From positions 179,304,001-179,368,000 of the forward strand of contig OZ024741.1 in the NCBI GenBank assembly GCA_964016885.1: 64,000 nucleotides of DNA, given 5' to 3'. Source of the stretch: Eledone cirrhosa. Lineage: Eukaryota. Within the stretch, counting starts at the first letter, position 1. The number at the start of each line of letters is the position of its first letter. Positions 1-64,000 of this stretch are shown here, in pieces. A program made the translations under genes and the position numbers. The notes beneath the pieces were generated by a model. The model did not search any database. It worked only from the letters and a program-made list of their open reading frames with translations, and was not told the origin of the DNA.

Positions 1-71
1 AGCACATTTAACCCTTTCATGATCACATTTCTAATGAAATGTACTGTATTTCAATTACCGTATTTCAATTA

Positions 72-232
72 CCGTATTTCCCGGCGCCAAAGACCCTTCG
101 TCCTCGAGGATGCACTCTAATTTTGACAACCAAAAATTAAAAAAAAAATAACTTTCAGCCTCCAGCACACATGGTAGACTTTTTAGACTTATTTTAGGAA
201 AAAAGTAGCGTCTTCGATGCCAGGAAATACGG
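72..232. mobile_element. Tc1/mariner-pogo (Tigger-like) MITE
   Basis: Terminal inverted repeats CCGTATTTCC..GGC / GCC.GGAAATACGG flanked by TA on both sides; non-coding interior. Confidence 0.7.
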
Positions 233-557
233 TAATTAGTAAAAAATGTTGAAGGATTCACTAAAATTGTTATATTACTAAGAGAGCAACTTAATATATG
301 GTTCTTATATCAAATTATACTGGAATATTTTAACTAAAATAGGAACCCTGGTTTCGTTTTATAGAAAGTTTGGTTGGGGCTGAGTTGGTATCAAAAGGAT
401 TAATAAAATGCCCTAAAAACTCTGCCAATTTTATATTTTGAAAAAAAAATACTCATTTGAAACTGATGAAAAAAATCATAAATATATTTTATTATATAAA
501 GAGAAATAAAATTGTTTTAAAAGGAGACAACTGCAAGCTGACATGCCTTGCTTTTGT

Positions 558-685
558 CTAACTCTCCTCATCCGTGTCTGATAGAAGTAAGAGTTCATCT
601 AAATCTGGTAATGTCATATTTTCAACTTCAGGTTGGAAAGAAGGCATCTGTGCTGAGTATAAAGCTGTCTCAAAGAGTCCTTGTT
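558..685 (-). CDS. Securin/PTTG1-like protein, last coding exon (EQGLFETALYSAQMPSFQPEVENMTLPDLDELLLLSDTDEES*)
   Basis: Polypyrimidine+AG acceptor (ccttttttttctag); phase matches the preceding exon; open to TAG at 560-558; AATAAA at 493-488. Confidence 0.75.
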
Positions 686-1334
686 CTAGAAAAAAAAGGA
701 AACGAGGAATTTAAGATTAACAAAAAGTTTTGGGCTTGTAAATGTTAAGCAAGTTAAATTATTTGAAGAGACATTTTAACCATTCAACAAAACACCAAAG
801 CATACAAAAACCTAAGTTCAACAAGTGATTAACTCTTAACATCCTGTACCACATTAATCTGCATTAGCAAGACATTCTTGAAAAGTGTAAAACAACACTA
901 TGTCTGAATCACATTAAAAACTAATGTCTTCAGTTTACAGTGAACTCTTACAATGATCTATCCACAAATACCAGCAATCAATACTGGCCAGTAACTAAAT
1001 TTCAAATAAGTTGATGTGAAATTGTCATTGATCAGGCCTCAAGAAGTGCAACAAAAGCCTTTTGTTAGCATATTTCTAATGAAATGCACTGCCAATGGGT
1101 TTCAATTAATTTTGAAAAATAAAAAAAATTAGAGGAATTTAGTAAAATAATTATATTTTTTCATTACTTTACAAAAATTTATTACAAGAAATTATGATGG
1201 GAAGTATTAATATAAGTATGAACACATTTGTGTCACAAAAGCAGAGGTGGTTTAAGGTATTTTGAGATCAAAAGGGTTTTTTTTTTTCGGGGGGGGGGGG
1301 GGGGGTTAATGTTTAAAATAACTCTTTCATAATA

Positions 1335-1520
1335 TAATTGTTTCTACTTTTGGCACAAGGCCAGCAATTACCCAGTGCATTACTGGTACTTTATTTTATC
1401 GACCACGTAAGGATGAAAGGCAAAGTTAACCTCGGCAGGATTTGAACTCAGAATGGCAAGGGCCGTAACTCTATGCGTCAAAGCATGGCGTCCGACCCTC
1501 TACCGATACTGCCAATCCAG
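1335..1520 (-). mobile_element. SINE family A copy (others near 10340-10520, 31480-31630, 33420-33700, 41250-41450, 42780-43150, 63520-63790)
   Basis: Recurring block aattgtttcta..ggcacaagg..ttttatcgacc..ggatgaaaggcaaagttaacctcggc.ggatttgaactcagaa; the reverse strand has a B-box-like GAGTTCAAATCC. Confidence 0.7.
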
Positions 1521-1629
1521 GTCACAAAGAATATAATGAAAATTTAGACACAAAGATAAATGTGAAAAGTGTGTGTGAGTGCTGCTGAATAGCTAAAATG
1601 ATTTGCCCCCAATATTTATACATCATAAA

Positions 1630-1892
1630 ACATCCAGTCCACACTGTAAAGTGGTCATGTAGGTGTCACAACAAAAAGCACCCAACCCTCACTGTAAAGT
1701 GGTCGTGTAGGAGACACAGCAAAAAGCACCCAGCACCCACTGTAAATGTCGTTGGCGTTAGGAAGGGCATCCAGCCATAAAAAAAGCAGCTAAAAACAGT
1801 CCTATATGAGCGAGACACAGTCACCCGACCCAACTTGCCTCAAATGGAACAAACCCATCTAACCCATGCTAGCATGGAACAATGATGATGAT
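1630..1892 (+). mobile_element. RTE-type 3' UTR / SINE tail fragment
   Basis: Reverse complement of the 3' UTR of the RTE at 14910-15200; ends in an (ATG)n tail. Confidence 0.7.
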
Positions 1893-2129
1893 AAAAGAAT
1901 ATGATAAAATATTTGATTCTGACATAAATTCCTTTAAGGAACAGCAACATTTACAACATTCCTGCACAAAAATGAAAAGTCCATGCATCCATCTCTTTGT
2001 CCATCACTTCCTGTCTTTTCTATGTCATTTCTGGAAAGATTTTGTTATGGCTCAGTACGCTTCTTATTGTCTGTTATTTTACAGAGAGCATTGGATACAT
2101 TTTAACATCTATAACAAAAATAATTTAAA

Positions 2130-2395
2130 ATAATAATAATAATGAAATGATTGTGTACAATGCTCAGGTGCACTACAACTCATCAAAGGTGCATGTATAG
2201 TACATAGAATAATGTACAAATGTCAGGAAAATGAACAGTGCAGGAGTCATGATATACATGTGTGCCTGTGTATGGAGTGAGGATATCAGGTGTAGTGTTG
2301 GCGAATTTCAGGAAGCATGGAGGTTTTAAAGGATGCAGTGTCTCGGCAGCTCACAACTGATGCAGGTAGTTTGTTCCATGCTTCAGCAACTCTGC
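2130..2395 (-). mobile_element. CR1-clade LINE 3' end fragment
   Basis: Closely similar to 11558-11790, including the (AAT)n tail. Confidence 0.75.
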
Positions 2396-2532
2396 TCTTC
2401 TTCAATCCCATATTATCATGAAATGAGAATCAGAATATGGAACCCAACAAGCATCTCAGCAGCAGATATCAAATTTCCAAATCCAATGTTTGTTTTGGTT
2501 TTTTTTTTTATTTAGTTGTGGCTCTAAGTTAA

Positions 2533-2740
2533 CCCTTTCGCATTTAAACTGACCATATCCGGCCAGAATTCTCATACCTCTTTCTGTTCAAACCACTGTA
2601 AACTGGCCACTCATACTGACGTTAAGGTATTGTTCTCAAAATAAATGATATCAAAATCTAATAGATTCGATATTATGTGAGATAAAGCCTTTACCGTGAA
2701 AATACAATAGTAAATACAGAGTAATGTAAATGCTAAAGGG
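2533..2740 (+). mobile_element. piggyBac-like MITE (~210 bp); further copies at 3867-4085 (+), 5448-5623 (-), 49135-49355 (+), 54296-54490 (-)
   Basis: TIR CCCTTT(A)GCATTTA / TAAATGCTAAAGGG, TTAA flanks in most copies, shared interior across five copies. Confidence 0.7.
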
Positions 2741-3535
2741 TTAAAATCCCACTGAAGTCAACAAAATACCAGTGAAGTACTCGGGATGATTCTTCCTTTC
2801 TCATGTTTTCTTTCTCTTAAAAAATCGGCTGTTATGACTCGTAGAGAGATGGGCTCCACCAAGTTTTAAATTTTCAAATGTATCAGGACCAGGACAGTGC
2901 CACTATGACTACATTTGGAGTTGAGGACACCATTCTTTTCCTTTCCTTAATGGTTCAGGTATTGGGCTCACAATCTTAATGTGATGGGTTTGATTCCCAG
3001 ATTGGATAGTATGTTGTGTTCTTGAGCAAAACACCTTCAGTTCATGGTGGGAATGTCATCTTCTCTCAGTTGTGGGTGCAATAAAATGCACCCAGTACAC
3101 TCTAAAAAGGTTGAAGTGAAGATAATGTAGTGCAGAGAAGACTTTAGTCCTGACAAACCACTGGAAACAACAGTGAAGAAACTTTTAGCCTTATATAGGA
3201 CATATTTCTAGTGTTTGTGATATAAAATGCACTTTCTGAAAAGTGGTTGGTGAACAACTGGAGAGGGCATAACATTTCTAGTTCTACTGCCAATATAGAA
3301 ATCCACCTAGTACACTTGATATAGAGGTTGACGTTAAGAAAGGCATCCAGCCATGAAAACCATGTGAAAAATGAATGTATAAGCAAGACATGGCCCTTTG
3401 GCTCATTTAGAGGAATAATAACTGACTCAGACCATGACAACCCACCGCAACTCACGACACCATGGAAAACAGATATAAAATTATGATGGTGAAGATTATT
3501 TGGAGTGAAATCAACTGAAATAATAGCAGTTATAC

Positions 3536-3685
3536 CTGAAAGTATTGGCAACTCTTCATTGTCAGAGATTGCATGATCCGAGTCACTATCTTGCCAAATT
3601 TTAAAGCATGATGGCTTCCAGCTTAGAAGTTTGTCTATGTATGAGCTGCCACGTTCTTTTTTGGGCCAAATATCTTCATAGTCAT
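3536..3685 (-). CDS. Securin/PTTG1-like protein, coding exon 4 (DDYEDIWPKKERGSSYIDKLLSWKPSCFKIWQDSDSDHAISDNEELPILS)
   Basis: ttttccag acceptor, gtataa donor, 150 nt, phase 1-1, no stops. Confidence 0.75.
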
Positions 3686-5108
3686 CTGGAAAAGAATTAA
3701 ATCGATATTTATGAAAAATAAATGAAACAAAAAAAATGTTTTTTTTTAACTTTTGATACTAATCTAGCTAAAACTAGCTCTAGTTCTGTTAAACAGAACC
3801 ACCCATTTTAAAAGGTTTCTGTTTAAAATAAAACCTTTCAATATTATTTTATATAAAAACCCTTAAGCCTTTAGCATTTGAACCAGCCATATCCAGCCAG
3901 AATTCTCTCACCTCTTCCTATTCAAACCAGCTGTATCCAGCCACTCATACTGATGTTAAGGTATTATTCTAAATAAAAATAATATCAAAATCTCATAGCT
4001 TCATTATTATGTGAGATAATTATGAGGTAAAGTCTTTACCGTGAAAATACTATAGCAAATATAGAGCAATGTAAATGCTAAAGGGTTGTTATGTTACAAA
4101 TACCATCTTAACTGTTTTGATACAATACTGTCTAAAAATCGCCCTGGTTCTATGATACTAAGCTGTTTACTTTAAAATGCTTATATTTATCTAAAACGTC
4201 CATCATAATATCATGTTAAAACCTTTGTTGTTCTAAACACCAACTTAATGATGAGAAATTCATCATCATCAACATTTTACGTCACTAGCATGGGTTGTCC
4301 TGTTGTGGGCAATGTTAGGTCGGCTGACCTTATCTTGCTCATACGGGAACTGATTTTGCCTAACACCAACCTCCTTTACAGTGAGTGCTGGGTGCTTTTT
4401 TCCGTGGCACCTACACGTCCACTTTACAGTCTGGGTGCTTTTTTGTCGTGACACTTCCATGACCATTTTGCAGTGGGAGGGGATGGGGGCATATTGCCTA
4501 TATGCTTCAGCTTGTTCCCGTGGGAAGTTGGATCTTCTGTATTACTACTAAATCCGTTCAAATTCTTAATTATTTTCAAAATCAACTGAAAATTATTCAG
4601 TGTCTTTCATTAGAAATATGGTAATGAAAACATTGATAGGAGCCCCAGTCCTACCATTATTTTTTTTCAGTGACAAGGATTCAAATTAAGAACACAGAGT
4701 TGATTTAGTCTCATGGTCACATCTGCAACCACACATAGCTCACACATTAGGTTAACATCACTCCAACTCACAGAAATTGAATCTGAGATTAATTAGGAAC
4801 ACTTGTACTATAAGAATATAGTAGTTATTAAAGATTACAAATTTATGATTCAGTAATGAAACTAGATACTGATAATTGTGGTATGTTAATGGACAAGAGT
4901 GGTTGTGTAGGTAGGAGCACTAGTTCATTATTTTGCCTGTGAGCAAATGTTATGAGAGCCCCGCCATAAAGTATTGGTCAGCTCAAGGCTCTAGTAGAAG
5001 ATACTTGCCCAAGATACTGATCATTAAAACCATGTGGTTCCAAAGCAAATGTCTTAACCATACCACACTGCCAGCACCTCAAAATATATTGACTTAGTTA
5101 AAGTTTAC

Positions 5109-5229
5109 CATTTTTCTGTGGTGGTCTGTGAGCTTTTTCAATATCATCGTACGTGTTCAGATTCTTACTAGGAATCAACGAACTTTTAAATTGTTTGTCA
5201 ACACTTTTCTTTGGTTTAAAATCTTGTTT
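5109..5229 (-). CDS. Securin/PTTG1-like protein, coding exon 3 (KQDFKPKKSVDKQFKSSLIPSKNLNTYDDIEKAHRPPQKN)
   Basis: ttctgttgcag acceptor, gtaaac donor, 121 nt, phase 0-1; YDDIEK resembles the separase-binding (D/E)IE motif. Confidence 0.78.
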
Positions 5230-5741
5230 CTGCAACAGAAAAAGGAAATATATTTAGACAAACATTATTCTTTTACTATTTTCAGTCATTAGACTCTGAC
5301 TTTAACCCTTTCATCACCTATGTTTTACAATTAATTTTGTGAATAATCATTTTAATTAAAGAAAGCTAGTAAAATAACTAATATTATTTAGCTGGATGTT
5401 CAGTACAGACTCTTCCATAACATTTTTTATTCAAATATGAAGTTTAACCCTTTAGCACATTACTCTATATTTTCACAGTAATTATTTCACATATCGAATC
5501 TATGAGATTTTGATATTTATTTTGAGAACCTTAACATCAGTATGAGTGGATGGTTACAGCTGGTTTGAGCAGAAAGAAATGAGAGAATTCTGGCCGGATA
5601 CAGCCAGTTTAAATACTAAAGGGTTAAAACAAGAGGTTTGTTATCCTAGAACTGGGGTTGTTTTGGGGAAGGTTGATATCAAAAGGGTTAACTATAAATA
5701 ACAAGGTTGTATAAACCTCCCAAAAAAACAAGAGAACTTAC

Positions 5742-5935
5742 CAACTTATTTTCTGAAATATTTGCGAGAGCAGGACGAGTCTTTTTCTTCTTACAAGATT
5801 CCTTTTCAGTATTTTGTTCCCCAAAACCAACTGCTTTTGATAAAGGTGTTTGCCCAGTACGCAAAACTTTATTGATGTCCCCCAGAGCACGGCGTGGGGT
5901 GGCAAAGTTATCTTGGAGATCCTTCTGGTTAGAAA
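5742..5935 (-). CDS. Securin/PTTG1-like protein, coding exon 2 (two D-boxes: RRALGDIN and RPALANISEN)
   Basis: gacag acceptor, gtaag donor, 194 nt, phase 1-0, open frame with RxxL destruction boxes. Confidence 0.8.
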
Positions 5936-6974
5936 CTGTCCATAAATAAAATTTTAAATTAAAAACTTTATCTACAATAATTAGTTATAACATTTCATAG
6001 TTTAAAAAAAAAACACTTAAGTTTTATTGCAGTTATTTGTGGCATTATGCAACTGAGAGGAACACCAGTCCATCACTAGGTTAACCCCAACCCTTAGCCT
6101 AGCTACAACTACCGCTAGTATTCCTATTTTTCCAGCCATCTGGTCCAGAATTCAAACCCATAACTTTATGATCGTGAGATCAACACTAATCACTAAGTCA
6201 TGCACCTTTACTTGTCATACTATAGCCATTTTAATTTGGCATCACCACCACCATCCACTCTCACACTAACACACTAACAATTCCCTCAATCCACCACAGT
6301 ATATTACTGGTACTTTATCAACACTAAAAATGCGAAAACCAAAATTGACCACAGTGAGATGTCTAGTCTAGAGTGGCTGGGTATACCAACACTACCAGGC
6401 AGAATAAATTGACATGCTGGAATATTGAAAATTTTGAGAATCCCTGTTTAAAATAACCAAATTCCCCTTTAATCACTGCACCAATTACACTCTGCAAAGT
6501 GATTGATGTTAGAGAAGGATTCCTACCAAAATATGTAATGTATAAGCAATTTGTGGTCTGAGATCCCTAGGGAGACGCAGAGTGGCTTTGGGCTTCCACA
6601 ACAAAAAACATTTAGTCCACCCTGTACAATGATCATACTAAAAATATGACAAGGGGAAGCACCCAATCCATTCTGTAAAGTGTTTGTGCTGGTGACAATG
6701 AAAAACCACCCAGTTAGATGGTTGTTTTAATGTCATGATAGAAAGCATCCAGTCAATACTGTAACATGGTTGGCATTAGGAAGAGCTTCCAACTGTAGAA
6801 ACCAAGCCAAAATACAGTTCTGTAAGAGCTAGATACAATCACCTGGCTGGCCTGATTTCTCTAACATGACAACTCGTCTAACCCATGCAAGCATGGAAAA
6901 TGGACATTAAATGATGATGATGAAATAAGGTACTCACTACGTTAGTAGAAAATAAGTATATCTATTTTATTTAG

Positions 6975-7345
6975 AAATGAATTCTATAGGACTAGAACTG
7001 TTTCATTTGTATGAAACCATCAGGAATGTCAGACAAAAATTCATCAAATTCATTATTTATAGGTTTATTTGGGATGAATGTTGAGAAGGAGGAGTATAAA
7101 GATTAGGAGGTGAATGGAGGTGAAGAACAACAGAGTAAAAGTAAAAAAGAAGTGTCTTCCTTTTTTTTTCTCCTTTCTTCACTGCGACCATCCCCCTCCC
7201 CTACTCTATCTTCATACTCCTCCTTCTCAACAGTCATCCCAAAGAAACCTATAAATAATGAATCTAACCAATTTTATGACATTCCCGATGACTTCATATG
7301 AATGAAACAGTTTAAGTCCAGTGGAAGTCATTCCTATATAAAATA
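6975..7345. repeat. Degenerate fold-back inverted repeat, possibly a Penelope-like element remnant
   Basis: Arms ~6975-7110 and ~7200-7345 are reverse complements with moderate divergence; each has a C(T/C)GATG..GAAACAG hammerhead-like motif. Confidence 0.55.
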
Positions 7346-7354
7346 CACTAATTA

Positions 7355-8150
7355 TCATCACCGTTTTATCATTATCAATGTTTCCATGCTAGCATGGGTT
7401 AGACAAGTTGTCCTGTTGTGGGCAATGCCAGGTCAGGTGACCATGTCTTGCTCATACGGGACATGATTTTGGCTCGGTTTCTACAGCTGGATGCCTTTCT
7501 TAACACCAACCTCATTTACAGTGAGTACTGGGCGTTATTTTACTGTGGCGCCTACACGACCACTTTACAGTGTGGAGTGGGTGCTTTTTGTCGTGACACC
7601 TACACGACCACTTTACAGTGGGAGGGGTGTGGGGGCATATTGTCTATATGCTTCGGCTTGTACCCATGGGAACTTGGGTCTTCTGTATTACTGTTAATGC
7701 CAGAGGTCTCGGTCCTGTGTCATCGCCTTTGAGAGATGCAATTGGGCAAGGTCAGTTTTTATCACCTCATTCCAGGTCTTCATGGGTCTCCCCACTCCAA
7801 AGCTTCCATCGACTTTTAGTACTCTGCACCTTTTTATGCAACTGTCATCCTTCCTACACATCACATGCCCATACCAACGCAATCTCCTCTCCTGCACACA
7901 TTTGATTCCTTTAATGCTTAGTCTCTCTCCCTTAATTCGTTTATGCTTTGTCATTCGCGTATATTACTATTATACATCCATTGGAGCATGCAAGCTTCAT
8001 TTCTTTCTAATCTACGCAATTCTTCGCACACAACGCCCAGGTCTCACTACCATGTAACATTGCTGTTCGTATGCACGCATCATACAGTCTGCCTTTCATT
8101 TGGGGGGAAAAGCTTTTTGCAGCTAACAGTGGTAGTAGCTCCCTGAACTT
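7355..8150 (-). mobile_element. RTE LINE 3' fragment (older copy of the family at 14910-17367)
   Basis: ORF 7694..7954 (RRLRWYGHV..GRPMKTW) and 3' UTR align with the long RTE copy. Confidence 0.85.
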
Positions 8151-8389
8151 CCAAGTTATAATTCCATCCTTTAATATTCTAAATTATTTTTATCTTAAAC
8201 CTAACTCACACGCAGACTTAATTTAACCTCTATCCTCTCATGAACAAACAATAAAAGACAAAATCCTCCAATTATCACCAAACAATCATGCAGTGCTTCT
8301 ACCCCTGAAACCCAAGAAAAGAGAAAGATACTCATGCAGCTCCGTCCCTATCAAGCACAGAACCACTAATTCCATGAGGTGCACAGTGT

Positions 8390-9050
8390 AATTTATGGAC
8401 GCACAAGAGATGCAGTGGGATTGCAGGCAGGTTAATGGAAGATATAAAGCACAAAGAGCACAAATGAAAGATGCCTTTAGTTGCCAGGGAGGCTCCCTAG
8501 AAATAGTTGACAGCTTTTGTTATCTGCGCGGTCAAATTAGCAGTGGAGGATGATGTGCCAAAAGTGTGATAGCTAGGATAAGAACAGACTGGAAGAAGTT
8601 TAGAGAGATGTTGCCACTGCTGACAACAAAGGAGTTTTCTCTCAGAGAAAAGAGTAGATTGTACAAGGCCTATGTACTAACTGCAATGCTACATGACAGT
8701 GAAACATGGGCCTTGCCTGCAGAAAACATGTGGAAGCTAGAAAGAAATGAGCCAAGTATGCTCCAAAGGATGTGTAATGTTAGTGTGTATGAGCAGTAAA
8801 TTGAGGGAAAACTTGGCATGAGAAGAATTGGATGTAGTATATAAGAGAAGACTGTATTGGTAAGGACATGCGATGCATAAAGAAATGCAGAGAAACCCCA
8901 GTGGCTGGGACCCATGGAAGAGGCAGACTCGGGGAAAACATCGGATAAGGTTGTGAAGAGCGACCTTAAAAAAAACTAAACCTCACAACAGAAATGACAA
9001 AGGACCACAAGGGCTGGCATAATGCTGCATTGGTGAAGACCCAGCCTACA
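8390..9050 (+). mobile_element. Degraded RTE LINE C-terminal fragment
   Basis: ORF 8566..8799 ARIRTDWKKFREMLPLL..AMLHDSETWAL matches the RTE C-terminus; stops and frameshifts present. Confidence 0.8.
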
Positions 9051-10098
9051 GCATACGATGTGGCCCGACTTATCCTTGAGTCCCCCTCCCCTCCCACTAG
9101 AACTCCCTAACAGGTACTATCACCATCATTACAGCACCCACACATACATGCACCCCCTACACTCACTCCTTAGCTGCTTCCCCCTTAAGTCTCTAGACTC
9201 CCTCACTATAGCACTCTGGTAGCCACTCTCCTCACACTTATGTACCCCACCCATACTCCTGCCACATTATTCCACCCATGCTCTCTCCTGTATTCCCCCT
9301 AAACCCCTTAGATACTCTATCACCCCTCTAGTAGCTAACTCTCTGCACCCCTACCCATTCCCTTCCGCTATCACTCCTTAGCTATTCTCTTCATCACTAC
9401 ACCTCCCATTTCCAGTACTGGTGAGTGACACTCCCACTACCTAAGTGTTCTGATCTTCATAGAAAAAAAAGGATCAAGAGGACCCTTCAGTTATGCAACA
9501 GTCCAGCAACCTCTCTAGTATTGATCTACACAATATACACACCCAATACATGTTGTAAAGTGGCTGGTGATAGGAAGGGCATATAACCGTATAAAGTTGC
9601 CCAAACAAGAGTTAGGACTCCTCCTCTCAGTCATGTCAAAGACATGAAGGCCCCTCTAGTGTTGGTGATAGGAAGGGCACCCAGCCATAGAAAGCTTTCC
9701 AAAGAAAGGGTTGGGAGAACCCTTTAGTTGTGTCAAAGACATGGCAACCTCTCATGAGTACACAGTAAAAAGTGAGACATATGTAAGATGCAGACTCTTG
9801 ACCCGTGAGGGGGGGGGGGGGGGGCACTTCAGTATTGATTTGGTTTGTGTGAACTTATCCAATCCTTGTTAGCAAGGAAAGGGAATGTTAAAACGACAAT
9901 GATACATACATACACACACACACACACATAACAGGCTTTGTACAGTTCTGTCTACTAACTAGATTCACTAACAAGGTTGGCCGACAGAAAGTGCCATGCA
10001 ATAGAAGCAAATTTCTTAATCACATGCCTGTACTGTATAGCATGGACAGACATTTTTTTCTATGATAATTAAAATAAAAAGTTGATAAAGATACATAC

Positions 10099-10171
10099 CT
10101 CCTCTGCTCTTTAAATTGGCTGAGAACCCAACATTTTCTTTGGCTAAAAAGTCCAAATGTACTGATGTCAT
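10099..10171 (-). CDS. Securin/PTTG1-like protein, first coding exon (MTSVHLDFLAKENVGFSANLKSRG)
   Basis: Acceptor at 10180-10179, ATG at 10171, KEN box at residues 11-13, gtatgt donor in phase 1. The five exons sum to 666 nt (221 aa + stop). Confidence 0.8.
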
Positions 10172-10918
10172 TGTGAAACTGCCATAAAAAGGAAGAGAAA
10201 AAGCAAATCTAGATTAATAGTAGTTGATAGCTTTTGCTACCTATATGACCTAATTGGTTATGTAGGAAGTCGCTCTAAAAGCATAGCAGCTAAAATAAGA
10301 GCAGGATGGAAACAGTTCAGGGAGCTACTACAAAAGGTAATAATTGTTTCTACTTTTGGCACAAGGCCAACAATTATCCCAGTGCATTACTGGTGTTTTA
10401 TTTTATCGACCCCATAAGGATGAAAGACAAAGTTAACCTCGGCGGGATTTGAACTCAGAACGTAAAGGGCCATAACTATACTGCAAAGCACGGTCTCTGA
10501 CGCTCTATCGAATAATGGTGGAACAGTATGATGGCAAAAGCAAAGCTTAGAAAACAGATATGGAAGGACTGGCAAGATGAGGGAAGCAGAGAACAATACC
10601 AAGAAGCTAGGTGTCAAGTACACACTGCAAGAGAAGTAGAAAGGAAGGGGCTATGTAGCCGGTAAGAGTGTCCGACACCATGAGTGCGGCCCGAGTTAAG
10701 ACAATTTGAACTCTTTGCCACCGTCAATTGTTAAAAAAACAAGTCAAAATCATTTAGTTGTCCATTCGTAACGTACGTTACACTTTAGTTACATACACGC
10801 ACTACACGTAAATGCATAAACAGATACACACAACAGCAGGAAGGGGCTGTGGAATCGGATTCCACTACCCCTTTTATAATCGATCGCTGTTCCAGCATCG
10901 ATCTGGGTAGGGAACTAA

Positions 10919-13900
10919 TGTAGCGAAATCTGTCCGCGCCTTGAACATTGGGTGATACCTAAAAGTTAAATTCTAGATCAATACCCTTTTGGTGTAGACA
11001 GGTTGATGCGTTGGCTATCCCAAGGTGGGGAGACAGGGAGCGATAGCTATATAAAGCCTATATTTTCCCACTTTACACAGAGAGACATCAGAGCGATACG
11101 ATACACAACTAACTATGTAAAGATTAACCGCTAACTTCAGACCCCAGAGGTCTACAGAAAAGCCAGAGACATCGGAGCATTACGCTAGCAACTATGTAAG
11201 GATTCACCACTATCAACATACCCCATGGGGTCTACAGATACACACACACAGATTGGAGCCCTATTACTACAGACCATGTACACAGTGGTCTACCACCAAT
11301 TACAGACCATTCAGAGATATACAAACCATATCTCTCTCTCTCTTACTAACTACGGTCTCACAACTACTACCAAGGACTCCAAATTCCAACAACAATTATC
11401 TGTCGCTCGCTGTTTTCACTTCAACAAAAACAATTATCTATGGCTCGCTGTTTTAACACCAACAACAACAGCCTCACATCAGCAGCAATAACTACATTAA
11501 CTCTCGGTAACTGTTTTATATGTACTTTATAATTGATTCACGTGAAGTAAACTATATAATAATAATAATAATAATAATGAAATTATTGTGTAAAGTGCTC
11601 AGGTGCACTACAACTCGTCAAAGGTGTATATATAGTACATAGAATAATACACAAATGTCAGGGAAGTACATGTGTGTATGTGTTAGCTGTAGTGTTGGCG
11701 GATCTCGGGAAGCATGGAGGCCTTAAAGGATGCAGTGTCTCGACAGCTAACAACTGATGCAGGTAGTTTGTTCCATGCTTCAGCAACTCTGAGCGTGAAA
11801 AAATGTTTCCGAAAGTCATGGGAACTGTGCTGTTTTCTTACTTTGTGGGCATGTCCACGTGTGTTAGACACATGGAAATCAAAAAGGTACTCAGGGTTGT
11901 TGTTGGCAACATGGTTAACAATTTTGTGGGTGTTTACCAAGTCAGTTGCCAGGCGTCGGAGCTTCAATGTATCCATGCCCAGGGAAGCAAGGCGCTCAGA
12001 GTATGGTAGATGCCTGATGGAGGGTATTCGCTTGGTTGCACGTCTCTGAACAGTTTCCAGGCGGTCAATGTTCTGAGCAAGATAGGGGTTCCAGACTGGT
12101 GATGCAAATTCTAAGTGTGGTCACACCATAGCCATGTACAGCCTTAAATAGATATCTGAAGAGCGGCTGACAAAGGTCTTGTTGAGTGATGCTAAGACAC
12201 CCTCGGCCCTCTTGACAATTTTAGAGACATGCCTCGTCCAACGCAAATCGCTGCTGATCGTAATGCCCAGGTCACGTTCACAAGAAGACTTCTTGATATT
12301 AGTGCTGTGGAGGGAGTATGTGGATGCTGGGATTTTACTCCCAAAATGCATGGTGGTGCACTTGTCCACAGCTAGCTTGAGTTGCCAGTCTGAGATCCAT
12401 TGTTGCATTGTGTCCAGGTCAGACTGCAAGCAAGATCTATAGTGTTCAGGATCTGTCCTCAAGGTACAGCTTGATGTCGTCTGCGTACTTTAGTACTGTG
12501 GCATTCTTTAAGTTGGCATCTATGTCATTAATATATGCCACAAACAAAAGGGGGCCAAGAACAGATCCCTGTGGTACACCAGATGACATCTCATATGGTG
12601 AGGAATGCTGTCCCAGAACCGTGACTACCTCTCTTCAACTGAGAATGAAGGACTTCAACCAGTTAAAAAGATCATCCTTCACACCCATTGCAGAGAGTTT
12701 TGCCATAAGCCTTTTGTGTGGCACAGAATTGAAGGCCTTCGCAAAGTCAAGGTAAACAACATCCACCCATGAGCCGCCATCACTGATCCGGGTGATGTCC
12801 TCAAGAAACTCTATAAGTTGATCACAGCAGCTGGAGTTGGGGATAAATCAAATTGCGAGGACCGGATAAGACTGTGAGAGCTCCAGAAGTTCCAAAGTGT
12901 TTCTCTGACACAGGATTCCATCAGTTTGGCGATGCAACTAGTAAGACTGACTGGATGATAGTTCACAGGTGATGTGTGGTCACCCTTTTTGAACAGAGGA
13001 ATGACACTGGCAGTTTTCCACTGTTCTGGAGTAGCACTGTTGTTCAGACAGAATTGGAAGAAGCGTGATAACTGGTGCAGAAGGAAGTACCCACCACGTT
13101 TAAGAAGCAGGTACGTAACACTATCAAGACCAGGAGAGGCATGGTTGCGTTTATTTTTTTAGGTGACGTCGCAGCATTGCAGGTGTAAATTCCATGGTTG
13201 TAATAGAGTCCGGTGTCATAGGTGGTGGAGATGGTACACTCTGGTCTTCAATAGTGAAAATGCCTGCATAGCATTCAGCAATGAGCTCTGTGCATTCCTT
13301 GGGATCGTCAGTAACCTGGCTTGTGTGGGGATTGCGAAAAGGACCACTGGAGAGTGAAGCCTCTGCTTTGAGTGAACATACTTCCAGAACACCTTACTGT
13401 CAGGGCTGGCTGCTATGCGCTGCTCAAATTGAAGCACTGCCTTTTTTGTCACCTGTTTGAGGTGGTTGGACGATCTATTTCACCTCTTCTTATTAATGTC
13501 TGATTTGTGAAGTTTGTACTCACGTTCAGCATTGCGCCGTTCTTTTCTGGCAAGACGGACTGCTGCAGTCTCCCAAATTGCACTTTTGGGATGTTTTTTC
13601 CACTTACGTGGCACCGATGCTGCACATGCTGTCCATATTGAGCTCAGGATGTTCTGGAGTACAGTGTTGACATCTCCAGAGTCGTAGAACTCAAGCCAGT
13701 TTGGCCATTGCAACTCGGTGCAGTAACAGTTCCAGTCTGCTTTATTCCAGTCAAAGTGAGCAGTTTGGAGATGGTTGTGGTTCTTGTTACTGCCCATGAG
13801 GGATAGATTGGCAATGATCATAGCATGATCAGAGTCACCTAAAGGTTCCTCAGCAGTAACACTAATGACCGTTTCAGGAGTAGTGGTGAAGAGTAGGTCC

Positions 13901-14053
13901 AAAGTGTTGTCACCTCTCGTTTTCACCAAATCATTTATTCTTTATATTCTCGTTATTACACCTATTCTTCTTATTATTGCTATTTCAACTATTATTCATG
14001 TTAATCAAATAACAATAACTATTTCTTAATTCATTATCATACCCTTCGCTAAA
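10919..14053 (+). mobile_element. Solo LTR (Gypsy-like) interrupted by a CR1 insertion
   Basis: Starts TGTAGCG and ends ..acccttcgctaaa; 10919-11555 plus 13930-14053 are colinear with the inverted copy at 29249-29727; internal TATATAAA. Confidence 0.65.
11558..13929 (-). mobile_element. 5'-truncated, frameshifted CR1-clade LINE (end of APE, RT, 3' UTR, (ATT)n tail)
   Basis: TRGDNTLDLLFT..SDH (APE end), YLDFAKAF, SGVPQGSVLGP, KYADDIKLY, and NTRGH..FFTLRVAEAWNKLP C-terminus. Confidence 0.9.
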
Positions 14054-14355
14054 GAAGTACCATCATGAGATAGTTGAATGCATGGGAGGAAGATAGTAAT
14101 TGATAGATTTTGCTACCTAATTAGCAGCGGAGGAAATCACCCTGAAATCATTGTAGGTAAAAGTTCTAGTTCTGTAGGAGTTATTTCTATAAATTATGTA
14201 CCATCCCAACTTATATATATATATAATAGATTGACAGAACTAGCATGGGTATCACTGCTAGGACCGGTTGCGTACACAATAGGTAATGTTAAATAAACTC
14301 CCAGAGTATACACATAGTTATTCTCTTCGATACAGCGCACGTAAACGGGTACATT

Positions 14356-14390
<35 letters not shown>

Positions 14391-14420
14391 AAAGAATAGA
14401 AGTGTAACACACAAGTTATT

Positions 14421-14805
14421 ATATATTGGTAAACGGAATAGAAAATGCTGACAAATTGTTCACAGTTGAAAAATGGTTTAATTAGGAATAAAAGAGTATT
14501 AGTGATTGTATGGGTTAGTATTCAGTTGTGGTTTTAAGTTTTTAAGTTTTTACCGGTTGCGCATTTCTAAATGCTTTTCAAAAATAATTTTGAGATAGAG
14601 TGTCCGTGCTGTTTGCTCTGATCGGCACGGACACTCTATCTCAAAATTATTTTTGAAAAGCATTTAGAAATGCGCAACCGGTAAAAACTTAAAACCACAA
14701 CTGAATACTAACCCATACAATCACTAATACTCTTTTATTCCTAATTAAACCATTTTTCAACTGTGAACAATTTGTCAGCATTTTCTATTCCGTTTACCAA
14801 TATAT
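14421..14805. repeat. Near-perfect ~190-bp-arm palindrome between (TA)n tracts
   Basis: Arms 14421-14609 and 14625-14805 are reverse complements apart from one 8-nt duplication; loop ~15 nt. Confidence 0.9.
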
Positions 14806-14907
14806 ATATATATATATATATGGTTTTCTGAAGAGGAAGCTGAAAATAGGAACAGTTAAATAAAAATTCAGTACATTAAGTAGAGTGGGGACATAACACA
14901 CACACAT

Positions 14908-17367
14908 GATATCATCATCATCATCATCACCGTTTTACGTCCGTTCTTCCACGCTAGCATGGGTTAGACGGGTTGTCCTGTTGTGGGCAGTGTCTGGTCG
15001 GCTGACCATGCCTTGCTCATACAGGAACTGATCTGGCTTGATTTCTACAGCTGGATGCCCTTCCTAACACCAACCTCATTTACAGTGAGTGCTGGGTGCT
15101 TTTTCGTGGCGCCTACACGTCCACTTTACAGTGTGGGCTGGGTGCTTTTTTGCCGTGGCACCTCCACGACCACCTTGCGGTGGGGGGGGGGGGGGGGCAT
15201 ATTGTTTATATGCTTCAGCATGTACCCATGGGAGGTCGGGTACCCTGTATTACTGCGTGACGCCAGAAGTCACGGTCGTGTGTCATTGACTTTGAGAGGT
15301 GTAGTTGGGTAAGGTCGGCTTTTATCACCTCATCCCAAGTCATCTTGGGTCTCCCCACTCCGCGGTTTCCATCAACTTCTAGTGCTCTGCACCTTTTTAT
15401 GCAGCTGTCATCCTTCATACGCATCACATGTCCATACCAGCGTAACCGCCTCTCCTGCACGCAGCATTTGATTCCTCTTATGCTCAGTCTCTCTCTCAAT
15501 TCATTTATGCTTTGTCGTTCACGTATATTACTGTTACACATCCATCGGAGCATGCAGGCTTCGTTTCTCTCTAATCTACGTAAGTCTTCCACCTTCAGCG
15601 CCCAGGTCTCACTACCATGCAACATCGCTGTTCGGATACACGCATCATACAGTCTGCCTTTCATTCTGAGGGAGAAGCCTTTTGCAGCTAGCAGTGGTAG
15701 TAGTTCCCTAAACTTCTTCCATCCCGTTCTTACCCTAGTTATTGTACTTTCTGAGCACCCACCTCCGTTGCTAATTCGGTCACCTAGGTAGCAGAAGCTG
15801 TCTACTGTTTCTACAGGGCCCTCCCAGAGATTGGTGGTACTTGTTTCCTGTGGCTGTTTGCTTGCTGTTTCAGCACAGCTGCTGCATGTGAATCCTACAT
15901 TCTTAATTAAGCTTCCTGAGATCCCGCTACATCTCTTGTGTACCCATTGTTTGCATTTGGGGCAAAGAATGGAGTTCCTACCTACACCTTTCCTACATAC
16001 TGAGCAAGGCCATTTCCCTGAGGGGATCTGGGTTCTGTTTTCTCGTCTACTTATAAGGACCTTAGTCTTTGTCATGTTGACTTTGAGGCCCTTTCTCTCT
16101 AGTCCCTGCTTCCAGGTTTGGAATTTATTCTCTAGTTCTACCATAGATTCAGCTATGAGTGCGAGGTCATCAGCATACAGGAGTTCCCATGGGCATCCGG
16201 TCTTAAACTCCTCCGTTATTGCCTGCAGGACTATGATGAACAGGAGAGGGCTAAGAACAGAGCCCTGGTGGACCCCAACCTGTACGCTAAATTCCTCGCT
16301 ATACTCATTGCCAATCCTAACTTTGCTGACTGCTCCCCTATACATGGCTTGTACCGCTTTCACAAGCCATTCATCTACTCCTAGTTTTCTAAGAGCCCAC
16401 CAGATTACTGCACGTGGAACTCTGTCAAAGGCTTTCTCAAGGTCGACAAATGCCAAGTAGAGTGGCTTACTTTTAGCTAGGTACTTTTCCTGTAATTGCC
16501 TCACAAGGAAGAGCGCATCAGTGGTGCCTTTCCCTGGAACAAACCCAAATTGCATCTCGTCTATATTCACCCGGTCCCTAATCAGCTGTGCTATAACTCT
16601 TTCTGTTACTTTCATGACCTGGTCCATCAACTTTATACCTCTATAGTTTCCTCTATCTAGTGCATCGCCTTTACCTTTGTAGCAGTTGACAATGATGCTA
16701 CTGCACCAATCTTTTGGTATGGCCCCCTCTAGTATTACCTGGTTAACGATACGTGTGGTTATAGTGTGACCTACAGACCCAGATGCCTTCAGCATCTCGG
16801 CAGCTATACCCGATGGACCGGTTGCCTTCCCTATCTTCATATCTCTGATTGCCTTACTTACTACGCTGCCGCTGACTTGTACTGCTGGTCCCTCTATAGG
16901 GTCTACGTGGGGTAGGGTCTCTTCTTCCCATGCATTCTCCTCATTTAGTAATCTATCATAATGACTCTTCCATGCATCTTTCTTCTCAGCACTTGTGAGG
17001 GCAAGCTCACCTTTATCATTCCGGATACACTTCTCTCCAATGACATCACAACTATCTCTGACACACTGCCTCGCAATCTTGAATACCTCCTGTTTCTGGT
17101 CCTCACGTTGTAAAACATGCTTGAATTTTCTATCCTCTGCTTCCCTCCTAGCTAAGTATACTTGTCGCCTAGCTTCCCTCTTGGTCTCTATGTAATGTAC
17201 CCTGCTCCCCCCGTTCTTCCATTCTTTCCATGCCTGTCTCTTGGCCTTGACTGCTTCATCTACCTTATTGTTCCACCACCAAGTCACTCTCCTCCTGCTT
17301 GAGGTCTTACTCCAGCCACAAACCTCATCCGTCGCCTCTAGTAAGTTATTTTTTAGGAACTCCCATG
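14908..17367 (-). mobile_element. Young 5'-truncated RTE-clade LINE
   Basis: Uninterrupted RT ORF, 3' UTR and (TGA)n tail at 14908-14930; endonuclease domain absent; 5' end abuts (TA)n. Confidence 0.92.
15215..17367 (-). CDS. RTE reverse transcriptase with PHD-like zinc finger (partial ORF, no APE domain)
   Basis: NYRGIKL, FVDLEKAFDRVP, GVHQGSVLSPLLF, LLYADDL, CSVC..CPKCKQWVHKRC..CSSC, RRLRWYGHV. The first ~11 codons of the track ORF are microsatellite. Confidence 0.9.
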
Positions 17368-17651
17368 ATATATATATATATATATAAATACACACACACA
17401 CACGGCGGACATCTGTCGACCAAATATTTCACTCAGAGCATTGGTCAATCCAAAGCGACAGAAGACACTTGAAAACGCCATTGTTGTTGCTGATTCACAC
17501 ATTGCCTATGCCTTCTGTTCACCGCCCCTTTCAAAATCGAATAATCATTTGTACCTCTGAAACAATTAATTAATTTCGTGTATCGCTGAGTATTGATCGG
17601 GCAGGCTCAGATAAATCGACTCGTGTTGCTATCGTGCAAATACATCGATAC

Positions 17652-17691
<40 letters not shown>

Positions 17692-17772
17692 AAAGTTTTA
17701 TTTAAAATTGTTGGTTTACAACAAGTAAATATTTTATAACTGATATAAAGCACTCGACAAGTTTTGGAGTAG

Positions 17773-18078
17773 ATATACGATATTAAACAAATGGAAACTA
17801 TATTTATAAAACCATATTTATTTCATTATACATATTTCGGGGATACCATATTAAAAATATGGCATGCCTTCTTCAGATAAAATACAATATATAAACAGTT
17901 TTATAAATAATTTTGACGTACCATAAATATTGAGCAACCGTTATGTAGGAAGCTGTTTATATATTGTATTTTATCTGAAGAAGGCATGCCATATTTTTAA
18001 TATGGTATCCCGAAATATGTATAATGAAATAAATATGGTTTTATAAATATAGTTTCCATTTGTTTAATATCGTATATA
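17773..18078. repeat. Fold-back inverted repeat (~128-bp arms) carrying a hammerhead-ribozyme-like motif; probable Penelope-like element end
   Basis: Arms 17773-17900 and 17953-18078 nearly identical in reverse complement; CTGAAGA-hairpin-CGAAA-TATG-TA at 17975-18021. Confidence 0.7.
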
Positions 18079-18411
18079 TATATATATATATAACATATAT
18101 GTTATACATAAAGTTAAACAATGAAAGAATAACAATGTGGGGTATTAATTAAAATATATGTATATATAAAGTAGCAAAAGAAATGTTTTCCCACGGTGTT
18201 TTCTTTCGCCACACACACGCTAATATATACATATATACTTGTTATTAAGAGTCGCTGTTTATTTTGAACCAGTTAGTTATTAGCAAATAAATATACATAC
18301 ATACATACATATATAAAATTATTCATAAAAAACACAGCATGTTCAATTATCATGAAATAATAACTGCACACAGAGAGAAGTAAGATTTTAAAATAGTGTC
18401 CAAATATTTAC

Positions 18412-18500
18412 CGTTACAGCAGAATAGCAATATGAATGAATGACAGACTGCTTCTGTTTAACGGGAAAATAATATTTTCAAATTTCGCTCGCCAATCAGA
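18412..18500 (-). promoter_or_regulatory. Candidate promoter and non-coding first exon of the securin-like gene (CCAAT box + CHR)
   Basis: Minus strand reads ctgATTGGcgagcgaaaTTTGAAaat: CCAAT at 18492-18496, CHR TTTGAA at 18482-18477, then a short exon ending cg|gtaaat at 18412. Confidence 0.55.
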
Positions 18501-19996
18501 TTTGAGGTAAACCTACTTATCTACCCTTGCTTGCCGGTTACACAATCACTTAGTTGTCTCTGTAAATTTATACCACATAAGGTTTTAAATATTATAGAAA
18601 AAAATATATTGTTAACATAACGATGCTGACCTTATAAATCCCAGACTTTTTGGCGAACCGTTCTTTCCCCATCCACATACATCGATTCAACCGAACAGAA
18701 ATTGAAACGATTGCAGCTTTTTATCAAATGTTAGTTTATAAACACAGGGGCGGCGATTTAGCGTAGTCGTTCGAACGTCGGGTTGACTACTTTGCACTAT
18801 TCGTTCCGGCTCTCTACTCTGTTCTCAAAACCCACTGCAGTCGACTTTGCATTTGATCCTTTCGGTGTTGATAGAAAAGAAGTACCAGTTCAGTACTGGG
18901 TCGATTTTTTATCTATATCGCTCTCTCACTTTTTCTTCCTCTCGGTTGTGTTCAAATCTGGAGAGAGTGTGAGGATGACACGGTATATGTCACTACGGCG
19001 GTGTTACCCTCTAAGAGTGTGTTATGCCAGCCAACATACTGCCAGCATTGCCACTGGTAACAGCGAGAACTGTTTACACTAGTTAGTTACACCACTTCAA
19101 ATATGCTATTGATTCTTCACACATACTTCATCTTTTTATCACCTCCAAACCAAATAGAAGAAGAAGAAACATGTAAGCGGTCTCTCGACTTGCTAGTAAT
19201 AGCAGTCAAATTTCCTTCAAATCAAGCCCTACCGTTTTATAAAAAAACAGGACCGACTTAGATAATGCAATCTAGCATATCCCTAAAATAATTACGAAGT
19301 GACAGTTGCTGGACGGTCTTTCAGCATAGGTATGCTCTTATCGATCAGACCTATAGCTAAACAACAACAGTTGGTAGAATCGTTAGTGCATAGTCTTGTG
19401 GTAGTTGTTTCTGTGTTCTGAGTTCGAATTTCACCAACGTCTATTTTCGACTTTCATCTTTTCGGAGTCGATAAAATAAAGTACACAGTTGGGAGGGAGG
19501 GATTGGCAGAATTGTTACAGCATGGGACGAATTGCTTTGCAGTATTTATTCCGATTATTTTTTTCTGCCTCTGTCCCATGAATCTCAGAGCCCTGAAAAA
19601 ATCTGTTCATTTCATCAAATCTTTTTCCTCTTATGTTAGACTGATTTTATCAAGAGTGTGGTCAATTCGTCCTAATCGGTTTACTTAAAAGATGAAGGCG
19701 AAGCTATATGCCGCGTATGTTTGTACGAATGTGTGGGTTGGGGTAACTGATTTTTCAACTTATAAACATTACTCGAGATCAGGGGTCAGGAACCTGCGGC
19801 TTAGAAGCTATTCTGAAATGTTATTTATGCATTAGGGCAGTGCATTGGCAGAATCGCTAGAACGTAAACACAAAATGCTTTGCAGTATATGTTCCGGCTC
19901 TATATGTTCTGTGTTTAAATCAAGCTGAGGTGAACTTTGGCTTTCATCCTTCTGGGGGTCGGTAAAATAAAATACTGATCAAGCACTAAAGCTTCC

Positions 19997-20330
19997 TTGG
20001 TAGGCTTATCTGGAGCCCTCCTACGTCTCCTTTGGTGACCATTCCATCCTATCTGCCTCAGGAGTCCAACAAGGTAACCCACTCGGACCTGCTTTATTTG
20101 CTTTACACATCAATGGCATTACAAAGATAGGGGTTGATCTGGTTTGAATGTCTAGTTTTTTTATGATGGTTGTTTGGGGAGTGGCTCTAGATAGGGTCCT
20201 TGCCATTGCGAAGACGATGATTGGGGAACTTGGTCGTAAGGGCCTCCATGTCAAGAGCTCCACATGCGAGCTCTGGCTTCTCAACCACCGTTTCACATCA
20301 GTAGACTGTAGACCTGTTTACAGAATCCTT
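19997..20330 (+). mobile_element. CRE-clade non-LTR retrotransposon RT fragment (degraded)
   Basis: Translates PSYVSFGDHSILSASGVQQGNPLGPALFAL followed by a frameshifted YDG(C)LG region; its first ~45 bp recur at 25345-25390. Confidence 0.65.
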
Positions 20331-20723
20331 TAGATTCTTTATTTTCCGAATGATGGAAAAGGACTAGGCTGAATTATCAACCCATTTTACTTTTATAAAG
20401 AAACGTTATGCAACATAAAACTACAGGAAAGCAAAATATACGTAAAATAACAACACTTAGTTTCAACAAAGGATAAGCAAAAATAATATTACAACAACAT
20501 TATTGTGTTTTAAAAATGTGTTTATTTTTTTTCACAAATATACAAATAAAATGTGTTTGCGGGTACTTTTACAATATACACATATCAAGAATGACCGTAC
20601 ACAATTTAAGAACATCTAAACAGTTCTCAGTAATGTTTATGTCACAGTATTTAAGCAAAGTTTATGAGTGTATAATTTCTCAGTTCATTACTTCATGTCT
20701 TCAAGCCTTGGTCACTTCGTTAC

Positions 20724-22595
20724 TTATGACGAGCAGTGATTCCCGTCAGAAGTAGATGATGTGTGTAGTTTGGACATGATAGGTGAGCAGAGTTTCTGTG
20801 CTTCTTTAAATTTGTAGGTAAATTCATCTGTGTCTGCTAAACTGTTGGTGTCTATCCACTCTAACGTCTCGTTACACATATCAAGTGCCTGTTTCTTATC
20901 TTGCTCAGATAGTTTATCGTTGTCTGCATCGAGTGCTTGTTTCACATTGAATATGTATTGTTCCAATTCATTTTTAGCTGCAATACGTTGCCGTTGTTTT
21001 TCGTCTTCTGCCTCATATTCTTTAGCTTCGTTTATCATTCTTTCGATTTCCTCTTTACTTAAACGACCTTTGTCGTTGGTGATGGTAATTTTGTTGCTTT
21101 TTCCTGTGCTTTTATCAACAGCAGAAACGTTGAGTATTCCATCAGCATCCATATCAAAAGAGACTTCTATTTGCGGTACACCTCTGGGAGCTGGTGGAAT
21201 GCCACTCAGCTCGAAACGTCCGAGACAATTGTTGTCTTTTGTCATTGCTCTTTCTCCTTCGAATACCTGGATAGACACACCCGGCTGGTTATCTGAATAG
21301 GTAGTGAATACATTGGATGCTTTACACGGGATTCTGCTGTTGCGCTCGATAAGTTTGGTCATCACACCACCAGCCGTTTCTATTCCAAGTGACAAAGGTG
21401 CTACATCTACAAGCAATACATCTTTTATGGAATCGCTCGTATCTCCAGAGAGAATTGCAGCTTGTACGGCAGCTCCGTAGGCGACAGCTTCGTCTGGGTT
21501 GATGGATTTGTTGATAGGCTTTCCTTGCATGAAATCCTGAAGTAATTTCTGGATTTTGGGAATGCGTGTTGATCCACCGACCAACACAATGTCATGGATA
21601 CTGGATTTATCGAGCTTGGCATCTCGCAGAGCTTTTTCAACTGGTTCTAAGGTGGATCGGAAAAGATCACTACAAAGATCTTCGAAGCGTGCTCTGGTAA
21701 TCTTCGAGTTAAAATCGATGCCTTCATAAAGAGAATCCAATTCCACCGAAGCTTCTGTACTACTCGATAGGGTTCGTTTAGCTCGTTCACATGCTGTACG
21801 CAAACGCCTGATAGAGCGTGGGTTTTCTTTGATATTTTTCTTGTGTTTACGTTTGAATTCGTCGACAAAGTGATCAACTAGCCGGTTGTCGAAGTCTTCT
21901 CCACCCAGATGTGTGTCACCAGCTGTAGCTTTCACCTCAAAAAGAGATCCCTGGTCAATTGCCAAGATGGAAACATCGAATGTACCACCGCCCAAGTCAA
22001 AAATCAAAACGTTCTTCTCACCAGATAAGTTTTTCTCGAGACCGTAAGCGAGTGCGGCGGCCGTTGGTTCGTTTACAATTCTCAACACATTCAAACCAAC
22101 TATATTGGCCGCATCTTTCGTTGCCTGTCTCTGTGAATCATTAAAGTAGGCCGGTACTGTTACTACTGCGTCTTTAACTTTACAACCCAGGTAAGACTCA
22201 GCTGTCTCCTTCATTTTATTCAACACCATCGAACTAATCTCTTCGGGTGAAAACTGCTTTTTCTCTCCCTTGTACTCCACTTGCACATGTGGTTTGTTAC
22301 CATTTTTGTTCACTACCCCGAATGACCAATATTTCATGTCGTTTTGTACAGAGGTATCGTTAAAGTGACGTCCAATTAAACGTTTAACATCGAATACTGT
22401 GTTCTTTGGGTTGAGGGTCGCTTGGTTTTTTGCTGCATCACCCACCAATCTTTCGGCATCCGTAAAAGCTACGTAACTTGGAGTTGTCCTGTTTCCCTGG
22501 TCGTTAGCAATGATTTCTACTTTGCCATGTTGAAACACACCTACACAGGAATAGGTTGTTCCTAGATCGATACCAATAGCAGGTGCTTTCACCAT
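20724..22595 (-). CDS. HSP70: Intronless inducible-type cytosolic HSP70, copy 1 (623 aa, no C-terminal EEVD)
   Basis: All three family signatures ([37 protein letters not shown]), cytosolic RARFEDL motif, DVLLVD linker. Confidence 0.97.
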
Positions 22596-22789
22596 TCTTT
22601 TTACTCTATGTAGCCTTGTGAAAACTTGTAAATAGCTTCCAAACTTTTTTTCCTTCTCGTTATCTTTTGGTAATGTTTGTATTTCTGTTATATGTATATA
22701 TTAAATTAGATGTGTATAACTTATAACAAATGTTTCTTAAGTAAGATCCTTCTCGCCAGTTGTACACAGCAGAGCTTCCGTAAATATTT

Positions 22790-22926
22790 GAATGACACAG
22801 CTAAATGATTCAGGTTATATATATAGTTGAGAGTTACTTCCCCTACCTACTCTCACGCCATCGTATTTTAACTAGTTACTTCTACAATATTTTAAAGTGT
22901 TCAACGAGTTTCTGGAACTTTCCAGA
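22790..22926 (-). promoter_or_regulatory. HSP70 copy 1 promoter: heat-shock element, TATA box, initiator
   Basis: tTTCtgGAActTTCc at 22909-22923 (three inverted nGAAn units), TATATATATAA at 22825-22815, TCATT initiator near 22795. Confidence 0.85.
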
Positions 22927-23854
22927 TGCATCGCCATAGTTCCATTACTTCTTTTACACATAGACGTGAATTTGAATAGGTTGTTTGTTAAAAATGTTTA
23001 CATTTTAGCAAATAAAACCTGTTTTGTGAATATATTGCTCTAAAACTTCATACAGTCGTTTATAATTAGATATCGCCCCCACACATTGCTGGACATAACA
23101 GTTTGAAATACAGTCACACCACACATTTTTCGATACTTTGGATAACACACCTACGCCGGATTATACGTTTTGTCGGACTAACAGAAGTCATGTAATAATA
23201 ATTCATAGTAAATTCCAAATAAACTATAGCCACTTATTAGTATGTCTCACTACCAGACATTATGAACACACATTTGTTTATTTATAAAAATCACACGAAA
23301 GAAACACTCTTCCTACCCACTCATTATTTTCCTCAATCGATATGGACTTATGTTTACGTTTTACACTAGTACTTACACTTGCACTGTTCTGGATAGCCAT
23401 ATCTAGGTATATATGTAAATAAAACACTGAGGCTGCAGTAGCCACCGATATCAGTATATTCAAATAATTACAAATAGCAAATAATCACGTTCCGATTAAA
23501 AGTGCCAAGCTATTAAATACCAGAAAACCCGGAGGATTACCTGTATTTGTATAGCAAATCTTTCCCTTTTTGACCAAGTTTCGCTAGAAATAGCAGCCAA
23601 ATCTCTGTCCAAATTATATCCTAGCATTTTTAAACAAGGGAAAGAACGCATTGTATAATGTAGTTTTAGATATACTTCTTTTGGAGGAAGAAGTGGATTG
23701 TTCATTGTTGGAAAGTCTTTCATCGTGGGGTTAGACAACAACGAACTCATAGAAAATTCATGCAACCTTTAATAAACCTCGAAATCATTGAGCCTCACCA
23801 AGGTTTTTTTTATTCTTCGAAATTATTTCTCAATCCTTACGTTGTTGTATTTCC

Positions 23855-25270
23855 GAACTGACAAACCCAGCTCTGCCCACTGTAGTAAAGCTTCAGCCAA
23901 CTCCTTGGTGGAACTAGTTCAAGTTGGGAAGGATAGGATGTAACCCACCAAAGGAGAGCAAGCGTGGGTGGAAAGAAAACAAAGTAGGGACAAAAATGTA
24001 CACTTACGCAGACAGATACCTGCAAACCGTACAAATTCTTGTCGTCTGTCCAACGCTTCAACGTCCTAATATTCAGTGAGCACGAGGATTTGGTCAATGC
24101 CCGATTCTTCAGAGTCCCGTGACCAAGCTGTCTTATCCAAACGGTTTGCAGGTATCTGTCTGCGTAAGTGTACATTTTTGTCCCTACTTTGTTTTCTTTC
24201 CTCCACCCACGCTTGCTCCCCTTTGGTGGGTTACATCCTATTCTTCCCAACTTGAACTAGTTCCACCAAGGAGTTGGCTGAAGCTTTACTACAGTGGACA
24301 GAGCTGGGTTTGTCAGTTCCAGTTACTGATGAGGGTAGATAGAAGCAGCGAGTATGGAACAATCTGCGTTCGAGGGAAGCTTTCAACTCTCTCTTTGATC
24401 TTTTCGATCAATTTTCTAGGTACCGCTTACTTTCTGCAAGCGCAAAGTTCTCAGGAGACTGGATTGATGCCCTCGCCATGGCCAACATTGGTAGCCTTCT
24501 CAGTCAGGACGAACTCTGCATCTCCATTGCACTTCGAGTGGGAGCCGGCGTCTGTTGGAGTCTGAGAAGCCGCTGTGATAGGTCCCTCGGCTCCACGGCT
24601 TTACATGGTTTGTCCTCTCGCTTGAATGCTGGTCGTTTTGCCCTTCATACCGAGTTAAACTTGATCATCAAATGGTCCGCATCAAATATCCCCACAGTTC
24701 TGGAGCTAGCTGCTTTATCCAGGAGTGATGAGAAGAGACCAGACGGTCTTACCCTTTGTCTCTTTGTGAGAGGTATGTGTCTCATCTGGGACGTAACAGT
24801 CAGTGACTCTTTTGTTCCCTCCCACATCATGGACGCCACGGGGAATGTGGAGGTCACTGCTTCCGTTGCCGAACGGAATAAAATTCGGAAATACCTGAAC
24901 TTATCAAATAATTATCTTTTCCAGCCTGTGGCGTTCGAGATGTTTGGTGGAGTTGGGCCGCTGACAGCGAAGTTCTTGTCATCATTGGCGGCTCACTTGA
25001 CTGAGGTGTCAGGTGATGCCCGTGAGTGTGCCTGTTTATTTGAGCGCCTTAGCTTCGCCATCACCCGTGATAATGCTGCGAGCGTGTTGGCTTGCCTGAC
25101 CTGAAAGTGTGTAGTTAACCCCTAAGGTGTGAGGTGCAGCCGATTATCGCATTTGGTGGTGAATCCCCCCCCCCCCTCCAATCCTCTTTTTTTTCTTTCC
25201 TTTGTCATTATTGTTCAATGAATTATATTATTATATTTTTATACACGTTGAAGAATTAATAAAATAAAAT
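23855..25270 (+). mobile_element. 5'-truncated CRE-clade (RLE) non-LTR retrotransposon with inverted duplication at its 5' end
   Basis: Frame reads DQAVLSKRFAGICLR..KQRVWNNL..RLLSASAKFSGDWIDAL..RSDEKRPDGLTL..WDVTV..AERNK..FQPVAFE (restriction-like endonuclease); A-rich tail at ~25258; 23855-24030 is the reverse complement of 24141-24319. Confidence 0.8.
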
Positions 25271-26024
25271 ACAACAGAATTCTGTTGCAAATCTGGAATA
25301 ATAGTACCATTGGTTACATATTTCCAAAGGGCCAATCAAATTTGTTTGGTAGGCTTATCGCGAGCCCTCCTACATCTTTGGTAACCATTGGCGTATGATT
25401 GAGTGTATGCGGGTCTTCCGATTTTTTTTCCTTCATTATCTCTCCACTTTCTTTTTTTTTCTCTAAGTACTAAGTTTAATTAATTTCTTTTTTAATTGTG
25501 TTTATCAATAAAGATAAAATCATTTCAAATATATCTATTAATTGATATACTTCTCCCCCACGTTCTCCTAATTCCGTAGAAGAAAAATCATATATAAAAG
25601 TTATATTGACAACTCTGTGTTCTATTTTCTCCTTAAACAGATCTACAGCTATCAATGGCTATGCTGAATTATTAACCCATTTTCTTTTTATGAAGGAACA
25701 TTATGAAACATAAAACTACAGGAAAGCAAAATATACGTAAAATAACAACACTTAGTTTCAACAAAGGATAAGCAAAAATAACATTACAACAGCATTATTG
25801 TGTTTTAAAAATGTGTTTATTTTTTTCATATATATACAAATAAAATGTGTTTGCGGGTACCTTTACAATATACACATATCAAGAATGAATAATGACCGTA
25901 CACAATTTAAGAACATCTAAACAGTTCTCTGTAATGTTTATATCACAGTATTTAAGCAAAGTTTATGAGTGTATAATTTCTCAGTTCATTACTTCATGTC
26001 TTCAAACCATGGTCTCTTCGTTGC

Positions 26025-27896
26025 CTATGACGCGCAATGATTCCCGTCAGAAGTAGATGATGTGTGTAGTTTGGACATGATAGGTGAGCAGAGTTTCTGT
26101 GCTTCTTTAAATTTGTAGGTAAATTCATCTGTGTCTGCTAAACTGTTGGTGTCTATCCACTCTAACGTCTCGTTACACATATCAAGTGCCTGTTTCTTAT
26201 CTTGCTCAGATAGTTTATCGTTGTCTGCATCGAGTGCTTGTTTCACATTGAATATGTATTGTTCCAATTCATTTTTAGCTGCAATACGTTGCCGTTGTTT
26301 TTCGTCTTCTGCCTCATATTCTTTAGCTTCGTTTATCATTCTTTCGATTTCCTCTTTACTTAAACGACCTTTGTCGTTGGTGATGGTAATTTTGTTGCTT
26401 TTTCCTGTGCTTTTATCAACAGCAGAAACGTTGAGTATTCCATCAGCATCCATATCAAAAGAGACTTCTATTTGCGGTACACCTCTGGGAGCTGGTGGAA
26501 TGCCACTCAGCTCGAAACGACCGAGACAATTGTTGTCTTTTGTCATTGCTCTTTCTCCTTCGAATACCTGGATAGACACACCCGGCTGGTTATCTGAATA
26601 GGTAGTGAATACATTGGATGCTGTACACGGGATTCTGCTGTTGCGCTCGATAAGTTTGGTCATCACACCACCAGCCGTTTCTATTCCAAGTGACAAAGGT
26701 GCTACATCTACAAGCAATACATCTTTTATGGAATCGCTCGTATCTCCAGAGAGAATTGCAGCTTGTACGGCAGCTCCGTAGGCGACAGCTTCGTCTGGGT
26801 TGATGGATTTGTTGATAGGCTTTCCTTGCATGAAATCCTGAAGTAATTTCTGGATTTTGGGAATGCGTGTTGATCCACCGACCAACACAATGTCATGGAT
26901 ACTGGATTTATCGAGCTTGGCATCTCGCAGAGCTTTTTCAACTGGTTCTAAGGTGGATCGGAAAAGATCACTACAAAGATCTTCGAAGCGTGCTCTGGTA
27001 ATCTTCGAGTTAAAATCGATGCCTTCATAAAGAGAATCCAATTCCACCGAAGCTTCTGTACTACTCGATAGGGTTCGTTTAGCTCGTTCACATGCTGTAC
27101 GCAAACGCCTGATAGAGCGTGGGCTTTCTTTGATATGATTCTTGTGTTTACGCTTGAATTCGTCGACAAAGTGATCAACTAGCCGGTTGTCGAAGTCTTC
27201 TCCACCCAGATGTGTGTCACCAGCTGTAGCTTTCACCTCAAAAAGAGATCCCTGGTCAATTGCCAAGATGGAAACATCGAATGTACCACCGCCCAAGTCA
27301 AAAATCAAAACGTTCTTCTCACCAGATAAGTTTTTCTCGAGACCGTAAGCGAGTGCGGCGGCCGTTGGTTCGTTTACAATTCTCAACACATTCAAACCAA
27401 CTATATTGGCCGCATCTTTCGTTGCCTGTCTCTGAGAATCATTAAAGTAGGCCGGTACTGTTACTACTGCGTCTTTAACTTTACAACCCAGGTAAGACTC
27501 AGCTGTCTCCTTCATTTTATTCAACACCATCGAACTAATCTCTTCGGGTGAAAACTGCTTTTTCTCTCCCTTGTACTCCACTTGCACATGTGGTTTGTTA
27601 CCATTTTTGTTCACTACCCCGAATGACCAATACTTCATGTCGTTTTGTACAGAGGTATCGTTAAAGTGACGTCCAATTAAACGTTTAACATCGAATACTG
27701 TGTTCTCTGGGTTGAGGGTCGCTTGGTTTTTTGCTGCATCACCCACCAATCTTTCGGCATCCGTAAAAGCTACGTAACTTGGAGTTGTCCTGTTTCCCTG
27801 GTCATTAGCAATGATTTCTACTTTGCCATGTTGAAACACACCTACACAGGAATAGGTTGTTCCTAGATCGATACCAATAGCAGGTGCTTTCACCAT
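26025..27896 (-). CDS. HSP70: Intronless inducible-type cytosolic HSP70, copy 2 (623 aa, no C-terminal EEVD)
   Basis: Same signatures as copy 1; about six amino-acid differences ([38 protein letters not shown]). Confidence 0.97.
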
Positions 27897-28089
27897 TCTT
27901 TTTACTCTATGTAGCCTTGTGAAAACTTGTAAATAGCTTCCAAACTTTTTTCCTTCTGGTTATCTTTTGGTAATGTTTGTATTTCTGTTATATGTATATA
28001 TTAAATTAGATGTGTATAACTTATAACAAATGTTTCTTAAGTAAGATCCTTCTCGCCAGTTGTACACAGCAGAGCTTCCGTAAATATTT

Positions 28090-28226
28090 GAATGACACAG
28101 CTAAATGATTCAGGTTATATATATAGTTGAGAGTTACTCCCCCTCCCTACTCTTACGCCATCGTATTTTAACTAGTTACTTCTACAATATTTTAAAGTGT
28201 TAAACATGTTTCTGGAACTTTACAGG
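28090..28226 (-). promoter_or_regulatory. HSP70 copy 2 promoter: TATA box and weakened HSE
   Basis: TATA at 28125-28115; HSE reads tTTCtgGAActTTAc at 28209-28223 (third unit mutated). Confidence 0.8.
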
Positions 28227-29248
28227 TGCATCGCCATAGTTCCATTACTTCTTTTACACCTAGACGTCAATTTGAATAGGTTGTTTGTTGAAAGATGTTT
28301 ACATTTTAACAAATAAAACCTGTTTTGTGAATATATTGCTCTAAAACTTCATACAGTCGTTTATAATTAGATATCGCCCCCACACATTGCTGGACATAAC
28401 AGTTTGACATACAGTCACCACACATTTTTCGATACTTTGGGTTCCAGACCTACGCCGGGTTATACGTTTTGTCGGACTAACAGAGATTATGTAATAATAA
28501 TTCATAGTAAATTCCAAATAAACTATAGCCACTTATTAGTATGTCTCACTACCAGACATTATGAACACACATTTGTTTATTTATAAAAATCACACGAAAG
28601 AAACACTCTTCCTACCCACTCATTATTTTCCTCAATCGATATGGACTTATGTTTACGTTTTACACTAGTACTTACACTTGCACTATTCTGGATAGCCATA
28701 TCTAGGTATATATGTAAATAAAACACTGAGGCTGCAGTAGCCACCGATATCAGTATATTCAAATAATTACAAATAGCAAATAATCACGTTCCGATTAAAA
28801 GTGCCAAGCTATTAAATACCAGAAAACCCGGAGGATTACCTGTATTTGTATAGCAAATCTTTCCATTTTGACCAAGTTTCGCTAGAAATAGCAGCCAAAT
28901 CTCTCCCCAAAATATAAATGAAGGACGCATTGTATAATGTAGTTTTAGATATATTTCTTTTGCGGCAAGGAGTGGATTGTTCATTGCTGGAAAGTCTTTC
29001 ATCGTGGGGTTAGACAACAACGAACTCATAGAAAATATACAAAATCAAATAAAACAGAATTTTGTTGTATTATTGTTAATCTGGAATAATGGTGTCTGCA
29101 GCTTGATATGAAATAAATATCCCTTGAGCCCTGGTTATTCTGTCTCACTCATGTTTACATTCATTGCTGATACATCTTTGGAAGTTATGGTATACGCCTA
29201 TATACAGTTGTTCCCCGGTATTTGCTGGGGTTATGTTCCTAGAGCACC

Positions 29249-29727
29249 TTTAACGAAGGGTATAAATAAGAAATGTTTAGAATGATTTAACATAATTGGT
29301 TTACTTTATTTCAATCAAAAAAGTACAATAAAACAGTTACCAAAAGTTGAGAAGGTTGACGTTGTCGTCGTGAGTCTGAGACCATAGTGAGTGAGAGAGA
29401 GTAATGGTTTGTATACCTCTGTATTTCTGTAGACCACTGGGATCTGTTGATAGCGGTGAATCTTTACATAGCTTGTTGTAATTCGTAGTGCTCCGATGTC
29501 TCTGTGTTTCTGTAGACAGCGGTGAATCTTTACATAGTTAGTTGCTAGCGTAATGCTCCGATCTTTCTGTTCAAGGGAAAATATAGGCTTTATATACCTG
29601 TCGCTTTCTGCCTCCCACCTTTAGGGGATAGCCTACGCATCAACCTGTTCACACCAAAAGGATGGTGACCTAGAATTTGACCTTTAGGTGTCACACAAGG
29701 TTCAAGGCGTGGACAGATCTCGCTACA
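29249..29727 (-). mobile_element. Solo LTR (Gypsy-like) with 4-bp TSD
   Basis: TGTAGCG 5' end; CACC duplicated at 29245-29248 and 29728-29731; homologous to 10919-11555. Confidence 0.75.
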
Positions 29728-29842
29728 CACCAGTGATAAGTGAAAAACCGGGAATATTGGACGTGATCCATAAAAATGCCTATAAACGTCGAAACATAAC
29801 GTAAAATATAGGCCAGCAAATACGGTATATTGTTATTAATAA

Positions 29843-30370
29843 CTAGCTGACATACCAGACTTCTTTCAGGTAAACAGATGATAAGAGAAGACAGGTAGAA
29901 GAGAAAATGACTGTATTGGATGTTTGTCTGGTTTACAGTATGAGGCGAGACTGCCGTGTGTGTGTGTTACAAAAAAAATAAACAGTAAAAAAAATCTTCC
30001 AGATACACTAGATTATTCGTTTTGCCTTATGCATAGTATATGAAGACCTCTAGGTGTTTCCACTCTTGAACAACCTACATATGTCCATGGGTAAAAAGCG
30101 ATTATCTTGTATTCAATTCTAAAACTTTGAAACTGAGCCTGAGCTTTATGTACAGTCATAGCAAAATTAGCTCTAACAGGGAACTGAAGTCTTGAGAATT
30201 TGAATGGCAGCTCGGTAGAGGAAGAGAGAAAAGGAATCTTGGGAATAAATTCATTTTCTCCTTGATGGTTGCCTTCAAGAATAGTGACGTCTAGGAGATG
30301 GTTCATCATCTTTCGGGCTGTAAAACGCGTGCCATTGAATAGAAGTAGCGGGTCCACGTTTCTCAAAAAG
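29843..30370 (-). mobile_element. Helitron 3' fragment with PIF1-helicase remnant
   Basis: ORF 30013..30366 NGTR..IPKI..LPFKFSRLQFPVRANFAMTVHKAQ..YVGCSRV; 3' end with weak hairpin and CTAG at 29846-29843. Confidence 0.85.
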
Positions 30371-30621
30371 ATGATGGAAGTTCAAATATTTTATATTATA
30401 TGTAGATACAGATATATAGATAATTTTATATAAATATGTGTATGTGTGCGAACCAGCGTCTGAATTGTGTGTTTAATTCTCTGTTTCTGGTTAAGTATTT
30501 ACGTGAATATGTGTGTATGTAACTTACTAAGGCGTAACGCACGTAACGAACACGCAAACATACACACACTCATATACAGAATGTGACGTTGTCATCGTGT
30601 TATAAAATACCTGTTTGCTTA

Positions 30622-31258
30622 TTTATATATCTAAAACTGAGAATGTCTCTGTCTGTCAGCTCACTAAAACTCGAGAACCACCTAACCGATTGTTTTCAAA
30701 CTTTACACGTGTAATACGTATGGTCCTGTGAGTGTTTTGAGCAAAAATAATTTCAAATTTTTTGAATGCCCTAGGGACCGCATTAGGCGATTTAGCGATC
30801 TCTCTATATAATTCTTAGTCTTTCTTTTTAGAGATACATAGATATAACGTCGCACCCTTATATCTGTCTATATGTCTGCATTACGTCATTATGATGCAAT
30901 CAGTGTGTGTGTATATATATATTCTTATGCCAGGGAACGTCTTCACGAACCAAAGTATCGTCTTCCTGTTTTCATTCGGTTGCAACGTTTTTCGAAATAT
31001 TTACTTCTGCGTTCACAGATTGATTTTTTTAGTTTCAGAAGATCCCGTTAAGGGTGAAAGCAGCGATTCTTTGCTTAAACTTTAATCTGTTATTTTAATA
31101 TATATACATATATATATAATTATATATTCGTGTACAGATATTTTTGCATACACAATAACAAAATATAAACAAACGTATTTATTTTATGAGGCTCGATAAG
31201 GATAAATATATATCAAATATATAAGAACCCTAGAGCAAATTCCGAGCCATTCTGCTAG
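30622..31258 (+). mobile_element. Non-autonomous Helitron
   Basis: 5' end tatatatctaaaactg..tgtctgtc resembles the Helitron at 49890; 3' end ..cattctgCTAG|T. Confidence 0.55.
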
Positions 31259-31767
31259 TAGTTGTCTATAGTAGCTTATTTTAGTTAGTGTGATATTGTT
31301 TTAATCCAAATGAAAATAAAAATTATGTTGTCACTCCCAGTGTCTAATACTATTATCACCTTGTAAAATTTGATTTGATTTGGTCAAGCCATTTGGGAAT
31401 GCATAAGGAAAAGACAGACTTAGAGACAAAGAAATTTATATAGAGAGAGATTTAGTGCTAAAAAGTGTGAAAAAATATATATTGTTTCTACATTTTGGCA
31501 CAAGGCTAGCAATTACGCCAGTGCATTATTTTATCGACCCCATAAGGATGAAAGATAAATTTAACCTCGGCGGAATTTGAGCTCAGAACGCAAAGCATGG
31601 TGTCCGACAATCTACCGATACTGCCAATCCCCCAAATATATATATATTGCCACGAAAAAACCCGTAAAAAATCGCAGAAGATATTTACGATTCCACGAAT
31701 ATGCAGTGGTTTCTACGAACAAGGATTGGTTATGTTCTAAGGAAAATTCCGCGAATGCCGGGGGTAC

Positions 31768-31822
<55 letters not shown>

Positions 31823-31823
<1 letters not shown>

Positions 31824-32198
31824 GAGGCACATGGCATTGGCCTTGCAATCGAAAGGTTGTGAGTTCAATTCTCAGACCGGGAGATGTGTTGTTTCCTTGA
31901 GCAAGACACTTTATTTCACATTGCTCCAGTTTACTCAGCTGTAGAAATGAGATGATAGGGACTGGGGTCCCTATCATTCCACTGCAAAGTGGTCGTGGAG
32001 GTGCCACGGCAAAAAAGCACCCGGCCCACACTGTAAAATAGACATGTAGGCGCCACGGAAAAAAAAAGCACCCAGCACTCACTGTAAAATGAGGTTGGTA
32101 TTAGGAAGGGCATCCAGCTGTAGAAATCAAGCCACAATCAGTTCCCGTACCACCCTTGCAAGCAGGGAAAAGCAGACGTAAAATGATGATGATGATGA
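31823..32198 (+). mobile_element. tRNA-derived SINE with RTE-derived tail (family B)
   Basis: B box GAGTTCAATTCT, central ccttgagcaagacactttatttcac domain, RTE-like tail ending (ATG)n; A box lost by a 14-nt deletion relative to the copy at 62845-63151. Confidence 0.8.
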
Positions 32199-34020
32199 TA
32201 GATATAGATATAGATGTTGTATCTGCAGGAAAACAACATGAATGAATTTATCTGGAATAGCCCCTATGATACACAAAATGAGTTCATTGATTTAAAGGGA
32301 CAATTAATTATTCAATTTGAAACAGCTGTGAACAGAAAACAAAGACATGGACCTCATACAAAAGACAACAAATAACCAGAAATAGTTAGTCATCATCATC
32401 ACTGCTTAATATCTATTTTACATACTTGTATGGATTAGATGGATTGTCACGTTCTGAAGCTAGAAAGGTTAGGTGACCACGTCCAGCTCATAGGTTCCTT
32501 TTATGGTATGGTTTCTATGGCTGGATACCCTCCTTAATACTAACCACTTTACAGCATAGACCAAGAGCTTTTTTCCTTGCCACTGTACTCACTGCTTTTT
32601 TTGTCATGGTACTTGCATGACCATACCATCTTACAGGGTGGAGAGGAGCACTACCACCTTAGAGAGCACAGGGGTTTTTTTTTTCTTGTAGAACCAACAT
32701 GACTGCATTCCAGAGAAGACTAGGTTCTTCTTGTCACAGCACTAGCACGATCATCCTACTAGGTTGACTATGTGCTATTTGTTCTAGCACCAGTATATCT
32801 TCCTTATAGAGTGGAATGGGTGTTATTTGTTGTGGCACTAGCTCTATTACTTTAAGATGTGGACTGTATGTATAAATATATATAAAGAGATCATGTACAT
32901 GTGATCTTTTGCTACCAAGCCCGAGTAACATTGATAAGGTCAGGCTGGTATTTTAAACATTGCAGTACCCACCATTTGCCAGGTGTGAGCACAGATACTT
33001 TCTTTACAAGAGAGAGAGAGAGAAAGAAAGAGAGAGAGAGGGGGAGAGAGAAAGATAGGGGGGGGGGGGGGCAGAGAGAGAAAGAGAGATAATAATAATG
33101 GTTTCTAAATAAGAATTAAACAATTTACATTTTAAAATGGGTTTTATTAACATGTTTTAGTTTAGAATTTCACTTTAAAAAAAAAAGAATGTTTTTCTTT
33201 TTAGCAAGAGAGAGAGAAGTTTGGTTTGAAGAAGTGTTTATTGTACAAGAAACTGTCTCTTGTTGAGTTGAAAGCATCCTGACTAAATATAAAATAAAGT
33301 TGTATAATATCATAAAGAGGGTGGGGAATATAAAATAAAAAATTAAAAAAAACTTTTAAAATATTTTGCTTTTATACAAAAAAGTAACGAAATAATAAAT
33401 GTGAAAACATGATTTCTGAATTAGCCACAAGGTCAGAAATTTGAGGGGAGGGGAAAGTCGATTATAAATGATCCTCAGAATTTGACTGGTATTTTATTTT
33501 ATCAACACCCTGCTCTTGACCATCTGTCCCAGAGGATGAAAGGCAAAGTCGATATAATGACCTCATACTTGGGACTGGTACATTATTTTATCGACCCTGC
33601 CTGGGAGGATGACAGGCAAAGTTGACCATGGCGCAATTTGACCTCAGAACATAAAGGGCCATAATTGATTACTGCAAAGTATTTTGTTTGACAACTAAAC
33701 AAAGAAAAGAAAACCCAAAACAAATCATTTGCAAAATTCATCCCAAATCAATATCGTAACAAAACTTGTATAGTTAGAGAGAGAACAGTTGCTGACAAGA
33801 AAACATGGACAAAAATAACAAAACAACAAAACATACAAGTTTTAGTCAGGGTCAGTGGGTTATTGTTGGTGTTGCTTAATCCATAGTTTACATCTTTTAA
33901 TGATAATACAGTGGTGGTGGCTTTCCAATGGGACATGATTAGTTTTTACATATTTATACATTAATTAATTTGACTGTAGGCTAATATATATACATATATA
34001 TATATATACATATTTAAGTA

Positions 34021-34235
34021 AAGCGTGTGACTGAGTGGTTAGGGAATTGGATTCACAATCTTGAGGTTGTCAGTTCGATTCCTGGACCGTGCGATGCGTT
34101 ATGTCCTTGAGCAACACACTTTATTTCACGTTGCTCCTTCTACCTGGAGTTGCGACCGATAGATAGTATTAGCGATTGGAAAGACCAAAGGAAACATTGT
34201 TTCCTCGGTCTGTATTGGCGAAAGTCGATCGATCC
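34021..34235 (+). mobile_element. tRNA-derived SINE
   Basis: A box TGACTGAGTGG, B box AGTTCGATTCC, same central domain as family B. Confidence 0.75.
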
Positions 34236-34245
34236 TAAAAAAAAA

Positions 34246-34923
34246 ATATATATATACATACACACATATATATACATACACACATATATATATATATATA
34301 CACACATATATATATACACACACATATATATATATACACACATATATATATATACACACATATATATATATATACACACATATATATATATATACACACA
34401 TATATACACATATATATATATATATATACACATATATATATATATATATACACATATATATATATACATATATATATACACATATATATATATACATATA
34501 TATATACACATATATATATATACATATATATATATACATATATATATATACATATATATATATACATATATATATATACATATATATATACACATATATA
34601 TATATACATATATATATACATATATATATATACATATATATATATACATATATATATACATATATATATATACATATATATATATACATATATATATACA
34701 TATATATATATACATATATATATACACATATATATATACACATATATATATACATATATATATATACATATATATATACATATATATATATACATATATA
34801 TATACATATATATATACATATATATATACATATATATATACATATATATATATATACATATATATATATACATATATATATATACATATATATATACACA
34901 TATATATACATATATATATATAC

Positions 34924-34986
<63 letters not shown>

Positions 34987-35027
34987 CATATATATATACA
35001 TATATATATATATACATATATATATAC

Positions 35028-35074
<47 letters not shown>

Positions 35075-35130
35075 TATATACATATATATATATACATATA
35101 TATATACATATATATACATATATATACACA

Positions 35131-35166
<36 letters not shown>

Positions 35167-35401
35167 CACATATATATACACATATATATATATATACACA
35201 TATATATACACACATATATATATATATATACACATATATATACACATATATATATATATATACACATATATATACACATATATATATATATATACACATA
35301 TATATATACACATATATATATATATACACATATATATATATATACACATATATATATATATACACATATATATATATATACACATATATATATATATACA
35401 C

Positions 35402-35440
<39 letters not shown>

Positions 35441-35493
35441 CACATATATATATATATACACATATATATATACATATATATATATATATACAC

Positions 35494-35544
<51 letters not shown>

Positions 35545-35727
35545 CATATATATATATACATATATATACATACATACATACATATACACATATATATACA
35601 CATATATATACACATATATATACATATATATACACATATATATATATACACATATATATATATATACATATATGTGTATAGCCATATATATATATATACA
35701 TATATATATATACATATATATATACAC

Positions 35728-35762
<35 letters not shown>

Positions 35763-35773
35763 CATATATATAC

Positions 35774-35808
<35 letters not shown>

Positions 35809-35821
35809 CATATATATATAC

Positions 35822-35852
<31 letters not shown>

Positions 35853-35867
35853 CATATATATATACAC

Positions 35868-35902
<35 letters not shown>

Positions 35903-35913
35903 CATATATATAC

Positions 35914-35946
<33 letters not shown>

Positions 35947-36113
35947 GACATATATATATATATAGACATATATATATATAGACATATATATATATATAGA
36001 CATATATATATATATAGACATATATATATATATAGACATATCTATATATATAGACATATCTATATATATAGACATATCTATATATATATAGACATATCTA
36101 TATATATATAGAC

Positions 36114-36144
<31 letters not shown>

Positions 36145-37253
36145 CATATATATATACATACATATATATATATATACATATATACATATATATATACATA
36201 TATATATACATATATATATATATACATATATATATACATATATATATACATATATATATACATATATATATATATACATATATATATACATATATATATA
36301 CATATATATATATATAGACATATATATATATACATATATATAGACATATATATATATAGACATATATATATATAGACATATATATATATAGACATATATA
36401 TATAGAGAGACATATATATATATAGAGACATATATATATATATAGAGACATATATATATATAGAGACATATATATATATAGAGACATATATATATATATA
36501 GACATATATATATATATAGACATATATATATATATAGACATATATATATATATAGACATATATATATATATAGACATATATATATATATAGACATATATA
36601 TATATATAGACATATATATATATATAGACATATATATATATATAGACATATATATATATATAGACATATATATATATATAGACATATATATATATATAGA
36701 CATATATATATATATAGACATATATATATATATAGACATATATATATATATAGACATATATATATATATAGACATATATATATATAGACATATATATATA
36801 TAGACATATATATATATATAGACATATATATATAGACATATATATATATATAGACATATATATATATAGACATATATATATATAGACATATATATATATA
36901 GACATATATATATATAGACATATAAATATATAGACATATAAATATATAGACATATATATATAGACATATATATATAGACATATATATATAGACATATATA
37001 TATATAGACATATATATATATATAGACATATATATATATATAGACATATATATATATATAGACATATATATATATATAGACATATATATATATATAGACA
37101 TATATATATATATAGACATATATATATATAGACATATATATATATAGACATATATATATATAGACATATAAATATATAGACATATATATATATAGACATA
37201 TATATATAGACATATATATATAGACATATATATATAGACATATATATATATAC

Positions 37254-37284
<31 letters not shown>

Positions 37285-37349
37285 CATATATATATACATA
37301 TACATATATATACATATATATATACATATATATATACATATATATATAC

Positions 37350-37380
<31 letters not shown>

Positions 37381-37593
37381 CATATATATATACATATAGA
37401 TAGATATATATATATACATATAGACATATATATATATATACATATAGACATATATATATATAGACATATAGACATATATATATATAGACATATATATATA
37501 TATACATATAGACATATATATATATATACATATATATATATAGACATATATATATATAGACATATATATATATAGACATATATATATATAGAC

Positions 37594-37624
<31 letters not shown>

Positions 37625-37935
37625 CATATACATATATATACATATACATATATATATATATACATATATATATACATACATATATATATACATATATATA
37701 TACATATATATATACATATATATATACATATATATATACATATATGTATATACATATATATATATACATATATGTATATACATATATATATATACATATA
37801 TATATATACATATATGTATATACATATATATATATACATATATATGTATACACATATATATAATCACATATATATATACACATATATATGTATACACATA
37901 TGTATACACATATATGTATACACATATATATGTAT

Positions 37936-38000
<65 letters not shown>

Positions 38001-38680
38001 TATATATATATATATACACATATATATATATATATACATACACATATATATATATATACACATATATATATATATATACATACACATATATATATATATA
38101 CACATATATATATATATATACATACACATATATATATATATATATACATACACATATATATATACACATACACATATATATATACACATACACATATATA
38201 TATACACATACACATATATATATACACATATATATATATATACACACATATATATATATATACACACATATATATATATATATACACATACATATATATA
38301 CATGTATACACACATATATATATATACACATATATATACATATACACATATATATACATATATACATATATATACATATACACATATATATATACACATA
38401 TATATATACATATACACATATATACATATATATATATATTATACACATATATATACACATATATATATACATATATATATACATATATATATACATATAT
38501 ATATACATATATATACACATATATATACACATCTTTATATACATATATATACACATCTTTATATACATATATATATACACATATATATATAAACATATAT
38601 ACATAAACATATATATATATACACATAAATATATACATATCTGTACACATACACATATATATATACACACATATATATAT

Positions 38681-38730
<50 letters not shown>

Positions 38731-38954
38731 ATACATATATAAATATATACGTACAAATATATATATATGTAATAAAAAGTGAAGAGAGACTGCGCACTGA
38801 GCCAATCCCACTCTCTGAGCGACAGTAGCTATAACCCAAAAAGAAATGATCAACATCATCGGTAACTACATACATACATATATATACATACATACATACA
38901 TATATACATACATACATATATATACATACATACATATACATACATACATATACA

Positions 38955-38990
<36 letters not shown>

Positions 38991-39018
38991 TACATACATA
39001 CATATATACATACATACA

Positions 39019-39050
<32 letters not shown>

Positions 39051-39103
39051 CATATATATATACATACATACATATACATATATACATACATATACATATA
39101 TAC

Positions 39104-39134
<31 letters not shown>

Positions 39135-39420
39135 CATATACATATACATACATATACATATACATACATATACATATATATATATACATACATATACATA
39201 CATATACATATACATATATATATATACATACATATACATACATTTATATACATACATATACATACATTTATATACATACATATACATACATTTATACATA
39301 CATATACATATACATACATACATACATATATACATATATATATATACATACATACATATATATATATATACATACATATATATATATATACATACATATA
39401 TATATACATACATACATATA

Positions 39421-39452
<32 letters not shown>

Positions 39453-39750
39453 CATATATATACATACATACATACATATATATATACATACATATATATA
39501 TATACATACATACATATATATATATACACATATATATACACATATATATATATATACACATATATATACACATATATATATATATATACACACATATATA
39601 TATATACACACATATATATATATATACATACATATATATACACATATATATACACATATATATACATATATATATACACATATATATATACATATATATA
39701 TACACATATATATACATACATATGCTTACAAGGGTGGGACGGGAACTGAT

Positions 39751-39783
<33 letters not shown>

Positions 39784-40038
39784 TATATATACATATATAT
39801 ATATATATATACATATATATACATATATATATATATATATACATATATATACATATATATACATATATACATATATATATATATATACCTATATATATAT
39901 ATACATATATATATATACATACCTATATATATATATACATATATATATACATACCTATATATATACATACCTATATATATATATACATATATATATACAT
40001 ATATATATATATACATACATACATACATATATATATAT

Positions 40039-40071
<33 letters not shown>

Positions 40072-40212
40072 CATACATACATACATATATATATACATAC
40101 ATACATACATATATATATACATACATACATACATATATATATACATACATACATACATACATATATATATATATACATCCATATATATATATATACATAT
40201 ATATATACATCC

Positions 40213-40243
<31 letters not shown>

Positions 40244-40262
40244 CATATATATATACACACAC
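34246..40262. repeat. ~6-kb compound microsatellite array ((TA)n with CA, GACA and TACA interruptions)
   Basis: Direct reading; explains all IYIY/YMCV pseudo-ORFs. Confidence 0.98.
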
Positions 40263-40264
40263 AT

Positions 40265-40660
40265 ACGTAATCCATGATACATTAAAAAAGACGATATTAT
40301 ATATAAACTGCATTAGGAGAAAATTAGTATGTTTATTTAAGTGATCGCCACCGGAAGTGTTGATATCACACACTCTCTGTATGTATATATATGTATGTAT
40401 ATATATGTATATATATATATATATGTATGTATATATATGTATATATATATATATATGTATGTATGTATATATACATACATATATATACATATACATACAT
40501 ATATATATATACATACATATATATACATACAGAGAGTGTGTGATATCAACACTTCTGGTTGGCGATCGCCTAAATAAACATACTAATTTTCTATCACTAA
40601 TGTTCTCCTAATGCAGTTTTATATATAATATCGTCTTTTTTAATGTATCATGGATTACGT
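40265..40660. repeat. Fold-back inverted repeat with microsatellite core
   Basis: 40265-40390 is the reverse complement of ~40520-40660 (one ~15-nt indel). Confidence 0.85.
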
Positions 40661-43600
40661 TACTGATTACATAAGACAGTGTAACAACGTCTTTGTTCAA
40701 TTTCTGTGTATATTGTCAATTACGATTTTATTTGATGTATCATATCTACATGTATATATACTTGCGTATAATATCAATATACACACTAAACATGCTAGCA
40801 GAAAACCATCCGAAGGGTGGTTTTTCTGCTAGTATATATAATTTCTGAAACAGGCACTAAGCAATAATGAAACCCACCTCAACACAACTAAATAAAAATA
40901 AAAAAATAATGAATAAATTAAAAAGAAATCTTTTTAAATCTAATTTAGACCATTTGCAAACTTCATGTCAACAAGAATAAAATAGAAACACAAACCTCAC
41001 GTTACCAAGAGAGAATTGTTCCCAGGCAAAAAATATGTACTACGGTGGGTTTATGTTGTTATATATATGTGGTGGTTTTTTTAGTTGTTTTTTTCTTTTT
41101 TTGGTGGGGTGATATATAGAATATAAGAATATATAAAGGAACTAAAAAGTTGCTTTCATTCAATGTGTTTATAAAGTAATATTGAGCTTAGTTTGACAAA
41201 GACAGTGAAGAGAACAAAGCTATTATTGCCATTATTATTATTATTAATTCTAATTTAGGCACAAGGCCGAGAATTTATTTTTGTGGGAGAAGAGCAAGTC
41301 AATTACATCAAGTCCAGTACTTCACTGGTACTTTATTTTATCAACTGTGGGTATGATTAAAGGTAAAGTTGACCTCGGTGGGATTTGAACTCAGAATGCC
41401 ACAACAAGGCATTTTGTCTGACTCCCTAACAATTTTCCAATCTGCTGCCCTAATATTATTTTTATTGTTATTATCTCCATCTTATTAAACAATTACAGAA
41501 AGTCTATGTGGAGGGCACGGGTTATACATATAAATAATAACTTAAAATAACTTAGATGGATTTGACGTTCAACTTCATTATCCGAGCACACATTTTCAAT
41601 TAAAACATCTTTAACGCTTAAAACAGTATCAGAAAAAAAAAACAAGAAAAAAAAAAACGAACAAAAAACAAAAACAACAAAGTTAAGGGTTGTAAGGTGG
41701 AATGTGGTTAAGATACAAATTACCAATTGTTAGGTTAAAAACAAAACAAAATATATTTTAAAAAGGGGGCGACAGAAAAACTAAATTAAAAAAATACAAA
41801 CAAAAGGGATGGAAAAAGGAAATAAAAAGATAAATTAGGTTAATAATTAGTAGAGGCACAAACACAGCATGTTTGAAAATAAAGGCATATATGTACACAT
41901 AAACAGTATATTTATGTATATAAACATATGGGGTACTAATGCTGTGTTTGAGAATAAAGGCATACATGTTCACATATACAGTAGGTCTATGTATAATAAA
42001 CACATATGGAGTACTAACATGATGTGTTTGTGAATAAATGTGCATATGTATACATATAGAGTATGTTTATGTATAATACACATACATATAGTTGTTGGTA
42101 TTGGTTCGAACAATGAATGATCCAATTGTTTGATAAACGAAACAGTCTGCTTGTGAAATTAAGTGGCTGAGCATTCCACATACATATATAACCTTAACGT
42201 AGTTCTCAGGGAAATTCAGCATGACACAATGTGACAAGGCTGGCTCTTTGAATTACAGGTACAACTAATTTTTGCCAGCTAAGTGGGCTGGAGTGACATG
42301 AGATAAAAAAAAATACTCAAAGACACACTGCCTGAAATTGAACCCATGACCTTAAATAGCATGTCAAATACTCTAATCACTAACCCATGATCCTTCACAA
42401 ATATACATACAGTTTTACTGTAAGGAAGTATCTGCTGATGAAGATATAAGAGTTCTTGAAATATCAGTATCAAGCGTTCTGACATAAATATTAAGGTAGC
42501 TATGATCTAATCACTGACAGCGCGTCTATATGTATGTTTATTAGACATAAACATTGCATATGTGTTCATATACACCTTTCTTCTAAGTTATTCATTTTAA
42601 TGGTAGCACTAACAACAAAAAATAAATTTTTAAATCTGAAATTTCAAACATTTTTAAAGGAGAAATTCAGTAAAGTTGAAAAAAAAAAGAAAACAAAAGG
42701 TTTATTTTGCAGCATAGCTGTAGAAGTGTTTAGAAGAGGTCTTAATCATTATTATTATTATTATTATCAATGGCTTCTAATTTAGGCACAAGGACAGCAA
42801 TTTGGGAGGTAGAGATAAGTTGAATATATCAACCCCAATGCTTGACTGGTACAATTTAATCTACTTTTTCCTCCCTCAAATTGCTGGCCTTGTACCTAAA
42901 TTAGAACTCATTATTATTATCATTATTATTGATTTCTGATTTAGACACAAGACCAGTAAACCGTTTTTATCAACCCCCTAGTGCTTGACTGGTACTTTAT
43001 TTTACCAACTCCAGAAGGATGAAAAACTTACTGAGGTTAAATTTTGTCCTTTATCCTTCTGGGGTCAATAAAATAAAGTACCAATCAAGTACTGTCATTG
43101 ATGTAATGAACTTTCCAATTCCTTTAAATTGCTGACCTTGTGTTAAAAAAATTAGAAACTATTACTTTAGAATGTGAAGTGACAGTTATTGTTGTTGATG
43201 TTGTTATTGTTGGTGGTGGTGGTGGTTGTCGTGATTGTAGTGCCAATTACAGTGTCTACTTTGGATTATACACTAGAAAAGGGCAAGCTAAACAATGCGA
43301 TTGTTTTTAGTTTATTTTTGTTTTTTGTTTTTTTTTTCATTGTAAAAAAAGTTTTTATTTAGACCCCACCCACCCAGAAAAAAAGAAAAGAAAAAAATAC
43401 CCCAAAACATATTTCCTCTTATTTACACATGTATATATTTAAAAGTTTACCGTGATCTTGTTTTGTTTGTTTGTATATTTGTTTAATTTTAAAAAATTTT
43501 TTCCGTTAGATTGAAAAATGTTCAGATTTTATCATTCATATCTTCTTTTTGTTGTTGCTGTTGTTGTTGTTTTCAACCAAGACATTCTTTCAATAGCAGA

Positions 43601-43737
43601 AGCTTAGCAAAAAAAAAAAAAAAGTTAACTTTATATCTCCAAATTTCTTGTTTTTAATTTTTTAATTACAAAATAGAAAAAAAATCAAAAACAACTCATG
43701 GGTTGTTCTGTTTGTTTTTGTTTATTTTTTTAAAATT

Positions 43738-43884
43738 TTAATTTCTTGGGAAATCTCGCATCTGCACATCTTTCCCACGAGCACCACCTTTTGATTTTAG
43801 TCCCTGGGAATCATAGCGCGGTCCTCTGCCATGTCCATAACGTGGCGCTGGATAATTTTCACCAGGGTAGGGAGGTGGAGACAT
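43738..43884 (-). CDS. ADAM10: ADAM10/kuzbanian terminal exon (cytoplasmic tail MSPPPYPGENYPAPRYG..QMRDFPRN*)
   Basis: ttctag acceptor, phase 0, 147 nt to TAA; Pro/Arg-rich tail with a QMR motif like other ADAM10s. Confidence 0.8.
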   Translation of the reverse strand: MSPPPYPGENYPAPRYGHGRGPRYDSQGLKSKGGARGKDVQMRDFPRN

Positions 43885-43991
43885 CTAGAATAAAAGAAAA
43901 AAACAAATATATAGATATATATATAAACAATTTCATATATATGCATTCAATTGGCATTTTAAATCTATCTAGCTATAGGTACGTGTTAGAC

Positions 43992-44268
43992 TAGAGGTCC
44001 CAAACCACCGGCCGCAGACTGGTACCGGTCCATGGATCATTTGCTACTGGGCCGCAAAGAAATAATTAACTTGTTTAAAATTATACAATAGATAAATTGA
44101 GAATTGGACTTTAATTTTAAAAGATTTACATGAGAGTTAAAAGATTATACACTTTTTCTTTGCTTTAATAAATTTCTCTCTTTATCGAAATGCACTTAAA
44201 TAACAGTCCGCGGAAAAATTGTCCGGCATGAAGCCAGTCCATGGTATAAAAAAAGTTAGCGACCACTA
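43992..44268. mobile_element. hAT (Charlie-like) MITE
   Basis: 8-bp TSD TGTTAGAC at 43984-43991 and 44269-44276; TIR TAG(A/T)GGTC.C.AAC. Confidence 0.8.
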
Positions 44269-47033
44269 TGTTAGACTATAGGTACTGGATATACTTGTGC
44301 ACAGTTTGCACCTTTTTTCAGAAAAATACTAAGAAAAACCAGCACGTGACTTATCTATAGCACCTGTGAAACCTCCAATTCAAAATATATACTACATTGA
44401 TGCCTGTAAAACAGAGGCATGTATATATACATATATATATATATACACACACACATCTGTGTATAAGTTGTTGTTTTCCACAAATTTTCTTTTTAAAAAA
44501 AAATCAGCATGTGATTTATCTACTGGACTTAGAAAACTTCAATTCAAAATACATTGTAGATGCCATATGTAAAACAAAGGTGTGACTTATACACCATTAT
44601 ATATAGCAATTAAAAGAATGGAGCACCTTTAAAATTAACACTATGCTATCGCAATGGTAATATTTGAGTAACTTAAACTATACAACAGAGAATTGGCCGA
44701 TAGGTAAAAGCTTCATATTAAATGCCTTGTAGTATTTGTTCTTGCTCTCAAATCCCACCAAGATCAACTTTGTTTTTATCCTTTCAGGTTCAATGAAATA
44801 GAATACCAGTCCAGGATGGTGGATTGGTGGAATTGTTAGATTAGAGCATTTGATGGGATGCCTCGTGACATCAGTTCTGGCTCAAGAAAATCTTAAACTT
44901 ATACATATAAATATTTATATCTTTCGTAATAAATACTCATATATAACTTTGTTTTTCATCCTCTTGAGGCTGATAAATTAAGTGCTAAACCAGTACTAGG
45001 GTTGATTCTTCCTCAATCACTCATTCTCTGGAAGAAATTGGCTGTGTTGAAACCTGACGAGATATAGGCTCTGCCAGGTTTAAGTGTCCACATCATGATG
45101 GCACCCTTACAACTCCATCAGAAGTTAGGGGCCCATGGAAAGATGGCTGGATATATATATATGGCTGACTGAACACACAAATGCCGCTGCCCCCCCCCCC
45201 CTCCTATTTTTCATTCCATTCCTTCCTCTTATCATTCTCTATCTTTCTATTTCTTCTTTTATTTCTCAATCTATTTTCTAATGATGGACTAGTGTCTTTT
45301 CCTACTATATATATCAAGTGTTAAACTAATATATTTATTCATTGTACTGTACTGTTTGCTTTGCTGTTTCCGTTTACTTTTTGTATATATATATATATTG
45401 ATATATACTGGTCATGCAGCAGCTACTCAGCCATACAGAATGGACCAGCACATAGAAGTTAACACATTCCAGACTGTTGGCGTTGGCCATATATGTATGA
45501 TATATAAAAATAGTAAATCAATGCATATTTACTAAAAAATATTAGGAAGAATAATGAGATTTGATGTACTGATGGTAATATGTTAGAATATACATTATTG
45601 GAGTGATTCTAGTGTTGTGCCAATATTGCAAAAATGTCAAAAATCTGCAGAAAATGCTAAGTATTTACAAAGAGAAAGTGTGTGTGTGTGAGGGGGGGGG
45701 GGGTGCAATAGATGTTGGTAGAAAGTGCTACAACTATATATTGCTTATGGAAATAAGGAAAAATGGGAAAAGACGTCAATAAATTAACCCTCTTGACACA
45801 ACCACCTGAAACTGCCCCTGGTTCTATGGGTTTTAAAGTGTATATATTTATCTAAAAACCTTCCATTATAATTTTAGATAGGAACTTTTGTTATGTTCTA
45901 AACATCAACTTAATAGTGAATGGGTTAAATTAAAACCTTCCATCATGATATTATCTAAGAATCTTTGTTAAGTTATGCTCCAAACACCAACTTAACGAGA
46001 AAGTTAATCCTGCTCCTCCTCATCCAACGTCCATTTTCCCTGCTAGCAAAGGTTGGACGAGTCTTCAAAGACCAAATCAGTACTGAAGCGGGGATACTGA
46101 CCTCCCAGACAAGCCGGTGGGTTTGCATCTCGCTTACATACAGTTCCATGTTCAACCGAGTACATTTTATCACACGACCAGCACTAGAGAGGTTGTCATG
46201 TATTTAACACAACTGGAGAGTCCTCCTAACCCTTTGTTTGGCAAGCTTTCTATAGCTGGATGCCCTCCCTATCAAAAACCACGTTAGAGTATGCACTGGG
46301 TGCATTTATCATGTAGATCACCAGCATTAGAGAGGCTGTCATGTCCTTGACACAAAAGCTACCAAAATTTTTATTGAAATTTATAGATAGTGACTTTCAT
46401 TAGAAATATGGTAATGAAAGTGTTAAAATATTTATATATAAACAAACCAACATTTAAAAAAAGATTGTTTAACCTAATTCACTCCAAACTACCTCCAAAT
46501 CTATGTAATAAAATTATCCAAGGGTTCCTATTTAAATTAAAATCTTCCAATATAATTTTATATAAGAACCTTTTGTTAAATGATGTTATAAGTAATATCT
46601 TAATAATGAAACAACTATTTATTTCATGAAACCCCTCCAAATTCCTCATTGATTAACTCAAATACAGTGTATTTCTTTAGAAATATGGTTAGAAAAGGGT
46701 TAACTAAACAATAATAAACAAGTAGATAACTTTTGGGAAATAAGATAAATTGTTTCTACTTTTGGCACAAGGCCAGCAATTATCCCAGTGCATTACTGGT
46801 GCTTTATTTACTGGGAAATATGATAAATTGGCAAAACTAAATACTACGACTAAGGTAGTGGTAGTAGGGTCATCTGTGTAATATTGTCTTACTTGCACAA
46901 CTTCAGAGCAGCCATAAAATACAACTGTAAATAAAATAAAATATTTGGCTAAGTCTAATTAAAAGAATTTTCCAAGTCATCTTGGATCCAATAAATTAGT
47001 ATAATATCTGTGACCATCATAACGCTGACATAC

Positions 47034-47207
47034 TTGATGTCTGGAAGACATTTGCCTTCCTTGAAGGCGACTTGAAGAGAGACTGAGTTTTCTAGCAGCC
47101 GGCTTGCGTGGATTGCTGCTGGGAGTATGTACAGCACAGACTTTGATGAATAGAGCCATGAACAACACCAATCCGATACACATTAACATCACAGCCCACC
47201 AATGAAT
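47034..47207 (-). CDS. ADAM10: ADAM10 exon: transmembrane and juxtamembrane region ([33 protein letters not shown]..)
   Basis: Diagnostic [13 protein letters not shown]; AG/GT sites, phase 0-0. Confidence 0.93.
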
Positions 47208-49889
47208 CTGAAATTAACATTGGAAAATTGCCTTCAAAATTGTACAATACAAACAAAATAAAGTTTAGAATTAAAATATTTTACAAAAGAAGACAACACA
47301 ATAGTTATTCAAATCTGCATTTTCCTCACTTTCATTCTTTAGATGAATAGTTCAAGATGTCCTTTAGATAACTCTTATTGGATAACTTATGGATTCTGAA
47401 CACATACACATGCTTAGGTTACATTAAGATCAACTGCAGGAATTGGTGATAAGTTACAAAAAATGTGCTGATCAATGACCTAGAAGTTGACTTACTATGA
47501 GATTAGTCCAAAGAATAAAACCCAAATCATATGTTGACGAATATTCATACTCTCGGCATGTTAATTGTAACAGGCCATCTTTGAGAGTAGAGTTTATTTC
47601 ATCGATATTTTGAGGTGTAGGATCGTGGGAACATTAACCCGAATTAAGAAGATGTAACTTCTCCCCCATTATTGACACTTTGCAACAGTGAACGTTACAA
47701 GGCCCTCTTTAGAGCCAACACTTCCGATTGTTTATCCGACTTATTATGGTGTGTTTTCTCAGGTTATATCTACTATAGGGGTAAACGGGATGGTTTCATT
47801 GAATTGCTTCAGTCATTCGAAAGGCTTTACAAACGGTGATATACAGGGTGCTTCAACAGTACCTGAATCTGTTCACTCTGTTATAATTTCTTCAATAATT
47901 GCAATGACTTCCTCAATTGTTCTGTGTTTGTTCTTGAGCGCTAAGGCAATAAGTTTGCTATTCTTATACATAAGTTTGTTGAATAAGTTCAATACTCTTC
48001 AAGCTCAAACTTCCCCAGCTTATTCACTCTGAATGAAGAAAGCTGGATGGAAGAAGGACTTATGATTTAAACATCCATTGATAGTTCCACACAAAAAATT
48101 GATTTGCCATAAACACACCTAGCAAAGGTTGCTATTGAAAATCCAGTATGGGCACCCAGGGTCGCTAGCATTTTCAGGCGCACTCTGGGAACTGTGAATA
48201 ACCCCACCTTTCTCTGGTATTATCAGGTACTGCAGCTAGTAATCTATATTTCTACTATTGCTATGGTAATATATATGAATGCCTCTTTTGAATAAATTTT
48301 CGAATTTAGGTACAAATTGTGCCAAAATATATTTAGTTGTTTTAAAGCGTGTTGTCAGTAAAAACAAATGAAAAAAAAAAAAATTTGTGAACCACTGGTA
48401 GCCAGGATTAAAAACCCTAATGAAGAGTATAAAAAAAACACAAAAAAAACCCTTGATAAGTTGATCTCTACCACTGATTGCATCTGATGGGAATTTTCTA
48501 ATAAGAAATTCAATTCCCACAGCTGTGTGGCATTTACTAACTCATGCAATGAAATCCCCTCAAAAACATTTGGAAATATAATACTACAAAAGGAAAAAAT
48601 AATTTATAGCATAATTTCTGAAATATAAACAAGACCATACACACTCACACACACACACATATATATACATATATAAAAGAAAAAGAATGACTTCACTTGT
48701 ATTTCTAAACAAATTCATTTAATTTCATAATATTATAATATTATGAGTTAGTAGATTTAGTAAGTTCTTTATTAACTTCGGTGGGAAGATTTTTAAAGAT
48801 TCCTGGTTAACTTTCCTGGAGAACTTTCTTGCATTCGTTGGTGGTGATTGTCAAACTGAGATCAGGTTGTGTTGTGATGGTTGACTCTATATATAAGAGA
48901 GATTCGGATGTGTCTGGGGGGAGTTAATGAGTGTGGGAGTTAATGAGTGTGGGAGTGAAGGAGCGTTGATGAAGATTTAAAGGAATTAAAGCATAAACAC
49001 ACAAATGTGCATACATATACATATATACACAGAAAATGGTGAATGTTGACAGCAAGATAATGGGATGGGGGTGTTTAAAAAAGGGGATGTAAAAGTCCCC
49101 TCCTGCTGGTTCCATTTCAATAACTGACCTTTAAGCCTTTAGCATTTAAACCGGCCATATCCGGCCAGAATTCTCTCACCTCTTTCTGTTCAAACTGGCC
49201 GTAACCGGCTGCTCATATGTATGTTAACGTATTGTTCTCAAAATAAATAATATCAAAATCTTGTAGATTCGATATTATGTGAGATAATTATGTAAGATAA
49301 AGCCTTTACTGTGAAAATACAATAGTAAATACAGAGTAATGTAAATGCTAAAGGGTTAATGACTATAATGGCAGGATGTTTTTCAAATTCGTTTCTTATA
49401 GCTGAATCAACTCTTTTAAATTTATAAAGAATACCTTCAACAATTTTATATATTAAAGATGCATTTATGTGCGTGTCTGGTGGTGGTGGTGGGATTAATG
49501 AGGTGTAAGATACATGTCTTTTGATAAGAATGGGATGACAGGAAAGAGAAGAATAAGGATAGTTTTGGAATATTTGTCAGAATGGATTGCTGCTGGGAGT
49601 GTTTACAGCACAGACTTTGATGAATAGAGCCATGTGCGTGTGTATGCTTTAATTCCTTTAAATCTTTATCAACACTGCTTCACTTCCACTCATTAACACT
49701 GCACCCCACCCCCCAGACACATCCAAATCTCTCTTATATATAGAGTCACACATCACAACACAACCTGATCTCAGTTTGACAATCGCCACCGACGAATGCG
49801 AGAAAGTTCTCCAGGAAATTTAACCAGGAATCTTTTAAAATCTTCCCACCAAAGTTAACAAAGAACTTACCAGATCTACCAACTAATAA

Positions 49890-50986
49890 TCTATATATAT
49901 AAAGCTGTGGTTGTCTGTCTGTCTATCGATTTTTGGCACACATCTCCTCTTAGAATCTCTTACGGAATTGCACCGAAATTGCTATACTTGTACATTGAGC
50001 CCTAGCGAAGACATCGGAAAATAAATATTTCAAATTGACCCACCCTATGTGACGAAATCGAATCTAATGTATCGATTTTTGAGCGTAAGTGACGAGTTAT
50101 TTCCCTTTGTTCTGTTTACATTGAGCGTCTTACGTAAAAAATTACGCTGGCTTTCTCAGCGTTTAAAATGACATTAACACAATACACGAACAGTTGTCGA
50201 GCCAGCAAAATATTGACCTGCAAAATTCATCAGTTCGAACACTAAGCTTCCGTTTTGCTTCATTTCCATTTAAAAGCCTTTTAAAACAATATTTTTACTT
50301 GAAAACAAGTCTATTTAAAGACTACGTAAAACAAGCAAATATTTCGTAAAAAAAAGCAAAAATTATATAAGTTTATTTAAAATATATGTATCTGTAAATT
50401 TCGTTAGGCGTGCAGACAGACAGTTGTGCAGAGAGGTGATATACGCGTGCAGACAGACAGTCGTGCAGAGAGGTGATATACGCGTGCAGACAGACAGTCG
50501 TGCAGAGAGGTGATATAGGCGTGCAGACAGACAGTCGTGCAGAGAGGTGATATAGGCGTGCAGACAGACAGTCGTGCAGAGAGGTGATATAGGCGTGCAG
50601 ACAGACAGTCGTGCAGAGAGGTGATATAGGCGTGCAGACAGACAGTCGTGCAGAGAGGTGATATAGGCGTGCAGACAGACATAACTGATAATTTGGTTAC
50701 GCTAATGTTTTTCTCTGCGTTGCAGTGTTTACATTTTCGATCTTTGTTAATAAATAACCAGTGCAGTTTTTATCCCCAGCATCCTCTTTTGTTATAACAT
50801 TCGGGTTATCGTTATGTTTTCTTAACTTCATAAGGCATATTGTTGGTTGAGGGAATATTAATCAAAAACACCACATGCGAGTCTGCACAGTAGACACTAC
50901 AGTTTTTAAGCCAAAAAAGAAACTTAACATTGTAACTTTAACACAGCTACTGAGCGACCCCGAGCAACGCCGGGCTTTACTGCTAG
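49890..50986 (+). mobile_element. Complete non-autonomous Helitron
   Basis: Inserted between A and T; 5' TCTATATATATAAAG; 3' hairpin cccgagcaacgccggg followed by CTAG; flanks rejoin into the inverted-repeat arm. Confidence 0.88.
50406..50680. repeat. 37-bp minisatellite (~7.5 copies) inside the Helitron
   Basis: Unit aggcgtgcagacagacagtcgtgcagagaggtgatat. Confidence 0.95.
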
Positions 50987-51148
50987 TATATTATAAAATT
51001 AAATCAATTTGTTTAGAACTACAAGTGAAGTCATTCTTTTCCTTTTTTCCAAATATATATATACACACACATACACATATATGCATATACATACGCACAC
51101 ACATACACATATATATATATATATAGCATCTTTTAAACTTATACATAC

Positions 51149-51288
51149 AATAATCCATTCTCTGATTGTTTGAAGAGTTTTAGGGTTAAATATCAAATTC
51201 TTCAAACGAGCCAGGGGTCCTTCCGCGTCTACGCGTCGACAACGGTGGAAGACATCACAGTAGCCTCGGAAGTTATCGCATGGAGATC
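51149..51288 (-). CDS. ADAM10: ADAM10 exon: end of cysteine-rich domain ([34 protein letters not shown]..)
   Basis: Highly conserved ADAM10 sequence; AG/GT sites, phase 1-0. Confidence 0.95.
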
Positions 51289-51967
51289 CTGTTCAAATAA
51301 AATACATAGAAATAATTTGTTTAGAATTCTGTTCTGAACCCCGAAGGTCGTCAAGCCAGAGTTTATCATAGTTTCATTGGCATTTAAATGACAGAGTACG
51401 ACATCTCCTGAACAGGATGCTCGTCCACCACAAGGTTAAAGTCTGTTCCAAGCTAAGAAAGTCATCAGGTCAGTGCTTATACTGTGAGTACAAAACACCC
51501 TAAGGCCAGCAGCTCATCAAGCCCAAGCTTATCCCCGTTTCATTGGTATTATGAGAGTAGAAGTCTTCAGTAACTCTCGACAGGATGCTGGTCCAGTGCA
51601 GGGTTAGCTCCCAGCTTCATGAATACAATGTACCACTTGGCCCAGGAATTGAACCCACAATATCACGATCATAAATTCAACGCCTGTACAGTGGTTTGTG
51701 TTAGGAAGGGCATTCAGTTGCAGGAACCATGCCAAAAGGCTTGAGAGGACCCTTCAGTCATGTAATGGTCATGACAACCTCTTTATTGCTGGTTCCACAA
51801 TAAAACACACTCAGTTCACTCTGTAAAGAGGTTAGTGTTATAAAGGGGATCCAGCTGTAGAACCCATGCCAAAAATGCTGAAAGGACCCTCTACTTGTGT
51901 CAAGAACATGCCAATATCCCTAGTGCTGGTGCCACGATAAAATCCACCCAGTATACACTGTAAAGTG

Positions 51968-51999
<32 letters not shown>

Positions 52000-52261
52000 T
52001 AATGGATCCATCCAGTTCCACACTGTAAATGTGGTTGGTGTTAAAAAGGGCATCCAGCTGTAAAATACCCAGCCAAATTTACAGTCATCAGAGCAAGGTA
52101 CGGCATATTAATTCTGGCCAGACTTGCCTCCCATCTAACCCATGTAAGCATGGGAAAATGGACGCTAAACAGTGATGATGATGATGGTGATATAGGTGTA
52201 TGTGAGTGAGTTTGCTTCCATGTGGTGATGGTGATGATGATAATGATGGAAATTTACTTAC

Positions 52262-52393
52262 CTGCCTGAAGTTTTAATGGTCTGTAGTTACCATCTGGGC
52301 TAAGTGTTTTAAGTAAGTTTTGAAACTCTTTATTTTCAGGTAGCATTACCTTTTCTTTATCTTTAGAGCTAATGCATTCTTTTCCTGTCTTGG
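52262..52393 (-). CDS. ADAM10: ADAM10 exon: cysteine-rich domain (TKTGKECISSKD..PLKLQA)
   Basis: AG/GT sites, phase 1-1, open, bridges both neighbours. Confidence 0.85.
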
Positions 52394-52539
52394 CTGAAAC
52401 ATAAGTTAAATTTTTGTTTTAATACACTTAAGTAATATATATATTATTTCAAGGTCCAAAGTTACAGGTACTGATTACATTCATACTCCCTTTTCTCATT
52501 AAGGATTCGTAACTCAGTCTGGACCTGTCGATCTAACTA

Positions 52540-53363
52540 CCGCATATACTGGAATATAAACTGAGGAATGTGACCAAAGAATTGATGGTAAAATGGGGAA
52601 GAGGGGGGAATGTCCAGCTTATATTCGGGGTCTATATTTTGACGATTTTCACCAACTTCAAATTCTATTTAAATAAAATGCTAACATGTCTGGAGTGACT
52701 ATTTTACAATGAAACAGTTTTTCTACATTTACATCATTATTGATTATTTATGCACTCCCTTGAAAATATTTCCAACAGATTTTTTTATAATTTGAACTTT
52801 TTAATACATAAATATCCCTTACACACACATATGCATACACATGCGTTTTTCTCTGATGTGTTACTTTTCTTTCAATCTCATGTAAGATTGAAATCTTACT
52901 TCCGATTTTATTTTATTTTATTGCTCTCGTTCTCTCTCTCACTTCCCGCACTCTCTTTTTTTTTGTTCTGCTTCTCTCTCTCCCTTCCCCTCTATGAATC
53001 CCCATACAAAGTTCTCTTATTTGATCTCTAGCTTTCAAAGTACTTCTAGCATGTGAGTGGCCAGAAGTAAACAAAAATTTGAGAAACTTGTTGAAATGTA
53101 ATCAAACTCATTATGTAATAGAGTTGTGAAACAACAACTATACTCTAAACAACACTTAAAACATTTTAAACATCAAAATATTAAAACTTCATGAATATAT
53201 TTTATACTCATGAGAATTTCAAAACCATGCCATCTAAACATGTGTTGATTAGCTGCCTTGGCTTATAAACAGGATTTGGATTTTCGCCCATCTCTCAGAT
53301 ATAAAATATGATGAAGGAGTGGTGCTGATGGAGGTAGAGTGGCTTATATTCGAGTATATACGG
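52540..53363. mobile_element. Tc1/mariner-pogo-like non-autonomous element
   Basis: TA|CCGCATATACTGGAATATAA ... TTATATTCGAGTATATACGG|TA terminal inverted repeats. Confidence 0.7.
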
Positions 53364-54066
53364 TAAGTTTGATCCTGAATCTTATATTTTGTCTCTTTAA
53401 CTTAAACCAATGATTCTGTAGGATATATTTCAAAATATGTTTTGCTCTATGCAAAGCTACCACAATGTATAATTTTATTTACAAAATAGTTAGGAATATG
53501 TCGAGCATTTACTAGAATTTGCCGTATTCTTTGGATACTATTGCAAGATGTATATTATATCATTATATTTCATACAATACAGATGAGTACTAATTTTATT
53601 GCAGTAAAGGAACTATGCCACAAAAACTAGCAACTGCTATCTGTATATCACAACACAAGTATTTTAAAGCCATTTTGTCAGTCAAAGCAGGAGTTGGCCT
53701 TGTGGGCCCCAATGACAGGCTCCATTCTCATCATGGGCCTTTTTTTAAGCAATATTTTACAGGAGAATGCCTTTCCTGGTACCAACTTCATTGGTTGACT
53801 CTTACAACCAGCAGGGGTACAGTGTACTTATAAACTCATACACAGCATTACTTGCATTTTTTAATACAACAACAATTGCTTTAAAGCCATTTTCCCAATT
53901 AATGCCTTGTGGGCCCCATGACAAGCTTATCCATTTCCAAAATATAGAATGTATGAGTAAGATGTGGTCCTCTTGAATTCAACCTGTCTTAGACCATGAT
54001 AACCCATCCAACCCAAGCCAGTGTAAAAAACAAACATAAAACAATGATAAGGATAATAATACATAC

Positions 54067-54175
54067 TACAAGAAACGTAACAGAGTAGTTCACGATCAAA
54101 TTTATCATCGTTATCAGGAGGTGTCAGAAAACATTCTTCCCAACTAATATTCCGACATACAGATCCAATGCAATG
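54067..54175 (-). CDS. ADAM10: ADAM10 exon (HCIGSVCRNISWEECFL..LCYVSC)
   Basis: Cysteine spacing matches ADAM10; AG/GT sites, phase 0-1. Confidence 0.9.
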
Positions 54176-54630
54176 CTACACGAAAAACAAAAAGAACAAA
54201 ATAAAGAAACACTAAAAAAATTGCACATTCTTCAGAAAATAATGTGATTCTAGTTATCCATAATTTTTAAAAATCAGCAGGGAAAAAGGGTACAACCCTT
54301 TAGCATTTACATTACTCTATATATGCTATTGTGTTTTCGTAGTAAAAGCTTTATCGAATCTATGAGATTTTGACATTATTTATTTTGAGAACAATACCTT
54401 AACATCAGTATGAATGGCCAGTTACAGCTGGTTTGAACAGAAGAGATGAGAGATTTCTGGCTGGTTACAGCCAGTTTAAATGCTAAAGGGTTAATTAATA
54501 GGAAAAAGGGTGCATTTCAATAGAAATATGGCCAGGAAAGTTTTAAATAAAATTCTATATTTCTACAACAATAATAATGGTAAAAACAAATCCAAAGCTA
54601 GAAGAAAAGACCAAAGATTTCAATACTTAC

Positions 54631-54715
54631 ACCTGCAATACACACTTTGCTGTTGTAGTTGCACAGTGACATGTTTGCTTTAAATGCTGGAATTGGGCAA
54701 GTTGCAGTAACACCA
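54631..54715 (-). CDS. ADAM10: ADAM10 exon (N/GVTATCPIPAFKANMSLCNYNSKVCIAG), preceded by an AC acceptor
   Basis: Aligns to ADAM10 NGFTALCP..CN..QVCING; gtaagt donor. Confidence 0.9.
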
Positions 54716-55610
54716 GTAAGATGCAGTTAAAGAAAATAAATTGAACTTGCAATGGCATTTCAAGATTACAGAGAAAGTAATCCAAACAAAATTTTCGGAA
54801 ATTTTATAAATGAAAATATAAACAAGAATAATTATATTTTGTAAAGATTAAATCAATTCCAGTATTTATAGTATTTTATCGATCCCCAATTCCTTCCAAA
54901 AAGTAAAAACGGGTGCAGGCGCGACAGGTTTTGAAGTGAAATCGTAAAGCATGTAACTGAACACCACAAGATATTTTGTCCCATACAAAGCCATACATTT
55001 CCAGTTGTTAAATCAACGGAAGAGCTTGCTTATGAAATTAACATGTAAGTAGCTGAGCATTCCACAGACATATGTAACTTTAACATAATTCTCCAGGAGA
55101 TTCAGTGTGTTTAAGGGTGACCCTTTGTATTACATGTACATCTCATCCAACAGACATCCAGACAGTTTCCAACTATCCAATTTCACTCTCTCGACACAGG
55201 TCAACGACATTTGCCTAAGATGCCACACAGTGAAATTGAACCTGGGACCTAATGATTGCAAAACTAACTTCTTAACCACACACCATGAATACCTCTATTT
55301 AGTCATACCTCTATTTTATTTTCAACATTTACAATGAACCATATAATTTGAACTGAGGTTTTGTAAGTCCAGAAGATAACTTCTTTGATGGTTTTTCCTG
55401 TTGTATGTCCATGAATATAAGACTGCCACTCCTGTGAGCCTGTACAGCCACAGCTAATGCTGTACTTCCATCAGCAACTGACACAAAATTCTCCAGGTGC
55501 AGATCCATTGTCTTTCAAGACTGATGAAAACCAATAGAATAGATGTGACTTATATACAAGCATATGCAGTATATATGGTAAGCTGTGAGCACACACTCAA
55601 TAAAGGATAT
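54716..55610 (-). other. U12-type AT-AC intron (895 nt)
   Basis: 5' splice site ATATCCTTTA, branch point TTCTTTAAC at 54734-54726, 3' end ..cttAC; splicing restores the conserved C-N-G. Confidence 0.92.
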
Positions 55611-55715
55611 TTACAAGAAGAATTATAAGTGCATCCCTCCTCCTCTTCTTTATGACACAGTTTATCAGATATAAATTCGCACCTATCCCCATTGCAACAA
55701 GGACCTGAAGTTTCA
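55611..55715 (-). CDS. ADAM10: ADAM10 exon: disintegrin domain (SETSGPCCNGDRCEF..GCTYNSSC)
   Basis: ttttcag acceptor; GPCC motif; ends at the AT donor, phase 2-2. Confidence 0.9.
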
Positions 55716-56365
55716 CTGAAAATAAACAAAAAAGAAAATTATTTGTAGTTGAAATATACTCAATATAAACAGTGTAACTATCAATCTATAAAACAATGTC
55801 TAAAAACAGGTTTGTTAATTAAACAAGTTTATAGTATTTTTACTAGCAAACAGATTGATATGAAAATTTTCAGTATTAGAGTGAAGACTTTAATTTTTAA
55901 TTAACAGGAATTTATTTTATTCATCCTAGAGAGACAAAAGTAAAACACCACAACGTTTTTGGTCCACCAGTCTATTACTTCAGTTTTAAAAAAAAGTTCA
56001 AGTCTGTCCCAAGCTCAGAGACACATCAATCCAGAGCTTAACCCAGTTTCATTGCTGCTACAGCTGGTACTCATCTTTCCCCATCTAACTGGACTGAAGC
56101 AACATATAGATAAAGTGTTTTAATTAAAAACACAACATACTACCCGGTCTAAGAATCTCACAATAATGAGTTCAACACCTTCCCAACGAGGCAGCATACT
56201 TTCATTTCAACAACAACATAAATTGTTTGCAACAAAGACACAAGCCGCCCAGTCTGGGAATCCCATACTGGACTTCCCAATGAGTCCAACATCCTCACAA
56301 GGTCGCATACCTTGATTTCAAAAACAATAACTAAGACGGTTTGTAAGTCAAATTAAAGGAATCAC

Positions 56366-56519
56366 CTGCAATTCTTTCCTGCTTTCAAAGTACACTGTGT
56401 TCCTATTGTACTACCGCGGTAGTGACAGCATTTGTTGTTAGAACAGTCTTCTTTATAACCACAGTCACATTGCTCTCCTTCTTCAACAAGCTTGTTACCA
56501 CAGAAAGCTGCTGTTGAGG
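56366..56519 (-). CDS. ADAM10: ADAM10 exon: start of disintegrin domain (AFCGNKLVEEGEQCDCG..)
   Basis: CGN..VEEGEQCDCG signature; AG/GT sites, phase 1-2. Confidence 0.95.
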
Positions 56520-57014
56520 CTACAGAACAATATAAACAATATTAACCCTTCAACTATTTTGATGCTAAACCACCTAAAACCACTCTTGGTTCTTAGTTTT
56601 AAAATGTCTATATTTATCTTAAAACTTTCCATCATAATTATATGTAAAGAGATTTGTTAAGATGTGCACCAAGCACCAACTAAATAATAAGAAATCTCAC
56701 CAATTTTTTTTTCAAAACTTATTCAAAAAATGTATTTCATTAGAAATATGGTAACAGAATGGTTTATATTCAAATTTAAATTCAAATCTTGGTGTGAAAT
56801 CTCATGATTACATGCAAGATAATATTAGATTTCATCAGTAGTTAAATATTTTTCATTTATCATTAAGTTGAAAGTTAGTTATTTTGCTAAACTTCTTATA
56901 ATTCCTGAGTATTTTCATAATTAAAACAAGTTGGAATATGATGTGCTTAATTATCTCAACCTAACAATTTGAAAATAAAATTAAAAAAGAAAAAAAGATT
57001 TTCATCTTACTTAC

Positions 57015-57213
57015 AGACAAAACAATTTCTTTTACCATTCTTTTTATTAACAACAGCATCAAGTACTCTGGTAATATTATCTTTGCTACAAGGTGAAAAC
57101 ATACTGTTGTGTTTCTTATCACCAGAAGTGGCACTAGCGTACATAATATAATTGCCCTCATTAGCATCTTTTTCATTAGAGCCGTAGGGAGCACATTCCA
57201 CACTTTTGTCATG
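57015..57213 (-). CDS. ADAM10: ADAM10 exon: third zinc His and Met-turn (HD..GNYIMYASATSGDKKHNSMFSPCS)
   Basis: Diagnostic GNYIMYA.ATSGD; AG/GT sites. Confidence 0.95.
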
Positions 57214-58121
57214 CTGTAAAGATAATAGTTAAAATAAGACAGTTTTATTATAAAAATACCCACAACAATACCAAAAAGTGTAAATATGAAATTTATAATG
57301 GAAAACAAAGTGGGAGAGTGGACAGAAGTTTGAGGTTAAAAAAACTATGTACTACTTCATGGGCTACTTAGGACTGACTTTATACTTAACTATTCTTCTA
57401 CACCTAATACACCTGATATTCTTGTCCCCTAAAAGTAAAATCACCAGTATTACATGACCCACACAGCTCCTATTCCTCAGATTAAATAAAATCATCATCA
57501 TTTTTCGTCATCATTTTACGTCCACTTTTCCCTGCTTGCTAGGGTGGGACGGGAACTGATTCTGGCTTGATTTCTACAGCTGGATGCCCTTCCTAATGCC
57601 CTTCCTAAAGACTTGCTTCTTCATATTTTTACAGCTGAAGTGTAAGGAGAGGATTTCCAACTTCATAATATGATCTAGTGAATTATTATATAGTTCAGCA
57701 AAATGGACGATCTTGCAAGGGTCTGGAATCAAAGGTGTGGGAAAATCGGTATTATCATCATCTTTTAACATTTGTTATTCTAAGCTAGCGTGGGTTGGAC
57801 AGGCCATTACATACTAAGTCAGTACTTAATTGGTGCTACTGTCTTCCCAGATGAACCAAGTGCCATGTCTCACATATGTCCTGGTCTTACAGGGACTATG
57901 GAGCCTACCATGTTCTTGACTCAACTGAAAAGTTCCCTTAACAGAATCTATTGGGTGCATTTTTCATGGCACCATAATTAGAAAGGTTGTACCCTTGACA
58001 CAACTGAAGAATCCTCTCAACCCTTCGTTTGGCATGGAGTCTACAGTGTCTTATTAGAAATGAGGTAATGAAAGTTAAATATTATTATAGAAGAAAGGCA
58101 ATAAAACAAAAAAATTCTTAC

Positions 58122-58294
58122 CGGTGAGCCAAAATTATGACCGATTTCATGGGCAAAGGTTAACTGAGAGACTTTTGGTGGAACTCGTCGATTGAAATTC
58201 ACAAGAGTTACAACTCCAGTGTTTAAGCTTTTAGCAACTCTCTTTGTACCTTCAGGAAATGGTTGGTACTTTTCACATATACCTCCCGCAGCTG
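58122..58294 (-). CDS. ADAM10: ADAM10 exon: catalytic site ([25 protein letters not shown])
   Basis: HExGHxxGxxH zinc motif, completed by the next exon; TAGCAG tandem acceptor. Confidence 0.96.
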
Positions 58295-59009
58295 CTATTG
58301 AAAAAATAGTTTTAACCATCTAATATTAGAGGGAAATAGATAGAGGTTGAGACCTGAAAGAAGCGATGCATGCGACAGAAGTGTGTAGCATGCAACATGG
58401 GTGTAATACAGCTGGCACTAAAATGGAAACATTAACCACAAAATACTGATACTTATATAAAAGCTGGATAACACTGAATTGACTATAACCTGCAATACAA
58501 CAACAAGCATTTTAATACCGTTTTCCCTGTTAAAGTAGAAGTTAGCTTTGTGACGCCCTTCGACAAATTTCTCTATTTTGCACTATCTTTTGTATTCCCT
58601 TTCACCACCACCCTAGCTTTCATTTCCGCTTCCTTCAACAATAGCTGTCTTTGTTGGTCTTATCTCTATTTCTTTCATGACACAACCATTTCCATTTCTC
58701 TTCACAACATTCATCACTGGCTCTATTCCCATTAGCCTCTGCAATTCATTGTTTATTTTCTCTCTTGCTCCATCGTCATCATCGTTTTAATGTCCACTTT
58801 CCCTGCTAGCAAGTCAGTACTGAAGCAGAACTACTGATCTCCCAGACAGGCCAGGGATCTGCCTCACTTAGTACCTGCTTGTAACAGGCAGAGATACAGT
58901 GCATCAAATCTAAACCAAATACACACAGTGCATATCTCAAATTACACCCAAATATCTTAAGAAAGAAATAACATATGAGACAAAATATTTCCAGACATCA
59001 GGATCATCA

Positions 59010-59490
59010 TCAGTTTTATGTCCGTCCCTCCATGCTTACATGGATTGAATGGGTCTTCTTCAGCACAGCTTCCCTTCATTTGTTGCATTTCTTCATACCT
59101 CTTCTGTGAGGTTCAACATGTTGAAACTAGCTCTCAACAATTCAGCCCAGATTTTCCTTGGTCTTCTTCTGCAACTATCTTCCACTGGTATTTCCTGGCA
59201 CTTCTTTGTCTTATGATTATCATCCATAGCATACCAGTGCAATTTTCTCTCTTGAATGCAATATCTGATTCCTCTTATGTCTACTTTTTCTCTCAGTTCC
59301 TCTTGCTTCATCTTTTATGTGCACAAACATTATACATCCACTGTAGCATGCCTGATTCATTTCTGCCCAATCTTTACATATCCTTTGCATTCACTGCCCA
59401 TGTTGCACTATCATACAGCATTGCATTTCACAAGCAGGCATCATACAACCTGCCTTTCGCTTGAAGAGAAAATCTCTTGGCTGCCATTGT
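59010..59490 (-). mobile_element. Degraded RTE LINE 3' fragment
   Basis: ORF 59093..59311 ELREKVDIRGIRYCIQERKLHWY..RRPRKIW. Confidence 0.75.
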
Positions 59491-59881
59491 TAGGAAAATA
59501 AGAACCCAGAATAGTCAGTTAATCTATAAGAGGAAAGAAAGAGAAAGAGGAGGAGAAAGTTTGTGTGGGAAATAGAAGAAAGAGGGTAGGGGGAAATGTG
59601 TGGGAGAAAGAGGGAGTTGGGAGTAGTGTGTAAAAGAAAGAGAGAAAGTGGGAAATGAGTGTGTGAAAGACGGAGAGAGTGTATAAGAGAAGGGGAGAGA
59701 ATATGTGGGAGAAAGAGAGAGACAAAACTAGAGAAACTGTGGTAGTTACAAGATACCAACATAAAAAATCAGTTTCCATGGCAATATTAAGAGAAACAGT
59801 ATAGTTCACATAATAGAAATATAATAAAAAATACAACACAACATTAAACAACAACACAAATAAGAAAAACAGCTGCCTTAC

Positions 59882-60074
59882 TGTTGGGAGATCCAACCCA
59901 AGCAAGTCCCAAGGTGCCACCATTGAAATCTCTGTATGTAAATATGTAGGCCAGACAGAAGTCATCATGGGAGGTGAGTGAATTTTGATTTAGAAAGTTG
60001 CTCACGTCAATATTTGGAGAGCAGAACTGACTTGGGGTTTTACCACTGCAATTTTCAGTTTCAGGTGTCATAAT
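59882..60074 (-). CDS. ADAM10: ADAM10 exon: metalloprotease domain (NIDVSNFL..DDFCLAYIFTYRDFNGGTLGLAWVG)
   Basis: Diagnostic CLAY.FT.RDF..G.LGLAWVG; AG/GT sites. Confidence 0.96.
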
Positions 60075-60449
60075 CTGTAGTTAGATAGACAAACATTGAC
60101 ATTACTGTCATAAACTATAGTAAGATAAATATTGACATTACTGTCATAAACTATATTTAGATAAACATTGACATCATAAGCTAAAGTCAGTGAAATATTA
60201 CTGTAATAAGATATAATTAGGTAGTGAGGTAATAATTGAGTCAGGCAAATATTGACTTCATAAGTTAATGTCAGTGAAATATTACTGTCATAAGATATGG
60301 AGAGACAAACATTCATGTCATTAACTATAAACATTGATCTGGGAAACTACAATCGGACAAACATTGGCCTCAGACTACAATCAGACAAACACTGATCTCA
60401 GAAGCTACAATCAGACAAACACTGGCCTCAGGGGCTACAGAAGCTACAG

Positions 60450-61452
60450 ATGTTTATAGCCTACAATTAAATATATTTGGGTGTTTATAAGCTACAATTA
60501 AATATATTTGGGTGTTTATAAGCTACAATTAAATATATTTGGGTGTTTATAAGCTACAATGAAATATACATGGGTGTTTATAAGCTACAATGAAATATAT
60601 TTGGGTGTTTATAAGCTACAATTAAATATATTTGGGTGTTTATAAGCTACAATGAAATATACATGGGTGTTTATAAGCTACAATGAAATATACATGGGTG
60701 TTTATAAGGTACAATGAAATATATTTGGGTGTTTATAAGCTACAATGAAATATACTTGGGTGTTTATAAGCTACAATGAAATATATTTGGGTGTTTATAA
60801 GCTACAATGAAATATACTTGGGTGTTTATAAGGTACAATGAAATATATTTGGGTGTTTATAAGCTACAATGAAATATACTTGGGTGTTTATAAGCTACAA
60901 TGAAATATACATGGGTGTTTATAAGCTACAATGAAATATACATGGGTGTTTATAAGGTACAATGAAATATACTTGGGTGTTTATAAGCTACAATGAAATA
61001 TACTTGGGTGTTTATAAGCTACAATGAAATATACATGGGTGTTTATAAGCTACAATGAAATATACTTGGGTGTTTATAAGGTACAATGAAATATACTTGG
61101 GTGTTTATAAGGTACAATGAAATATACTTGGGTGTTTATAAGGTACAATGAAATATACTTGGGTGTTTATAAGCTACAATGAAATATACATGGGTGTTTA
61201 TAAGGTACAATGAAATATACTTGGGTGTTTATAAGCTACAATGAAATATACATGGGTGTTTATAAGCTACAATGAAATATACATGGGTGTTTATAAGCTA
61301 CAATGAAATATACATGGGTGTTTATAAGGTACAATGAAATATACATGGGTACAATGAAATATACTTGGGTGTTTATAAGCTACAATGAAATATACATGGG
61401 TGTTTATAAGCTACAGTAAAATATACATGGGTGTTTATAAGCTACAGTAAAA
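60450..61452. repeat. 31-bp minisatellite (~32 copies)
   Basis: Unit gggtgtttataagctacaatgaaatatacat with a few variant positions. Confidence 0.97.
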
Positions 61453-61892
61453 CAAAGATTATTAGAGAAAAATATAGTTCACTAGAAAGTAGACATAAAA
61501 AATATAACAACAAAATGAAGTTGAGTGTAACATAGCTGTGTGTAATCGACAACACTAAATTAATTCTGTTAATATTTATATTTTCAGCATTGTATAGTCA
61601 AATTATTGATTTAACACTTTCATTACTATAATTTTCAATAAATTTTGAAAATAATCAAGAATTTGAAAGGATTTAGTAATTCAATTAATTTTCTCATTAT
61701 TAACCTGGCATTTGGAACATACGTTATCAAAGGTTCTTACATAAAATTATGATGGAAAGGTTTTAGATAGATATAAACACTTTAAAACCAACAGTTTTGT
61801 ATTGTAGACAAAAGTGATTTCAGGAGGCTTGTTATCAAAAAGGTTAAATCAAATGTATTAAATTTGTTGTCAAAATAGTTAAATTTACTTAC

Positions 61893-62039
61893 AGTAGTCC
61901 GTTGTACAACAAAGCTAACACCAACGTATTTTAAGGAGCCATCATAGGTTGTGAAGTTAGTGTCCTCATAGATTGTTTTAACTGCATTCACATGATTTAC
62001 GAATAACCCAAGTATTTCATCTCTGGCTTCTGTAGGATT
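61893..62039 (-). CDS. ADAM10: ADAM10 exon (NPTEARDEILGLFVNHVNAVKTIYEDTNF..VSFVVQRTT)
   Basis: HV.AV..IY..T.F pattern; AG/GT sites, phase 0-0. Confidence 0.92.
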
Positions 62040-62844
62040 CTGTAATGAAAATTGACATGGGTAATTGCTGGCCTTGTGCCTAAAGTAGAAACAATTATTG
62101 ACACCAATGTCATTGACAGAGTCATCATCATCATTTTACATCCACTTTCCATTTTGAGTTGGATGCGCTGTCCTGGTCTAAGACTAGACAGATCGAAGAG
62201 ACCTCAGCTTGCTCATAAGTTCTCCATATAGCATGGTTTCTACAACTGGATGTAGTTTCCAATGCTACCCACCATAAAAAGTGTACTGGGTGTATTTCAG
62301 TGTGGCACTAGCTCTGCCACTTTACAGAGTATACTGAGTACATTTCATTGTGGAACAAGTATTAACACTTTACAGAGTATACTTTACAGAAGTCATATGA
62401 TTGGCCATATAGTGTCTACATTTGATTGTCAACCATTTTAATAAGACTACCAACTGCACTCCATTGTGATACAAACATGAGAAAGATTGTCAGATACACA
62501 ACAAGGCCAGAGAGTCCTCTCCACTCTATGTTTTCCCACACAGCCATGCTTGCAAATAACAACTTTTTTGAAAAATTAATATTGTCTTTATAGAAAAAAA
62601 TAAATGAAATTTACAGCGCACATCTGTGCAGGTTTAGCTGGCATCCTACATGGTTGTATTGCAAAAGAAGGTTTCTCAGGTGTTTTTACAAGCCCCAGTC
62701 TGATCATGAAAAGCAATGTGAAATGAAGCGTCTTGCTCAAGAACACAATGTGCCACCTAGTCCAGGAATCAAGCATGTAACCATATAATCATAAGTTCAA
62801 CACCCAAACCACTAGGACACACACATTTATATATTTTTTATTTT

Positions 62845-63151
62845 TTATTTTATGTCCGCTTTTTCCCTGCTTGCAAGGGTGGGACGGGAACTGATTCTGG
62901 CTTGATTTCTACAGCTGGATGCCCTTCCTAACACGAACCACATTTACAGTGAGTGCTGGGTGCTTTTTTTTTTTGCTGTGGAATGATATGGACCCCAGTC
63001 CCTATCATCTCATTTCTACAGCTGAGTAAACTGGAGCAATGGGAAATAAAGTGTCTTGCTCAAGGAAACAACACATCACCCGGTCTGAGAATTGAACTCA
63101 CAACCTTTCGATTGCAAGGCCAATGCTCTAACCACTAAGCCATGTGCCTCC
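62845..63151 (-). mobile_element. tRNA-derived SINE (family B) with intact A and B boxes
   Basis: GGAGGCACATGGCTTAGTGGTTAGAGC..GAGTTCAATTCT; near-identical to 31823-32198. Confidence 0.85.
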
Positions 63152-63283
63152 ATATCTTGTCTTTATAAATGTAACGTTCATGTAATATTATATATTATTT
63201 ACACCATTAGATTCACATAGATTGTGCTACCTTTTTATAAAACTATGATAAAGTTTCAATTGAATAGTCTTAAGTGTACTTAC

Positions 63284-63424
63284 ATATGTTAATGTCATAT
63301 ATTTCCATAATTCTGGATCGGACTGGAGAAATAATGTACATGTTCGGTTGCGTAATGTATTCTTTTCATACTGATTAGCATTCCTAGCATATCGTAACTT
63401 GCCTTCAGACTCACTGGAAACCTC
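63284..63424 (-). CDS. ADAM10: ADAM10 exon: prodomain/catalytic boundary (..KLRYAR..NRTCTLFLQSDPELWKY); upstream exons lie beyond the window
   Basis: RxxR proprotein-convertase-type site and TC.L..Q.D motif; AG/GT sites. The 13 exons sum to 1899 nt in frame. Confidence 0.9.
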
Positions 63425-63497
63425 CTGTAAAAGATAAACAATAAGAAACAGATATCAATTAGTTCCATTTGATGGTGTTTAACAGGTAGCGGGATTA

Positions 63498-63613
63498 TGT
63501 CTACTACCCTTGTTAATAAGGGTTTCTAATTTTGGCACAAGACCAACAATCTGGGTGTCTACTACCCTTGTTAATAAGGGTTTCTAATTTTGGCACAAGA
63601 CCAACAATCTGGG
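63498..63613. repeat. Tandem direct duplication of ~58 bp
   Basis: tgtctacta.ccttgttaataagggtttctaattttggcacaagaccaacaatctggg occurs twice. Confidence 0.9.
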
Positions 63614-64000
63614 GTCATGGAAAGTTAATTATATCAACACAAGTACTTGACACCAGTACTTTAATTGGTGCCTGAAAGGGTGAAAAGCAAAGTTAACCTC
63701 GTCGAGATTTGAACTCAGAATGTAAAGGGCTGTGGCTGAATACCTCAAAGCATTTATTTTGTCTGATGCTCTGATAACTGCCAATCTACCACCTTACCTT
63801 TGTTAATGATGGTTTGCTGGAGTTGTTATGTGGACGAAATTTCAAATATCTCAGTAAGGTTACCATCATCATCATTTAAACGAATGTAAAATGATGATGA
63901 TGATGATGATGACGATGATGACAATGATCTTATTGGGAATTTTTTAATTTCATCCATATAACAAATCTGGCAATCTATAAATTTTTAACAAAATAATTTT

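Follow-up and report, generated by a model that had tools for sequence, protein, structure and literature searches.

A Five-Exon Gene of Eledone cirrhosa as the Likely Octopod Securin

We analyzed a stretch of 64,000 nucleotides (hereafter, the window) from contig OZ024741.1 of Eledone cirrhosa and found a five-exon gene that is very probably the octopod securin. The gene is real, and it is a single gene conserved across octopods. It represents an expected gene that standard searches miss and not a new system. A securin in this animal is unsurprising because a separase-bearing animal is expected to have one, and mollusc homologues were linked to vertebrate securin in 2019. A separase gene with the catalytic His and Cys motifs lies elsewhere in the genome. 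When an octopod separase protein was sought, the only hit was a millipede separin (one of three candidates); most of the genomic separase exons were misplaced when aligned to this protein, and the alignment was left unused.

Gene structure

The minus strand carries all five exons, with coding positions running from 10171 to 558, and they join into 666 nt, that is, 221 amino acids plus the stop. The four introns are each GT-AG, with phases 1,0,1,1. The 221-residue spliced frame put forward in the preliminary description is thus borne out by introns, phases and an orthologue that matches the same five exons. The features of the locus are as follows.

18412..18496, minus strand: tentative promoter with an inverted CCAAT box and a CHR-like TTTGAA at 18482, and tentative non-coding first exon with an ATG-free stretch and a donor at 18411; one genome match for the region
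10099..10178, minus strand: coding exon 1; a strong acceptor, 7 nt of 5' UTR and then the ATG at 10171, coding part 10171-10099 (73 nt from the ATG), residues 1-24, KEN box (residues 11-13) at 10141-10133, phase-1 donor GTATGT at 10098; 78% to the orthologue by tblastn
5742..5935, minus strand: coding exon 2; 194 nt encoding residues 25-89, a TPRR site of CDK type at residue 37, D-box 1 RRALGDIN at 5894-5871, Lys-rich stretch, D-box 2 RPALANISEN at 5777-5748, phase-0 donor GTAAGT; 77% to the orthologue by tblastn, one genome match
5109..5229, minus strand: coding exon 3; 121 nt encoding residues 90-129, which include the basic linker and, at 118-120 (5145-5137), the DIE of the predicted pseudosubstrate, whose P1 is His; phase-1 donor; 66% to the orthologue
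3536..3685, minus strand: coding exon 4; 150 nt, residues 130-179, DYEDIWPKKER as the best-conserved block, followed by what is predicted to be a short helix and then by an acidic stretch; phase-1 donor
558..685, minus strand: coding exon 5 (last); 128 nt, residues 180-221, acidic tail with the conserved TLPD-x-DELLLLSD, TAG at 560-558
488..493, minus strand: AATAAA, candidate polyadenylation signal 65 nt past the stop

Splice sites were scored with a generic splice matrix and ranked against 3334 GT and 3365 AG sites. The donors of the four introns ranked at percentiles 99.6, 99.1, 92.8 and 91.2 of the GT sites, and the coding acceptors at percentiles 75.4, 100, 94.9 and 99.7. The exon-2 acceptor is weak, yet it preserves the reading frame, which the other AG close by does not, and the orthologue concurs. 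The decisive check was a tblastn search with the Octopus bimaculoides protein XP_014776499.1, which matched exactly these five exons at 65-78% identity. Additionally, the read-through translation of another genomic contig loses its likeness to the orthologue at the same exon-2 donor. The contigs of three sequencing runs, which represent one sample, run across the introns and are therefore uninformative on splicing. The gene was found once in the genome. Human PTTG1 has five coding exons with phases 1,0,1,1.

Position 10178 directly follows a strong acceptor (99.3rd percentile of the 3365 AG sites) that stands 7 nt ahead of the ATG; therefore, the gene probably begins with a non-coding exon further upstream. 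The stretch at 18412..18496 was tentatively taken as promoter and first exon from its sequence, but this candidate is weak, as a similar arrangement appeared in 74 of 300 simulations. At the other end, the AATAAA at 488..493 is the only AATAAA or ATTAAA from the stop to the start of the window.

Octopod orthologues and conservation

The orthologue of O. bimaculoides (XP_014776499.1; LOC106873580; UniRef A0A0L8H0T8) shares 166 of 226 residues (73%) and is collinear across all four junctions. RefSeq models this gene without a name, and "uncharacterized" is the only description that the protein carries, just as the preliminary description had anticipated. Its term "hidden" holds for the missing name but not for the gene, which was already modelled in O. 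bimaculoides. The Argonauta hians orthologue, the hypothetical protein Ahia01_000867900, has 126 identical residues and differs by a Thr/Ala-rich insertion before the DIE motif. Both orthologues carry the same motifs and belong to the same length class, and neither has been named by function. The full-length orthologues share their end point, and the proteins measure 221-247 amino acids.

Invariance was counted over the three octopod proteins (E. cirrhosa, O. bimaculoides and Argonauta), and conservation was found to be concentrated on the motifs. LAKENV (6/6), DDIE (4/4) and YEDIWPKKER (10/10) are fully invariant, followed by TLPD-x-DELLLLSD (12/14), the D-box 1 region (8/10) and D-box 2 (7/10). 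The linker keeps 10 of 28 residues and the whole protein 112 of 221.

The representatives search yielded 13 matches, two of them orthologous. Three others were ankyrin-repeat proteins with a likeness limited to about 25 residues around GQTPL, and eight further long proteins that matched this same stretch were dropped on that ground. The word-based homologue search with exon 2 confirmed none of 17 candidates, and the metagenome scan with alignment A1 none of 340 candidate stretches. The alignment-based searches brought up no homologue from beyond the octopods.

Protein motifs and predicted disorder

The 221-residue protein harbors KEN at 11-13, RRALGDIN at 39-46, RPALANISEN at 78-87 and DIE at 118-120, with a pI of 10.05 in the N-terminal half and 4.17 in the C-terminal half. 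The KEN box stands at 11-13 in all three octopod proteins, as do two D-boxes of the RxxLxx[IV]xN type, at 39 and 78-80. The motif order proposed earlier (KEN, two D-boxes, basic linker, DIE, acidic C-terminus) was therefore recovered, with KEN, the D-box cores and DDIE invariant. Its YDDIEK element was only partly conserved, since the Tyr is His in both orthologues while DDIE is retained.

The pseudosubstrate patch reads DIEKAH, DIEKAY and DIENVH in the three octopods. With the register set by analogy to human 113-EIEKFFP, P1 is H, Y and H, never Arg. None of the three proteins contains ExxR, which is weak evidence alone, about 0.5 being expected by composition. The (phi)E end of the securin motif NxLx(phi)E is present as D/N-Y-E in all three, and its N and L positions are not conserved. 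The LPE docking motif, which in vertebrate securin follows the Glu by about 15 residues, is absent, with WPK in its place in all three proteins and the only LP[DE] near the C-terminus.

The protein is predicted to be small and intrinsically disordered: the Atlas pLDDT was 0.46, FoldIndex was below 0 in all three octopod proteins, and AlphaFold2 gave a mean pLDDT of 51 and a pTM of 0.14 with a two-sequence alignment.

Comparison with known securins

Human securin (PTTG1; PF04856; separase complex PDB 7NJ1) has its KEN at 9-11, its D-box at 61-68 and six exons (PMC9267054). EIEKFFP starts at 113 and LPE stands at 130; conservation of LPE is limited to vertebrates and a part of the lower eukaryotes (PMC6858450). 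Behind the pseudosubstrate lie NxLx(phi)E (PMC10317155) and F125/F128, a region that resembles the ABBA motif (PMC8280194). The octopod protein shares with it a length of about 200 amino acids, disorder, KEN near residue 10, a D-box, a basic linker, (D/E)IE near 115-120 with a non-Arg P1, a D-aromatic-E block just behind and an acidic tail; DYEDIWPKKER occupies the place of human DFESFD/LPE. In contrast, its sequence cannot be detectably matched to the human one, it has two D-boxes where human securin has one, WPK stands for LPE, His or Tyr replaces Phe at P1, and the tail lacks the proline-rich SP region.

Securin homologues have been reported in bivalves and gastropods, namely Mizuhopecten (XP_021355525.1), Crassostrea, Lottia, Biomphalaria and Pomacea, with a profile of N-terminal KEN, D-boxes and an invariant Glu patch (Cromer 2019). 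The octopod protein shares this profile as described. "Octopus" has no occurrence in the supplement text of that study, and the papers listed in the literature searches contained neither a cephalopod securin nor LOC106873580.

For the securin family of Pfam (PF04856), the gathering cutoff was 22 bits, and matches with E up to 10 were also inspected. The profile search suggested in the preliminary description did not recover the gene: none of the five exons, neither of the two orthologues, nor this locus in the genome scan matched PF04856. The exons and orthologues gave only sub-threshold matches to unrelated Pfam families. The sole PF04856 match in the genome (E 3.68, below the cutoff) was a Thr-rich low-complexity frame on another contig and was rejected, and no other securin was found above the cutoff in the genome. 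Exon 3, P0001 and alignment A1 were also compared with the sequences in the PDB, and none of them matched a solved securin chain.

The ESM Atlas search, by contrast with these alignments, ranked a securin cluster of Mollusca first (0.94; 202 of 256 shared features) and a securin cluster of Chordata second (0.93; 194 of 256, with PF04856 on 51%). The mollusc cluster is nearest by model features, although its representative is longer (314 aa). The structure rows had a TM of 0.30 or less throughout, and exon 2 alone gave only scores below 0.9, which are uninformative. The language-model features point to securin clusters, and the putative link to named securins depends on this one search, a method that yields no alignment, together with the motifs; the alignment-based searches connected the protein to no named securin. 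Against the link, two of the three species have His at P1 in place of a large hydrophobic residue, and 13 residues separate the two Glu positions, compared with 11 in human. The securin reading of the preliminary description was nevertheless strengthened, as an interpretation, by motif order and invariance, predicted disorder, the top securin-named clusters and the foreseen lack of a name for the orthologue.

Alternative explanations

That the exons are a chance series of exon-like fragments, or the remains of a dead gene, has a negligible probability. KEN and [DE]IE alone carry no meaning because each arises about twice per simulated 11 kb (2.4 and 2.1, respectively), but the frame is open over five exons, it is 73% identical, through all the junctions, to what RefSeq models in a different species, and its conservation is concentrated on motifs, all of which argues against chance. 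Two D-boxes within one open frame appeared in none of 200 simulations, the pattern having been defined after the motif was seen. A more serious competitor, still improbable, is a disordered APC/C substrate or inhibitor that would occupy Cdc20/Cdh1 with its KEN and two D-boxes and have no action on separase. Yeast Acm1 and Mes1 are such competitive APC/C inhibitors. The KEN and two conserved D-boxes exceed the degrons of human securin, the ABBA-like F125/F128 region of securin fits this view, and a PF04856 match is missing. However, the invariant DIE, non-Arg P1 and following D-aromatic-E block are placed as in securin, the top Atlas clusters are securins, and the genome offered no other securin candidate.

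Another KEN/D-box protein is highly improbable, and this reading, be it as geminin, as sororin or as the N-terminal portion of a cyclin gene with a missed cyclin box, is largely refuted. The D-boxes do resemble those of B-type cyclins, and exon 2 by itself pointed to a cyclin-B1-like cluster at 0.84, which is no more than a lead; yet the frame ends at TAG, and both full-length orthologues stop at that point and lack a cyclin box. The genome scans for geminin (PF07412) and sororin (PF09666) matched nowhere at all and are therefore uninformative. The orthologues themselves had no geminin, sororin or cyclin Pfam match. The longest heptad run is 1-2, so a geminin-like coiled coil is not expected. 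Sororins have a conserved FGF motif and a sororin domain; here, FGF was found in one of three proteins, at residue 6 only. The gene accordingly shows no better match to geminin or sororin, in agreement with the preliminary description, and securin is the preferred reading.

Proposed mechanism

From human, worm and yeast structures, the octopod protein would bind separase as an uncleavable pseudosubstrate, a brake holding sister chromosomes together, until the APC/C destroys it at anaphase onset. The C-terminal half, from about residue 115, may run antiparallel along separase, with D118-I119-E120 filling the P6-P4 sites and His123 at P1, instead of Arg, leaving the catalytic site unprimed. DYE(131-133) and IWP(135-137) might occupy the exosites that NxLx(phi)E, F125/F128 and LPE engage in the human complex, while the acidic tail could reach the basic HEAT/TPR surface. 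The N-terminal KEN and D-boxes would stay free, to be read by APC/C-Cdc20/Cdh1 after the spindle checkpoint is satisfied; they would direct ubiquitination of nearby lysines, and separase would be released and cohesin cut. CDK phosphorylation of T37 (TPRR), beside D-box 1, may tune destruction. Rather unlikely, though less so than the alternatives above, is a rewired securin in which the two D-boxes and KEN also give competitive APC/C inhibition and YEDIWPKKER is a lineage-specific docking motif replacing LPE, co-evolved with a separase of greatly enlarged regulatory insert (open frame of 869 codons).

Implications

The assignment would name an essential cell-cycle gene left unnamed by Pfam and RefSeq in octopods, add cephalopods to the molluscs for which securin homologues were listed in 2019, and provide a G2/M marker and a target for work on cephalopod mitosis, meiosis and regeneration. 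Models of cell division are unchanged by this candidate. Across the three sequences, the securin motifs fixed under fast divergence would be DIE, D-aromatic-E and x-P, not LPE or the P1 Phe, and these fixed motifs can seed a better invertebrate securin profile.

Gene model and orthologues

All motifs of the preliminary description lie on the minus strand, and its five exons with matching phases and a 221-aa product were recovered as a GT-AG chain:

Coding exons of the candidate securin gene (window positions)
10171-10099, minus, coding exon 1
5935-5742, minus, coding exon 2
5229-5109, minus, coding exon 3
3685-3536, minus, coding exon 4
685-558, minus, coding exon 5, ending in TAG

The four GT-AG introns measure 4163, 512, 1423, and 2850 nt (phases 1, 0, 1, and 1), and the spliced ORF has 221 codons plus TAG. 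Scored with a generic matrix against all GT or AG sites of that strand, all but one of the eight splice sites of the coding exons exceeded the 91st percentile; the exception, the exon-2 acceptor, reached the 75th percentile of AG sites. A strong acceptor sits 7 nt 5' of the ATG, which implies a putative non-coding exon upstream. In simulated 11-kb stretches, KEN alone and [DE]IE alone were frequent by chance, and two D-boxes sharing one frame arose in 0 of 200, a pattern defined post hoc with the motif already known. Three sequencing runs of one sample behaved as genomic DNA.

The exon-2 query against 1.84 billion cluster representatives resulted in 13 proteins, two of them orthologous; the other 11 match over a short stretch only, and the three inspected are ankyrin-repeat proteins. 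The Octopus bimaculoides orthologue (P0001, XP_014776499.1, 226 aa) has the same residue as the window model in 166 of 226 alignment columns (18/24, 50/65, 27/40, 43/50, and 28/42 for exons 1 to 5), is collinear with it, and lands by tblastn precisely on the five exons. It is named "uncharacterized protein LOC106873580", just the kind of annotation that had been anticipated. A further orthologue, Ahia01_000867900 of Argonauta hians (247 aa), came from the second homologue search, in which three of 513 candidates scored, none from outside octopods. Because the orthologues agree, the gene model is settled, and since the only matches of P0001 in the Eledone genome are these five exons, the gene was found once. 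Homology thus places the animal among the octopods.

Conservation and comparison with human securin

The three octopod proteins share 112 invariant positions of 221, which are clustered:

Invariant positions across the three octopod proteins
LAKENV (KEN box), 6/6
TPRRALGDIN (first D-box), 8/10
Second D-box, 7/10
Basic linker, 10/28
DDIE, 4/4
Stretch immediately after DIE, 2/9
YEDIWPKKER, 10/10
Block after YEDIWPKKER, 12/16
C-terminal TLPD block, 12/14

The N-terminal half of the window model is basic (pI 10.05) and the C-terminal half acidic (pI 4.17). Disorder was predicted by FoldIndex in all three proteins and by an Atlas pLDDT of 0.46; AlphaFold2, from an alignment of two sequences only, gave a mean pLDDT of 51 and a pTM of 0.14.

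The motif positions agree with those published for human securin: KEN 9-11 and D-box 61-68 (PMC9267054), pseudosubstrate 113-EIEKFFP with LPE at 130 (PMC6858450), DFESFD with F125/F128 (PMC8280194), and the NxLx(phi)E motif with a hydrophobic P1 (PMC10317155). However, the octopod protein has two D-boxes, lacks the N and L of NxLx(phi)E, and carries WPK in place of LPE. The P1 residue after DIE is His, Tyr, and His, thus His in two species where human securin is hydrophobic, and never Arg; ExxR is absent from all three proteins.

Using PSI-BLAST, Cromer et al. 2019 (10.1101/606285) had linked vertebrate securin with proteins of bivalves and gastropods that bore no name; the PNAS supplement includes Mizuhopecten, Crassostrea, Lottia, Biomphalaria, Pomacea, Lingula, and others, with 0 occurrences of "Octopus" in its text as distinct from its figures. 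No cephalopod securin was found in the accessible literature, mostly outside subscription journals (PMC4254928 included).

Probable identity as securin

Pfam PF04856 (Securin) matched neither the exons, the orthologues, nor the genome locus, so the profile-HMM check proposed earlier came out negative, and PDB sequence searches returned no relevant match. The same profile, which misses this gene too, found no further candidate above its cutoff in the genome. In an ESM Atlas feature search with P0001, the top rank went to a mollusc cluster of 51 members that bears the name "Securin" (0.94, 202 of 256 features). A chordate cluster, "securin isoform X2", came second (0.93, with PF04856 marking 51% of it), followed by an arthropod cluster that has no name (0.93). 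As 4-10 of 100 shuffled proteins reach 0.9, the score by itself is only a lead; the result counts because the named family was the one predicted in advance. The presumed partner is encoded on contig C6: a separase gene with two PF03568 matches above cutoff, similarity to human separin (E 6.7e-12), and the catalytic motifs CGHG and GCSS.

We consider it likely that this gene, one to be expected in such an animal, is its securin, and the annotation is sound. Acm1 and Mes1 are APC/C inhibitors, and the degrons would fit a pure inhibitor of that kind; the securin-like positions of DIE and DYE do not, which makes this reading improbable. Slightly less probable still is geminin, sororin, or a cyclin fragment: the coiled coil, a conserved FGF, and the cyclin box, respectively, are absent, and the better match to geminin or sororin that was named as the refuting case did not appear in Pfam scans of the two orthologues. 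An artefact, excluded by the orthologues, is hardly credible.

For the putative octopod securin, we infer separase binding, inhibition, and degradation by analogy with the human complex, as described in PMC10317155, PMC6858450, and PMC12609080. The C-terminal half would run antiparallel along separase, with DIE occupying P6-P4, the non-Arg P1 blocking catalysis, and the YEDIWP block in exosites. The N-terminal half, left free, would be read by the APC/C through KEN and the D-boxes; ubiquitination of lysines would then lead to destruction of the protein, release of separase, and cohesin cleavage.

Neighbouring features and the separase locus

Further features of the window
11683-13941 and 15215-17428, minus, repeats
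14417-14810 and 17770-18080, repeats
18411-18496, minus, single-copy stretch with an inverted CCAAT box, a CHR-like TTTGAA, and a splice donor
20364-23757 and 25659-29036, 3.4-kb tandem duplication, 97.1% identical
20724-22640 and 26025-27896, minus, intronless Hsp70 ORFs (PF00012) within the duplication
30013-30381, minus, frame with a helicase motif
~34100-40350, ~6 kb of almost pure TA/CA microsatellite, GC 12-16%
~51000-62100, minus, ADAM10/Kuzbanian-type metalloprotease exons (reprolysin and ADAM10 Cys-rich Pfam matches, HEIGH zinc motif)

The stretch 18411-18496 possibly holds a G2/M-type promoter and exon 1 of the candidate securin gene; a similar arrangement arose in 74 of 300 simulations. 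The repeats between it and the coding exons include a 737-codon LINE reverse-transcriptase frame that carries a PHD finger, fragments of another LINE, and a pair of long palindromic elements. Hsp70 proteins usually end in EEVD; both frames stop without it, and the first copy has a degenerate look-alike in frame directly after the stop. The motif at 30013-30381 is PIF1/Helitron-like, and a Pfam search of that frame at E 0.001 gave no match.

A weak Peptidase_C50 match (E 9.9e-5) on contig C5 (stretch L005, G000:C5:31466403-31466960, plus) lies inside a 2772-codon open frame. Instead of another separase, this frame probably encodes a caspase-family protein of the CHAT type. Within the separase gene, a single, mostly low-complexity open frame of 869 codons (L008:4864-7470, minus; G000:C6, ~82.440-82.442 Mb) lies directly upstream of the protease-domain exons. 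This suggests a much enlarged insert 2, and ExxR-type sequences near the end of the frame could be autocleavage sites.
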